This document shows, in pieces, positions 1-64,000 of a stretch of 64,000 nucleotides of DNA (position 1 is the stretch's first letter; every line of letters begins with the position of its first letter). The stretch spans positions 930,001-994,000 of the forward strand of contig NW_021832231.1 of NCBI RefSeq assembly GCF_006345805.1, written 5' to 3'. The notes under the pieces were generated by a model. That model was not told the origin of the DNA. It saw only the letters and a list, made by a program, of their open reading frames with translations, and made no database searches. Source of the DNA: Octopus sinensis (lineage: Eukaryota). The position numbers and the translations under genes are program-made.

Positions 1-1920
1 AAAGTGTCAATCATTCCTCGGGACAAGTCCACTGAGAAGCACACCGCGTGTGGTGAGTCAGTTGGGGTAGTCAGACGATGCCTCCATGGAAGACTGTAGG
101 GTGGTTTATTTCCATCCCACTAGGGGATCACTCAAAGTTGATTTAAAATGAACTTAATTAATTGACTTCTGAGAGCTGGAAATCGGAAATGAATTGAAAG
201 AAACTTTTAGGACATTTGGCAGTAATTTGAGTTGAAATTTTAAGCAAATCAAAGTCTGATGACAAACCACTTTCAAGTGTAGAAATTTCTGGAAACAAAT
301 TGAAACACTTTTTGCAGTTCGAAGGAGCACATAAACGTCTTTATTGCGACATTGTTTGAGATGAGTTGATCTAGAGCAGGGTCTATATATTTATGTTAAT
401 AAATAATTTATATTATTCAAATTTAATAAAATATATTTTAAACTGAATCCTTGTTTGTACGTTCCCAATGCCGCGAACCAAACAAATTAATCCAGTCAAA
501 AAGTCATCTGAGGAAGATTATTATAATTTGAACTCTCCATTAATTCTACATCAGTCAAATGATATAAAAATATTGCCGTTAGCTAAAGAATCTCAAATAA
601 AAAAGCCTATTAAAAAATTGGATTTTGACGAATTTCAAACTAAAAAGTCACATCTTCACTGGGAGATATTAAAAAGCAGACTTTTAAGAGTTTACGATGT
701 CCACAAAACAAGTAAGACTAGTTGACTTAAATGTAGCACAAGGAAACGGACTTGCTCTCACTAAACCACTAATTAAAATATTTAGGAATGTTGTATATCA
801 TAAAAAATACTTGGTTGGTTAGATAGTGCTACTAAATTAGTCAAACAACCAATTTGAGGACATTGATAGCAAAATTTATCTTGCAATCCAACAAAAAATG
901 TTCCTAATTTTAATCAAATTTAAAAGCTTGTATCTTCGAAACCAGAAATTGAGGAAAAGAGTCTGTTGCAGTAATAATGTGAAACAAAAGAGGAAATTCC
1001 TTCGACAAAGGGAACCTTCGATCATCTCGAACATCTTTAAATTCCTCTGCAAAAACGAGTTGTCAAGACCAGCCTGTGCTTTTGGTGGGTCTGAATATAT
1101 TAAAAAGGGTTAATATGATGTATTCAAATGGCAGCGATGGGGAAGTTAAAGGAGGAGATTTACTGCGGATTAACGAGTTAACTAATAATTGTCAACTTAG
1201 GCTTCAAAAATATAAAAATAGTAAGTGAAAATGAATACACTGATCTTTGCACCGACGTCCAAGATATACGTCTGGATGCAGACACCTTCGACGCTATTAA
1301 TGTTTGGTCTTTCTATTCTGATTAAGTTGACTGTTGGATGTTTTTGATATAAAAATTGATTTTTATTTTAACAATTCGGATATTACTGATGTAATATTCG
1401 GAAAAAGGACGAAATATTAGATACTCTTGTTTTATAAACGGCCCCAAAATGTTTTAATCAATTTATGACAAAGGCTTCACTGAAACGGATATGAAGCTGA
1501 ATTAATTCAGAAACTCTTTTTACTTTTCTTTTTTATACTCGACTTTTAGAGGGATCAGATTATTCGATAACTGGCATATGATTTGAATGTTCTTTCTTGG
1601 ACTGCTGTGTGAAAAGTGCTCAAATATCCATTTATAAGTGTTTTTGATTGGTTATTAATGCGGTAGTCTCCTACGAGTTTGTGTTTCATTACGCATGAGA
1701 TCCCAGATATTTATGAAAGAAATTAATTACAATTTTTTTGATTTCTGCTTCATGTATAATTTCTTAATTATAAATAGAGATCTTTTCATTTGCAAACTGT
1801 CTTAAATAAATGTTGCATTTCTTTTACTTATATTAGGTAAAGATGCTTCTCTATACGCGTGTACAAACAGTTCTTTCTTTCTTCCAATTATCTTGATGTT
1901 TAGCGTGAATCTTCATGCAG

Positions 1921-4400
1921 AAGTTCAGGCAGTTTTTTTAATTTATTGAGTTTACTAAATTTACAAATAAGTTCAGGCCGTTTTTTAAATTTATTGAGTT
2001 TACTAAATTTATCTGTTACATTGCAATATTTTGTTTATTATATTTTAATTAAAGTTATTTCACTTTATTTTCACATCACAAATGAAATGTCAAATCGAAA
2101 AAACGTGCACTTTCGACACCTCCTTCTCTTTTTATTTAACCATGGTTTTACTGCTGCAAAAGCTGCTCGTGAAATTAATTTTGTGTACGGGGAAAATGCA
2201 ACGACAAAAAGAACCACCTGTAAGCAGTGTTCCCTCTAAGCGAGTGGTAGCTATGCGCGCTGGGCACATTGCATTGTGCAGCGTTATAAAGTGACGTGTG
2301 CAAAAAATTTTTGGGGGGGGAAAATTTTACAATTAAAAAACCAATGGTTAAAAAAATAGGTCTAGTCAATTGGATATTCTCTTCTGTTTTTATTTTGTAT
2401 CCAAAATTTGTATACTCGATCAAGATCCACTGTATTCCCACTTGTTAATAGAACTTGATTCGCATGATCATCTCCAAATGGTCAATCTCAAGTCTATTAC
2501 GTAGTTTAGTTTTGATACAGTTCATCAAACTAAATCCACGTTCAGCATCAGCACTCGACGCTTGAAATGTGCCACAAATATCCACAAATGTTGCAGTGGC
2601 TGAAAATTTTTTCTCCGCTAGTATATAGTAAATTACATCTTCAAATGTTTTCAAAGCACCAGAGTGCAGTTTTTCTTTTAAAATAAACTTGAGATCTGTA
2701 TATTCCGACTTTAAAATAAACTAGTCGATGCATTCAACAAACTCAAATGCATAATTTTTACTTCGCCAGCTATCAGGAAGTTCTACATATTTTGCCATAT
2801 GATCATGTATATTCATAACAGAAAGTAATGAAGCATTCATGGAGAGAGCCAAAATAACATTGTCAATGAGAATTTTCACTTTTTCAATTTTACTTCGTGC
2901 ACGATCACTCATTTTGAATCTCATCTGTCGGTCATCCTTAGACTCTGTGAGCAAGCAGCTGATTCCAGTTCCTGCTCGAATTCTTCTTAATTTTATTATT
3001 GAATCTGAATGAATTTTATGGGTAATATGTCTCTTCAGATAATCCATTTCCATATATCCCAGGTTTTTCCACTCGCAAAATCACAAGTCGCTTTAGCGTC
3101 GCCACATATTTTACAAACAACTCCGCAGTCTTCGGAAAAACTAAAAATATCACCCAGTTGCACATGTTGGGGAATTTTTGAATCTGGTGTTAAGGTTTCG
3201 ACGTACTCTATCAATCATTCCGCCTTAAAGAAGGAGAATTTTTCTTAAGTCTCATATCAATATTATAGACACGTTTTCGTTTTGAAATGAAAATAAGAAT
3301 ATATAAATTCATATAAAAAATTAAAAAAAATAGCAATTTTTAATATTATACTTTCTACTGCGCAGAAAAAAATTTCGCTGCGCAGCAAGGTGCAAACTGC
3401 TGCGCGGCCGCGCACGCGCGCAGCTTAGAGGGAACACTGCCCGTAAGTGGTTCGCTATGTTCAAAGAAAAATTTTTGATCTCAAAGATGCACCACGTTCT
3501 GGCTGCACAACTGAAATTGATGAAGGACAGTTAAACCAACTTCTGCATCAAGATTCACGCCAAAAAACAAGATAATTGGTAGAAAGTATGAACTGTTTTC
3601 AAACGTGTATAAAGAAGCATCTTTACCTAATGGGAAAAGTTTACAAATGTGGAGTGTGAATACGTCATGCTTTAAGCGGTAATAAAAAAATCAACGAGCC
3701 ACAATTTCCGCAGACTTGCTTGCTCGTCACCACTCAACTTGCTGGAAAATGAACAATTTCTCTATTCAATAGTTACTGGCGATGGAAAATGGTGTCTGTA
3801 TATCAATATACGGCACCGTAAGGAATAGCTTTGTTCCGATAAAACGGCGACACCAGACGTAAAACAAGATGTTCACCCACGTAAAATGATGCTTTGTGTA
3901 TGGTGGGACTGGAATGGAATTATTAATTACGAATTCTTGGAAACAAACCAAACAGTGGACGCCGTACTCTATCTGTCAAAATGGCTATTTAAGAAAAGCG
4001 ACCTAATCGACATCACAATGTTCTTTTATTGCATGAAAATTCACGCCATCATATCGCAAAAATGAACAATGAAGCTATTCAAACACATGACTGGAAAGTG
4101 CTGCCACACCCGCAGTACTCGTCCAATCTCGCACCAACAGATTTTCACCTTTTTAAGTCACTTTCCAATGCAATGCGTGGGTTTTCGTTCAATGATGCAG
4201 AATTGAAAGCTTGGTTAGACGGATTTTTGAGTTAAAAACAAACGATTTTTACAGAGAAGGTATTGAGAAACTTGTTGAACCTCGGAAAAAAGTTATTGTC
4301 ACGAATCGAGAATACATTATTAATTAAATAGTTTTTAGATCTTATTTTTTATTTAATTCATGTAGATTTAAAAAACTGCATGAACTTAGTTTCGAACCAA
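1921..4400 (+). mobile_element. mariner-type transposon, degenerate, interrupted by a hAT element
   Basis: N-terminus MSNRKNVHFRHLLLFLF...AAKAAREINFVYG (2085-2224) resumes after 3440 with RKWF...DLKDAPRSG; later VTGDGKW, KMMLCVWWDW and HPQYSSNLAPTDFHLF motifs. Partial TIR aagttcaggcagtttttt (1921) matches aaaaactgcatgaactt (~4371-4387). Outer ends approximate. Confidence 0.85.
2225..3439 (-). mobile_element. internally deleted hAT transposon
   Basis: 17-bp TIRs cagtgttccctctaagc / gcttagagggaacactg; 8-bp TSD cctgtaag / cccgtaag (one mismatch); minus ORF 2445-2654 has the hAT dimerization motif SSADAERGFSLMNCIKTKLRNRL. Confidence 0.9.
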
Positions 4401-4642
4401 ACTTAATGCTCTACGTTTATGAAACGTCCGTTTGGATTTGTGTTGAAACTGTAAATTAAAGTTTATAGGTTGGTATACTTTTTTAATAAATATTGACGGC
4501 TATGTATAATTTGAAATAGATAGAAGTGCAATCGACTTGAATATGGTTAGATTAATTGTAGCATTATTTGATGGTATGAATAGGTATTAATTATCTGTGC
4601 GCTTTTATATTGACTGAAATTAAAAAACTAATAAATTCTAAA

Positions 4643-5227
4643 ATGGGATGCAGTTTATCTTCCGACATGTCCATACACCATATGAAACGAAACAAACCTG
4701 GTGACAATCCAAGGGCACATAAGAATTTTAACGAAAAGCATATCAAAGTTTTAACGTCTGCATAATTTTAGATTGTTCATAAAACATGGTCTCATCTTTC
4801 CAAAGATCTACTAAAACTTGGGACAAAAATTTTCTTGAGAATATTTGAATTGCGACCAGAATTTAAACAACTTTTTCCGTTCAAAACGGATTGTGAGCTA
4901 ATCTCCGATGACGAGTTCATTACTCATGCTTCTCGGTTTATGCAAGCTGTCAACGCGGCAGTTGTCAACATCAACGACCTCGACGCTACTCTGAGACCAC
5001 TTTTGTTTGGACTTGGAAGAAGACACGTCGATTTTAGGGGATTTAAACCATCATATTGGGATGTCTTTATTGAGGCCTTTCAGTATGTCTGGCGACAAGA
5101 ACTGAAGGAAAATTACACCGATGTTACAAAGGAGGCGTGGAATGCAATTCTTTGTTACATGACTGACACGATGAAAGAAGGTTATCAATCAGAATTAAAT
5201 GATCGAAAAAAGCGTACAGTTGCATAA
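4643..5227 (+). CDS. globin with N-terminal MGC acylation motif (globin X-like), 2 exons, ~186 aa
   Basis: ATG 4643; exon 1 4643-4747; 24-nt GT-AG intron 4748-4771 containing an in-frame TAA; exon 2 4772-5227. Trp A12 (KTW), Phe CD1 (QLFPF), distal His (THASRFM), proximal His (GRRHV). Confidence 0.9.
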
Positions 5228-5904
5228 TCCACAAACTAATTTTACTAATTTGATTATTAACTTGCTTTAATCATAAAGAGTGAACTGTGATCACCGAAAA
5301 AGTTGTTTTAATTGTTCAACATGTGGGGTTTTCTTTCATTTCTCCTAGCTGAAAAGCAGTATAACGGTTTGAAATATGAATTTTTCCCAGAGATGAAATT
5401 AAGTTGTAGTCATTAGGGTGCGACTAAAAGGACCTTATATCTTTTGATGCGATAACATAATTATGCTGTAAGGAAAACTCAAAAACGTGTATATTAAGAA
5501 TGTAAAGGTTAAGAGATCTTTATTGTGGAATACAGGCATGGTCGAAAATGAAAACTAAAACGTTCAAAAGATCATCTTGAGTCATGAAGGAGAAGAACTA
5601 TAAGCCATAATGAACTATGCAAAGGATCTATTTTAGTGCAATATAAAGACGAGTATGTGAGGATACAAGTTCAGTTGCCCCAAGAAGAAAAAATTCCTGT
5701 TAATTATATTGAGTTAATATATTTATCATTGCGATCATTATTTTTTTTAACAAGTGAGTTTAATGATAATGTCAATAAATTTTTGAATTATTAGATTGAC
5801 ACAAACTCATCAAAAAATCATTGATAGCGTGCGTCCCAAAAAGTCAATCCCATAAATATTGGGAGAGGCATCAACTTTTCCCGAACAGTATGTAGAAATG
5901 TAGA

Positions 5905-6492
5905 AAAATCAGTTAGTTAGTTACTGATTTGTAGAAAGCCGGCAGCGACGAGAAAGCGCGCAGCGAGAACAGAACGTTTCCACAGATTCCCGGTTACAAA
6001 CAGGGGAGACGGAATAGGAGGGCCAGGGTAGGAAAAGAGTTCCTCAACTGTGTAAAGCGGTTTTTTATTAGTAGAAAAGTTATGTCCATATGTTTTGTGA
6101 AGAAAAGGTAGTGTTTAGAGCGGATTCTGGATAAATGGATTCAAAGTTCTCTATGGAGGGTCGATTCTGATGCATTGATAGAAGGAGTGAGTGACTAAAG
6201 AAGGATATTCTTTTTAAGTTATCTGAAGCAATAAAGTCGTGTATTTGTTTGGAGATCGGGGGACCATTTTCTTTTATTGGAATCTTTGGTCGGTGAGTGT
6301 GGTGACGACGTGTCTTTGGTTGGTAGAGTGAGTGATATGGTGGATGGGGTGTGAGATATCTTGATGACTTGGAGGAATCCCAGTTAAAGTAGTCGATTTT
6401 TGTGGAGAGGAGGCGTCAGTTATTGCTCTCAGAGCTGAGTTTTGTAGAGTCTGGAGATTGTCAATGTTTGAAAGGAAGGTGTTCCAAGACAA
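5905..6492 (-). mobile_element. 3' fragment of a LINE
   Basis: Minus ORF with LQTLQNSALRAIT (post-RT LINE motif); short (TAAC)n-like tail near 5911. Confidence 0.6.
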
Positions 6493-6530
6493 ACAAGGGT
6501 TGTCAAATTAGTGATATGATTGTTAAATAA

Positions 6531-6645
6531 ATGATCAAACGAAGAAGAAATGATCATCGGGAACGTACATGGCTTTTCCAACGCATATCAATAGCCATCT
6601 TGCGTGGGAATTGCCATTCCATCTTATTCTCTGCTGCTAATTAAA
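6531..6645 (+). mobile_element. short 3' end of a CRE-like (RLE) non-LTR retrotransposon
   Basis: Translates ...RERTWLFQRISIAILRGNCHSILFSAAN*, the typical CRE C-terminal motif, followed by an AT tail. Confidence 0.7.
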
Positions 6646-6799
6646 TTTAATTAATTTGTCTAGTGATCTTTACAAAAAAATGATCAAATTAGTGATCAAA
6701 TTACTAATCTGTTTATAAACACAATTATTTATTGAAAAATCGAATAAAGTTCTTTGTATAGTGTTTTTTTAATTAATTTTTGTAAATCATCTGAAATAT

Positions 6800-9779
6800 G
6801 TTTCAAATTTTTTACAGTATCGTTTGTTATATTTCGAGAAAAGCAATTCGAACAAGAACTTGATTTAATGTCAATTTGAATTAAGTGGTTGGGCTAGTAA
6901 TTCTCATCCACCTGGCCATCTTCAGCATTAAGTATGATATCTTTAACAGTATATTCTTCTTGAAACAGTGCAATGATTTCATCGTCATCAATGACTTTTT
7001 CTGTTTGAAGCATATCTTCTTCAATCATAATGTTGTCTAGCTCATTATTATGTGCCTCAATACTTGGATCTGTGGACAACTCTTCTTCACCATAAAACTC
7101 ATCAAGACCTTGAATAATTCCAACTTTTTTAAACAATTTAGTTTTTTTCACACTTGCCCAAGCTTCGTGAAATAACAAATTACAGTACGACCCCGGTTTG
7201 GGGCAGCATTTTTATCATAGTGCCCCAAAAAGCGGGGGTGCCCCAAAATGCGAGGGTAAAGATTTTTGCTTTTATTTTCTCCTCAATAGATTTTTATTGC
7301 ATTTTAGACTAAAATTAAAATTATTTAATATTAATAAAAATTCTAACATAGTCCTTTCTTAATAAAATTTAAAAATTTTAATAAATCCAACAAAAAATAC
7401 TATTAAAAGTAATCAGTAATTTTCTCACCGAATTGGTTTTTTTTCAGTTCTCCTGATAGGTTTTTTCTAAATTCGTAGTAGATTTTCAAAAATTGTGGAC
7501 ATGTACTGAAAATATTATCTTCTAGAGAATTCACGATGTTTATGATTTCTTTAATTGATGATTTTTTAGATTCATATCCATCATAAGTAATTTTGTCCTC
7601 AATAATCTGTCGAATCCATTGAAATAACATCTGAAATCACGTCATCTATTAATTCTTCGTCCAACTGTACATTATCCGAAATTTTAATCTGTTTTCATTT
7701 ATTTTCTGCCAGCAATTAATTATCGTTGTCTCTGACATCATTTTCCATGCCTCCCCGACAACTGTAATGACTTGTCTAAGATTGACATTATTCAAATTCA
7801 AATCAGAAAGCTGTTCTTTTTCAAATATAAGAGTAAAATCAATCAGTTTATTGAAATAGAGGGACTTGAAGGATTTTATTATTCCATATCTAGGGGTTGA
7901 ATTAAAGCGGTCGTATTTTTGGGAAGAAAAAGTAAATAAACATTGGAATATTCTGTATTTCTGTGACAGCTCGCATTATCCAGTATTAAGACAATTTTCT
8001 CTTTTCATTGATCATATCTTGATTTACTTTCCATAACCATTTCCCAAAAATATCACTAGTCATCCACGAATTTTTTGATGCAGCATATAGTACTCCGTGA
8101 TCCTCAGCGTTAAAATTTTTTAAACACCTAGGAGATTTGAATTTTCCAATTAATAGAGGTTTTAACTTTTCACCAAGTGCATTACAACAAAGGAGAAGGG
8201 TAACTTTCTCTTTGCTCATTTTAATTCCATTGCATTTGTCATTAAATTGAACAAAAGATTTCGACGGCGTTCGCTTTATGTATAAAGCTGTTTCATCACA
8301 GTTAAAAATATTTTCACTTCCTACAGTTTCCAAACAGTTGTCATAATCAGCAAAAAAATTGGAAACCGTAGAAAGGTCAGATGAATTCTTTTCTCCACTT
8401 ATAGTTTTAAATAGCAACTCGTGTCTTTTCTTGAACCGGTCTAGCCATCCATTTGATGCCTTAAATGATTCATAATTTATCTTTTTAGATAATTTTTTTG
8501 CAATCAGTTTTAAGATAGTTCCAGAAATTGGAAGAAATTCATCTCTCAGACGTAGAAAAGTTTCAAAAACTAATCTATCTAATTCATTATTTGGATCATG
8601 TGATTCCTTGATTCTATCGGATTCAGTTAATCCCGCGTCAAAATAATAAACAAAATTTGTTTAATGCGAGAAATAGTACCTGTAATTAATAATTAGTTAA
8701 AAAAGATACCTTTGCTCGTTTTATACTTTTTAGCAAGATCTCTTTCTGAAAATTGACCATGTTTTATATCTTTAGCGATTTTAATTTTTGTTTCATAATT
8801 AATCTTTGAATTCTTTTTACGAACCATACTAAAGTCAAAATAAACACGTGAAATAATAGTATTAATTAATAATTAATAAATAAACTAACATTTTGTAATT
8901 AAATAAATTAAATAAGTGCCCCAAACCGGGGTCATCAAAAATAAATAATAGAATGAAAAATTACTGTTTTCAAAAACTGCCCCTAAAAGCGGGGGTGCCC
9001 CAAAACCCGAGGGTGCCCCACCCATGGGGTCTGCCCCAAACCGGGGTCGTACTGTATTGCGTGACTATGATTAAAAAAAGTCTAATGATTGACGAAGCGA
9101 GTTCATATAATTAACCACTACTTTTTCTGTAATAATGTTTTAGATTTTTTATTATTCCTGCATTATGATGATCAGTTGAGTTCTTTGAAAGCTTTATAAC
9201 TTCAATGTTTGGAAAATTGTTCTTCAAAATGTGACTTGGCGCGTTATAAAGAAGTAAATGAAATTTTTTGTTATATTGCTTCGGTTCATCATCAAGTAGC
9301 AGCATCATGTAACTGGTCATCCAAGCTTTCGAATTTGCATAATAATGACAGTATTTTCCAACATTGAATCCTTTGAAACACCTTGGTTTCTTGCTGTGTC
9401 CAATTATTAAAATATTAAAACCAAGGAATTAAAAGTTAGATTAATTTTGCTGTGTCCAATAACAAAAGGTGTCATTTTAATCGATCCAGTTGCATTAAAA
9501 CATAAAGCAACAGTTATTCAAACTTTAGATTGTTTTACGCCTTTTCTTTGGCTAATAAAATCGTTCTTGTAGGAAATTCTTGAAAAAGTCATGTTTCATC
9601 CATATTTAGTATAACTTCTGGGTCAATTTATCCGAAATTAAATTACTCCTAGCGTTCGGATTGCGGATTATTGAATTTTCGGAACATTGAATCAAATTTG
9701 GCAGAAAAAAGTTGGAAAATTTTTAATTTCAATTAAAAAAATTCGGATTATCGAAGTTCTGATTAACGAGGGTTGACTG
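6800..9779 (-). mobile_element. old pogo/Tigger-like element, host of a nested pogo
   Basis: Terminus (ta)cagtcaaccctcgttaatcag on minus ending 9779; DDE remnants LLLYNAPSH and NAGIIKNLKHYYRK (9111-9320); reading continues LFHEAWASV across the nested insertion. Left end not resolved. Confidence 0.7.
7183..9054 (-). mobile_element. pogo/Tigger-like transposon with a 30-nt intron in the transposase gene
   Basis: 24-bp TIRs cagtacgaccccggtttggggcag, TA TSD both sides, subterminal gtgcccc repeats; HTH, KASNGWLDRFK, NCDETAL, ILDNASCH, QPLDMGIIKSFK; intron 8680-8709. Confidence 0.92.
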
Positions 9780-10080
9780 TATGTCCAGATACGGCGCAGA
9801 GAGCGTTTAGCTTTTTTGTTTATCTTTAAGCGCAAATATTCCACATGCTGAGAAAATGATAGGCACTGATCGAGAAAAGTCCAAGGATTTTCGGTTGTTT
9901 TGTCTCTGTTAAACGTCTGGTCCGATATTGAACTGACGACGGTCAGTCGTGAAAAGGGTAACCGAGGATTTGGCAGAAGAGAGTGTCAAGTTATTATGAA
10001 ATGGTCAAGTTGTCCAAGTGAAGCTGGAGGTTGGCAGAAGCTTGACTAAAAAAATCAGTAAATTGATTCTAACAGTTATA

Positions 10081-11620
10081 TGTCACCGGTTTTTGCTGGG
10101 ACCCGGCATCTCCTTGGACCGCCCTAAAAATCGACTAAATCTCTTTATTTATATCTAAAATTATTAAATAGTTAAAATTTAACCTTAAAATGATGATAGA
10201 TTCCAATTTACTGAAATTTCTTTCTTGTACAAAACCAACATACTCAAACATTCGTTATTAACATCGTTGAACTTTAAATATTTAAATAATATTTGGGTTA
10301 CCAGTCGAAAAAAGTTAAAACTATTTATATTTTTTTTAATAAAAATTAAATTAAAAAACACAAAAAGTATTATTCCGTGATAAAAATACATTTTTATTTT
10401 TGTCCCGTGATAAAATCTCAACTTATCCCAAAAGCTAACCTAACTTCAACCTAATCCCTATCCCTAACCACTAACCCTGTCCCTAACCTATCCCTATGCC
10501 TAACCCCTACCCTAACTATATCCATATCCCTAACCTTATCCCTAACCCTAACTTTATCCCTATCCCTAACTTTATCCCTATCCCTACCCTAACTTTATCC
10601 CTAACCCTAATCTTATCCCTAACCCCAACACAAGCCCCAACCATAATCTATCTCCAACTTTAATCATAAAATAATGATCCTTAGATAGTACTATTAAAGA
10701 ATCTTAGTAAGAATTATTTTTTATAAACAAAACATTAATCAATTCTATAAAGTCTCGCAATATTTGTTCCTTTTACGGCAAATCCTTCTTCAACTTGAAT
10801 ATCAAAATTCATATTTTCTCTGGCAATAACTTTATATTTTTTCGTATCAATTTGATCATATATGGATAATTTCTATTCTGTGATTAGCACGAATATCTTG
10901 CCGTAATAGAACATTATTTCCCACCTAATCCGCATTATAACACGTGTATACAACCTTAATGTCGTTTTCGTCGAATTTCCATTTCCGCTTGTTTTTCATT
11001 TTTTCTCCTGCTTTCGTTAGATCTCGTATGTTGATAACAAATTTTTTTTTGCAATATTTTCATCATCCTTACTTAATTTTCAACAAATTGAATTTCAGCA
11101 TCAGCATCTTCTCCTTAAACGCAGAGAGCTTCCATTTCTTCATTAATTGGTGCATAAATGCCTCTTCTCCCATAAAGATATTGAAAGGATATGCTTTGTT
11201 TGTTTTCATGTCGTGAACGATTATAGTCGTAAACAATTCCTTATAATATCTTTACGGAATCCAAATTTCGCGTCTTCATATACAAAAAAATCGTAGTTTT
11301 AGGCCATTTCTTCGTATAAAACATTCATCACAAAAAAAGGTTTTCTGCATGTTGTTGACTTTTGGTCTCTCCTTCCTATCCAAAACTTCATCCAAATTCT
11401 GGATTCGTTTGTATTTTTTGATTTTTGACAGTATCTCTAGTCAACACCAGAAAACCCATTTTTCGGTGCCATTTAATTTGTTATAAAAGTAATATCCTTT
11501 TTAAAAATAATTAATAAAAGGGTAACCGAGGATTTGGTTAAGAAAGTATTTTATATATTTTTTTTTGAAAATCCGTTGCTGTCCCAGCAAGATGCCGGGT
11601 CCCAGCAAAAATTGGTGAAC
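10081..11620. mobile_element. TIR element with TGT...ACA termini and 5-bp TSD (Ginger2/TDD-like candidate), degraded ORF
   Basis: ~30-bp imperfect TIRs tgtcaccggtttttgctgggacccggcatc / gatgccgggtcccagcaaaattggtgaaca; TTATA at 10076-10080 and 11621-11625; stop-riddled minus-strand coding-like region ~10760-11470. Family assignment tentative. Confidence 0.72.
10430..10650. repeat. degenerate telomere-like (CCCTAA/CCCTAT)n tract
   Basis: About 200 bp of ccctaa, ccctat, ccttat variants inside the TIR element. Confidence 0.8.
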
Positions 11621-11720
11621 ATTATATAATCGTAAAATAAATTTTTATTAATCAAATATTAAAGTTAAAAATTTAAAGAAATTTGTTTTTTAAATTAATA
11701 CATGATTTTGTTCTAATTGC

Positions 11721-12244
11721 ATGTTTAGGTTTTCTTTGTTTATTTTTAGAAAAATTTTAGACGGTTTTTCCAATTTTCACAGTGCATAAAAACTTGTAAA
11801 CGACTATATTCCAAAAAGTGTGTTCTGTTCTTATATTTTTGCAGAATTAGAATCACGTTTGTCGATAAAAATAAACACGTGATTACAGTTTCAGCCAAAG
11901 TTGGGGACACTTTATTACAAATTGCACACGAAAACGACATCCCAATGGAAGGTGTGTCCTGTGTATCTGAGCGTAGGGGCGTGCGAGGGTTCTCTAGCCT
12001 GCACAACATGTCACTGCTATGTGGATAGCGACTATAAGGATTTTATGTCTGAGCCGACAGTGGAGTATTGGAATTGGATAAATTAAATAGGGAAGATGAT
12101 TTGCTCGACAGTGCTCCTTTCCTAACGGAGGATTCACGATTGGGATGTCAGGTTGTTGTTTCAAAGTTGATGGATGGAATGACCGTCACACTTCCGAGGT
12201 TTACCAAAAATTTTTATGTTGACGGATTTGTTCCAAAACATTAA
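11721..12244 (+). CDS. FDX2: mitochondrial adrenodoxin-type 2Fe-2S ferredoxin, 5 exons
   Basis: Introns 11729-11760, 11818-11844, 11952-11976, 12065-12090; EGACEGSLACTTCH, SRLGCQ and C-terminal NFYVDGFVPKH; Arg-rich transit-like N-terminus. Confidence 0.92.
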
Positions 12245-12329
12245 ATTATTAATTTAAAAGTTATTTTAGTCAAATTATAAAACCCATTCATTCGTGGGGT
12301 GATTTAAAAATGCCTAAATGAGTTTACTG

Positions 12330-12880
12330 TATTTAAAAATGACTTTAAAAAAGGAAAATCAGCCTGGTGACGCGGATAGTTAATTGCCTCTCAGATAATT
12401 AAATCATTATTTCCATATTTAAGCTAATACATCATAATACAATTGGTTGGTTATTGAGTTTTAACCTCCAATTTTGTCATCCAGTGCTTTTTATTTCTGC
12501 GTGGAAAGTTAACACTATTTGTAAACAGTCAATTTTTATTTCGGAAATAAAAATGCAATTATTCTCCAGTTTCCATTTTCTTGTATGAGGCTTGAAAGTT
12601 AGAAATTAATTTATGTGCTCCTCCAAAACACTGCAAGGGAAGCTTAAACTGCCCTACAAATAGAAGGGAAGTAGGTAGAGTGCATCGTATTGAAACGAGA
12701 ATGTCACCAGAGGGACTTTTGATGATTCTTTTCCGGTGACCATTAGGTGCCCCCTGAGCGTTTCCAAATACGTCTGAATTGCGAGATTAAAGCGAGTTGG
12801 TGAACCACATAACCCCATGTTAGATAACTAACTTAACTAACGTAGGGAAATGACTAAATAATAATTCATTTTGCAAAGAA
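12330..12880 (-). other. possible small unidentified gene
   Basis: ~75-codon open frame (...GNAQGAPNGHRKRIIKSPSGDILVSIRC...) with intron-like AT segments; no homology recognised. Confidence 0.25.
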
Positions 12881-12973
12881 ACCGGGACTGAAATACTAAC
12901 ATTGGAAATTCTTGTTAGTCTACTGGTTTATTATTTAATATTTAAGTTTATATTTAATTAGTATTGGAGGGTA

Positions 12974-15900
12974 ATGCGATCTGCTGCTGTTGAGTCATAC
13001 GTACCTAACGGCCAAAAGTACTTTCCAAATTGTGAGAAAAGCACGGTTATTCACACAACTGAATATATAGACTCCTAAATGGTTTCTGGAAAGTTGGAAA
13101 CACGACTGCGACGAGGAGATTGAAGTTTATTACCGAGGGACTGCGGTTATAATAACAAGAGGATATCAATCCTCTACGAGACAAATCTACAAGCAATTCG
13201 AACTAGAACACAGTCTTTTATCAGTTTATTCCCATTCCTGAAGAATATAGGTCTGCCTGCTCAAAATAGGGGGGAAACCTGAAAAGAGTGTGTGCATGCT
13301 GGACAAGAGTGGACTCCTCACAGTCCAAATGTCAGAGGGGAACTGCCACTACAACACTCTTCCAATCGTAGTCGAGGGGATGTGGCCAATCCTCGACGGA
13401 ATTTTGTTCAAACGGCAATGCTCGCCGGGGGATGTCAACACGTTAGAATACGCTAATCACAACAGGGATGTCTTGCCCAAAGTATTCAGTCTTTTTCACC
13501 CAATCGACGAATTGGCCCCAGTCCTGCTCGAAGGTTCTTTTTTAGTTTGATTGTGCAGAACAACGTCAGGTTATTGATTACTTTACTCGGGACTTTTATG
13601 AGATAATTTACACATCAAGCAGTCCGTCCTTGATATTCTTATATGATTGGTCAATCAATGCACACGTGGTCTGCACATTCAGGACAATTGGCCAAGAAGA
13701 CTTGCTTCTCCTCCAACAAAACAGAGAGAGGTCGAATGTGGGCAACACTATTCGTGATCAGTCCAACTCTATGATTCAACAGATGGCCATGTGCCCCTTC
13801 TCCACTCCACAAAATAAGTTTTTTTTCAAACAAGGCGTTCAAGTGCCTCTTCAACACATTCACACGTCTCCCCTGCCGCTTTCTCGCACTCGACGTTTTT
13901 CGTACTCCATTGCGTCCTCTCTCCCTGCTAATAGTGCCATTCCTTCCAACACCTCTGCCAGCTCACTCCCTAATGAAGTTTCTAAAGGTGTTCTTCCACA
14001 AATTTGTCTGGAAAGAGTTTGGGTTGAAAACACGTTTGTCGTTTTTCATTAGTCATTAGAGTGCCAAACAACACAAAAGCCACCAAAATATTTGTCAGTC
14101 TTGACATCTGTGATAATGTTTATTTGTGTTATCTGGTCTCCGACGAGTTGCGGTCAACTCATTAATTTAAATCTTGCAGAATGGTCACAATTCGAGATTC
14201 CAAGTACAACATGGTCAGCTCTATTCCCGCTATCGATGCGTGTTCTGTGAAAGGACTCAACGCCTTGCTCATTCAGAATCTTCAGGGGACCCTTTCTCTG
14301 TACAATGGTCCTAATCTGGTCGTATTGTTGAGTGATATTTAAGGTCACTAACATATCATTGTGTATTCCACGTTCCATGTCGACCAGTCAGCTCCTTGGC
14401 TCTCACAATTATTCAGTATTTGTGGTAATTTACTGACAATTAATAATCAGATGAGAAACGAGGTGGTGGAATGTATTCATTTATGGGAGTTATATTCCAC
14501 CGAAATTGGTTTACTAATTAGTATTACTCTGTAGTCGGGATGTGCCTTAAAGCTCTGTTTAAGTTATTGCCACTGCAAAAGTGCAGTAAGTTGTTTGGAA
14601 TGTGGTATTGTGGGGAGGTTGGGTGTGATGATGAGTGGTTTCGATTCCGCCATTTCCTTTTGTTTGTTTGTGGACTCGAATTTGAGGTGTGTGCCCAGTC
14701 TTGTGGTGACCATTCGCAAGCAAAGAGGGTTTGTCTTCAGAATGACGAGTCTATTCTTTCAATAAAAGCGTACAACGACGACTGCTTCCTTTCAAATTGG
14801 TTATTGGACACCCTGTTTGCTCTTCACTGTGTTTATGAAGTACATAAATCCCTTCAATGTAGAACCTGAAATTACTTCCACACTTGTTTGAGTATATTCC
14901 TGACTTGGGGGAAGTCCTGTATCACATTGCCCGGTGTGGTCATTCCTATTTACCTGATAGAAAGTCGTGTCTGATTGAATATATGCATCACTATTGGAGA
15001 GACGATCCTCGTCTCGAGTTTGACTTTGCGGCCTACCATTTCCGTATTATCATCTGGGTTATTTTTAGCCGTTCTTCAGTCAATTGAGTGCAAATATTTT
15101 TGTCCAACTCCGCCCAATATCATGGAATGGATGAGCACTGCTTATTCTAGCTCATCTCCTGGCAAATTTTTGTGTTTGGAGGGAGTGTGCACTGATACTC
15201 GGGTTGTAGTGCAGGTGAATTCCAGCCTTCATTCTCAGTTAATATCCGTAATCACGCAGCTGAGACTTTGCAGTGAAATGGAGTTACAGGTCAAGTCTGT
15301 TATGGGAGAGAATGTCAACTTTCGTGGTTCAGAGCGGATTATTATTCGAAAGAAGGAAAAGGAGTGGAGTCCAATGGAGAGAGTTGTGATGGCTATCAAT
15401 AAACTGAGTATTCACTCCACTTAAACAAGTAGAACTAACTTGGCTGCAGTTAGAAAGTATGCCTGGAAGTATATCTATTCCGTGCGCCCATTCCATATTG
15501 TGGGTCATTCGGTATTCCACGAACAGTCATGTCTTGTCATCACAGCTACTAAGTTGTCTCATTCCCTCAATTTGTAGACTCTCTAGTTGACCTGCAAAGG
15601 GAGACTGATGAGTGCAATGAAGAAGACGAGTTGGAGGTTTGCCCTTCAAATGAAATCAAGTTCCCTGAGGACAGCCGTCATTCGGATGCCCGTCGAATGT
15701 TAAGCAGTGAAGAACCAGTGATGATTGCAATTAAAGAACACGACGAGGATTTGATGTAAATCAGAATTAGTCACTGTAGAGATTTTGAACTCATGGAAGG
15801 AAAATTAGCAGATGGTTTCGTTCGAGTTTTCGCCAACTCAGTGGGACGGTGTGTTTCTCTCGTTATCGACTAGAGGGATGATGACATATTTAGAAAGTCG

Positions 15901-18415
15901 CCTTTATGGATCGGAGACATTTCAAATCCCTAAATTATGCGTCACTGGGAAACTGATTCCGAGGTGACCTATTTCCTCATATGCAGTGGGAGGATTCTTG
16001 AATCTAAAAAGACGGATGCGGATTTCTTGTCGTGGGGGGAGTTCCACAACGGCGTGGCTGCCGGACTGCGCATATCTCAAAACTGCAAGGTTTGAAACGT
16101 CCATTTTATTTAGGTGGACTCTGCGTGGATCTCGTACTACCGACTAAAGACTGGGAACATTTCGTCAGAATATGCTGGAATGTTGCTCGGACTGGGTCTT
16201 AATGGACATTTGCAGAATATTGCCTCTCGTTTACAACACAACTACCTCAAAATTGTCACTTCATATGGTATTACTTGCTAGGGAAACGCCCAATGCACTA
16301 TGGCAGTGCTGATTGGACTGGCTGCTGGAAAGTTGTTGTGTGTTATATAGTTCAGGTTCGGAAGTGCTGACTTGTCGGTGACTGCTCTGCTCAACGTGCA
16401 TAGTTCTGCCCTCCTCCCTTCGGCTGCTTCTCAATTCGAGTTTCCTGTCAGTGTGCAGTCATCAGCTCTCCTCGGAATAGGCATGGTTCATTTTCGTTCT
16501 TGGAATGTTTGCCTACTCAACACTCTTTTAAATGAGATCGGTTTGGTTACTAAATTAACGTCCAGCTGTCTTTAGTTCGCCGGACGAAAGCTGCGTGGGT
16601 CTGGAAGCCTATTCTCTGAGTGCTGCTTTATCCTTTGGAATGATTTCTATGGGAGTTAGCAAAGCCTCATTTATTTGTAGAAAGGGAGTGACTCCAAGAA
16701 TGATGAGGTTGTCAAAATGACTCAGACACTCTTGTACTTGATGGAAGGGGGTAGAAAGTCACGAATGGTATTTGTTTATTGATTTATTATTCTCAGTATT
16801 CCCTCAGAGGCAGTGTTCATAATAATCCAAGTCATGTTCTGAGAGTATATTTGTTATTAATTAGTGGAGGATGGGAATATGATTAGCAACCACATTTCCT
16901 CATTTGGGGCAACAATTGCTCTTGGCTTACTTTATTTTTCAACCTCCGATTGCAATATTATGGACACCCTGGCATTGCCAAAAGTGGGTTTGGTAGCCCT
17001 CTCATTCCACAAGCCTGAAATGTTAACACTCAGAGTGTTAATTTTTCATTCATTCGCAGGCACTTGCTCATTCATTTGTTGATTGGGAAAATCTCGAGTG
17101 CTCCGCTCAATATATCATAGACCATCTCCCTTCTTATGTTGCCAATTTATTGCTAAATATTAGATGTTTGATGGGGGACCCTTTTCACTGTCGACTATAT
17201 TAACCAAACAGAACAGCACTCTTATCTGGTAGTGAATATATCATTAGAACAGGCAATCGTTCTTGGCTCACATTGCCGGCTGGTCCTTGACGGTGGGATT
17301 TAAATTTATCGGAACTAAGGATGAAAAGGCAGTCGATACACTTGTAGATTTTTATATAATTCCAGATGAGTCTGTTTTGGCCTGTCTTGGATAGTTCTGA
17401 GTCCGCCGTTCAAGAGAACTGTCTTCTCTGTCTACTCCTCTCTGCCTCTATGGTGGAGTAAATATTTTTATAATTTTAGATCCTGGCCGGTAGCGGAAGT
17501 GTGCTTATTCTCAGAATATGTCGATACCTTAGATCTCGGGATAATCAGCCTCATGTCACCTATGGGTCTCATTTGGCTGTTGCTATGTCAATTGGCTTAT
17601 GTTTCTTTGGAGGATGCCGGTTTGCTGCGTAGTATCATGGCAGAGCTCGATTTGTCAACTCTCCTAAGGCAATTGTTGGTCTACTTTGTGCATTCTATCC
17701 TCAATTCCCAGCCACACCTGCGGATAATCGATATCATCTCCAGGCAATGCGACATCTCTATACACTAGCATCTCCTGGTCGACCTGCTGTTATAACAACT
17801 ACTTCGCATTCGAATATAATTGCTGTATTCTGCTGATTTAATGTTGACAGAAACGGCTGGAGGATTATATCATGAGGGAAATAGTCACAGTACTTATTGA
17901 TGTAGTAATTTGTAGTATTCGAGTAAACTGGCTCTTTCCTCTTGTTCGTATCTACTCCACTTGAACCACTTTCGACTAATTCACAAATTCTACATGTTTC
18001 CTAATTCGCTTTTGGACATATCGCAACGTGTCGGTCCTTCTCATATGCTTTATTTGGATGATGTGCATTCACAAATATTTGTCATTACGGATATGATTCA
18101 TCGTAGGTTGGAAAGGGACTTTGAGAGTAATGTGTAATCGTCTAATCTGCAGTGGGACAGTCACGACAATTATTGTGTTACATGTTGGGACCCAGGCTTT
18201 CGGATTATGGTAAAATACAGGCAGTGCTTATTTGGTTTGGAGTTGACTTGAGTTATGATAAGACCATTGGATCGTCGAGTATGACTGTTTTTTTATTGGT
18301 AGGCCCCTCGTCTGTGCCATCCACAACCCTTCCTGCTCTGCTGAAGTCAATTCCAAAAGCATCTCTTGATTTTTTAAGATTTTTGTGTGCAAGATTATCT
18401 AATGATACCCATTGA
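12974..18415 (+). CDS. ANAPC1: anaphase-promoting complex subunit 1, many microintrons
   Basis: After removing 24-27 nt introns: SLFHPIDELAPV, WGEFHNGVAAGLRIS, EYAGMLLGLGLNGHL, VQSSALLGIGMV, FGATIALGLLY, HLQAMRHLYTLA. Not every exon traced. Confidence 0.92.
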
Positions 18416-18921
18416 TAATAATTTTTCTATTTCATTGAAAATTTTCCAATTTATTTTTAACTTTAAAATTTTATTATAGAATAAAATAATATTCTAGTTT
18501 GAGGTACTTTCTGAAAAAATAGGCTTACATTCCTTTTAGAAGAAAAATTAGCCTTTTCTTGTTTTAAATTTCCATTACGAATTCAATATCTAACTGTGCT
18601 ATCAGGACCTCTCCCCTCTGGTGTATTCTCAAATAAAAGTTTCCTTTTTGTTTGAAGAGAAGTGAAAAATTGAAAATGCTTCTTTAAATCAAAATTCGAA
18701 AAAATCTATTTTTATTGAATTTCAATAGTTAATTATTCTAAGCCAAAAATAAAGCAATTAGACGGAAACTAAGAAATGAATGTTAAGGTATCAATTTATC
18801 GACTCGGTTAACAATTAAACAGAATAAATGATTTTGTCAAACAATTTATTGATTAGCAAACATTTTTAACAGAGAAAGTAAAAGAACAGATTTGGGGAAA
18901 ACAAACAACGTTAACCAATTG

Positions 18922-19758
18922 TTAGGTAAGTTGTGAATTGGACTTTTCAATCAAAGATGACAATTCTGGTTTGACATCGGTTTGATTGGTACTCTCAGGC
19001 ATGCCATTTTCTGTTATTGTACCTATAATGTAAAAATATTAAACTAAGGAATACCAGGATACAGGACCTCCGGAGATTTTATTGATTGAGACTTAGAAAG
19101 GCGCTTAATAATTTCAATATTTTGTAAGCGAGCCTTGGCATATTGTTTTTTAAGTTCAGAATATTGTTTCACCTTATCGATACATTCTTTTGACAGACCC
19201 TGAAATAGAATATACATGGAAAAACATTAATATGTTTTTTTGTATTTTTGAGGATTTCCAAACAAGTGTTTTTGCCGGTTTTAAGATCGGGAGGAATTGT
19301 ATCTTGCAAATGAGTTAATTGCTTCTTCATTTTGTTTCGTCTTGAAAATAAAATTCAAACAAAACATATGAATAATTTTAGAATAATAAATCAGCCATTT
19401 TGATCATGAACGTGAATTAACATACACATAACATAACCGCAATAATACATAATTTATGATAAATAAGTATATGGAGCTAACCTCAGGCGTTCCATTGCAC
19501 AGTGTGAGTCTCTAAACAATTAGTATCATGATGACATTACCCTATTGATTGTTTGGATTCGGTCATTGTAGCAAAAGAAGAAATATCGCTAACATCGTTG
19601 TTTGTATCAACAACCATTGGAGAAGGCTTGATATCCCGTGAAGAAGCAAGACGCTGTGCTTCTTCTCTTTCAAGATATTCGGCAGCTTGCAGAAGAAGGT
19701 ATATTCCTCCCATTTCTTTATCCTCAATTGAACAGTTCTCCGACTTATTCGAATCCAT
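18922..19758 (-). CDS. Mad/Mxd-family bHLH-ZIP repressor
   Basis: Sin3-interaction motif IYLLLQAAEYLEREE; spliced basic/HLH region DSHCAMERLRRNKMKKQLTHLQDTIP...TCLEILKNTKKHI; one ~141-nt intron (19341-19481), others ~26-32 nt. 3' end approximate. Confidence 0.8.
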
Positions 19759-20029
19759 CAAAAATATAAATAAACGACAAGCCATACTTATAAATGAATT
19801 AATGACGTCACATTTATCGTTTCGATCGTATACATTTGGTGGGAATATTTTATCACTCGCGATATGTTTACTTGAGGAGGATAATTGTGAGCTTTAATTT
19901 GGTTATATTAATCTTTTAATCCGCCTTTCCTTTTCATTTTTGTAATATACTACATAAATAAGTTTATTATGAATAAAAACAAGAGAAAAGTAGATAAAAT
20001 AATATTTATTAAATTAAATCTTTGGACAA

Positions 20030-20990
20030 AATCAATGTATTGACAATTGATGAACCTAATTGAAATAGTTAGTTATTCTTAATGCTCTAGTGGTATGGAT
20101 TGCCAAAACCATAAAAAGGTAAGAAATGAGAATAAAATCATCATCCACTATCCCTCAGATGGAATATCACCTCAAATACCTAAATTGTTTTTATTTAGTC
20201 GATTTTGTTGGTAGAATGTAAATTCAACTATCAAGCTACCGCAAATCAAATATATTATTTTCCACTCTCATTTTTTTAAAAATCCATAACAATCTTGTTA
20301 TTTAATGATCGCTCAATAAAATTTTCTGTTAATCAATTATTATTTACATTAGCGGTCTTTTTCATTCTCCTAATTGAACTGCCCATTCATTATTGTTACT
20401 GCAGATAATTGTTTTTCTCGGTAAAAATATTTCAAGGAACATAAACAAATGGAGTTGCATTTTAATTAAATCCATGATTATAATGAATCTGAAATTGATT
20501 ATTTTTTAACCAGACAGAATCTTTACGTCTGAGAGGAGAAACCATTTATTAAAATTCCTTACACCTTCGGTCTGTTGTTAGCTTCTCCGAAGGCGAAGGA
20601 ATCAAACAATGTAAAGTGTACAGAACAATCTCATTATTTCATAAAGAAAACGTTAGAAAGCATGGTTATTGAGCACAGACATGTCATGAAGATTGACAAC
20701 TATCAAATTATCAAGGCAACTAATAGTCTTACCGTTAAATGCGAAGAACTAGAAGTGTTAGTTGACATGCCAATACAATAAGGAATGGTGTCGAAATCTC
20801 TGAAGAACGACTCTACTCAGCAGTTCTAGACTGGAGATGAACAGCACTTGAGGCATGCTGTCGTCCTGAATATAGCCCTTTTTAGCTTAATTCCGTCTAT
20901 ATCGAATTTGTTTTAGTGTAGATGAAAATTCCATCTGTCCACAAAGTTGAAGCAGATTTGAACTATAAAACCTGAGTTTTCAAAAACATT
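20030..20990. other. unresolved coding-like region, possibly one or two small genes
   Basis: Canonical-looking gtaag...cag 40-nt intron at ~20119-20158, hydrophobic stretches, raised GC; no consistent gene model on either strand. Confidence 0.25.
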
Positions 20991-21179
20991 CAACAATGAG
21001 GCATTATTAGCCTATGCATATTAAAAATAATTTCATTAAAAATTATTTTTTTAGTATTCATTCGAGTGTTATCGATATAAATTATTTAGCATTATCGTAT
21101 AATGATATTAGTGTGATTCTATTTAATTTACAAAAAACTAGGATCTACGTACATTTTGTTTAGGAATAAAAAATAAATA

Positions 21180-24100
21180 TTATCCTTCAAAAGGTATCAG
21201 ATGTTTAGAAGTATCAATTTCACTTAGTTGCTCGACAAAAATGATTGACCGAAAACATCGGGAAGAATTCTTCAACATGTGCATCACTAAAGAACCCTTC
21301 GTTGATCATTTTATCCACAAACAAAGCGACATATGAACCATCACTAAAAATTAATTATTAGATTCAACAGAGCACACTCCTTCGCCTGCTGGATAAGACT
21401 TAGAGAAATACAACACAATTCTAAAAAGTCCCGCCCCTTGCTTGAGTGATTTTGTGCGAAAAAAGACCCCAAACCAACAACAAATGCAGTGCCATCTAAC
21501 ACTCGCTGAGTTCCAACCTTTTGCGTAAAAACCAGTCTTTTATGAGCAGAAATTAACAGAGATAGAACAAGAATGGACAAATCAGGAATATTACCAGGTG
21601 TTATATAAATCTATGACAATAAAACCAGAAATACTTTCTTATATGGGTCGGACAAACCACCCAATTCGAGAAAAGCGTCAAGTTCGGCAAATAGTAAATC
21701 ATTGCTAGGATATGGCTTGGACCAGTCCAAATAGTGTTCCTGGAGAGATAGCATTATAGCTCTAAAATAATAACGGGTGGCCGTAACTTATCGAAAATTG
21801 TCAGCGAAGACTCGAGTCGACCAGAGTATTGCTCGAACAAAGTGTGTAGTTTAAGAGCGATTTGTTTACGCAAAATCACAAGCTGGCCAACCTACAAATA
21901 CTTATCAAATATAAACTCTGCACACTGCGAGCAACAAATTGTTAGAAACACGGGAAAACTTGTCGAAGCAAAACGCGATATATGAACAGACTGCAATAAA
22001 AACATAATGAATACAGTCTTGATCGTTGTACTCAAAGAGACTTTTAGAGAATGAAATGAGGGCGAACTCGGTTGTTCGTAGTTGGCCGAACTGTTCGACT
22101 AGTTGTTGCATATTATAGCATAGCATCAGTCCAAAGTACTTGTCCAGACCCCTCAGTCCGGCCACATCAATACTTTCCTGTCAAAATTAAAACTTTTAAA
22201 AATACATATAGCAAATCAAAAATTCTGACATCAGTCAAATTCCCTGTCTTGAACGATGTCCAGGAGCATGGGTTCAATTCAAAAAATGTTTTCCTGCGAA
22301 TTAAACAGTTTAGAATCAACCGTGGATCAGTTAAATCAAGTAGTTGATCAGCCAAGCATTTAATAAACGAAGAATTGTTTTGCCCAGAAATATTATAAAA
22401 CGGAATCGGTACTGTACTCGACTGATAAGAACTCGACCAATCATAAACCTAGAAATATTCGATGAAAAATAACCTTATTTCTCAAAAATAGATTGCATTC
22501 ATGTTCAACGTAGTAAAGCACAGTCCTTGTGAGTTCTTCTTGCCATATATGTAATCCTTGGACACAAATATAGTCCTGAGCATACTCCAAAGCTCTTCTG
22601 AAGGAGCCCATTCGAGCACCGAGTGAGTTGAGAACATCTTCAAGCTTTAAAGACCCTCCGCTGCTCTAAACACTGATACAAAAAAACACTTTTCCAATAA
22701 AAGGGACGACTAATCCATTAAAGAGCGTAGATGATATAAACTTTACAACTTCTCTCCTTATCCCATTTTCGAGCAAGTGTTTAAAATCTATCTTAACTAC
22801 TCCCACAAGAGTCGTCTCAATAAGGAGGATTCCCTGAGCCATGAGTGAGACCGAATTAATAATCTCGGCAACCTAATAAATGTGAGGACTAAACTACTTT
22901 ATATCGTTTTTCTAACTGAACGTAGTCTCTAAGTTCACTTTTCTGCAGACGAGAAGGAACTTGTCGCAAATCTTTGCTAAGATAGAAGGAAACTTGATTT
23001 AACTTTTCAAAAATAGTTTGGGGAATAATCTAGTATTGAGAAACACAAGAACAACTTGAAGAATATCTTCAATAAATTTGACAAGTAATGTGGAATAGTG
23101 TTGAGAAACCGATTCCATGTCAGGGGAGGACGCCTCATTGATTCTTATTAGAGGATAATTGAGGACTGAGGCAATCTTGAGAAAAGCAGCTCTGAGGCGA
23201 ATAACAGTTGAAGGATCGTCTTTGATAGTGGATTGCAAAAGGGGGACATATCTGTGCTATAATTGTCATAAAAGACTGTTTAAGGGCGGGCCACAAATAG
23301 GGGGAATCGGCAATGGCCTGCATTTGATTGAGAAGATCACTTTTGGTATTGGCGGCTCGAAACATTTTCTGGAGCGATTTTTGGACAGTGTTGAGGAGTT
23401 GTACTGCTTGAAGATTCTCTTGCAGCTCAGGATATCCCAAAATCTGCCAAATGTACCATCACTAAACAAACATTGCGCAAGGAAGTGATCACACTCCCTA
23501 TTTTCCTCCCGACGGCGATTCCATCAGCAAAATCAAGAGAATCAACAAGTTTGCTGACCCGCATAAACCACTTTTGGAAGGATTCTAGGAATAATGTAAC
23601 ATAAAACCATTTTTCTCAAACTCTGCCAATGATAGTGTTCCGTCGAATGCCCTGGATAGGCGTGTCAGAATTTGAGTGCAGGACGATTTATTATGGTTCC
23701 ACGTCTCTTCTCGTTTTACAACTAACAATTCGAATGTCTATTTGTTAGTTTTCAAATCAAACTTGCATCAACTCAAATTCGAGCTGAGAAAGAACAATGA
23801 ATAAGTGAAGTATTGCTTGGGAAGGAATTACTTTAATCATATTCTCATTAAATTGTCTCCATTTTTTTCGGCTGGTCTCTGGCCCACCCACAACTGCCAA
23901 ATATACCACAAGGAGAACCATCCGTGTTATTAACGTGGAGCATAGCCCAGCGTAAGGACAGATTGGCCCGTCTAACGAGGGCAACAAGACTGTCAATGTT
24001 GTTACTCACAGTTTTCTTAATTGCTCCAGCTCGAAGATGGTTAATAATCGATTCCGTCAGTGTTGGGATAGGGTCTACGTATGCTACCACTTGTTGCCGT

Positions 24101-25286
24101 ATGTTGTCGAGGACCAATGTGTTGGACAAGGCAGAAGAAGCGGCCTTGTATGAAGCCCACAAATCAATCAAATTAACAGGAATTCCCGTGTAGAGAGTAA
24201 TTATCTACGATTGGGAACCAGCCAGGAAACCCAATTATCAGGGAAGAAACGGTCCACTATCTCTCTCATAACGACTTTTTTGTCGTGAAGAATATCTGGA
24301 GAAAAAAAGAGTGTGACGCAAAGCATTGCAGCCTGTCCAGAATAGGCAGCAGACCGTTCTTCTGGCAAAGGAAATACCTCGCTCTGTCCATACAACTCAT
24401 CTGATCTGAGCCTGGTGATCGTCATTGCCACATATGACTCGGACATGGGTATTCTCCTTGGAATTTGTGGATTGAATTATACGCAAAATATGAATCCAGA
24501 CTCCTGCTCCCCGTTTGATTGCTTCGAATTAGTTTCCCGACCTGATCGACTGCAGACTCGGGAGAAGAGCGGTGGGAACTAAGATTAAGATGTAGTGGAT
24601 AACCCATATCGATAATAGGCCACCAACAACCGTTCTCTCACTATTCCGTCGATGGAAAAGTCGAGAACATACAGCATGATTCCATACAAGTAGACTAGCT
24701 CGCACTATGGAGATATATACAAAGTTAGGGCAACTAGGAGTTGTTTCCCGTCACTGTTTTGAAAAACGGTTTCGAGAGTAAGTTGAATATAGACTCCTTC
24801 CTCGAGTGCCTCAATAAAACTAGAAAACTGAGGGTAAATCCAAACCGGTTTATATCGCAAGCATATTTATAAATGGACTCAAATACTGCATAAAAACGCA
24901 GAATTATATCAAAGTAATTTTCCTTAAATTCTCGATCCAGTTCTACTAATTTCTGAAAAAATAATTAAAATGAATGGCTTAGGTAATTATTTGTAATAAT
25001 ATAGACCACAAACCTGATTTGATTCAAATTGGGAGTCGTAGAGAGCAGGGGAAACGAAATATGAAAAGTCCATTAAAATTTGTTGATATTTAATTGTGTC
25101 AGCGTTTGTTGGATCGAGATTGAATATTGGAGGCACGAAACCCGAAAGGCGTGTAATTTCAGTGATAATTGCATGTCCACGGGCGACAAGTTTAAGGAGC
25201 AACTGACCACACTGATTATCCTCACTAAGGAAATCGGATATAGGCTACAATCCTAAACTAATATTGTCTACCGAATTTAGGTCCAT
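21180..25286 (-). CDS. WASHC5: strumpellin (WASH complex subunit 5)
   Basis: DFLSEDNQCGQLLLKLVARGHAIITEITRLS; FPLPEERSAAYSGQAAML...MREIVDRFFPDNWV; LRAAFLKIASVLNYPLIRINEA; GLRGLDKYFGLML. Confidence 0.95.
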
Positions 25287-26012
25287 ATAGACAACAATAT
25301 GTTAATTGATTTAAATAAGTAGTTTATAATCAATTAAATCTAAATTTTTAACGACGCACATAAACATGGTAATATATAAAAATAGTTGACACACCTCAGC
25401 AAATTTTCTCGCCGTGTTCCGCGAAAACTGCCATTCAAAACGCGGTGTGGCGTTGTTGAGTTGGCCCTTAGGCTCATGAGTACCCTTTCTGGCACTTACC
25501 CTAATTAGCATTTAATTTGCTTTAAATCACAGCATAGGGGTAAAATGAGAGAAAATTCTGGATGCGGCGTCTAGTTAGAAACTTTTAGGTGGATTATATA
25601 TTCACCAAGGTTAGTCGGAGAAGTAGTTTAAATATAAAAACAAATTCAATCACGATTTTCCATATTAAATTAACCAATCTATGTACTGAGCTTTCGGATT
25701 AAATAAAAAACAACACTCCTTCCCTTTTCTTCCTCTTCGCTTGCTCTATAAACCTCAGAGAAGAGACAATCCAACTCCTCTCCCTGACTAATGTCAGTCA
25801 AACATCAACGAGATACTTTTCAAAGTTCTAAGTCGACTGCCTGTAGAAAAACATGCAACTGCCACAAGTGACCCTTTCAGCCTTAGCTCGTTTGCCTTAG
25901 ACCTCTTCTCCACTGACGATATATGCATGTGATGTGCATGTCATCTGTGGACCACAGTGTGGTGGACAAGAATAAGGAAGTGAAAATAGCATTTCAAACA
26001 AATATTAGCTGA

Positions 26013-26315
26013 TTAGTGTTGGTCACCGTATCCAAGCATGTTCTCAATCCCAACAGTGAGCATAGTAAGACCAACGGCTACTGGAAAGCCTTTAAAGATG
26101 GATCGGAACAGATATTGATAACGGGGGACATAATTCGGTCTAGCAAATCTCCAAACTTCGTTTCTAGTAAAATGATTGTATAACACATGCCTTATCCAGG
26201 GATCCTTCAAGCCCTTTGCTTTTAACATTTTTTGAAGTTTTTCTAATTCTTTAATTCCTTCAACCTTTTGAGTACGCCAGTCTGGGATTATATAAGGTGG
26301 ACCACTTCCGCCCAT
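26013..26315 (-). CDS. NDUFB3: complex I subunit B12
   Basis: PDWRTQKVEG...KGLKDPWIR|NEVWRF plus C-terminal TM helix; inferred 27-nt GC-AG intron 26164-26190. Confidence 0.9.
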   Translation of the reverse strand: MGGSGPPYIIPDWRTQKVEGIKELEKLQKMLKAKGLKDPWIRHVLYNHFTRNEVWRFARPNYVPRYQYLFRSIFKGFPVAVGLTMLTVGIENMLGYGDQH

Positions 26316-26903
26316 CTGAATAACCAATACGTAAATACAATTAAAGAATTTGTGTAAATTTTTATTCATAAAAACATTTATTTATTATTTAAATGAAATA
26401 ATTGTCTTAATATCAGAATTGGTGCCTGCCTCCGAATTGGGTCTTTTTCTGCACTGAAACAGCACGTTCTGCACGTCACGATGTGCGAATAAGATCATAC
26501 CCCTCATTCGTTACAACTTCATGGATGATAGACTGACACCCGATCGGATGACTATTTTCTTGTTTGAAAACAACACGTGTCGTACCTCAGAAGCAACGTG
26601 CATGAACATTTATTCACTTCATTCTGAACTGGATCACTTCAAACTTGTCGAAAGGAATTAAATTGCGAATTACTTTCGTTTCGATACGTCTGGAGTTCAA
26701 GGAGCTTGAGCATGAAATTTGATTAAAGGGGTTTGGGACGGAGTGACAAGTCCTGGCTTTTAATTGATTTCATGATTGTTTAGTTTAAATAAAAAAATTA
26801 ATTTACTTACGAGAAAACAGAATATCTCCCATATTTAGTTTGTAATAAATAAATGGAATTTTTAAAATTTTATTTAATAATAAATATTAAGTACAGGTCT
26901 TGT

Positions 26904-27260
26904 ATGGCTTTTGAGAATTCTGCAAATCCCTCTATAAGTACAAGCGAAACGGTAAGAATTAAATATTATAAATATATTTAGGTTGAAATATCTCGCCCTA
27001 ATCTTATTTTACGTCTTCGACCTCCTAAGAAATCTAAAAAAGTCAAATGGACAGAGGAAACAGTCGATAACGAGCATTTGAATAGGAAGAAATCAAAATG
27101 TTTTATTTCTTATATTGCATGTCGTCCAGGCTGCTGTGTATTCGAGAAACGCAAAAATTTTGACGAATCTACCTCTGAGGACGAGGAAGCTTACTGCACT
27201 CCGAATTGCTGCGGACATAAATCTAAAAATGATTATAAAAATCCTAATGTTTTTTTGTAA
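26904..27260 (+). CDS. PPP1R11: PP1 inhibitor-3 (Ypi1 homolog), 3 exons
   Basis: [26 protein letters not shown] after removing two 30-nt introns (first 26952-26981). Confidence 0.93.
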
Positions 27261-27314
27261 TTACTCGTTATTTACAATTCGATTAAACAATGACAACTAA
27301 TCATTTTCATATAA

Positions 27315-30000
<2,686 letters not shown>

Positions 30001-30037
30001 CGATAAATTAGTGAAATAAAACAGACTAATCTTTTAA

Positions 30038-30480
30038 TTAAATCAATTTTTCTAAAATTGTAATTGTCATTAACTGCATGCAGCCTGGAAAACCATCACA
30101 TTTACGTAGCGTCGGCATTAACGTGAAATATGGGAATGACTTTCCTTGATAAGAAGGGTTATTCTCAGGATAGGAATTTTTATAATAGTCAACGGAAATA
30201 TTCCTACCACTGTGCCGTTGACCATTTAGCCACGAAATGCTGAAGTATATTTTATTATGTTTACACATGGAGGCATTACGAGGTAGTGAAGTCGCTTAAT
30301 TTTTGCTTTTCAATATTTATGGCTTGATGTGCCCAGTATGTGAGAACGCAAAGTGTAGAGTAAGGTGGATACCCCAATAACACAGGGGTTATTTAAGGAA
30401 GTTGAGTGTAGAAAAGTCTCTGCAAGTTTATATGTGGTCGACTGTTCAGGAGAAGACTCTGGTGAGTATCTCGTTGGATG
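30038..30480 (-). other. possible small unidentified gene
   Basis: A ~40-nt GT-AG intron joins ...CVLTYWAHQAINIEKQKLSDFTTS to ISWLNGQRH...; no homology recognised. Confidence 0.3.
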
Positions 30481-30594
30481 CTTATTATTAATTAAATGAT
30501 AGTAAAATTAATAAAATTAAAAAGTATGTTCATAAATGTATTTTTGAATAACTTGAAAATAAAATATATTAGTTTGGTACATATTTTAGAAAGA

Positions 30595-31716
30595 ATGTTG
30601 AGTGAAGTAAAGGTTTTTAGCGGATCGTCTTGCAAGGATTTATCAGAAAAAATATGCAAAGAACTTAATGTAAAACTTGGAGATGTGCAATTATTCAAAA
30701 AGAAAAACGGAGAGACATTGTTGTCCCATTCATTAATTAAACTTTTAAAGTGTTCAAATAAACGATTTTATCCGAGAAAAACATGTTTATATTATTCAAT
30801 CCGGGGCTGGAGACATCAACGACAACGTTGTCGAACTCTTGCAGTTGATTTACGCTTCGAAATTGGCTTCTGCGAAAAAAGTTACGGCCGTAATCCCATT
30901 TTTTCCGTATAGCTGCCCCGAAAATGACGAAAATGTACTTTTATCAGCTTTATTGTCAGATTCGCCCTAAATTGAACTCGAAACTGATCGCTATGCTGAT
31001 CACTGCCTCTGGTGCTGATCACGTGATCACAATGGACCTTCATTTTTCTCAAATTCAGGCAGTTCTAGGCCAGTTTATTCTATTAGGGGTTTTTTGACAT
31101 TCCTCTGGACAACATTTACCCGGAACCCTGTTTTCTTGAGTATATTCGAAACAATTTTGAACTCAATGATTTAGTTTTAATATCCCCGGACATTAGTGGG
31201 ACCAAAAGGTAATATAAAGTGAGTGTTTTCAGGGTTTCCGCTTATGCCGACAATCTAAACCTTAAGTTTGTGATAACCCACAAGGACAAACTCAAGGCAA
31301 ATGAGGAAAAGTCAATTATTTTGGTCGGAAATGTCGTTGACAAAATAGCCCTGATTATCGATGATGTCGTCGATTCTGCAACCACACTTGTTTTGGCTTC
31401 CAAAAAGTTTAATACGAGATATTTAAATCAGACTCATGGAAGAAGGGGCTCGGTCTGTCTTTGCTTGTGTCACTCACGGGATTTTAACAGGGTCGGCGGT
31501 TGAACAAATTGAAGATTCGCTAATTCAACAAGTTGTTCTGACTGATACGGTCGAACAAAAATCTCCCGCTGTGTTGAATAGTACTAAAATTAAGGTCATC
31601 GTGTGATTATTATTTCTAGATTTTGACCGTTAGCCATGAGTTTGCCAAAGCAATCAAGCACACTATGTATTAGCAGTTTATCTGATTATTTCAGTTTGGT
31701 TTCCATTCTTAATTAA
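30595..31716 (+). CDS. PRPS: ribose-phosphate pyrophosphokinase family protein, divergent
   Basis: [68 protein letters not shown]; microintrons throughout; 3' end approximate. Confidence 0.9.
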
Positions 31717-32129
31717 ATGAGTGTGTATGTTTAATATCTAGTAGGTTTGTATTCGATACGACGTGTATATATAGGCAGAGTGACTAAATGTAGGCAAACG
31801 GTGAATACGATTTGAATGTGGGAGATCAAATATTCACAATCGTAAAATATCAATGAAAAAAGTTTAGCAAAAGTCTAAATTTAATGTCAGATCACGAACG
31901 GGTTTACATAATGCATTTACATAATCTATTTTACAAAGAAAATCAATGAAATGCTGGCTGTACCAGAGAATATTTATAGCAATCTTGCGAGGTAACTCGT
32001 TTGCTATTCGCAGTGCAGAATTGGCGAATCACAATCGTTGATATAGCTTTCTCTAACAATTATTGATCGTATTTCAATTTAATGAAATTTTTTATAAATA
32101 ATGTTAATTATTTTTAATCTTCCTTTTCC

Positions 32130-32640
32130 GCAAAATCTGAACACATAGCGTTCTTCCCTTTTGTAACAAATCTAATTTTAACGATTCAGTGTTACTTTGA
32201 CCAGATTATTTGATAAAAATAATTCTTCTTATTGGCATAAACACTCTCAAATTTTTTAATCTTAGACCATGATTTTTGCCCTCCCTCTATGTATTTGTCA
32301 GATTTTTAATTTTCCTATAATTGTTCAATCATTGAGTTTTTAAACTCCAATCTGTCATCCGACTGCAATATTTTACATGGTCTATGCTTGTAAAATATTT
32401 TCTTTCAATTCTTACAGACTTCACTGCAGATTTGTTTCTAGTTTGGGGACAATGGCGGATCTAGTTTTAATTCCGAGGAACAAACCTGCTATATACATGA
32501 ATAATGATCAAAAATAATTTTTGGAAAGATTTATATTTCTAGCTTTCCCGTTCAATCAAATCAGTGTGATATCTTTCATTTGGAATAAAAGCAGTCTTTA
32601 AGAAATTTAAACTTCTAGTAGAATTGAGAATCTGCACATA
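32130..32640 (-). mobile_element. degenerate retroviral-like DDE integrase remnant
   Basis: Frameshifted YHTDLIE, FLIIIHVYSRF, KILQSDDRLEF resemble the integrase core. Confidence 0.45.
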
Positions 32641-32909
32641 AGAAAATTTGTTATCACTTTTACGATGATACGACTTTTGATTCTTAAGTAATAACGACTG
32701 TATAAATGCTGAATCTTGTTGATTTCTTTATGAGCCATTTAATGAACCGAAGATACAATTAGTCTCATTTCTGGCTCATTTGTCTGAGTGTGAGATAATA
32801 CAGTGCCACCTTCATTTGAGGTGGACATTCTCATTAGGGCACATTTATCTTTGAGGCACTACCAGGTTTTGGGGCATTTTGAAAATTAGGTCATTTTTAT
32901 ATACAGTAA

Positions 32910-35096
32910 CTAGCTCGGCAGCTCGCTTCGCTCACCGCGACCTAGCTCCTCCTGGAGGGCATGTTTTCATCAAACAACTATAAGTTTATGTAGATGTATA
33001 AAACTACCTGGTTTAATGTAACCCTATTCTATCGCCTGTTGATAAACGATGTTTGTCGTCCGTCCTTCCGTGGCATATATGAATAAATTTTCTCTTCTGC
33101 CTACCCTCGAGCATCCCACATACAGCTTCCATGTGAAAAGCACTCACTCTCTAAAAATAACCCAACTACCTTTAATGACTGTCCCTGGGCCTTGTTTATT
33201 GTCATTGCAAAACTCATCCTCAAAGGAAATGCAGCCTTTTAAATCTAAATTGGTAATTCATCAGAAATTATCGGAATTCGTGGAATATAAACATCCTCAC
33301 CTCTCTATACTTACCTGTTATATCGTCGCCTCTATTACGTTAGGCATCAAATTTTTGAGAACTAACCCCGTTCCGTTGCATAATTTAGGTGGCGCAAGAT
33401 TTCGTAATAAAACCACTGGAACGCCTATCTTTAACTTTAAAAGATGATTCGGCATTCCAGAGGGATCTAGGAGTTTAAAAATTCAATCCGGTTGAATTTT
33501 TAGAAAATAACAAAAAAATAAAGAAAAACAAATAAAAATAAATAATTTAAAAACAAAAAAATAAAAAAAAACAAAAAAAAAACTTTAAAAATTTGTAAAA
33601 TAGTATAAACAAACAAAATCTCTGCCGCCACGGCAACAACCAGTCTAATTTTTTAACAGCCAATTAAGATAATGCTTAAGAGCCTTTATAGTACGGAGAT
33701 TTAGCTTAGTGACCTTGATTAGACAAACCACTGGCGGAAATGGGGCAGCCGGAGATGCGGCAGGCAGATTAGCAGCAGCCAAAAAAGCGACACACAAAAA
33801 GATTTAATTAATTACCTTAAGCTGACCGTTTTTTCTTCAGCTTCGTTTTCCTCCTTCGGTTATCTATTTAAAAAATTATTTTTCAATAATAAAAAGTTTA
33901 GGAAAAGAGGCATACCGAAAATAAATTCTATCTTTACGAAAAACTTAACTAAATAGTTAATATTTTTACGCAACTTCTTCTGATTGCGCTGTCAATTGGT
34001 GGTAAATTGTGTTAATGATTGTGCTAATGTGGTTTAACTATCAAAGTGTTTTTCAAAATCTGTTAATTGCACACTCTATTCAAGGTCGTGCAATCTGTAA
34101 TTGCACATTCTGTCAAAGTCAAATATGATAATAGCTTTAATTTTGATTCATGGTCGATAATGATATATGCATTTAATTTTAAAGAGAAAATCATAGGATG
34201 AATTGAATTTCTTTATCGGGAATAATTGGGAGTTCATCATTGTTAATTTCTCGCTGTCGTTTTCATCAAGGATATTCTTAATACGTTAGATTTTTGCCTC
34301 GAAGGTTTTAATGGACCTCATCATGAATGTCGAGGACATCGTAGTTGTTCATTTTAACCAAAATGCAGAAAATTTTTTTTTAATTTTTTTTTGGGGGAGA
34401 AGGTTTTAAAAACTTCATCATGTAAGTCGAGGACATCGTAGTTGTTCATTTTAACCAAAATGCAGAAAACTTTTTTTTTAATTTTTTTTTGGGGGGAAGG
34501 TTTTAAGGACTTCATCATGTAAGTCGAGGACATTGTAGTTGTTCATTTTAATTAAAATGCAGAAAATTTTTTTTTAATTTTTTTTTGGGGGGAAGGTTTT
34601 AAGGACTTCATCATGTAAGTCGAGGACATCGTATTTGTTCATTTAACCAAAATGCAGAAAACTTTTTTTTTAATTTTTTTTTGGGGGGAAGGTTTTAAGG
34701 ACTTCATCATGTAAGTCGAGGACATTGTAGTTGTTCATTTTAATTAAAATGCAGAAAATTTTTTTTTAATTTTTTTTTGGGGGGAAGGTTTTAAGGACTT
34801 CATCATGTAAGTCGAGGACATTGTAGTTGTTCATTTTAACCAAAATGCAGAAAATTTTTTTTTAATTTTTTTTTGGGGGGAAGGTTTTAAGGACTTCATC
34901 ATGTAAGTCGAGGACATTGTAGTTGTTCATTTTAACCAAAATGCAGAAAATTTTTTTTTAATTTTTTTTGGGGGGAAGGTTTTAAGGACCTCATCATGTA
35001 AGTCGAGGACATCGTATTGCCAATTTGAAGTTGGTGTGCACACACAGACAGACAGACAGACAGACAGACACACACCATACCATTTTATTATTAAGA
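32910..35096 (-). mobile_element. non-autonomous Helitron, copy 1
   Basis: 5' TC at 35096, 3' hairpin plus CTAG at 32910-32913, inserted at A|T; PIF1-like helicase remnant LLRNLAPPKLCNGT...[13 protein letters not shown]...[12 protein letters not shown]; (GACA)n near the 5' end. Confidence 0.9.
34311..35030. repeat. ~96-bp minisatellite, 8 units, inside Helitron copy 1
   Basis: Eight gtcgaggac cores; unit aaggacttcatcatgtaagtcgaggacattgtagttgttcattttaaccaaaatgcagaaaa(t)n aa(t)n(g)n aaggtttt. Confidence 0.95.
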
Positions 35097-35542
35097 TTTC
35101 CAAACTTGAAAATCTGAATGGGAACTAAATTAAGGTGGAAATAATTAATTTCACAAAATTTTTTTAGTTTTACAAGAGCTATGAGTTTAGAATTGGACTT
35201 TACGAATTGGTGAAATACCTGACACAAGACTTTTAAATTTAGTTTCTGAGAGGAAATATATTTTATGAATTTAAAAGCTTAGTTTATAAGCCTTTTTGAC
35301 CACCTAAAAGACTGTTTATTCTTACTTAAATGTTATATCATTTTGTACTTAAATACATTGTATTAAACTCTCCCAGGAAATACACACCAATTCTTTCAAC
35401 TGAGTCACTTTGTGTGTTATAGATAATTTATCAAAATCCTATCTCTGTGGTTACATTAAGTTAATATTATTTAGTTAATAATTGATATTTCTTTTTAATA
35501 AATAAATAAAATGTTGTATCAGCCTTGTTGACAAATTCGCTA

Positions 35543-35953
35543 ATGGATTCACTTAATTCGAGTATTGGGAACTCTGCAAATTTATTTCAAGGTTTTTAAA
35601 AATTTTAAATGTGTAGATGCTGTGATAACATTGACCAAAGACCAAATTTCCTGTCTTGAAGAGAACGGAGATCTCACGTTAAAATACTCTGAACAAATTC
35701 CATCTGAGAAATGGGGGTCAATCCCAGAGGATGGTCAGATAGACAATATCCTTCCTGTGAATCCTCGTCAATATCACCGAATAATGGCGAGGAGGTTAGC
35801 TCGGATCAAATCAATCAATGAAGGCAGATTAAGTATTGATAGGGAAAAGGTGACGTTTCATTTATAGTTTTCTAGAAATATCTACACGAGTCGAGGCACC
35901 AGCATGCACTCAATAGGAAACGATCTGCTGGGGGGAATTTTCTTCCTCGGTGA
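35543..35953 (+). CDS. NFYA: nuclear factor Y subunit alpha, minimal form, 3 exons
   Basis: PVNPRQYHRIMARRLAR...KKYLHESRHQHALNRKRSAGGNF after removing ~25-26 nt introns. Confidence 0.92.
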
Positions 35954-35999
35954 TACTTTTTATTCTTAAACCAATTTTTTAAATTATTTCTGTCTATTA

Positions 36000-37260
36000 T
36001 ATTTCTTTTATACCTTCATTACACTTTCGAGGTAAACAAATTGCTGTCTCTCTAAAAATCAAATTCTATAACATGTTTATAAAACCAGTCTTATGATATA
36101 AGTCCTCTACCTGGTCATTCACAATGCATGAATTTCATTTCCTCTATCCTCGATTAATTAACAGTCTTTACTTAAATAAAGTGTGTTTCCTGTCAATGCG
36201 GGTCTATAAAGTACTATGGCTCTCTTGTAGTAAACCATGTGGGCAAGAGAGGACAATATAAAGAAAAAAGAATAACTTACCAAATTCAACTTCTCAAATT
36301 TCAAAGAACAGTCTACTGTATTAAGGTTAATGTATTTTTAGCTACTATAACTCATTAATAATCTTACATATCGAAGTGGCCATTATTTTATGAATTTATC
36401 GTCATTCTTCTCTTAGCGATTTAATCGAGGATTTCTCAACCAATTACTCATCTTCCTTGAGCCGGTGATCAAACCTAGGTCTTCCTGAAACAAAAAGAAA
36501 TGTCTTTTCTGTGATGTTTTGATGAGAATGAAATATTATTTTCTTGATTACTACAAAAGTATCCCATCCATTTCGGACTTTGTGGAAGCAAAAATATAAA
36601 ATAATAAGTGCAGGTTTCAATTAATGTAGATGTAATTGTTAGTATTAAAAATTGATCATTCTCTTTAAATTCGTAATATGCATGCAATGATTATCTTAAT
36701 TCCTTATTTAATAGTTAGTGCACAGAAGATGTGAATTAAACATGCTTTAATTTATCTAAATTAAAAAAATTTTAATATTGTGCTTTAAACACAAATTTAA
36801 ACATTCTAGAGGAAATTCTATGACGACAACTATTAAAATTATTAAAATCGAAATGTTTTGTTATTAAAAATTTAGTTTCCAAGGTACAAAAAACAAAGAA
36901 TATTCAGTTAAGCTGTATTTTGACAAATCAATAAAGCAAACAAAATGCCCTTTTTGAAATAACAATTATTTAGATTAATGTAATATTAGTTATTTAGTAT
37001 ACATTACGAAGTTGTAAGAGACTCACTTTTGGCCGAAAATTCAATTTTTTCATCGTCAGTGCTCATTCTTGGCGAGACTTGAACTAAAAGAATTAGCGAT
37101 TTTTTAACTTGTCGGAGGTTTGGAATCTATTTAAATACTTTAAAAATATTACTTTCTAGGATTTGATTTGTGGATTCTACTTTATTTTCATCATTTGGGT
37201 TCTTTTAAATTAGAAACATGTCAATATTAACCGAATTTGTATTGTCTTTGGACGACATTT
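36000..37260 (-). other. possible membrane-protein gene, weak MFS/SLC22-like motif
   Basis: YYFIFLLPQSPKWM resembles PESPRWL; candidate ATG (MSSKDNTNS) ~37255 with microintron-like segments; model not resolved. Confidence 0.25.
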
Positions 37261-38451
37261 TAAAACACCCATTCCCCATTTTTAGCAAAAAATTATATTT
37301 ATTTTATTCAAAATAGATTTACCAAAATATAATCATATTAAATAAAGATAATATAATAAAACTCTAGAAGTTTGATCCTAATCAACTTATCCAAATTCAC
37401 ATATCCTGTACCTGAAACCCTTTATGGTATTTTAAAATAGTTTGTTTGGGACAAGGAAAACACTTTATTCGTGAAAACATGAGATAGGGGAGTTAATTGC
37501 ACACAAGGTCTAAGTGCCTCATCAGGACAGTGCTTATTGTTCCGTATTTGATTAAAGTTATGTTTACTTTAAAAATTACCGAAAATACTTCTTCAATTAT
37601 CAACTAGAGTTTTCATATTGTTCGTCATTGTTTGACGGTTTTAACGTATCCTGGTGAGTAAGTAAAAATTATTAGTACTAATCCAAATAGTCGAGATATA
37701 ATAGAAAATAATTTTTTGTAACAAAATTTCGCTTTACAGTTCATTTGATTAATAGAATATGAGTGATGAAAATATTTTGCTGGCATGAAAATTTTATAGG
37801 AAACAGGATATAATATAAACCAGTGATTCCTAACCTTAAGATGTTTGCGGAACTCTTTTAGGTTAATTTTATCTACGAAATCCTTCCAGCTAAATAATTA
37901 AAATTTTCATTTATAACAAAATTATTATAACCAAAAAGAACATTGAGGTAATTTTTATCATAGCATATTTGTATGTTATGAATTATTGTTGACAAGTGTA
38001 TCTTTATTTTAGCTGAAGCATTAAGTTTATTTCTATATTTTTTTTGTTGCAGTATATATTGAAGAATCTGACTCGCATAAGTAATTCGATGGGAAAGGTA
38101 ATAGTGGATGTATGCTATCCAAAATTTAATAAAGCATTCCTCTTTATAAATCTGTTTTGAATTGTACATTTTATGTCAAACCAAACAGATTTTCATATTC
38201 AAATGATGTTGCATTTGCTGATATTATGTCGCGAGCGCAGCGAGCGACCGAGCGCAGCGAGCGACCACTCAATTTCTAGATCCGATCAATCAAAAAATCT
38301 ATAAATTGACAAATACCCAGGAATAGGAATAGGAATAGGAAGTTTTATTGGAAACAGAGAAGGGTTAAAGGTTAGGGGGGAGTTTGTATAATGAAACAAT
38401 AGGACTACCCTATCGACTTCTTCCCAGAAAAAAAAAGAGACCCCCTCAAGT

Positions 38452-38484
<33 letters not shown>

Positions 38485-38489
38485 CTTTT

Positions 38490-41120
38490 CTACCTCTGCA
38501 GGTACGTCCCAGTGACAATTGAGTTGGATTTATAACCACTTATAGCTTTTTCGACAGTTTCACCGACCATGGAGGATTTACTTTCAAGCCACAGGGGGAT
38601 TGGATCTTCAACTTTTTGGTGGTAAGCAAGCTTCAAAGCGAGCCTGCGAGACTTTTCAAATTTAGTTAAGATGGTGTCCTTCTTTTTAGAGAAGTACCAT
38701 CCCTCTTTTCCGTATAGTAGTCCCGGTAGGATCACCGTATTGAAAACGTAGAGGAAAGTATCAGGCTCCAAATTTAACTTCCTCAGGCAGAACAGAGCAT
38801 TAGTTGCTTTCCTTTTACTTAATTTTGCGTTTTCGAGATAGTTTCCCTTTTCATCGATGAACAAGCCAAGATATTTAATTGAGTTTTGTCGAGGTATGTT
38901 CTTGATCAGGCACGGTAAATTTATTAAATTTCTGCTTTCTGTGATTCTCAGTAATGCGGACTTCTCACGCGCAATAATGAACATATTTTCATCGCACCAT
39001 TGCTCCACTGTATTCATATATGATATAATCCTTTGTTCGGATAAGGCAGGTTTCGATGAAATGTCAAGGATTACAACATCATCGGCGTATATCAAAATTT
39101 CCGTCCGTGTGTTGACAGGAGACGGCAGATTGCTCATCACAATGTTGAATAATAGAGGACTGAGGACTGATCCTTGAGGGACGCCTCTTTTAAGTTTCAG
39201 TTCATCCGAGTCATAGTTCAGAAAGCTTATCACAGAGCGCCTGTCGCGGAGGAAGTCTTTTAGCCATAGGAATAGTCCTTTGTCTATGTGACACTTCGCC
39301 AGATGTCTAAGGAGACCGAGGTGCCAAACCATATCAAAGGCTTTTGAGATGTCTAGAGACACAATTGTCAGACACTCTTTGAAATCCAGAGCCTTTACAA
39401 TCGACGAATTGAGTGTATAAAGACAGTCAGCACAGGAACGACCCCTCCGAAAGCCCCACTGCACGTCTTTGAGATAACCATTTCTCTCGACGTGTTCAGA
39501 GAGTCGTTCAAACATTACCCTTTCCATTATTCGACTGATGGTAGGAATTAGGCTTATAGGCCTATAACTTGTCGCCAAATAACCAGGTTTTCCAGGCTTC
39601 CGTATCATCCTTACCTCCGTCAGTTTCCATGAAGAAGGGACGTATCCCAAGCTCACACTGCGGGAGAAGAGACATCCCAAATATTCGTAAAGTTGCTTGG
39701 GAGCTTCTTTGAACATGCGCATGGTTATCTTGTCCTTTCCCGGAGCGTTATTTTTGGAGTATCTAACTGCATTTTCCACGTCTTTGCACGTTATAGATTC
39801 CGAGCACATTGGTAATGAGCTAAGATTGTCTTCCAACTCTTTTTCCATATCAAACAAAGCTGAATCAGATAGATTTGTATCCGGATTGACTTCTTGTATT
39901 CTTTTGAGACTATCAGCAAATATGTTCGGGATTTCTTCATGAGATGCAGGGGATCCATCTTGTTTTAGCAGTTTAGGTATAGTTTTCTCAGACGTCGAGG
40001 TTAATTTCGAGTAGACCTTCCAAAAATTTGGACTTCCTTTATGTAGCTTTTTGCACTCAGTATTCCATTTTTTATCCTTCGCCACCTTCGCCGATTTTCT
40101 TATTTCTTCCGTAATGGTGAAGATTTCACTTTCCAAAACGGACCGGTCACGAAAATCTGCGCAGCGCCGGAGTTTGTTCCTTAGACATTGTTTTTTCCTT
40201 AGTAGGATTTCAACATTCATGTTTGGCATGTGAGTTTTCCTATTGTTTGAGACGATTTTTGTAGAATATGTTTCCAGATAAGACTTTATGTATCCAATAA
40301 GGGAATTGCTAGACTTCTCGAGGTCCTCAGATGAAGAATTTTCGTCAAGTTTAGGAGCGAAATTGCTCAGATAAAGTGTAAAACATTTTCGGTAGTGTTC
40401 CCAGTTTATAGTCGAGAGGTTATATCGTATAAAAGTTGGTTTACCCTTTAAAGGTCCAAGGTTGAGTTTGTATAAAATTGGTAGATGGTCACTTCCAATA
40501 TCATTTAAGGTGTACGGTTGTTCCATAAATTGAAGAGTAGACATAGAGACCAATGCTACGCCCAAATAGTCCCACCCTCCTGGTGAGTAATGATTTGGGG
40601 TTTTTGATGTGATGACCGAGAAACTGAGAGATTCTGAAAGCTTCTTAAGAATGATGCCATCCCTGTTGGTTCTCAGACAGCCAAAAGATGTGCATTTGGC
40701 ATTTAGATCCCCGAGGAGTATTGACAAATGATTGTGTTTATCGGCAAAAAAGTCCTTGATAAGCGATGAGTAATTGGAAAGGGATTTTGAGTACATCCCT
40801 CCGATTGTTACCCACCCTTTTTCCAGAAGGACGTCGATTGTGAGGAATTCACACAATTCCTCGGACACAATTTTTAGATTTTTCACCCTTAGAGTTGATT
40901 TGTAGTAGATAGAAGTGCCTGTTCCAGCGATCGAGCCCGGCTTCCACTTAATATCAAGGGAACGATAGCCATCCAAGTAGTAATCATCATGTTTTTTGAT
41001 TTTTGTTTCGTTTACGATCAAAAGGTCCACGGGGTTATGGGATAACATATCCTCAATCTCTGAACGCCTTCTCTTTAGAGAACGTGCGTTCACAGCGATA
41101 ATAGACAGAAAGGGGCTCAC
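38490..41120 (-). CDS. LINE ORF2: APE endonuclease plus reverse transcriptase, open for 876 aa
   Basis: VNARSL, NETK, LGDLNAK, SDHLPI; YRPISL, QWGFRRGRS, LDISKAFD, GVPQGSVLSPLLF, YADD, KYLG. Confidence 0.95.
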   Translation of the reverse strand: MSPFLSIIAVNARSLKRRRSEIEDMLSHNPVDLLIVNETKIKKHDDYYLDGYRSLDIKWKPGSIAGTGTSIYYKSTLRVKNLKIVSEELCEFLTIDVLLEKGWVTIGGMYSKSLSNYSSLIKDFFADKHNHLSILLGDLNAKCTSFGCLRTNRDGIILKKLSESLSFSVITSKTPNHYSPGGWDYLGVALVSMSTLQFMEQPYTLNDIGSDHLPILYKLNLGPLKGKPTFIRYNLSTINWEHYRKCFTLYLSNFAPKLDENSSSEDLEKSSNSLIGYIKSYLETYSTKIVSNNRKTHMPNMNVEILLRKKQCLRNKLRRCADFRDRSVLESEIFTITEEIRKSAKVAKDKKWNTECKKLHKGSPNFWKVYSKLTSTSEKTIPKLLKQDGSPASHEEIPNIFADSLKRIQEVNPDTNLSDSALFDMEKELEDNLSSLPMCSESITCKDVENAVRYSKNNAPGKDKITMRMFKEAPKQLYEYLGCLFSRSVSLGYVPSSWKLTEVRMIRKPGKPGYLATSYRPISLIPTISRIMERVMFERLSEHVERNGYLKDVQWGFRRGRSCADCLYTLNSSIVKALDFKECLTIVSLDISKAFDMVWHLGLLRHLAKCHIDKGLFLWLKDFLRDRRSVISFLNYDSDELKLKRGVPQGSVLSPLLFNIVMSNLPSPVNTRTEILIYADDVVILDISSKPALSEQRIISYMNTVEQWCDENMFIIAREKSALLRITESRNLINLPCLIKNIPRQNSIKYLGLFIDEKGNYLENAKLSKRKATNALFCLRKLNLEPDTFLYVFNTVILPGLLYGKEGWYFSKKKDTILTKFEKSRRLALKLAYHQKVEDPIPLWLESKSSMVGETVEKAISGYKSNSIVTGTYLQR

Positions 41121-42225
41121 GCCTGATCAATCCTTTCCCTTCCAAGAGAAAGGGACAACAGATTGTTGATATCGAGGCCTTTTTCATCGCATATAGCGAT
41201 TATTTTGCGAATCATAGAGGTAAGCTCAACGTCGATAGTTGGTGCTTTCCTCTTAAAGCGGGTTGGAGGCTCTGTGTGTTGTGTATTGGGAGGCAAAGTT
41301 GCGTCTTCACTAACATCTGTTTGCGTTGAGGAGTCAAAACAGCGGGAAATTGTGGGTTTTCGCCATACAGATTCAACGGCCTCCGCTTTTGACCATACAG
41401 TTTTTGAGTGTTCTGCTTTGGCCAGTCTGTCCCTGGCACTGAGCTGCTTTTTTAGTTGTTCAGTGGCTGCCTTAGCTGAAGAGCAGCCACCGTAGCAAGC
41501 CAAATGCCCACTCAGACCGCAGTTTATACATTTTTTCTCAGTTTTTCCTTTAATCGGGCACATTTTCATATTATGATCACCACCACAGAAAAGACATCTT
41601 TCCACTTCTTTGCAGAAGTTAGCAATGTGACCAAATTGTTGGCAGCGAAAGCATCTTGTTGCTGGGTTTTTAAACCATTCGCATCGTATTTTTTGAAATC
41701 CCACTTCGATTCCCATCCTTACAAGCGAAGTGGCTTCTGCCCTCGAATTCAGACTCAACTTTCCAACAGGTATACTCCGTCCATTTTTGTAGAACCGTTG
41801 AAAGTAAAACCGGGGTTGAGAATTTCTTTGAGGTAAAGATCCAGGTCTTCCTCGGAGACCCAAGATGGTATTCCCTTCAAGACTACGGTCGATGGTTGCA
41901 GACTGCACGCAGAAATATAATGGCCGTCCTGGCCAAATGGTTTGTTATACTCGAAGTCATTCACAAACGAGTCCCTATCACTAGAATTTGAGAATTCGAG
42001 GGTAAAGTCCCCAGACTTCCTGGCAGTAATTCGGGCCTTCTGTGCAGTCTCGGATTTGGTTAGAATATTAAAGGACTTTATTCGTCCAATCGCATAATTT
42101 TTTATCTGCAGCGAGAGGACAAGAGACTCAGTACAGTTTGGATTGTTCAAAGAGACTTGAGAGGAGTGTGACCCCTCCTCATCTTTGATACAGATTTCAT
42201 CTTTGCGTTCAAGCTCTTGAGACAA
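41117..42225 (-). CDS. LINE ORF1 (gag-like), one frameshift near 41815
   Basis: CFRCQQFGHIANFC, CLFCGGDHNMKMC, CINCGLSGHLAC; two overlapping ORFs switch frame at a C4 run. Confidence 0.85.
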
Positions 42226-42856
42226 AGAAGATTTTGAGCTTGTATTTGGGATTATATATATTCGATAACAAAAATTAAAATCGATGCCAAAGCAGAATGA
42301 GCTTTAAAACCGATTTCATAAATAAAAATAATATTTTAAAATTTATAATTGATATTTTAGAATAATGAGAAAAAATCTAAATGCTTCATAATTTATTAAA
42401 ATGTCAAAACAAGAATCTTCTGAAGGAGCAAGCCTGTCTGCACAGTTCATTTTTGATTAGAAGACCTAATTTTAGAGATTAAAACGAAAAAATAGCAATG
42501 AGATCTGTCAAATTATTACCCCCCTCACAACCTAAACCAAATTAGCGTTCAGTATTCATTGATTTTACTTTTTCTATTAAGGTCTACTTATAAATTATTT
42601 TATGGGATTCAATGGAAAACTTAAGTTATTTCAATTTTAATTTTAAATCATGTTAAAATTTTAAATAATTTAATAAATATATTTGTTGATGATAGGCTTG
42701 TTAGCTGTCAAAGTCGCGTCTAGCGCTCGGTCGCGCGCTGCGCTCGCGACATATTACCTTAACATTGAATGGATTTTGAACCTAACTGTCTTCAAATTTA
42801 TCCAAAATGTCATTTTTTCAGCGGAAGCACTCAAAAATTCAATTTTTCGTTTTAAT

Positions 42857-42971
42857 CGGCTGGCCATTGTTCGGGGCAACGCACACTGCGTCCTCGCCGC
42901 TGGAACGAACTTAACTATTTTCGGTGTTAATTGTTAGTAAAAAAAAAAAAATTAGAATAAAAAAAAAAAAA
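42857..42971 (+). mobile_element. ~115-bp CRE-like 3' end with poly(A) tail
   Basis: RLAIVRGNAHCVLAAGT; A-tail; candidate TSD gttttaat at 42849-42856 and 42972-42979. Confidence 0.72.
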
Positions 42972-43701
42972 GTTTTAATGCAATTACTTTTTTATTTAAA
43001 ATAAAAACCGTTTGATATTTTCCTTGGAGCTAAAATGTAAATTTATTAAGTTTGTAATTGCATTCAATTTGTTTAAACAAACAGTTTAACAAGAGTAAGA
43101 GATGCGTTAGGCATTATATGATTGCAATATTTTTTTGAATCTTTTATGAAATTATTGTTTCTTATAAATATTTATTTAAGACATTTTATTTATTAAAGAC
43201 CAAAGGACCAGGGTAAAGCAGAATAAAAGCTCGGATGCGAATATATTTTAATAATTAAAAACTATTATTAAATAATTTATTATTTACGGAATCCTAAAAC
43301 TGGTTTCGCGGAACCCAGGTTGGAAATCACTGTTATAATTGATTCTTCAAAAATATGTATGATTACAAATATTAAAAAACATATATTTATTTGATAACTG
43401 GAAAATTTTATCAGATGCAGAATCAGAAAATTCGATTTTTATCATTACTAATCATGTATTCCATAGTATTCCCAAAATTAATCTCTGATATTTTTGGGAA
43501 AATCTACCCTTTTTTTACTTTTTGATGTTTTAGAATTAATTTCGAAAATATTCTCTTTTATATACTTGATGTTAAAATGGAGATAAGGATTTTTTGCTTA
43601 ATCATAATATAAAACGTTCTAATAAATAAAAGATTTAAATATCCTTTTATTCTTTTTATTTGTAATGATTGTGTAGTTTATAATATTGATTGTTTTTAGT
43701 G

Positions 43702-44288
43702 ATGGGAAAAAGCAGCAGTTCAAGCAGCAGTAGTAGTAGTTCTGACGATGATAAGCATTTCAAAAAAAGCAAATCCGATAAAAAATTGAGAAAGAAATTA
43801 ATTAAACAGGCACCATATGAAATATTATTAATATTGAATAGGGGCACTTAGCTAAAGGGTATAAAGGAGAAATCCCACATCATCTTTATCCCCAAAAATA
43901 TGATCAAGCTAATATTCCAAATACAGCAGGAAACCTTTATTCCCCTGTTTTAAATCTACAATATACTCAACAGCAACCCGGCCAATACCCTCAACACCCA
44001 AACCAATATGTTCAACAGCAACCCGGCCAATACTCTCAGCACCAAAACCAATATGCTCAACAGCAGCCCGGGCAATACCCTCAGAATCCCAACCAATATG
44101 CTCATCAGCAGCCCGGGCAATACCCTCAGAATCCCAACCAATATGCCCAACAAGTAAACCTCTATCTCTTTTAACAGCAGCATCCAATGACTTATGAAGG
44201 AGCCCATCAGGTGTTTGATAGGGCAGGATTGCCTACTCAACGAATGGAGCGTCCGTCTGAGGATTATAAGTACAAATATAATCCATAA
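43702..44288 (+). CDS. orphan 176-aa protein: poly-Ser, basic patch, Q/P/G/Y/N 14-aa repeats
   Basis: Exons 43702-43809, 43842-44153, 44178-44288 (all phase 0); 32-nt GC-AG and 24-nt GT-AG introns; repeat QQQPGQYPQNPNQYA x~4.5 (42-nt unit). Confidence 0.72.
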
Positions 44289-44989
44289 AATTATTATTGA
44301 TAATCGATATACCACTAATACGTTATTTAACATACACGGTTTAATATTTTTTAATTTAATTTTAAAAAAGTAAAATTATAAGCAACTGCATAACAGGTAC
44401 TACAGTCAAACCCCGTCAGAATAAAAATCCCAACTTGGGGCACCCTTGATTTTTTGGGGGATTTTATTTTGTAGTACTTTTCCATAAATAATTTACAAAT
44501 TTGTAAATTATAAAAACTCAAGTATGGGGAAACTTAGTAATTTATTTTACTTCCAAGATTTCTATTGAAACAAAAAGTAAAATTGCAAAGTGCCTATAAA
44601 CTTTTTCTGAAAGAGAAATTGCAAAAAAATCAAAATGAGCAAAGCACTATTTCCCGAATCAAAAAAAGCATTTCTTCTTTTATTAATACAGGATCAGTAA
44701 TTTCAAGATAAGTTTAAATAGATGAAGTTTAACCAGTTTCTAATGAAGCAAATCAATTTGAAAAAATTGAAGAATTACCTTTTGAAGTTTTTCGTCGTCT
44801 AAGGAAAGATTGCTTTTCTATTTCGGGTACATTAATCGAGACAGCGAAAAAAATATCAAAAAAATTGAATTATTTAACAATTTTTAAAGCTTCAAACGGT
44901 TGGTTAGACATTGGCAATTTTTTTTAATTCGATAATTTATCGAAAACTTGTGGTCATAAAAATATTTTTAATTTTGATTAATCAAATGA

Positions 44990-45870
44990 CGTGACTCTAC
45001 CACCGTTTGTCCAGATATTTTAAAGGCTTCGATAGTGTGTGGTATTTGGAACTTTATGTCCCAGTTGCCAACACAAAAATCAATGAAACATGTTTGAATT
45101 GGCTCAGAAGTTTCATAGAAAATAAAGAATCTTATGTCCAATGCGGAAATAGTGTTTCAAATGTCTTGACTTTGAAAAGGGGACCTCTACAAGGATCACC
45201 TTTTAGTCCCACTACAGACATTACAAAGCCAGAACACCCGAATGGCAATCATATAATTTATGCAGATGATGTCTCATAACAAACATGTCATGAAGTTTGC
45301 TGGATTCTCAGCCCAAGTTTCTCAAACTAGTTTCAAGAATCAAAAAAATGATGTACAAGGAATCTTCTTCCTTTGAAATTTACAGTTACATCGAAAAAAG
45401 AAGTAAGAGACAAGCTGATAGTCTACTATCGCAGTTTTTCGGACCCAGAGTCTCCGTTATCTTGGAATGGTTGTTGACAACAATGGGAAAATGATCAATG
45501 AATCCATATTGAAGAAAATAAGGAAACAAGAATCCTGAAGAGCTTGATTCACTTTGACTTAAATACCGATACTTTGACTTAATTCGCTTGTTTATATTGA
45601 CAAGAGTGTGATCAAACTCGGACTTTTAGATGGATGCGAAAGTTTGATGTTCTCCGACGAAAAGCAACGGATTATTGACATTTTTGAAAAAACGAAAAAA
45701 ATATGCTATGAAGTTAGCCTTCAGACCTAGAGTGGATACTCCGTTTAGCGACTTATGGGCAAAGTCGTCTAAGAAGATTGGCGCTTTGATTGAACAGAGA
45801 ACAATGACAGATAATTCTGGCTTTTTGGAAACGGTCAATAATGCGAAGAAGCTATGTTAAATCTCACAAA
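44990..45870 (+). mobile_element. degenerate LINE RT fragment
   Basis: GPLQGSPFSP, IYADDV, RYLGMVVD in shifted frames. Confidence 0.65.
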
Positions 45871-45877
45871 CCACATA

Positions 45878-48010
45878 CAGTCCGACCTCTAATTGGGGCG
45901 CACCTCCAGGGGTGGGGCACCTCTTTTTTGGGGAAAACTCTGTTTTGGGGCATTATAAATTTTTTTAACCAAATTATAAAAAATCAATTAATTTTAACAT
46001 CTCTATTTGGGGCATTGATTTTTTATTAAATAAAATTAATTATACCAATTTAAAAAATAATTATTTTTAGACACGTTTCATTTCAAATTTCTTGTGTAAT
46101 GCCTTTGAATTATTTATTTATTTACCCCCGGCCCCTTCAATTGAAGGAAGCCGGTGGCTAACAAGAACGTTAGGGCCAATGTCGGACGCTCCCAAAGATC
46201 CCCGATCGTGATCCGGTGTTCCGAGGAAGTAGAAGGCGGGCCTGGACAGGAGAAAAGGTCGTTGAGGGAATAGGAAGGGGTTATTTCACCAAGACCGATT
46301 TTTATGCGATAATCGTGTAGGCCAGTATGGTGGCCACAGCGGAGACGAGCCAAGTTCACTCGGGCTTCTCTTGAGAGGGAGGATTCGATCTTATTAATTG
46401 GCGGCGGAAGGCGTCCCAGAAGCTTGTTTATTCCAAGACATCTGATTGCCCTCGTAGCCACCAGGTCGTGAATCCCCTTCTGGTTAATGTCCGGAGGGGA
46501 TCGTATAAGCTTGCGGACTTTGTCCGCGAGGGTCGGAACTATTCTCCTGTTGTTAGTGGAGTGCCAGAGGAAGTAGCCAGGGTGATTTAGGGTTCGGCAT
46601 TTGTCAAGAAATTGCAGCCCGAGCATTTCAAAATGGTCACTGATTGGAAGGATTTTCGATTCCCAATGTAGGTGGTCGGTAGGTGTCAGGCGAAGTATTC
46701 GTGTGATATAAGTATTCGTGCCTTTGAATTATGAACCAAGTTGAAGATTGCTGATCATCTTTTAAAGAAAGAACATTCTGAGAGGAGATTATCCATAATG
46801 TACAATACTAGCAAGGGAACTATTTTTCGTATAAAAAAGAATATTCTTCCATTTATCAAAAAAGGATTTCTTTCCTCATCATTAAGTAAAAATAAAAACG
46901 GATTTGATGAAAAAGTCCTTGATATTTTTCAGCGTCTAAGCCTTAGACTCTAAGGGATCAAAATGTTCCAGTTTCTGGAACTCTTTTAAAAAAAATTTCC
47001 CTAACTGTTTCTTCGAGAATGGGCTTAAACAAGTTTAAAGCTTCAAATGGATGGTTAGAAAAATTCAAGCAGAGGCATGAATTAAAATTCCGAACATTGT
47101 CAGGCGAATCCGCATCTGCTGATCATGCGATAATTTTGAATTTTTTATCAGAATTAAATATCAAAGTTGAACAATATGGAAAGGAGAACATTTTTAATTG
47201 TGACGAAACTTCTCTTTTTATCAAACTTACCCCACGTAAATCATTCGTGAAAACTGGTGATTCGGCACGGGGCTTTAAAAGGAGTAAAGATAATGATTAT
47301 TCAAAAAAGAAAAATCTTAATGTTATTAGATAACGCTGCTTGCCACAAAATATCGACATTTAGCAACGTTGATTTTTTATTTTTAGCAAAAAATACGACA
47401 CCAATACTTCAACCATTGGATGCTGGAATCATTAAAAATTTCAAGGATAATTTGAATTTGAATTGTCTAATTGATTTTTTATGTTTTCAAGACGACCAGG
47501 ATTTGTTTATAGAGTTTTTATCCAAATTAAATTTGCGCCAAGTGGTAACAATAATCTCATATGCTTGGAATAATGTATCTGCGGATATTATTTATAACTG
47601 CTGGCAAAAGGTTTTTCGACAATCTCCATCAGACTCGAGTTGCATAAATGAATCATCTGAAGAAATATTTAATAATGTTATTGATGAATGTTTTGATGAA
47701 ATAGAAGATAATGATCCAAATATCTATGAGAATATAAGCTGCGAACCATCAATATCACAAATTTTAAGTTTGATGGAAAACTTAGAGACAAACATCTTTG
47801 ATTTGATTCCAGATTCTCTTCATGATTTTTATGAATTCAGAAAGAAAATGTCGTTAGGAATTAAAAATAAATATAAATATGGAGAAAAATTAACTGATTA
47901 TTTTAAAAAATAATGTTCTTTTTCTTTATTTATTGAGCTTTTTGAAAAACCTCTTTTTTGGGGAAACCTCTGATTTGAGGCACTTAGTGCCCCATTTAGA
48001 GGTCGGACTG
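45878..48010 (+). mobile_element. pogo/Tigger element (B), internally deleted
   Basis: TIRs cagtccgacctctaa(t/a)tgggg, TA TSD; FKASNGWLEKFK, NCDETSLF, LLDNAACH, QPLDAGIIKNFK; C-terminus similar to the 7183-9054 element. Confidence 0.9.
46100..46700 (-). mobile_element. LINE 3' fragment inserted in pogo B
   Basis: LARLRCGHH...LFSCP C-terminal motif; GC-rich against an AT-rich flank. Confidence 0.7.
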
Positions 48011-48205
48011 TAACTTGTTTTTGTTCTTTCGGTTTTGTGCTAAATAAAAACATTCATTTTTATATTTTAACATAGATTTTGATTGTGATAAATTGGGTAT
48101 TTTATATGCAACTTCAAAAAATTCCTGGATGAACCGAAAATTTTTCAAAATGTGACTCATATATTAAAGATGACTTTATCTCACAAGATAGAAAAATATT
48201 TTTAA

Positions 48206-50623
48206 TCTTAATATAAAAATGGTATGGTGTGTGTGTCTGTCTTCTGTCTGTCTGTTGTGTCGTCTGTCTGTCTGTCTTGTGTGCACACCAACTTCAAATT
48301 GGCAATACGATGTCCTCGACTTACATGATGAGGTCCTTAAAACCTTCCCCCCAAAAAAATAAAAAAAAATTTTCTGCATTTTGTTAAAATGAAACTACAA
48401 TGTCCTCGACTTACATGATGAGGTCCTTAAAACCTTCCTGGCAAAAAATTAAAAAAATTATTTTCAGCATTTTGGTTAAAATAAACAACAACAATGTCCT
48501 CAACTCATATGATGAGGTTCTTTAAAATCTTTCCGCCAAAAAAAATTATTTTTGCATTTTGGTTAAAATGAACAACTACAATGTCCTCGACTTACATGAT
48601 GAAGTCCTTAAAACCTTCCCCCCCAAAAAAATTAAAAAAAATTTTCTGCATTTTGGTTAAAATGAACAACTACAATGTCCTCGACTTACATGATGAAGTC
48701 CTTAAAACCTTCCCCCCCAAAAAAATAAAAAAAAATTTTCTGCATTTTGGTTAAAATGAACAACTACAATGTCCTCGACTTACATGATGAAGTCCTTAAA
48801 ACCTTCCCCCCCAAAAAAATTAAAAAAAAATTTTCTGCATTTGGTTAAAATGAACAACTACAATGTCCTCGACTTACATGATGAAGTCCTTAAAACCTTC
48901 CCCCCAAAAAAAATTAAAAAAAAATTTTCTGCATTTTGGTTAAAATGAACAACTACAATGTCCTCGACTTACATGATGAAGTCCTTAAAACCTTCCCCCC
49001 CCAAAAAAATAAAAAAAAATTTTCTGCATTTTGGTTAAAATGAACAACTACAATGTCCTCGACTTACATGATGAAGTCCTTAAAACCTTCCCCCCCAAAA
49101 AAAATTAAAAAAAATTTTCTGCATTTTGGTTAAAATGAACAACTACAATGTCCTCGACTTACATGATGAAGTCCTTAAACCTTCCCCCTCCAAAAAAATT
49201 AAAAAAAAATTTTCTGCATTTTGGTTAAAATGAACAACTACAATGTCCTCGACTTACATGATGAAGTCCTTAAAACCTTCCCCCCCAAAAAAATTAAAAA
49301 AAAATTTTCTGCATTTTGGTTAAAATGAACAACTACAATGTCCTCGACTTACATGATGAAGTCCTTAAAACCTTCCCTCCCAAAAAAAATTAAAAAATTT
49401 TCTGCATTTGGTTAAAATGAACAACTACAATGTCCTCGACTTACTTGATGAAGTCCTTAAAACCTTCCCCCCAAAAAATCAAAAAATTATTTTCTGCATT
49501 TTGATTAAAATGAACAACGCGAATGTCCTCGACATTCATGATGAGGTCCATTAAAACCTTCAAGGCAAAAATCTCACGTATTAAGAATATCCTTGATGAA
49601 AACGACAGCGAGAATATTAACAATGATGAACTCCCAATTATTCGCGATAAAGAAATTCAATTCATCCTATGTTTTTCTCTTTAAAATTAAATGCATATAT
49701 CATTATCGACCATGAATCAAAATTAAAGCTATTATCATATTTGACTTTGACAGAATGTGCAATCACAGATTGCACGACTTTGAATAGAGTGTGCAATTAA
49801 CAGATTTTGAAAAACCACTTTGATAGTTGAAACCACATTAGCACAATCATTAACACAATTTACCACCAATTGACGCACGACCTTGAATAGAGTGTGCAAT
49901 TAACAGATTTTGAAAAACACTTTGATAGTTGAAACCACATTAGCACAACCATTAACACAATTTACCACCAATTGACAACGCAATCAGAAGAATTTGCGTA
50001 AAAATATTAACTATTTACTTGAGTTTTTCGTAAAGATAGAATTTATTTTAGGTATGCCTCTTTTCCTAAACTTTTTTATTATTCAAAAATAATTTTTAAA
50101 TAGATAACCGAAGGAGGAAAAACGAAGCTGAAGAAAAAACGGTCAGCTTAATAAGGTAATTAATTAAATCTTTTTTGTGTGTCGCTTTCTTGCCTGCCGC
50201 ATCTCCCCCTGCCCCATTTCCGCCAGTAAAAAACAAAAAAATAAAAAAGAAAAAAAAGGAAATTACAAAGGAAAAATGAAAAAATTAAATATAAAAAAAA
50301 TAGACCACAAAATGAAAAAAAAAGTTTGCAATGACAATAAACAAGGCCCAGGGACAGTCATTAAAGGTAGTTGGGTTATTTTAGAGAGTGAGTGCTTTTC
50401 ACATGGACAGCTGTATGTGGGATGCTCGAGGGTAGGCAGAAGAGAAATTTATTCATATATGCCAAGGAAGGACGGACGACAAACATCGTTTATCAACAGG
50501 CGATAGAATAGGGTTACATTAAACCAGGTAGTTTTATACATCTACATAAACTTATAGTTGTTTGATGAAACAGGCCCTCCGCAGGAGCTAGGTCGCGGTG
50601 AGCGAAGCGAGCTGCCGAGCTAG
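48206..50623 (+). mobile_element. non-autonomous Helitron, copy 2, inverted relative to copy 1
   Basis: A|TC at 48205/48206, hairpin plus CTAG|T at 50620-50624; helicase tail [11 protein letters not shown]...[14 protein letters not shown]; ~103-bp tandem duplication 49771-49976. Confidence 0.92.
48290..49570. repeat. ~93-bp minisatellite, 14 units, inside Helitron copy 2
   Basis: Fourteen gtcctc(g/a)ac cores; reverse complement of the 34.3-35.0 kb array. Confidence 0.95.
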
Positions 50624-51174
50624 TAATGGATAAAACTACATGCCATTTTTGTTGGAATTTCACATTAACAATTAAATGGTTGCTTTAAAAAAAATACTCA
50701 AATGTTAATTTATTTTTCTTCCGGAAAACCCAACATCTTTGATTAAACCTTCAAACATGGGTATAATAAATGTTTTAAAATACATTACACAAACTTTTTT
50801 ATGCTCAAGTTGGAAGAAGATACAAAAATTAATTCTAAATCTTTGAAAAATATAAATATACGACAGATTATGATTCTCATTAAAAAACTCTGGATAGAAG
50901 TTAAAGAAACATTTGGAGAAAAATTGAGGAAAAATGAAAAGAATTAGTTGAAGTAAACACTTTGTAAGGGGTAAAGGACTTCTTTTTAGCAAAGTAAAAA
51001 AATCAAGTTAAACGAACCTTAAATCAATAGTTTGAGGCACTTTGATGCCTCATCCCAGGGTTCGACTGTATAATGTTTCCTTGTTTATCACAAACTTCCA
51101 AATTATTATTTGCATAGACTTAAAAGATGACTTACATTGACCTAGGTTTAATGAAAACCACTCTTAGACTAATT

Positions 51175-52330
51175 CTAAAAACAAGTATTAGTTAAACCGG
51201 GCCTTCCATAAGAGACCTGCCGTGACGAAATCTGCAGACACTTTCCGTTCGGGAAGGTTTCGGAGAACGATGTTTGAGAGACTGCGGGAGGCAGAATGAG
51301 AGGACAGATAAGGCGGAAGGGCCAAATCGGAACAGGAGTGGAGATATATTCCCCAGGTAAGGTCGCATTAGACCAGCCAGAATCGTCGAAAGCAAGGTTG
51401 CCTAGGGAGCTCATACCGAGCTTAAGGATGTAATCGAAATCAGATAGGAGGTCACTTCTGTGGAAACAGGGTGCACATCTTAGCGTATAAAGGACCTTAG
51501 GGGCGGAAAAGTGATTTCGCAGGAGGAAAAATGCAACGTGAGGGTCGATGTTTTTAAGCCTCTTCGAAAATGAAGCTTCTAGAGGGGAAAGAACCATAGG
51601 AGCCCCAAGGATGGATAGATTAGACTTTTCGGCATTACGAACGTCTGGAAGAATATTGGGGCAAACAAAAGAGACGGCAGAGAATAAACTTTGTTGAAGG
51701 TGGATATTCATAATTTCAGATTTATTTGCGTTAATGGATAGGCCAATGGCCAAGAGGGATGGAAGGATAATCCAGAGGTCGTCAAAAACCACTTCGGGAG
51801 GACCACAAATAGTTGCGTCCTCCAGGTATCAAATGTTAACAGGGGATCGGACAGAATGGGCGATGCCATTAACGCCTAAGGCGAAAAGCACAGGACCCAG
51901 GGGATCGCCTTGCTGGACTCCAGTAGACGAGGTGATAGGAACGTCGTCAGACATAAATATGCTTGGGGATGCGTAAGCGAGATGTACGAGGGAGTATGCG
52001 AAAGGAGCCATTTCGCAACAGCACTTCAGTAAGTGATCCCGTCGGAGTTAAAAGCATTAGATACGTCCAGCTTGACGATAATAAACTCCTCGGGAGATTC
52101 TAACAGCTCATGAATGGAATGGGCCGCGGCCTCGCAACCATTGGAAACGCCGACACCAAGTTGGGCAGGCAGAAAGTTTGGAAACAAACACGGGAGAATG
52201 GCATGACAGAGAAGCTTAGCGGAGAGCCTCCGAAAAACATTTCCCACAGCGATGGGTCTTACGCCGTTGTCCTTCTTCCCGAGGGCAGTAAGGTTTGCAG
52301 AAAAGAAGATACCGCGAGAAAAATCAGGAA
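51175..52330 (-). mobile_element. CRE-like non-LTR retrotransposon RT region, frameshifted
   Basis: QLGVGVSNGCEAAAH, KLDVSNAFNS, GVQQGDPLGPVLF, PKVLYTLRC. Confidence 0.85.
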
Positions 52331-52396
52331 GCGAACCGAAGATGAACTCCCTTTTCTAACTCTCCATAACTTAACTTATTTTCAAAAAAGTATTAG

Positions 52397-53545
52397 TTAA
52401 AAGTAATGGGCATCAATCTGCTTAATATTCGGCAATATTTTAAGTACACTTGCGACGTAAAGTGGAGATATATTCCCTAAAAATACGAAAGCAAAAAAAC
52501 TTTTAGTTGATTCAAACCAGAGAGGATTCCTTTCCAAATAAATACAGCTAAGATTCAACTTGTCGACCAGTTGGTTGAGTTCCGCAAAATCTTCCAATTG
52601 GTTATTGTCAAACTTTCATAATTGAACAACAACAACCCAGAATTCTTCGAGGAAATTAAGAGAATCCAAATTCTCCAAATGTTTAATGAAATTGCAGGAC
52701 AGATCAAGGATTTTCAAATGTATCTTGTAATGAGAAAAGACGGCAACCATATTCTGCAGCCCTTCCATCACAGTAATACCGTTGTGACTCAGATAGAGTT
52801 GTCTCATTTCAGTAAGTGTACCCAGACCCTCTATTTTAGTGATTCGGTTACTCTGCAATCAAAAAAAGGCCCAACCTGTAAAGAGAAGATCCTCAACTGA
52901 GTGTTATTTTCCAATCCCTCTATTTTCCTGATTTTGTTTTTCCCCAAATATAGTTCCTCCAAGCTGGTTAAATGAGCGATATTCGATATATTCTTAAATG
53001 TACATCACTTTTAATACTCTCAGTTTATTATCTCCCAACTCCAGTAGACTCAGCTTCTCGTTACATTCAAGGTTTTCAATCACTTGGATGCGATTGTGCA
53101 CAAAATATAACTTCCGCAATTTCACGAGTGTGTCGAGTCCCTCGATCTTGGCTATTCTGTTGAACGATAGGTCGAGGATTCTCAATTTATATTAAATGAC
53201 CAACTCTAAATTGACAAGAGACTCCAAATTCTCGATTTTCTCGATCAAATTGTCGTATAACACGAGTTCTACTAAATTCTCGTTTAAACAAGAAAGATTT
53301 TCTATTTTCTTGATCAAATTACGTCTGAATGAAATTTCCTATTTTATCAACATCTATCCAAACTTTGCAGCATAGCAAACACTCAAGGTTCTCTATGTTT
53401 TTGTACCTGCACTCGTCTAAGTACACAGATTCTGAATTTGGATCATCGACAGTCATTACATTGGCTGTTTCCACATTCTATTTAATTATATGAATATATT
53501 TTATTCAACATTTATGTCTGCCTCACTAAAGTCCTCATTTCCCAT
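52397..53545 (-). CDS. PPP1R7: PP1 regulatory subunit 7 (SDS22), LRR protein
   Basis: [73 protein letters not shown]; microintrons. Confidence 0.92.
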
Positions 53546-54076
53546 AATAATATTTAAATTTTATATATAATAATGTTTGACAAATACAATAATTAAAAAC
53601 AATAACAATTATAAACATGATATTGCCCATTTTAGGTATATTGTAAAAACATGTTGAATATTTTTCAGTATTTCTCAATAGTTTGCATATCCATTCGAAA
53701 TCTAAGAAAAATAATTTCATGAATTTTGCTAGGCAACTGTAACATTAAAATTGGGGAGGGATCCTGCCTATGAATTGATATTGGCAGGAAATGTTTTTGT
53801 GGAAAACCATCGACCTAGTCTCATGATCGCATAGATTATACTAAATGGCATGGAACAGAACAAATTGTAATCTACTAATGAGCTTATTTAAACTTGTTAC
53901 AGGCCTTTATATTTAACTCCATTTTATATCTTCTATGAATGAGAAGGAAGAATTGGATTTCCGGTGTGGTTTGTGATAGTAATTGATTTAGTAAAATAAA
54001 TTTATATGATTAAAATCTCCATATCTAATTAAACAAATATTTCAGTTTTGTTTCTGTGGTGCACAGTAATTGTAAC

Positions 54077-54739
54077 ATGGCCGTGATTGATAATTTATTG
54101 CTTAAAAAATTATATGAATCTGGAGACCCGGCCCGCTTATTGGAAGATTTGGTGAAAATAATAATAAAATGGTGGGATGAAAGTCCGGGGAGTGCCGCCA
54201 ACAGGTAAGAGAACATCTTTTAATTTCTAGTCAGTATACATCTGATTTAGTATGTTCTATCCATCAATGCTTATGTTGGCTCAACAAATCATATATCAAA
54301 TTCAACTGCTATTCTAAAGAAATAGAGAATTATCGTAATTATTGCATAGAAATTGATTCGAAACAAACTGCAGGAATGCAGCACGTGGAGCAGCTAAAAA
54401 ATGAACTTAAGGAAGCCAGGTCTATCAAAAGCCACAGACAAGGTTGGTCACCCAATTTATCAAGAATATTCTATTTTATCTTCGATCATCAAAAACGAAC
54501 CAAGTCGGAGTGAAAGCAATGCCAAAATTCAAGTCCTGGAGAAGGAGGTAGCACGTTTGCAGGAGGAGGAACTGCAAGCTAGACAGAGAGTGAGTTTATA
54601 TATTTAACAGACCAAGTTTAATAATGGGTTGAAACATTTATATGTTCTCAAAAATATTCTTGTGGAGCTCAGGACTCTGTTCGCACGCAATAGCGACATG
54701 CCTCATGAACAGTCCGATGGTCGTGTTAATATTTGCTGA
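54077..54739 (+). CDS. THOC7: THO complex subunit 7
   Basis: LVKIIIKW...SQY...KEIENY...EARSIKSHRQEYSILSSIIKNEPSRSES; introns of ~26, 22 and 21 nt (last 54590-54610). Confidence 0.88.
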
Positions 54740-54899
54740 TTATTATAAATTAATACTTTATTTTTTACTTTGTTGGTTTCTCAGATTCTTTTACTTCTAA
54801 GTAATTTCGTTACCCTAATGACCCATTCCCAATGTTTGTTAAAGATGATGCAAAGTCAACTTACTTGAATCTATTTTTAAAGGGCAAAACGTGGATATT

Positions 54900-55330
54900 T
54901 CGAATGTTAGAAAGTTCTGAGCAAAAAGAAAGCTGAAAATTTTATTCTTATTGACAGAATGGTATATCTGCGAACTACTAATCGACACTACGTGCGTGCT
55001 TTAACAAACACAGAAGAAATGAAAATCATTGGTCAAAAAATCCACAAAACAAACTATTGTAGACATAATGTTTTGGATGCACTTTGCAGAAGAAAATTTT
55101 TATAATTAAGCAAAACACAAATTCGTAAAGTCGTTATTATAGATTTGAAAATCAAAATAATCATTTTTCTTGGTTATTGCCTGTAGTAGACATATATTCA
55201 AAATATGCATTCGCCAGGATCCTACTGAACAAAAACGGGAGAGATGTGGCCAATAAATTAAAAGAAATTAGTATAAATCACCGGCCTTGTAAATATTTAC
55301 AATCAGACGATAACATTATTATAATTAAAA
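54900..55330 (+). mobile_element. degenerate DDE integrase remnant
   Basis: SWLLPVVDIYSKYAFARILLNKNGRDVANKLKEI...PCKYLQSDD. Confidence 0.6.
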
Positions 55331-55469
55331 CGTCAAAACCACAGTAAAAACCGAACAAACTTCAAGTGATCCCGATGCACTCAACCAGGGACCTCATCCT
55401 CGCTCGGTGATCTTTCCACAAACGCAAACAAGATCTCACCGGGCAGCTGGTCGCATTTGTCGCGAAATT

Positions 55470-57290
55470 TGCAAATTAACTGAAGTTCTGCTTGATCAGG
55501 TGCTCCAGAGGAGCCGGACCAGAGCGTTTGTTATCGTGGGACCAACGTTCAGTTAATCTGAGGGGCCTTTGTTGGACCTCCTCGGTTTGCATCCTGTTGG
55601 ACCACGAAAACCGCGCATAGGAAATGGACGGTTCGAAGTATTGACGGTAAATATTCACCAATATCAAGTGGGAACCGTTTTTCCATAAACCGGATAGGCT
55701 TCTGAGCACGTTCATTTTTTCTTCAAATTTACGAAGAAGGTTGTTTGCGTGCAGGGAGAAGCAAAGGTACATGTCGAGTGTCACCCCTAGAACCGTCTGG
55801 CTTCTTTACGAAAGTACGGACACATTGTTCAACTTCAAGTCGACTGAAGCCCTTTCCAATCTTTTATCAGATGTGAAAAGGGACGTGGCGGACTTTGCCG
55901 GTTTCATTTAACCATAGGTTGAGCCGATTCAAGTTAGCTTGGAGCCTTTTAGAGGCCTTCTGGATGTCCCGGTCCTTAGACCTCCGAGGCACACCCTTCC
56001 CCTTCGTCCACTTAGGAAGTTGGTGATCTTTCTAGGAGTTTGAGTTTCAGTGGAAATTAAGTTTGGAATATCTTCCTTGATATGAGTTTTCTCAAAACAG
56101 AGTCGAAGGCTTTTTGTATGTCTACGGAGCAAAGGACGGTCTTTTGGTGCCTCGGTTTGCTTGCAAAACCGGTACAGATGAAGTTTGACAAGGATTGAAG
56201 GTATGAAGACGTGGACTTCGCCTTCTTGAACCCATGTTGAAAAGGTTTTTCGGTTAAAAATTCTTCTATTTTTCCAAGAACCATCCTTTCTATGATTTTT
56301 GACATGGAGCATAACAGGGAAACCGGCCTGAAAGTTGCCGGGTTGTCTCTTGGTCTTCCAGGCTTCAGTATCGGCCTTATTAGAGCCTAATTTTATAGTG
56401 ACGTAATCACATTATGGTTGATCGAGTAGTTGAAGATAGTTGTTAGAAACGTGCCCCCTTCAACACCAAGATTTTTAATAGAATGACCGGGATTTTGTCC
56501 GGCGAGGAGAGTACGACGTTTTTGTGGAGTGCAAGGTATCCACCACCTCTTTTACTGAGAAGAGGAGAGGTTCCGACCGTTTCTTTAGGCTTCTGTTTGA
56601 AAGAAGTTAATCCGATTTCCTGTGCTCTTTGTGTGCTGTCTTCGCATAGAAAGTTGTTCACGTCTTTTTGAGCATATTTTTTAGCAGATTCGGTAGTGTC
56701 GCCCTTGGCCAAGTGCCGAATGGCTTTCCACACTTCTCCTGTAGAACGATTACGGTTCACGCCTATAAGGATCCGATTTCATTTCAAAAAAGTGTGTCTG
56801 TGTTCACTAGTCTTCAATTCTCTGTTCAATGATCTGATACGGATCATTCAACTTCCCTTTTGATCTTCATCGCGATCGGGTTGTGTTCGTTTCTCGTCTC
56901 ATAGAGGACTGACCACTCCGTAGTCAATGCGAAAGATGAAGACCATAGAGTTACATCGGGTGACGTAGGTTTATCAGTCATTCTGAGTGGAGTCCTTGTG
57001 TTCCTCGATGGATCGTTCAGAATTGTTAAGGAGTCCAATTGGGAAAGTAAAAATGTTTCTCTCGTATTCGCCGACTGAGTTGACAGCCAAAGGGACTGTT
57101 TCACATTCAGGTCCCTCCATAAGATACCCCAATCGATGCGTGCCAGATTAGAGAGAGTTGGAAAGCTATAGCTCCTCAGACAAGAACCGGGGGGTGGAAT
57201 GTACATATTGGCCAGCCATAATCGTCCCTTCGTTGTGCCAAGCGAGATCTCAATTAATTCGAGAACCTCATTAAAATTATACATGTAAAA
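55470..57290 (-). mobile_element. degenerate LINE (APE and RT fragments)
   Basis: MYIPP, DLNVK, TSPDVT (APE); SKIIERMV, QHGFKKAKST, VDIQKAFDSV, LGVTLD (RT). Confidence 0.8.
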
Positions 57291-57310
57291 CCAATATAAT
57301 TATAGTTATA

Positions 57311-60300
57311 CACCCCTCGACATAAATATTGGTGAATCTTCAACTTACTTCATTCATACAAAGAATGATTTAATTTTTTCTTCAGATATATTTTAAAATC
57401 TGATAAAATTGATAAAAATTAATTTAATTATTTAAATTTTGAAATTTTGTCTAAGAAATTTAGAAAAAACAACGACTTTCATTGGCATAAAATTTGGTTA
57501 TTGTGAGATTAATATGTAGAACAGCGGTTCTCAACCGTGGTCCCCGGGGACCACTAGTGGTCCCCAGAAAATTTTTAGTGGTCCCCAGGAATTTTCAAAA
57601 AATAAAAATATATTAAAGTTAAAAAATTGTACAATTAAGTATAAATCAAAAAAAAAACATGAAATTAATCAAGCGGTTCTCAATCGTGGTCCCCAGAAAA
57701 TTTTTAGTGGTCCCCAGAAATTTTCGAAAATAACAATATATTAAATTTAAAACTAATTGTACAATTAAGTATAAATCAAAAACATTGAAATTAATCTGAT
57801 TTGATTAGCGTGGTTTATCATTCTAGTTATGGTTAACAAGAATCGTCGTCTTTGGTCGAATTCTTACGTACAATTTGGATTCACTAAATTCATTGCCCCA
57901 AATAATGAAATAAAGGCAAAATGCATGATTTGCCATAAAATTTTGGGAAACAATTCACTGAAACCTTCTCAACTTAGGCGCCACAAAGAGTCTGTACACC
58001 CAGAAAATTCTTCCTCACATGAATATTTTAAAGTCAAAAGAACGAAGTTTGATTTACAGCCAAAGCTTGAGTGGTTTAATAAATCTCAAGATAAACCGAG
58101 ATTAGAAGCATCATATGCTGTAATTTTAATTTATATCTAAAACAAATATGTCTCAATGATTATCGCAAAAAACAAAGCTGCACATAATTCTGGTGAAAAG
58201 TTAATCAAACCAGCGGCTTTTGAAATGGCTCGAATTTTGTTTGGTCCGGATGCAGTTACCAAACTTAAGGACATACCATTATCCAACGATTCAATTTCCC
58301 GTAGAATTTCAGAATTGTCATCCGATATCCTGAAGCAATTAATTGAAAGAATCAAAAAGTAAATGCAGAATAAGTATTCAATTGGACGAGTCAACTGACA
58401 TTTCTAACGTCTGTCAGCTTGTGTCCTATGTTCGCTTTGTTGATGATGAGAATATTATTGATGAGTTTTTATTTTGTTTGGAGATGGATGGACACACTCG
58501 TGGAGAGGACATCTTTAATATTTTTGACAATTTTATGAAGACGAATAAAATCCAATGGGATAAAGTTGGATCTATATGTCTGATGGTGCACCTGCGATGA
58601 TTGGTCATCAATCTGGACTTGTTACTCGTATTAAGGATTTGGTTCCTGATATTGTTACAAGACATTGTGCATTGCACAAATATGCACTTTGTTTAAAAAC
58701 TATGTGTTCGTCGTTAAGAGAAACACTAAACACTATTGTAAAAGTGATAAACTATATTCGATCTCGACCACTTAATCATCGAATTTTCCAAACTCTTTGT
58801 GAAGAGTTAGGAAGTAATCATTCTATACTACTTTATCATTCTGAAATTAGGTGGCTTTCAAGGGGGAAAATCCTTTCGAGAATTTGTGAACTTTCTCCTG
58901 CGATCTCTTTGTTTTTGCGTGATAATATGCAGCATGATTGGGCCGATCAATTCGATGATTTTACTTTTAAATCGAAAATGTATTATCTTGCCGATTTTTT
59001 TAACATTTTAAATGAGTTTAATTTGTCAATGCAGGGTAAAATTTTTATTAATTTATTTAAAGGTCTTTATATATCAATTGTCAAAGTCAATCAAATAATA
59101 ATGGCTTTTAAAAAAAAGTTATTATTGTGGATAATGAAAATAAAAAAAGGAATAACATCAATGTTCCCAATGCTTGAATATCATCTCGGACACAACCCAC
59201 CGGATAATGTTCTTCTAAGTCTGATAATCAAACATCTGGAAAATCTCAAGACAAAATTTGATGATTATTTTCCTGTTGAAGACCCAATTCCAAACTGGAT
59301 CGTTCAACCTTTCTTGACCTCATTTAAAGAATATCAGGAACTCAATTTTCAGCAGAGCTTGATTGAACTTCAATGTAATCAGTCTGCTCAGATTATTTTC
59401 AAATGTACTTCATTATTAGATTTTTGGTATTCTCATAAATAATTACTTTTTATTGTTAGGTGTCAGATGGCGAAAGAATTTCCCATTTTGAGTAAAACTG
59501 CATTGGAATCAATACTTGCATTCCCCACTACTTATCACTGTGAAATGGCGATGTCGTGTCTGACTTTTCTAAAAACAAAATATAGAAATAGACTACGGGT
59601 ACAAGATGATATGCGAGTAGCTTTGTCGAACATAGAGCCTGATATAAGTAAAATTATTCTGAGCAAACAAGATCAGAAATCTCACTAAATTACTATTAAA
59701 TTTTCTGTTATTTTCATAATGTTCATGTTATTTTTATAATAATATTCGAACATGTCTAAACCTGGCCCTGACGAGGCCAAAAATTGTGCGCTAATACCAA
59801 AAAATGTTTATTTTATTTAAGGTGGTCCCACAAAATTTTATAGTGCAAAAGTGGTCCCCAGTCTAAAAAAGGTTGAGAACCGCTGATGTAGAATAACCTC
59901 CTTTTGCCGAATAGATCTCCCAACACTTTTTTTTCATTGACTCAACTAATTTTTCAAGTGTTTTTGATGGAATAGAATTCCAAATATCTAATAGATTTTC
60001 CTTCAGTGCCTGAATGTTTTCATTTTTTCTTTGCCTAATTTGAACCTTCATATAAGCCCACAAATGCTCTATCGGATTTAAATCCGCAGATTGCGAAGGC
60101 CATTCTAATTTTTAAATATTTTTTTCGCGAAAATATTGAATAATTATTTTTGATGTATGGCAGGGAGCGTTGTCTTGTTGAAAAATATAGTCAACAATCC
60201 CCATTTTTTGTACAGAAAATGGCAAATTATTGGTCAAAATAGATTGATATTTTGCAGAATTAAGCGTTTTGTCTATAAATACCAAATCGCCTACCCCATG

Positions 60301-61175
60301 ATAGGAAAAACAACCCCACACCATGACTTTCCCTAATTTTTTATTACATCATAATTTACCTTTTCCAAATTTGACAGTTGGAGTAATATTTTCGAATTTA
60401 TTCATTTCAAATTTTTTTCTATACACAATTTTTCTTTTTTGGATCGGTAATAATTCAAAAATACATTCATCAGAAAAGATTATTGATCTAAAATCATGGT
60501 CTGAAATTTGAAGAAATTTTTGGAATCTGGAAACCATGTGTTTTTTTGTTAGAAGTGGTTTTTTCTTTGCAATTCTTCCGAAAATTCCATTTTTATTTAA
60601 ATTTCGTATTATGGTTCGAGACGAGACACGTGTTCCAGAAAACTTTTCTATTTCATTAGAGAGTTCAGAAGCAGTTAAAGATGAATTTTCCTCTGATGTG
60701 CGTACCAAATGATTAATTTGCACATTATTCAAAATTGATAGTCTTCCAGAACCATGTTGGCGGTCATATGATCCAGTTTTATTGTATTTCTTGATAAAAT
60801 TTACGACTGTTGAATATGGAACACCGGTTTCTTTAGAAATTTTAATATATGACATATTTAAGTCGTATAGCGCAATTATTTTCCCTTTCATAAACGAATC
60901 GAGAGTATTATATCTAAAAATATTTTTTTATTAAGATCAATCTCTAAATAGCATAATTTGACGGTTTACATTTTATAACCAATTTTTATGTCACTAACCT
61001 AATTGCCGACATGCTTTAAATTTCTTGAAATATTAAAATTTAAATCTATTTTAATTATAAATACAAAATAAATATTATTTTAGAAGATCTAAAGGATCTT
61101 AAAGTATGAATTTATTCGTTTTTAAATGAAAAAAAGCAGGAAAGATTAAATAACCAAATTTTTTGTCGAGGGGTG
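57311..61175 (-). mobile_element. Tc1 (DD34E) transposon with a 27-nt intron, interrupted at its last codons by a hAT
   Basis: TIRs cacccctcgaca(t/a)aaa(t/a)ttgg, TA TSD; IFSDE, KFGKG|KVMVWGCF, FQQDNAPCH, WPSQSADLNPIEHLW with 34-residue D-E spacing; one TAA at 60112-60114; ending STY* resumes left of 57522. Confidence 0.93.
57522..59885 (+). mobile_element. Buster-type hAT transposon with three microintrons
   Basis: TIRs cagcggttctcaacc / ggttgagaaccgctg; perfect TSD ATGTAGAA; BED finger, IQLDESTD, DGAPAM, RWLSRG, FPTTYHCE, KYRNRL; 5' end tandemly duplicated (~57522-57790). Confidence 0.95.
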
Positions 61176-61194
61176 TATCTAGTCAGTTGAGAAG

Positions 61195-61500
61195 TTAAAG
61201 CCCAGCCGAACGGATTACTTGCACGTTCCCGCGCACGATTGCGAGCGAGATCCTCTGTCTCAACCAAGAGGACTCGCAAGCATCCATTTTCTTCCGAGCA
61301 ATGAGGATGCCGAGGTCTTCTATGAAGTATGAGGTGAGCAGACCGGAAGCGCCTGATGTCTCAAAAACCACAGGCACGAAGGAATGCCGATTGGCAAGAT
61401 TCTTGTACTTTTCTACTTTGCGGGCTTCCGCCAAAGCCGCGGCCGAAGCAGATGACAGTAAGGCGGATGGGGACCACGTGTCTGCACACGTTAAATGCAA
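61195..61500 (-). mobile_element. CRE-like 3' fragment (RLE domain end)
   Basis: AEARKVEKY, FVPVVFETSG, RQRISLAIVRGN. Confidence 0.8.
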
Positions 61501-62299
61501 ATTGAACTGTTATATGAAAACATCGATTCCCAGAGAATTCTTGCTTTGAATTTTCCACGTTTATTCTAATTTGTGTACGTGGTTTAAAGGGAATTTCAGA
61601 CGCAATTTAAAATTAAATTTTTTTTACAAAATATGAGATTTTTGCATCATTTTATAATTTTTTTCTTTCAGTTATCTTGATTAAAGTTGACTAATCTATA
61701 ACATATTTATTTTCTAATCATTTTTAAGCACAAATAAAATTAATTTCAACATAGCCGAGTGTTTTTTGTTTATGCAACAAAATTTTTGTGTTTGATAAAA
61801 CAAATAATGATATAACGATAATCGAATTCGTGGTCACATCCTACTAAGTCAACTGAAAGCATATCGAAAATAAAGAACTTCAACAAGTATAATCTATTTT
61901 CTAGAAATTGGCACAGATCCACAAGGCAAGAGTCGCGATATATTTGTCGTATTGATGTGGGATAGAGTAGTGACCTTTTTCTATACGTCCTACATGAAAA
62001 AATTGAATATAGATGTTTCGACTAAGGCCTACATTTAGTCAGTGACAATCAAGAAAACGTTGAAGGGAGGGTTGCGAACAAACGTGGCACGAATGTTGAA
62101 AACCACAAAATTACAAAAAAGACAGATAGTCTTATAGCTTGAGGAGTAAAACTGGGAGTGTCAGTCGAACTGCCAGAGGAGTCGGTGATCGTTCTCAACC
62201 TGAAATCTCTCTTAACCGGTGACAATAATTAAATGTCACAGACATTGTTAATATTTATACACATAAAAATATTTGTGTTTAGGAAAATACAAATAAATG

Positions 62300-63460
62300 T
62301 TCGTTCAATAAAATGCGTGGATCGAAATGGAATTTAATATTAGCGTAGGATGCTTGAGGTTAACCACTTATAAATATAGTTTTTCAAATGACAAACTGAA
62401 TGATGGGAAATAATGACGTAATTAAAGTTCACTCACGTTTTTAGGATGAAGTCACAGAAATGCTTGACGACTTAAATATTGTTCCGAATAATAATAAATT
62501 TGAAAAGTAAAGAATTTTTTATAAATATTTTTAGTTTTGTCAACGAAAAAATTGATGATCCGAAATACAAATGGGAAAAGTCAGAAAACGAGATTGGACC
62601 GCGCGAGGAAAATCTGTATTTATTAAACATTTTATAATTTTTTAGTTATGTTACATCTGCGAATGTCATAAAGAATTTTGATGAATCCGAAAACAATTAA
62701 ATGTTCCTTTATAAAACTATATTTACTCGATTGTTTTTTTGTTTTTGTATAGATTTTCCTTTTCTAAATGAATTTTTGTCAGATGATATGAACTGCAAAT
62801 TGAAAGGCTGTGAAAGGGTTCTCAGGATCAAAACATATTTTCTCAAAAACGGCTAGAAAAATCTGTCAGAAAACACAGTTTCCCAGAAGATCGATTCTCT
62901 TATTCGTAACTTGGTCTTATTTATTTAGTCCTACATATTGAAATTCTCCATTTAAACAGTAAGAAAAATAAAAAGATCCTATTAATTCCGGTAAGTTTTT
63001 TTCTGCAGCTTCTCTTATTTCAAGACTGAAATTTTAAATATTAGGTCAAGGCGTCAGGATTCGTTACTGAAAAAGTATCGCTGGTAGTTTGCGTTTTATG
63101 AAGACATTTTTTATTTACCAAACGAAGAGAAATATCTCGTGTGGACTTATTCTGACCGTCATCTAGGTCTATGCAGTTTTAGGTACTTGAGAGAATGAGA
63201 CAATTTAATTGATCGCCTCGTGTTTTAAGACCTATTTAGTCTAGGTATTAGACAGAAAGGGCCAAATAAGAATTGGGACAAACCACATATCGATCAAAGT
63301 CGTATTTCTAATCCAATAAAGTTTCTAGCATTGAAAGCTGCATCTAGCTCACTCATCCCCCGGTTACCGACTGGTTGCGGTTCCAAGGTAAGTAATCGAT
63401 AATTGTCTGAGGTCTTTTTTTAGCTGTTTTGACATTGTTTTGTAATCGCTTTCCACGTTT
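62300..63460 (+). other. one or two unidentified multi-exon genes
   Basis: Three consecutive 27-30 nt GT-AG introns give an open acidic frame DEVTEMLDDLNIVPNNNKFENFVNEKIDDPKYKWEK...; further gtaag donors downstream. Confidence 0.4.
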
Positions 63461-63562
63461 AACACTAATTTGTGGACGTGGTTAAAAAGGAGTGGCAGCC
63501 GCAAGTTAACATTGAATTTTTACAAAATATAAGATTATTGGATTATTATATAATTTGTTTCT

Positions 63563-63717
63563 GGGGCAAGACGCTTACTCATCTGAAGAAACTTGACCGT
63601 CTGTGCACCCATCGTTCTAGAGATCCCAGGGAATTTATCTTCTTTTGTCAGAGGATCTCGCTGGCTGTTTTACGCGGGAATTGTTTCTCAATCCTGCGAG
63701 CCGGTACTTAATAGCTA
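63563..63717 (+). mobile_element. 155-bp 5'-truncated CRE-like insertion with a 22-bp TSD
   Basis: CQRISLAVLRGNCFSILRAGT*; gattattatataatttgtttct at 63541-63562 and 63718-63739. Confidence 0.85.
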
Positions 63718-64000
63718 GATTATTATATAATTTGTTTCTTTCAGTCAGTTTTTGTTTATGTTGACTAGTCTATGACATATTGTTGCACAATCCTTGTCAC
63801 AAATCAGGTATTAGTGTAGCAGAAACAACACCGTCTTCACGGGTTGCTCCCAAAGGAATGAACAAGTTTTTTTGCGGATAGAGAAAAGACCATGACATCG
63901 GAAAGGTGATCGGTTTGTTTGGCGATCTAAGTTCCTTTCTCGTGGTGGCAAATGATAGTTTTACGTCGGTTTAAGTACCAAAGATCCGTAATCATCTCTC

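What the first reader, a model, noticed from the sequence alone, without database searches (positions are those of the whole stretch)
43702..44288. Hidden orphan gene encoding a prion-like Q/N/Y/G/P repeat protein
It is absent from the ORF track, which shows only antisense shadows. Two phase-0 microintrons (32-nt CAG|GC...AG; 24-nt GT-AG), each removing a stop, give MGKSSSSSSSSSSDDDKHFKKSKSDKKLRKKLIKQ... then QQQPGQYPQHPNQYV / QQQPGQYSQHQNQYA / QQQPGQYPQNPNQYA / HQQPGQYPQNPNQYA. Regularly spaced Tyr in a Q/N/G/P background is typical of prion-like, phase-separating domains (compare Sup35 repeats). MG-x-x-x-S plus a basic patch fits myristoyl membrane anchoring, with phosphorylatable Ser next to acidic residues. 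Inference: a lineage-specific membrane-tethered condensate or structural protein.
Basis: partly seen in the sequence, partly recalled or inferred. Interest (0 to 1): 0.7.

Follow-up and report, generated by a model that had tools for sequence, protein, structure and literature searches.

The report
Probable unannotated dicyemid repeat-protein gene
The sequence is as described and is probably a small unannotated gene for a disordered glutamine/tyrosine-rich repeat protein, but its tiny introns are credible only because this "octopus" contig appears to come from a dicyemid kidney parasite; expression and function are untested.

Summary
An ATG exon (43702-43809), a 32-nt GC..AG segment, a 312-nt exon holding 4.3 in-frame 45-nt repeats, a 24-nt GT..AG segment and a final exon ending at TAA 44286-44288 splice into a 176-aa protein.

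Context changes the reading. The window is 100% identical to a contig of the Octopus sinensis assembly GCA_006345805.1, yet its genes are not octopus-like. About 11 conserved genes lie in 64 kb. Eleven homology-verified introns are 23-32 nt, six of them 24 nt. Among animals this is reported only for myxobolids and for dicyemids, which live in the renal sacs of O. sinensis. So the 24-nt intron is ordinary here. The 32-nt GC-donor intron is the weak point.

Support for a real gene is intrinsic only:
- a G+C island bounded by the ATG and the stop;
- 7 of 11 repeat substitutions at codon position 3;
- a serine run built from four codons.

No homolog was found among 1.84 billion representative proteins, Pfam or PDB, and no transcript data could be reached. 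I put a real gene at about 0.55.

The core meets a Q/N-rich criterion (37 Q+N in 80 residues, no charges, Tyr every 7-8) and is predicted disordered. Myristoylation, membrane tethering and condensate formation are conjecture.

The parts
43676..43699 (+). Possible 5'UTR microintron-like segment GTTTATAATATTGATTGTTTTTAG (24 nt), ending 2 nt before the ATG. Speculative.
   Evidence: Read directly. It has the same length and the same GTT...TTTTTAG style as verified introns of the SDS22-like gene. The upstream frame has a stop at 43666-43668, so it could only lie in a UTR. Such patterns are common in AT-rich DNA.
43702..43809 (+). Exon 1: ATG in a G(-3)/G(+4) context, encoding MGK, an 11-Ser run, DDD and a Lys-rich basic stretch (36 codons).
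   Evidence: It is the only open frame of the three in DNA of 18-42% G+C. The Ser run uses AGC, AGT, TCA and TCT codons. AlphaFold2 predicts a helix at residues 24-36 with pLDDT 78-91 for residues 21-50.
43810..43841 (+). Putative intron 1: 32 nt, GC donor, AATAG acceptor, phase 0, shifts the reading frame.
   Evidence: G+C is 0.22, like the flanks and the verified introns (mean 0.30). Its length equals that of the first intron of the SDS22-like gene. No GT lies between 43741 and 43858, so the only options of 45 nt or less use GC donors. Not verified.
43842..44153 (+). Exon 2: 104 codons. It holds 42 codons of degenerate Tyr/Pro/Gln/Asn-rich sequence, then the 15-residue repeats.
   Evidence: G+C is 0.35-0.51, against 0.15-0.26 in the flanks.
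43959..44152 (+). Tandem repeat: 45-nt unit, 4.3 copies, in frame (QQQPGQYPQNPNQYA and variants).
   Evidence: 89% matches, no indels, and 7 of 11 substitutions at codon position 3 (6 of them synonymous).
44154..44177 (+). Putative intron 2: 24 nt, GT-AG, phase 0, contains an in-frame TAA.
   Evidence: It has the modal length (24 nt) of the verified introns in this window. G+C is 0.33.
44178..44288 (+). Exon 3: 36 codons plus the TAA stop (44286-44288).
   Evidence: G+C of 0.44-0.48 falls to 0.20 directly after the stop.
44420..44425 (+). AATAAA hexamer 132 nt after the stop; a possible polyadenylation signal (inferred).
   Evidence: Read. Such hexamers are frequent in AT-rich DNA, so this is weak evidence.

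Best explanation
This is probably a real, unannotated protein-coding gene of a dicyemid parasite whose DNA was assembled into the Octopus sinensis genome. I propose three exons joined by two microintrons, encoding a protein of about 20 kDa and pI 9.5.

The protein would have four parts:
- an N-terminal Met-Gly, a run of 11 Ser and an acidic triad;
- a short amphipathic polybasic helix;
- an uncharged, disordered Q/N/P/Y domain of 15-residue repeats with Tyr every 7-8 residues;
- a short charged tail.

What is shown: the sequence anatomy, the microintron nature of the host genome, the lack of homologs, and the compositional and predicted-disorder properties.

What is inferred: that the gene is transcribed and spliced as drawn. 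My proposed mechanism is that the Tyr-laddered Q/N-rich domain mediates multivalent self-association, with Tyr as stickers and Q/N/P/G as spacers. The basic N-terminal region would dock it on an anionic partner, either a membrane (if Gly2 is acylated) or nucleic acid.
For: Genome context:
- The window is 100% identical to GCA_006345805.1 contig VCDQ01002408.1.
- Eleven introns of 23-32 nt are verified by homology: globin, FDX2-like, gapless against human FDX2 at E=1e-37, and SDS22-like against human PPP1R7 at E=1.3e-72.
- Pfam finds strumpellin on 15 ORF segments, plus PRPS, PPI_Ypi1, NDUF_B12, DUF676, NF-YA and HLH.
- Dicyemid introns average 26 nt (PMC2222250). D. japonicum was collected from O. 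sinensis and has 36.7% G+C and 49% repeats (PMC6736024). Among animals, introns under 30 bp are reported only in myxobolids and D. japonicum (PMC13644364).

The candidate itself:
- A G+C island matches the ATG and the stop exactly.
- Both intron segments are poorer in G+C than their adjoining exons.
- The 24-nt intron has the modal local length.
- Repeat substitutions are biased to codon position 3, and the unit is a multiple of 3 without indels.
- The Ser run is encoded by two codon families.
- Chance bridging of an ORF end occurs in 4-6% of controls.

Protein properties: 37 Q+N in 80 residues, no charged residues in the core, Tyr spacing 7/8. The repeats have pLDDT below 50, and there is a helix at residues 24-36.
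Against: - There is no homolog anywhere and no transcript evidence.
- The repeat is open in 5 of 6 frames.
- The codon-position bias is only P=0.12 after correction for three frames.
- Intron 1 needs a GC donor, whereas all 11 verified introns use GT, as do the 19 in an unverified strumpellin model.
- The locus lies in a transposon-rich stretch, between a LINE at 38.5-42.2 kb and transposon fragments at 46-48 kb.
- A codon-usage test could not discriminate.
- The function is inferred from composition alone.
Confidence: 0.55

Rival explanations
1. This is a non-coding 45-nt minisatellite with a neighbouring AGY microsatellite in intergenic DNA. The 'gene' is built from chance open frames joined by chance GT/GC..AG pairs.
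For: - The repeat has no stops in 5 of 6 frames.
- No homologs were found.
- 4-6% of ORF ends in control sequence can be bridged in the same way.
- A GC donor is needed at the first junction.
- The neighbourhood is transposon-rich.
Against: - The G+C island begins at the ATG and ends at the stop.
- Exon 1's frame is uniquely open for 53 codons in DNA of 18-42% G+C.
- Substitutions favour codon position 3.
- The unit length is a multiple of 3 with no indels.
- Ser is kept across the AGY and TCN codon families.
- The 24-nt segment has exactly the modal intron length of this genome.
Confidence: 0.25
2. The gene is real or formerly real, but the 5' junction is not a GC-AG intron. Three alternatives: exons 1 and 2 are contiguous and a base is missing from the GGGG run at 43841-43844 (an assembly error, or a genuine frameshift making a pseudogene); or a long 113-152-nt GT-AG intron runs from the Ser run into exon 2; or a 23/26-nt GC-AG intron starts at 43844.
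For: - Enumeration shows no GT-AG option under 113 nt and three GC-AG options of 45 nt or less.
- Exon 1's frame stays open through the 32-nt segment up to 43848.
- GC donors were not seen in the verified introns or the unverified strumpellin model.
Against: - The 32-nt segment has 0.22 G+C, like introns and flanks. As coding sequence it would add a hydrophobic YEILLIL stretch unlike the rest of the protein.
- About 8.7 kb of other coding sequence in the window shows no frameshift, so an indel error at this spot is unlikely.
- A long intron would discard a 36-codon open Lys-rich frame.
Confidence: 0.12
3. The coding strand is the other one. The uninterrupted 125-aa ATG ORF at 43956-44333 (minus strand) would encode a Leu/Val/Gly-rich hydrophobic repeat protein.
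For: It is a single ORF that needs no introns and has an ATG start.
Against: - Its codons are in register with the plus-strand codons, so 7 of 11 repeat substitutions fall on its first codon position and change the amino acid.
- It starts 45 nt inside the AT-rich flank and stops inside the G+C island, so it does not explain 43702-43955.
- Antisense ORFs are expected opposite CAA/CAG-rich coding sequence.
Confidence: 0.05

Closest known systems
Q/N-rich prion-like low-complexity domains of yeast (for example the N domain of Sup35, or Rnq1)
   Same: High Q+N content (37 of 80 residues), no charged residues in the core, regularly spaced Tyr, oligopeptide repeats, predicted disorder.
   Different: No sequence homology. 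The repeat unit is 15 residues and Pro-rich (18 Pro), which disfavours amyloid. No attached functional domain was found. Prion behaviour is untested.
Tyrosine-ladder low-complexity domains of FET proteins (FUS, EWS, TAF15)
   Same: An uncharged, disordered region rich in Q, G, S, P and Y, with Tyr at short regular intervals. This is the textbook sticker-and-spacer arrangement for phase separation (general knowledge).
   Different: No RRM, zinc finger or RGG region was detected by Pfam. The protein is only 176 aa and has no homology.
Elastomeric or structural Q/P/G/Y repeat proteins (wheat HMW glutenin repetitive domain, insect resilin 15-residue repeats)
   Same: Short tandem repeats, including 15-mers, dominated by Q, P, G and Y. 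Tyr is available for cross-linking (from memory; a lead only).
   Different: Those proteins are secreted or storage proteins with signal peptides. Here there is no hydrophobic N-terminus (maximum Kyte-Doolittle 19-mer is -0.08), there are only 4.3 repeats, and there is no homology.
Myristoyl-plus-basic membrane anchors (Src family, MARCKS, ARF6)
   Same: Met-Gly start, Ser at position 6, and a polybasic stretch that AlphaFold2 models as a helix.
   Different: Lys at position 3 is excluded by the PROSITE myristoylation pattern, although ARF6 is a natural exception (both from memory). The basic cluster starts about 17 residues from Gly2, beyond an 11-Ser run. Lipidation is untested. The Ser/Lys-rich stretch equally resembles a nuclear localisation signal, with a sub-threshold SR-25 hit.
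Dicyemid microintrons (Dicyema japonicum, D. acuticephalum)
   Same: Intron 2 (24 nt, GT-AG, no polypyrimidine tract, A residues just upstream of the AG) matches the published class (PMC2222250, PMC6543705, PMC13644364) and the 11 verified introns of this window.
   Different: Intron 1 has a GC donor. At 32 nt it sits at the long end of the local range.

Membership tests
Microintron class of this genome (11 homology-verified introns in the window) | Length 23-32 nt | tested here: met
   Intron 2 is 24 nt, the modal value (6 of 11). Intron 1 is 32 nt, equal to the longest verified intron (SDS22-like intron 1)..
Microintron class of this genome (11 homology-verified introns in the window) | GT donor and AG acceptor | tested here: inconclusive
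   Intron 2 is GT..AG and meets the feature. Intron 1 is GC..AG and does not meet the donor requirement. All 11 verified introns begin with GT, as do the 19 in the unverified strumpellin model.
Microintron class of this genome (11 homology-verified introns in the window) | Lower G+C than the adjoining exons | tested here: met
   Intron 1 is 0.22 and intron 2 is 0.33, against exon segments at 0.32, 0.35, 0.51 and 0.44. Verified introns average 0.30.
Microintron class of this genome (11 homology-verified introns in the window) | Removal from mRNA (junction reads) | not testable with these tools
   No transcript data could be reached.
Q/N-rich prion-like domains | At least 30 Q+N in an 80-residue window (criterion of Michelitsch and Weissman, recalled from memory) | tested here: met
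   37 Q+N in residues 63-142.
Q/N-rich prion-like domains | Few charged and few hydrophobic residues; disordered | tested here: met
   The window has 0 D/E/K/R and 5 I/L/V/F/M/W residues. pLDDT is 41-48 across the repeats (single-sequence model).
Q/N-rich prion-like domains | PLAAC HMM score; self-propagating amyloid in vivo | not testable with these tools
   PLAAC is not installed and no experiment is possible. The 18 Pro residues argue against a classical amyloid core (inference).
N-myristoylated proteins | Gly at position 2 and a small residue (Ser/Thr/Ala/Gly/Cys/Asn) at position 6 | tested here: met
   The sequence begins M-G-K-S-S-S.
N-myristoylated proteins | PROSITE PS00008: position 3 must not be E, D, R, K, H, P, F, Y or W (pattern recalled from memory) | tested here: not met
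   Position 3 is Lys. Natural exceptions exist, so this lowers the claim without excluding acylation.
SR-25 nuclear splicing-associated protein (PF10500) | Pfam gathering score of 40 bits | tested here: not met
   21.4 bits, E=2e-4, residues 4-36 only. This is a low-complexity Ser/Lys match.
Octopus sinensis nuclear gene (as the assembly labels it) | Cephalopod gene architecture: kb-scale introns and roughly one gene per 80 kb (general knowledge) | tested here: not met
   About 11 conserved genes lie in 64 kb, with introns of 23-32 nt. The intact LINE ORF2 has no relative above 26% identity in any annotated proteome.
Dicyemid genome | Introns of about 22-30 nt with only GT and AG conserved; repeat-rich; G+C about 37%; host O. 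sinensis | tested here: met
   Intron lengths and splice sites, G+C of 0.28-0.42, several transposon families, and the assembly's source species. Compared with PMC6736024, PMC2222250, PMC6543705 and PMC13644364.
Dicyemid genome | Nucleotide identity to a dicyemid reference assembly or transcriptome | not testable with these tools
   No dicyemid sequence is in the searchable collections. The globin query found no near-identical protein other than the octopus-labelled model.

The most novel reading that the evidence does not exclude
A dicyemid-specific protein that is N-acylated and held on membranes by a polybasic helix, and that forms tyrosine-driven condensates or fibrils through a Q/N/P/Y repeat domain. 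Its mRNA would be made by removing a 32-nt GC-AG intron, which would be an unusually short non-canonical intron for an animal.
Probability: 0.1. Interest if true: 0.55.

Novelty: new member of a known kind. Interest (0 to 1): 0.33.

Why it matters
If the gene is real, it adds one more lineage-restricted low-complexity protein to a poorly known, fast-evolving parasite. That is a modest gain.

The context matters more. A contig of about 1 Mb in the public Octopus sinensis assembly has the gene structure of a dicyemid. At least one protein called on it and named Octopus sinensis (LOC115228753) is a chimeric parasite/transposon model. Conserved genes on it, for example the FDX2-like gene, are not called. 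Anyone using this assembly for cephalopod gene content, orphan-gene counts or horizontal-transfer claims would be misled. Conversely, such contigs are a free source of long-read dicyemid sequence.

Tried and rejected
- **Ciliate code.** I first considered a ciliate genetic code. I rejected it because standard stops end the conserved genes and the transposons are of metazoan types.
- **Codon-usage score.** A log-odds score trained on the three verified genes was unusable. The globin training sequence was one base out of frame, and leave-one-out tests did not separate true frames from the others.
- **Greedy ORF chaining.** A greedy chain builder made wrong splice choices in the known genes. I replaced it with homology-guided manual splicing. 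The dynamic-programming strumpellin model looks reliable only in its 3' two-thirds.
- **Exact-product look-ups.** Look-ups for window ORFs found nothing: the hAT-like ORF, LINE ORF2, the antisense 125-aa ORF, unspliced exon 1, and the 170-aa ORF at 46.1 kb.
- I did not attempt it by another route.
- **RNA genes and prokaryotic signals.** tRNA and Rfam scans found nothing. The sigma-70 and terminator scan is irrelevant for a eukaryote.
- **Transposon or duplication.** No flanking inverted or direct repeats suggest a transposon, and there is no second copy in the window.
- **Literature.** Searches for the repeat motif, for octopus microintrons, and for reports of dicyemid contamination of this assembly found nothing.
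- **Other parasites.** I considered and rejected myxozoans (SDS22-like and FDX2-like align closely with the human proteins; the best globin relatives are bivalve), apicomplexans and ciliates (metazoan transposons, strumpellin, standard code).

Full report
**1. The observation**

The region reads exactly as described.
- An ATG at 43702 opens a 36-codon frame encoding MGK, 11 Ser, DDD and a Lys-rich stretch.
- Removing 43810-43841 (32 nt, GC...AG) joins it to a 104-codon frame at 43842-44153.
- Removing 44154-44177 (24 nt, GT...AG, with an in-frame TAA) joins that to 36 more codons and a TAA at 44286-44288.

The product is 176 aa. Tandem Repeats Finder gives a 45-nt unit, 4.3 copies, 89% matches and no indels at 43959-44152. 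At the default ORF length only antisense ORFs are listed, because exon 2's frame has no start codon.

Small corrections: the Ser run has 11 residues, not 10. The 32-nt segment changes the reading frame rather than excising a single in-frame stop.

**2. What the window is**

There are no tRNA or Rfam hits. The long ORFs are metazoan transposons: a LINE with endonuclease, reverse transcriptase and a zinc-knuckle ORF1, plus pogo, Tc1 and hAT-like elements. There is also a globin.

The globin's best relative is a protein named Octopus sinensis LOC115228753. Its locus in assembly GCA_006345805.1, contig VCDQ01002408.1 (1.03 Mb), is 100% identical to window 1-16879. So the window is part of that assembly, probably positions 930001-994000.

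**3. The genes are not built like octopus genes**

*Globin.* The globin reads MGCSLSS...EKHIK, then GTTTTAACGTCTGCATAATTTTAG (4748-4771, 24 nt, two in-frame stops), then IVHKTWSHL... Bivalve homologs align without a gap only if those 24 nt are removed. The NCBI model instead fuses a mariner fragment to the second exon.

*FDX2-like gene.* It lies at 11845-12243 and needs introns of 25 nt (11952-11976) and 26 nt (12065-12090). The spliced product aligns gaplessly to human FDX2 over 113 residues, E=1e-37. It is not among the called genes of that stretch.

*SDS22/PPP1R7-like gene.* It lies on the minus strand (53545-52397) and needs eight introns of 32, 25, 24, 25, 23, 24, 24 and 24 nt. The product aligns to human PPP1R7 at E=1.3e-72 with a single 7-residue insertion.

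*Other genes.* Pfam scans of ORF segments of 45 aa or more add strumpellin (15 segments, 21.2-25.1 kb, minus strand), ribose-phosphate pyrophosphokinase, PPI_Ypi1, NDUF_B12, DUF676, NF-YA and HLH. A dynamic-programming model of strumpellin uses 19 GT-AG introns, 13 of them 22-26 nt.

This amounts to about 11 conserved genes in 64 kb, with introns of 23-32 nt.

**4. Whose genome is it?**

The literature points to a dicyemid.
- Introns under 30 bp are reported among animals only in myxobolid myxozoans and Dicyema japonicum, and in D. japonicum little more than GT and AG is conserved (PMC13644364).
- Dicyemid introns average 26.2 +/- 1.9 nt (PMC2222250) with a median of 27 (PMC6543705).
- D. japonicum was collected from the renal sac of O. 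sinensis. Its genome has 36.7% G+C, 49% repeats and many LINEs (PMC6736024).

Three further observations fit.
- The intact LINE ORF2 here has no relative above 26% identity among 5.8 billion clustered proteins, which include annotated O. sinensis proteins such as P0005.
- The best globin relatives are spiralian, namely bivalves at 39-47% identity.
- The O. sinensis assembly shows 5.2% duplicated metazoan BUSCOs, against 0.4-0.5% for O. vulgaris and O. bimaculoides. Only 86% of it sits in chromosome-scale scaffolds (PMC10700109). A second metazoan genome in the assembly would explain this; that link is my inference.

I conclude that the contig is dicyemid DNA. Identity to a dicyemid reference could not be tested.

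**5. The candidate in that light**

*Intron 2* is an ordinary member of the local class: 24 nt, GT-AG, and A residues just before the AG.

*Intron 1* has the right length, a low G+C of 0.22 and an AATAG end, but a GC donor. Enumerating every ATG/donor/acceptor combination gave these results:
- No GT lies between 43741 and 43858.
- The only options of 45 nt or less are GC-AG: 32 nt from 43810, or 23 or 26 nt from 43844.
- GT-AG introns would have to be 113-171 nt long.
- A missing base in the GGGG run at 43841-43844 would also put exons 1 and 2 in one frame.

I favour the 32-nt GC-AG intron for three reasons:
- The segment is compositionally intron-like.
- As coding sequence it would add a hydrophobic stretch unlike the rest of the protein.
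- About 8.7 kb of other coding sequence in the window shows no frameshift, so an assembly indel here is unlikely.

The junction nevertheless remains unverified.

**6. Evidence that it codes**

- *G+C island.* G+C rises from 0.15-0.28 to 0.42 at the ATG. It dips over the end of exon 1 and intron 1 (0.18), runs at 0.32-0.58 through exon 2, dips at intron 2, holds 0.45-0.48 in exon 3, and falls to 0.20 right after the stop.
- *Repeat substitutions.* Among the four full repeat units, the 11 minimal substitutions fall 2, 2 and 7 on codon positions 1, 2 and 3, and 6 are synonymous. Binomial P is 0.039, or 0.12 after allowing for three frames.
- *Repeat unit.* It is a multiple of 3 and has no indels.
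- *Ser run.* It mixes AGC, AGT, TCA and TCT codons.
- *Chance bridging.* In control sequence, 4% (Markov) to 5.9% (reversed) of ORF ends can be bridged by a 22-27-nt GT-AG segment into 36 or more open codons. In the real window the figure is 10.7%.

**7. Evidence against**

- The repeat is open in 5 of 6 frames.
- No homolog exists in the word-indexed search. The exhaustive phmmer search returned four hits, all repeat-on-repeat artefacts. PDB gave nothing, and Pfam gave only a sub-threshold SR-25 match to the Ser/Lys stretch.
- No second copy exists in the window.
- No transcript data could be reached.
- The antisense 125-aa ORF is in register with the sense codons. The substitution pattern is therefore wrong for it, and it does not match the G+C island.

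Overall I put a real gene at about 0.55. A chance minisatellite reading gets 0.25, and the rest goes to pseudogene, other 5' structures or the antisense ORF.

**8. What the protein would be**

It would be 20.4 kDa with pI 9.45 and no hydrophobic segment. Residues 63-142 hold 37 Q+N, 11 Pro and 10 Tyr, with no charged residue. Tyr recurs every 7-8 residues.

A single-sequence AlphaFold2 model has mean pLDDT 54.7. The repeats score 41-48. One confident element is a helix at residues 24-36 in the polybasic stretch.

The most likely mode of action, inferred from composition only, is a disordered multivalent self-associating domain docked by a basic N-terminal region. Whether the docking partner is a membrane or nucleic acid cannot be told:
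- A membrane is suggested by Gly2 and Ser6, but Lys3 violates the PROSITE pattern as I recall it.
- Nucleic acid is suggested by the Ser/Lys-rich, NLS-like stretch.

**9. Comparison and verdict**

By composition it resembles yeast Q/N-rich prion domains, FET-type tyrosine-ladder domains and Q/P/G/Y elastomeric repeats. It is homologous to none of them and has no accompanying domain.

It is best filed as a candidate lineage-restricted low-complexity protein gene of a dicyemid. The larger point is that the contig's species label is wrong.

Noticed in passing
window 1-64000 (GCA_006345805.1 contig VCDQ01002408.1, probably 930001-994000): The whole window, labelled Octopus sinensis, has dicyemid-type gene structure: about 11 conserved genes in 64 kb with introns of 23-32 nt. 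It is most likely parasite DNA assembled with the host. The assembly's 5.2% duplicated BUSCOs (PMC10700109) would fit this.
   Followed up: partly
window 4643-5227 (+): A neuroglobin-like globin starts MGCSLSS, an acylation-type N-terminus also seen in its bivalve relatives. It has one 24-nt intron (4748-4771) and lacks the usual internal globin introns. The NCBI model LOC115228753 instead fuses a mariner transposase fragment to exon 2 and adds a different C-terminus.
   Followed up: yes
window 11845-12243 (+): A mitochondrial ferredoxin-2-like gene with 25- and 26-nt introns aligns gaplessly to human FDX2 (E=1e-37). It is not among the genes called in this stretch. Its first exon or exons upstream of 11845 were not worked out.
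   Followed up: partly
window 52397-53545 (-): A complete SDS22/PPP1R7-like leucine-rich-repeat gene with eight introns of 23-32 nt (E=1.3e-72 to human PPP1R7).
   Followed up: yes
window 21200-25100 (-), 26982-27257 (+), about 30500-31600 (+): Three more genes with microintrons: strumpellin (WASH complex subunit 5, about 19 introns), a PPP1R11/Ypi1-like inhibitor, and ribose-phosphate pyrophosphokinase. NDUF_B12, DUF676, NF-YA, HLH and Pif1 hits lie somewhere in 17.5-43.8 kb, and a weak THOC7 hit lies in 43.6-64 kb. These were not located.
   Followed up: partly
window 38490-42225 (-): An apparently intact non-LTR retrotransposon: an 876-aa endonuclease/reverse transcriptase ORF plus a zinc-knuckle ORF1. 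Its best relative in 5.8 billion clustered proteins is only 26% identical.
   Followed up: partly
window about 13200-18200 (+): The most G+C-rich stretch (0.40-0.42) holds many long ORF segments that 22-27-nt GT-AG segments can chain together. None has a Pfam hit. It may hold one or more further unannotated, fast-evolving genes or an old transposon.
   Followed up: no
window about 42690-42980 (+): A G+C-rich segment of about 250 nt ends in two A-runs, like a SINE or a retroposed small RNA. ARAGORN and Rfam found nothing there.
   Followed up: no
window 44551-44645 versus 8710-8810: A stretch of about 100 nt downstream of the candidate is 71% identical, in inverted orientation, to a segment near 8.7 kb. 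It is probably a small dispersed repeat.
   Followed up: no

What the first reader, a model, noticed from the sequence alone, without database searches (positions are those of the whole stretch)
57829..59688. Recently inserted hAT transposon whose transposase has three host-sized microintrons
Seen: 58120-58149 (30 nt, GT...AT, in-frame TAA; removal gives ASYA|VSMIIAK); a 27-nt GT-AG intron near 59036-59062 (removal gives MQG|LYISIVKVNQIIMAFKKKL, the usual spacing); and 59427-59459 (33 nt GT-AG; removal gives DFW|CQMAKEFP). TIRs and the 8-bp TSD are perfect, so an intron-bearing element transposed recently. Buster-type transposases are normally single-exon. With the Tc1 and pogo cases, three DNA-transposon families carry introns in the host 21-33 nt range. 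Inference: long co-evolution with the host spliceosome, with possible splicing control of transposase (as for P elements) or a route for microintron spread. The first acceptor is non-canonical, so it may be a mutated AG.
Basis: partly seen in the sequence, partly recalled or inferred. Interest (0 to 1): 0.8.

Follow-up and report, generated by a model that had tools for sequence, protein, structure and literature searches.

The report
Parasite hAT transposon with three microintrons
This is a broken copy of a young Buster-type hAT "cut-and-paste" transposon whose transposase gene carries three 27-33-base introns, and it sits in DNA that most likely comes from a dicyemid kidney parasite that was co-assembled with the Octopus vulgaris genome.

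Summary
The element spans 57522-59885, with perfect 15-bp inverted ends and a perfect 8-bp duplication (ATGTAGAA). The transposase frame is interrupted by segments of 30, 27 and 33 nt.

- **Introns are a family feature.** Every copy that covers them carries all three segments. They lie in gaps of matching length in 35-37 of 37 related transposases. In the family consensus they are GT...AG. They are far more AT-rich than the exons, and they hold the only stop codons of an otherwise intact 590-codon consensus frame. The two closest outside relatives are single uninterrupted ORFs.
- **The host is not the octopus.** The assembly's COX1 is 100% Octopus vulgaris. However, host genes in this window and on sister contigs have 23-33-nt introns. 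Among animals this is known only in dicyemids and myxobolids, so the contig is most likely dicyemid DNA.
The window copy has two private frameshift deletions and cannot encode transposase. The GT...AT acceptor is shared by five independent insertions, so it is not a read error.

No RNA evidence was available. Splicing control and intron spread remain untested. The genome search closed mid-session.

The parts
57514..57521 (.). Left copy of the 8-bp target site duplication, ATGTAGAA
   Evidence: Identical to 59886-59893. TA at positions 4-5 fits the Buster consensus nnnTAnnn.
57522..57536 (+). Left terminal inverted repeat, CAGCGGTTCTCAACC
   Evidence: Perfect reverse complement of 59871-59885. 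The same ends are found on every other copy.
57537..57828 (+). 5' non-coding region. It holds repeated GTGGTCCCC(A/G)G motifs and a tandem duplication of about 129 bp that includes a second, TIR-like sequence at 57671-57685.
   Evidence: the repeat finder families D1-D7. The consensus matches itself at 1-126 versus 128-253 in all full-length copies. That these are transposase binding sites is inferred.
57829..58119 (+). Exon 1 (codons 1-97), N-terminal BED-type zinc finger region
   Evidence: Open frame from the ATG. Weak zf-BED Pfam hit, E = 0.002, below the cut-off. Aligns with homologues.
58120..58149 (+). Intron 1: 30 nt, phase 0, in-frame TAA. In this copy GT..AT; in the family consensus GT..AG.
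   Evidence: All 37 homologues have a 10-residue gap here. AG is found in 9 copies and AT in 5 independent loci. GC is 13%.
58150..59035 (+). Exon 2 (catalytic core). In this copy it is broken by a 2-bp deletion at 58354/58355 and a 1-bp deletion at 58579/58580.
   Evidence: Both deletions are private to the window copy among 10 aligned copies. Frame 0 runs into TAA at 58360-58362. The DESTD and CTDGAPAM motifs are invariant in homologues.
59036..59062 (+). Intron 2: 27 nt, GT..AG, phase 1, no in-frame stop
   Evidence: 35 of 37 homologues have a 9-residue gap here. Present in all 14 copies that cover it. GC is 7%.
59063..59426 (+). Exon 3
   Evidence: Open frame that aligns with homologues.
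59427..59459 (+). Intron 3: 33 nt, GT..AG, phase 2, in-frame TAA
   Evidence: All 37 homologues are gapped over the 11 residues. Present in all 19 copies that cover it. GC is 18%.
59460..59688 (+). Exon 4: hAT C-terminal dimerisation region with the catalytic Glu (..YHCEMA..). Stop codon TAA at 59686-59688.
   Evidence: Dimer_Tnp_hAT hit, E = 0.0012, just under the cut-off. The Glu column is invariant in 37 homologues.
59689..59870 (+). 3' non-coding region with two further GTGGTCCC motifs
   Evidence: the repeat finder D1/D2 members at 59822 and 59846.
59871..59885 (-). Right terminal inverted repeat, GGTTGAGAACCGCTG
59886..59893 (.). Right copy of the target site duplication, ATGTAGAA
59894..60930 (-). 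Tc1-like element into which the hAT inserted, two codons before the Tc1 stop. The Tc1 continues at 57514 and leftwards. It has its own 27-nt GT..AG intron at 60333-60359.
   Evidence: Translation across the joined flanks. Intron DNA. Pfam HTH_Tnp_Tc3_2 and DDE_3 hits.

Best explanation
The region is one defective copy of a young, recently mobile family of Buster-type hAT DNA transposons. The family lives in the genome of a microintron animal, most likely a dicyemid mesozoan from the octopus kidney, whose DNA was assembled together with Octopus vulgaris. The family's transposase gene has four exons separated by three spliceosomal GT-AG microintrons of 30, 27 and 33 nt, in phases 0, 1 and 2. The host spliceosome must remove at least introns 1 and 3, because both carry in-frame stops, to give a 590-aa BED-finger/DDE/hAT-dimerisation transposase. 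That enzyme would bind the 15-bp TIRs and the subterminal GTGGTCCCC repeats, excise the element, and reinsert it at nnnTAnnn sites, making 8-bp duplications. The introns were most likely gained after the lineage split from intronless Buster relatives, at or down to the size that the host spliceosome handles. The window copy itself cannot make transposase: it has a G-to-T change in the intron 1 acceptor plus two frameshift deletions. It was either mobilised in trans or decayed after insertion. Shown here: the anatomy, the family-wide presence of the segments, their absence from homologues, the intact consensus frame, the target-site preference, and microintrons in neighbouring host genes. Inferred: actual splicing, intron gain as opposed to inheritance, and dicyemid identity.
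For: **Family and mobility.**
- At least 70 BLAST pieces at 94-100% identity, all on unplaced contigs.
- 21 distinct loci were analysed, many of them internal-deletion derivatives.
- 14 of 15 insertions have perfect 8-bp TSDs, all with TA at positions 4-5. This is the Buster consensus (PMC3517528).
- The best homologues are FAM200C-, ZBED5- and SCAND3-like proteins, E = 5e-166, 45% identity. ZBED5 is Buster1 (PMC3606216).
- The D, D, E and W columns are invariant.

**Introns.**
- The majority consensus of 9 copies has one frame whose only stops lie inside segments 1 and 3. Removing the three segments gives 590 aa.
- Homologues have gaps of exactly 10, 9 and 11 residues.
- GT is kept in 46 of 47 copy-intron instances and AG in 42 of 47.
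- Intron GC is 7-18% against 34% in the exons.
- The nearest relatives P0001 and P0002 are uninterrupted ORFs of 1761 and 1812 nt.

**Host.**
- COX1 of the assembly is 100% Octopus vulgaris.
- The window's globin gene nevertheless has a 24-nt GT-AG intron.
- Alpha-tubulin genes on contigs that also carry hAT copies have 33-, 30- and 27-nt introns, while chromosomal tubulin matches are split without internal stops.
- A Pax gene has 27-, 23- and 29-nt introns.
- Among animals, introns under 30 nt are known only in Dicyemida and myxobolid Myxozoa (PMC13644364). The Dicyema median is 27 nt (PMC6543705), and one study reports 26.2 +/- 1.9 nt (PMC2222250).
Against: - No transcript evidence of any kind was available, and no genomic copy has precisely lost an intron.
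- Selection on the coding sequence is barely detectable. Singleton changes are 21 synonymous to 76 non-synonymous, which is the neutral expectation. Shared changes are 7 to 10, against 20% synonymous expected.
- Only one of six full-length copies keeps an open frame after conceptual splicing, and that copy has the GT..AT acceptor.
- Intron 2 has no stop and could be translated as a 9-residue insert.
- The dicyemid assignment is indirect. The Pax paired domain is 63% identical to Dicyema Pax6, no more than to other animals. It shares five rare states with Dicyema Pax6, two of them exclusive, but vertebrate Pax4 proteins score similarly. The tree grouping (90/94) joins two long branches.
- The Pfam hits of the spliced protein are below the cut-offs, and there is no PDB sequence match.
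Confidence: 0.75

Rival explanations
1. The three segments are not spliced. They are short insertions fixed in a dead master copy, and the whole family is a non-autonomous pseudogene family moved by some other transposase.
For: There is no RNA evidence. Most copies are broken. Singleton substitutions are neutral. The GT..AT subfamily still spread to five loci, which shows that copies can move without coding for anything.
Against: Outside the segments, the consensus keeps a 590-codon frame with full-length homology and intact catalytic residues. All stops lie in segments that start with GT and end with AG, with a chance probability of about 1e-6 or less. The segments match the size and composition of host introns seen in the same window.
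Confidence: 0.07
2. The contig is true octopus DNA, and the elements, together with their microintrons, arrived by horizontal transfer from a dicyemid or another microintron organism.
For: The assembly's mitochondrion is Octopus vulgaris. Parasite-to-host transposon transfer is well documented in general (own knowledge). The coverage of the contig could not be examined.
Against: Ordinary cellular genes in the same window (globin, NDUFB3-like) and on other hAT-bearing contigs (alpha-tubulin on C8698, C10215 and C8845) carry 24-33-nt introns, while tubulin matches on the chromosome-sized contigs are split without internal stops, as expected for long introns. None of the 70 scored hAT pieces lies on contigs C1-C30.
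Confidence: 0.05
3. The introns are ancestral to this Buster lineage. They would have been longer introns inherited from an intron-bearing donor that then shrank with the rest of the host's introns, and were not gained inside the dicyemid lineage.
For: Dicyemid introns are described as shortened versions at conserved positions (PMC2222250). Other hAT families do carry introns, for example the five-exon BuT2 (PMC3942097). The nearest sampled relatives are only 45% identical, so a long unsampled stem exists.
Against: 37, 35 and 37 of 37 homologues have no residues at the three sites. The two closest are verified single ORFs. Most other hits come from contigs of 2-3 kb that encode about 600 aa, so they cannot hold sizeable introns.
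Confidence: 0.2
4. Splicing is used to regulate transposition, for example by tissue- or stage-specific retention of an intron as in the P element. Stop-free intron 2 or the stop-bearing introns 1 and 3 would yield truncated repressor forms.
For: This rests only on analogy. Retention of intron 1 would give a 103-aa BED-finger-only protein, and retention of intron 2 an in-frame 9-aa insert.
Against: Nothing in the sequence distinguishes these introns from ordinary host introns, and no expression data exist.
Confidence: 0.1

Closest known systems
Buster family of hAT transposons (TcBuster, AeBuster1, and the domesticated ZBED5/Buster1, SCAND3/ZBED9 and FAM200 genes)
   Same: It has an 8-bp TSD with the nnnTAnnn preference, short TIRs, and an N-terminal BED finger. 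The DDE core has the inserted alpha-helical domain, and a C-terminal hAT dimerisation region follows. The best database hits are FAM200C-, ZBED5- and SCAND3-like proteins.
   Different: It is only 45% identical to the nearest relative. The gene is split by three 27-33-nt introns, whereas the closest relatives are single ORFs. The host is a microintron parasite.
Intron-bearing hAT elements: BuT2 (five exons, PMC3942097); Ac of maize and Tol2 of medaka (own knowledge)
   Same: The transposase must be made from a spliced mRNA. Internal-deletion derivatives are mobilised in trans.
   Different: These belong to the Tip and Ac families, not Buster. Their introns are of ordinary length (tens to hundreds of nt), and their positions are unrelated.
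Dicyemid spliceosomal microintrons (PMC2222250, PMC6543705, PMC6736024, PMC13644364)
   Same: Length of 23-33 nt, GT...AG with little else conserved, AT-rich, with A-runs a few bases upstream of the AG. The TE introns fall in the same range as host introns measured here.
   Different: The published dicyemid introns sit at ancestral positions in cellular genes. These three sit at positions where no homologue has residues, inside a mobile element.
P element (splicing-regulated transposase)
   Same: A DNA transposon whose transposase needs removal of three introns.
   Different: It belongs to a different superfamily. Regulated retention of its third intron is demonstrated experimentally, and nothing comparable is shown here.

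Membership tests
hAT superfamily | 8-bp target site duplication | tested here: met
   The window copy and 13 other independent insertions have perfect 8-bp TSDs. One has a single mismatch.
hAT superfamily | Short terminal inverted repeats (5-27 bp) | tested here: met
   15-bp perfect TIRs at 57522-57536 and 59871-59885.
hAT superfamily | Transposase with a DDE triad, the conserved W, and a C-terminal hAT dimerisation domain | tested here: met
   Met for the family consensus. D (QLDESTD), D (CTDGAPAM), W (RWLSRG) and E (HCEMA) lie in columns that are invariant in 36-37 of 37 homologues. Dimer_Tnp_hAT scores E = 0.0012, just below the cut-off, and homologues carry PF05699. In the window copy the first D lies in the frameshifted stretch.
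Buster family of hAT | Target-site consensus nnnTAnnn (the Ac family has nTnnnnAn) | tested here: met
   All 14 perfect TSDs have TA at positions 4-5. The consensus is taken from PMC3517528, which cites Arensburger 2011.
Buster family of hAT | Transposase groups with Buster sequences and not with Ac or Tip | tested here: inconclusive
   The top 120 hits are FAM200-, ZBED5- and SCAND3-like proteins with the Pfam families FAM200-ZBED5_RNase-like and DUF4371. No tree including Ac and Tip outgroups was built.
Spliceosomal (U2-type GT-AG) intron | GT at the 5' end and AG at the 3' end | tested here: met
   Met for all three in the consensus. In the window copy, intron 1 ends in AT (58148-58149).
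Spliceosomal (U2-type GT-AG) intron | Removal restores the frame and colinearity with intronless homologues | tested here: met
Spliceosomal (U2-type GT-AG) intron | Absent from the mature mRNA | not testable with these tools
   No transcript data. No near-identical protein, spliced or unspliced, exists in the 5.8-billion-protein collection.
Spliceosomal (U2-type GT-AG) intron | Length within what the host spliceosome handles | tested here: met
   Host introns measured here are 24, 33, 30, 27, 27, 23 and 29 nt.
Autonomous transposon copy | Uninterrupted transposase coding capacity in this copy | tested here: not met
   The acceptor is mutated, and there is a 2-bp and a 1-bp deletion. The first stop comes at codon 168 after conceptual splicing.
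Dicyemida (origin of the contig) | Cellular genes with introns under about 30 nt in a metazoan genome | tested here: met
   Globin in the window, and alpha-tubulin and a Pax gene on sister contigs. This is restricted to Dicyemida and Myxobolidae among animals (PMC13644364).
Dicyemida (origin of the contig) | Sequence affinity to known dicyemid genes | tested here: inconclusive
   The best named hit of the Pax gene is Dicyema acuticephalum Pax6, but by only 1 bit. The tree groups them at 90/94 with long branches. Paired-domain identity is no higher than to other phyla. Five rare states are shared.
Dicyemida (origin of the contig) | Dicyemid 18S rRNA or single-gene mitochondrial minicircles in the same contig set | not tested
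The weak COX1 hits on small contigs were low-complexity artefacts.

The most novel reading that the evidence does not exclude
Three unrelated DNA-transposon lineages in this genome (hAT-Buster, Tc1 and pogo), whose outside relatives are intronless, each carry GT-AG introns of exactly host size at sites where homologues have no residues. This would mean that dicyemids create new microintrons de novo, at about 27-33 nt, and do not only shrink ancestral introns. Dated transposon families would then give a clock for intron birth in an animal with near-minimal introns.
Probability: 0.35. Interest if true: 0.65.

Novelty: new member of a known kind. Interest (0 to 1): 0.45.

Why it matters
Two points are worth keeping.

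- **Intron origin.** Transposases that arrive without introns give a clean zero baseline for intron gain. The same logic has been used for domesticated genes in mammals (PMC3369469). Five microintrons in three transposon families within 64 kb would therefore be rare direct evidence about how and at what size new introns arise in a lineage with near-minimal introns.
- **Hidden parasite genome.** The window shows that a published-scale Octopus vulgaris assembly contains megabase contigs of a second animal. The contigs that carry this family alone add up to several Mb. This matters for anyone annotating octopus genes or repeats. It also offers genome data for a dicyemid of O. vulgaris.

The element itself is an ordinary hAT family, and the window copy is dead.

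Tried and rejected
- **Dicyemid mitochondrial COX1 among weak Pfam hits on small contigs:** the hits were microsatellite or low-complexity translations.
- **Empty site:** I searched all held sequences for an empty site in the flanking Tc1 and found none. For the same reason there was no search for divergent hAT relatives, rRNA, or protein-level hits on the chromosomes.
- **Copies that have precisely lost an intron (these would prove splicing):** none were found. All internal gaps are ordinary deletion derivatives with breakpoints away from the introns.
- **Alternative acceptor for the GT..AT copies:** the next AG, at 58176-58177, would give a 58-nt intron and a frameshift. Rejected by reading.
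- **Purifying selection among copies:** too few informative sites.
- **PDB sequence search with the spliced protein:** no hit at 1e-3.
- **My frame-only dynamic-programming microintron finder:** it mis-spliced alpha-tubulin, so the tubulin introns were set by hand against the conserved protein.
- **The apparent intron near 46930 in the second pogo-like copy:** it is a 14-nt insertion or frameshift, not an intron.
- **Ciliate or alternative-code readings:** considered at the start and dropped. TAA ends the ORFs, and the genes are metazoan.
Full report
**What is in the sequence.** An ATG at 57829 opens a frame that ends at TAA 59686-59688. The frame is interrupted by 58120-58149 (30 nt, GT..AT, in-frame TAA), 59036-59062 (27 nt, GT..AG, no stop) and 59427-59459 (33 nt, GT..AG, in-frame TAA). 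The element runs from 57522 to 59885 (2364 bp). It has perfect 15-bp terminal inverted repeats (CAGCGGTTCTCAACC) and a perfect 8-bp duplication, ATGTAGAA, at 57514-57521 and 59886-59893. The 5' non-coding part holds repeated GTGGTCCCC motifs and a tandem duplication of about 129 bp that includes a second TIR-like sequence. The element sits two codons before the stop of a Tc1-like transposase gene on the minus strand.

Between the first and second segments the frame is broken twice. A 2-bp deletion (AT, between 58354 and 58355) and a 1-bp deletion (A, between 58579 and 58580) throw about 75 codons out of frame, including the first catalytic Asp. A stop follows at 58360-58362. Both deletions are private to the window copy among ten aligned copies. 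Neither lies in a long homopolymer, so they are probably real, but raw reads were not available.

**The family.**
- A DNA search of the assembly gave at least 70 pieces at 94-100% identity. I analysed 21 distinct loci.
- Six are full length. Most of the rest are internal-deletion derivatives with both ends, the usual decay products of cut-and-paste elements.
- Fourteen of fifteen insertions with both ends have perfect 8-bp duplications, and all fourteen have TA at positions 4-5. This is the nnnTAnnn preference that separates Buster from Ac elements (PMC3517528).
- A majority consensus of nine copies has a single frame whose only stops lie inside segments 1 and 3. Removing the three segments gives a 590-aa protein.
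- Its best relatives are FAM200C-, ZBED5- and SCAND3-like proteins, E = 5e-166, 45% identity. ZBED5 is Buster1 (PMC3606216).
- The D, D, E and W positions fall in columns that are invariant in 36-37 of 37 homologues.
- Pfam hits of the spliced protein (zf-BED, Dimer_Tnp_hAT) are just under the cut-offs. A PDB sequence search found nothing.

**Are the three segments introns?**
- Every copy that covers them has them: 14, 14 and 19 copies respectively.
- In an alignment with 37 homologues the segments face gaps of exactly 10 residues (37 of 37), 9 residues (35 of 37) and 11 residues (37 of 37).
- In the consensus all three are GT...AG. The chance of that for three inserts is about 1e-8, or 1e-6 allowing five registers each.
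- Their GC content is 7-18% against 34% in the exons.
- Their phases are 0, 1 and 2, and all three lengths are multiples of three. Two carry in-frame stops, so a working transposase needs them removed. Intron 2 has no stop and would add nine residues if retained.
- The two closest outside relatives are verified uninterrupted ORFs: a shrimp chromosome locus of 1761 nt and a marine metagenome contig of 1812 nt.
- No transcript data could be reached, and no genomic copy has lost an intron precisely. Splicing is therefore strongly inferred but not shown.

**The odd acceptor.** Nine copies have AG at the end of intron 1. Five independent loci, each with its own flanks and TSD, have AT, the window copy among them. 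It is thus a real, inherited G-to-T change that defines a subfamily, not a read error. No usable alternative AG exists: the next one would give a 58-nt intron and a frameshift. This subfamily was therefore most likely moved in trans. Of six full-length copies, only one keeps an open frame after conceptual splicing, and it belongs to the AT subfamily. An intact AG-type source copy was not among the loci retrieved.

**Selection.** Singleton differences are spread evenly over codon positions, introns and non-coding ends. They are 21 synonymous to 76 non-synonymous, the neutral expectation of about 20% synonymous. Variants shared by two or more copies are 7 synonymous to 10 non-synonymous, a weak excess. 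The family is too young for more. The argument for function rests on the intact consensus frame.

**Who is the host?**
- The assembly is 2.72 Gb in 13,516 contigs, and its mitochondrial COX1 is 100% Octopus vulgaris. Octopus genes have long introns: tubulin matches on the chromosome-sized contigs are split without internal stops.
- The window itself contains a globin gene (4643-5227, N-terminal MGC, Pfam Globin E = 3e-18) with a 24-nt GT-AG intron at 4748-4771.
- It also contains an NDUFB3/B12-like gene (about 26013-26315, minus strand) with a possible 27-nt GC-AG segment.
- Alpha-tubulin genes on C10215 and C8698 have introns of 33, 30 and 27 nt. Both contigs also carry copies of this hAT, as does C8845, whose tubulin match contains internal stops.
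- A Pax gene on C12762 has introns of 27, 23 and 29 nt at the conserved paired-domain and homeodomain positions.
- None of the 70 hAT pieces is on contigs C1-C30.
- Among animals, introns under 30 nt are reported only from Dicyemida and myxobolid Myxozoa (PMC13644364). The Dicyema median is 27 nt (PMC6543705), one study reports 26.2 +/- 1.9 nt (PMC2222250), and the D. japonicum genome has 36.7% GC and 49% repeats (PMC6736024). Dicyemids live in octopus renal sacs.
- The contig is therefore most likely dicyemid DNA co-assembled with the host.
- Direct sequence affinity is only suggestive. Dicyema acuticephalum Pax6 is the best named hit, by one bit. It groups with the query at 90/94 on long branches. 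It shares five rare paired-domain states, two of them exclusive. Overall identity (63%) is no higher than to other phyla.

**The wider claim of three transposon families.** This was checked and holds. The flanking Tc1 has a 27-nt GT-AG intron at 60333-60359 (minus strand), whose removal restores KFGKGKVMVWG. A pogo element (about 7405-8826, minus strand) has a 30-nt GT-AG intron at 8680-8709 in its N-terminal helix-turn-helix. A second pogo-like copy at 46.6-47.9 kb reads ..TSKGTIFRIKK.. straight through the same codon, so intron presence differs between related pogo lineages in one genome.

**Mechanism, with the level of support for each step.**
- Shown: Buster-type ends, target choice and protein homology; recent mobility; introns as a family trait absent from relatives; a dead window copy.
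- Inferred: the host spliceosome removes the three microintrons to give the transposase. The introns were gained after the split from intronless relatives; the rival is inheritance followed by shrinkage, because the stem to the nearest relative is long. Broken and AT-type copies are moved in trans.
- Not supported by any evidence: splicing as a regulatory switch, or the element as a vehicle that spreads microintrons.

**Comparison and novelty.** Intron-bearing hAT transposases are well known: BuT2 with five exons (PMC3942097), and Ac and Tol2 from my own knowledge. Dicyemid microintrons are also well known. New here are a Buster family only 45% identical to anything in the collection, three microintrons where the nearest relatives have none, and the setting. 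I rate it a new member of a known kind with moderate interest. The more novel reading is that transposon-borne microintrons document de novo intron birth at minimal size in dicyemids. It is not excluded, and I put it at about one in three.

**Limits.** Four analyses could therefore not be run: the empty-site search, the search for divergent relatives and their intron positions, the rRNA-based identification, and a protein-level check of the chromosomes. I made a consensus of this DNA transposon only for frame and alignment analysis, and I give no list of repairs.

Noticed in passing
whole window (G000:C8702:930001-994000) and contigs C8698, C10215, C8845, C12762, C1794, C9497 and others: An assembly whose mitochondrion is Octopus vulgaris contains megabase-scale unplaced contigs of a second animal with 23-33-nt introns, most likely a dicyemid renal parasite. 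Contigs carrying this hAT family alone sum to several Mb.
   Followed up: partly
window 4643-5227 (+), intron 4748-4771: A globin gene with an N-terminal MGCSLSS motif, as in membrane-anchored globin X (probable myristoylation/palmitoylation site), split by a 24-nt GT-AG intron. Pfam Globin E = 3e-18.
   Followed up: partly
window about 26013-26315 (-), segment 26164-26190: An NDUFB3/B12-family gene in which a 27-nt segment, absent from the usual DPW.RNE.WR motif, starts with GC and ends with AG. It is either a GC-AG microintron or a translated 9-residue insert.
   Followed up: no
window 60333-60359 (-), within the Tc1-like element at 59894 to about 60930 and left of 57514: The Tc1-like transposase has a 27-nt GT-AG microintron with an in-frame stop. 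It also has a separate in-frame TAA (NI*KLEWP). The hAT inserted two codons before its stop codon.
   Followed up: partly
window 8680-8709 (-), pogo element about 7405-8826: The pogo/CENP-B-like transposase has a 30-nt GT-AG microintron in its N-terminal helix-turn-helix. This copy also has a 1-nt frameshift in an A-run just downstream, and CCCCGGTTTGGGGCA repeats lie upstream (8930-9060).
   Followed up: partly
window about 46600-47913 (+): A second, internally deleted pogo-like copy lacks an intron at the codon where the first pogo has one (..TSKGTIFRIKK.. is contiguous). It carries a 14-nt frameshifting insertion near 46930.
   Followed up: partly
window 38490-41944 (-): A LINE-type retrotransposon with an 878-aa open ORF2 (endonuclease and reverse transcriptase motifs) and an upstream CCHC zinc-knuckle ORF1. 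It matches the report of many LINE ORF2 copies in Dicyema japonicum (PMC6736024).
   Followed up: no
L038 (C8698:121200-124700) versus L039 (C10215:88000-91500): There are two alpha-tubulin loci with the same three microintrons. The C8698 copy has a frameshift in the middle of the gene (pseudogene or assembly error). The coding region has 53% GC against 24-35% in the flanks.
   Followed up: no
L011-L014 and L023-L026 (contigs C13365, C10313, C2376, C444); L005 = L006 (C9733, C8615): The same hAT insertion, with identical flanks, appears on two to four different contigs. The parasite part of the assembly is therefore redundant (haplotigs or uncollapsed duplicates).
   Followed up: no
L005/L006 flank (L006 4313-4654): A fragment of a second, distant hAT transposase (30% identity over residues 147-260) lies about 0.5 kb from a copy of this family.
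   Followed up: no
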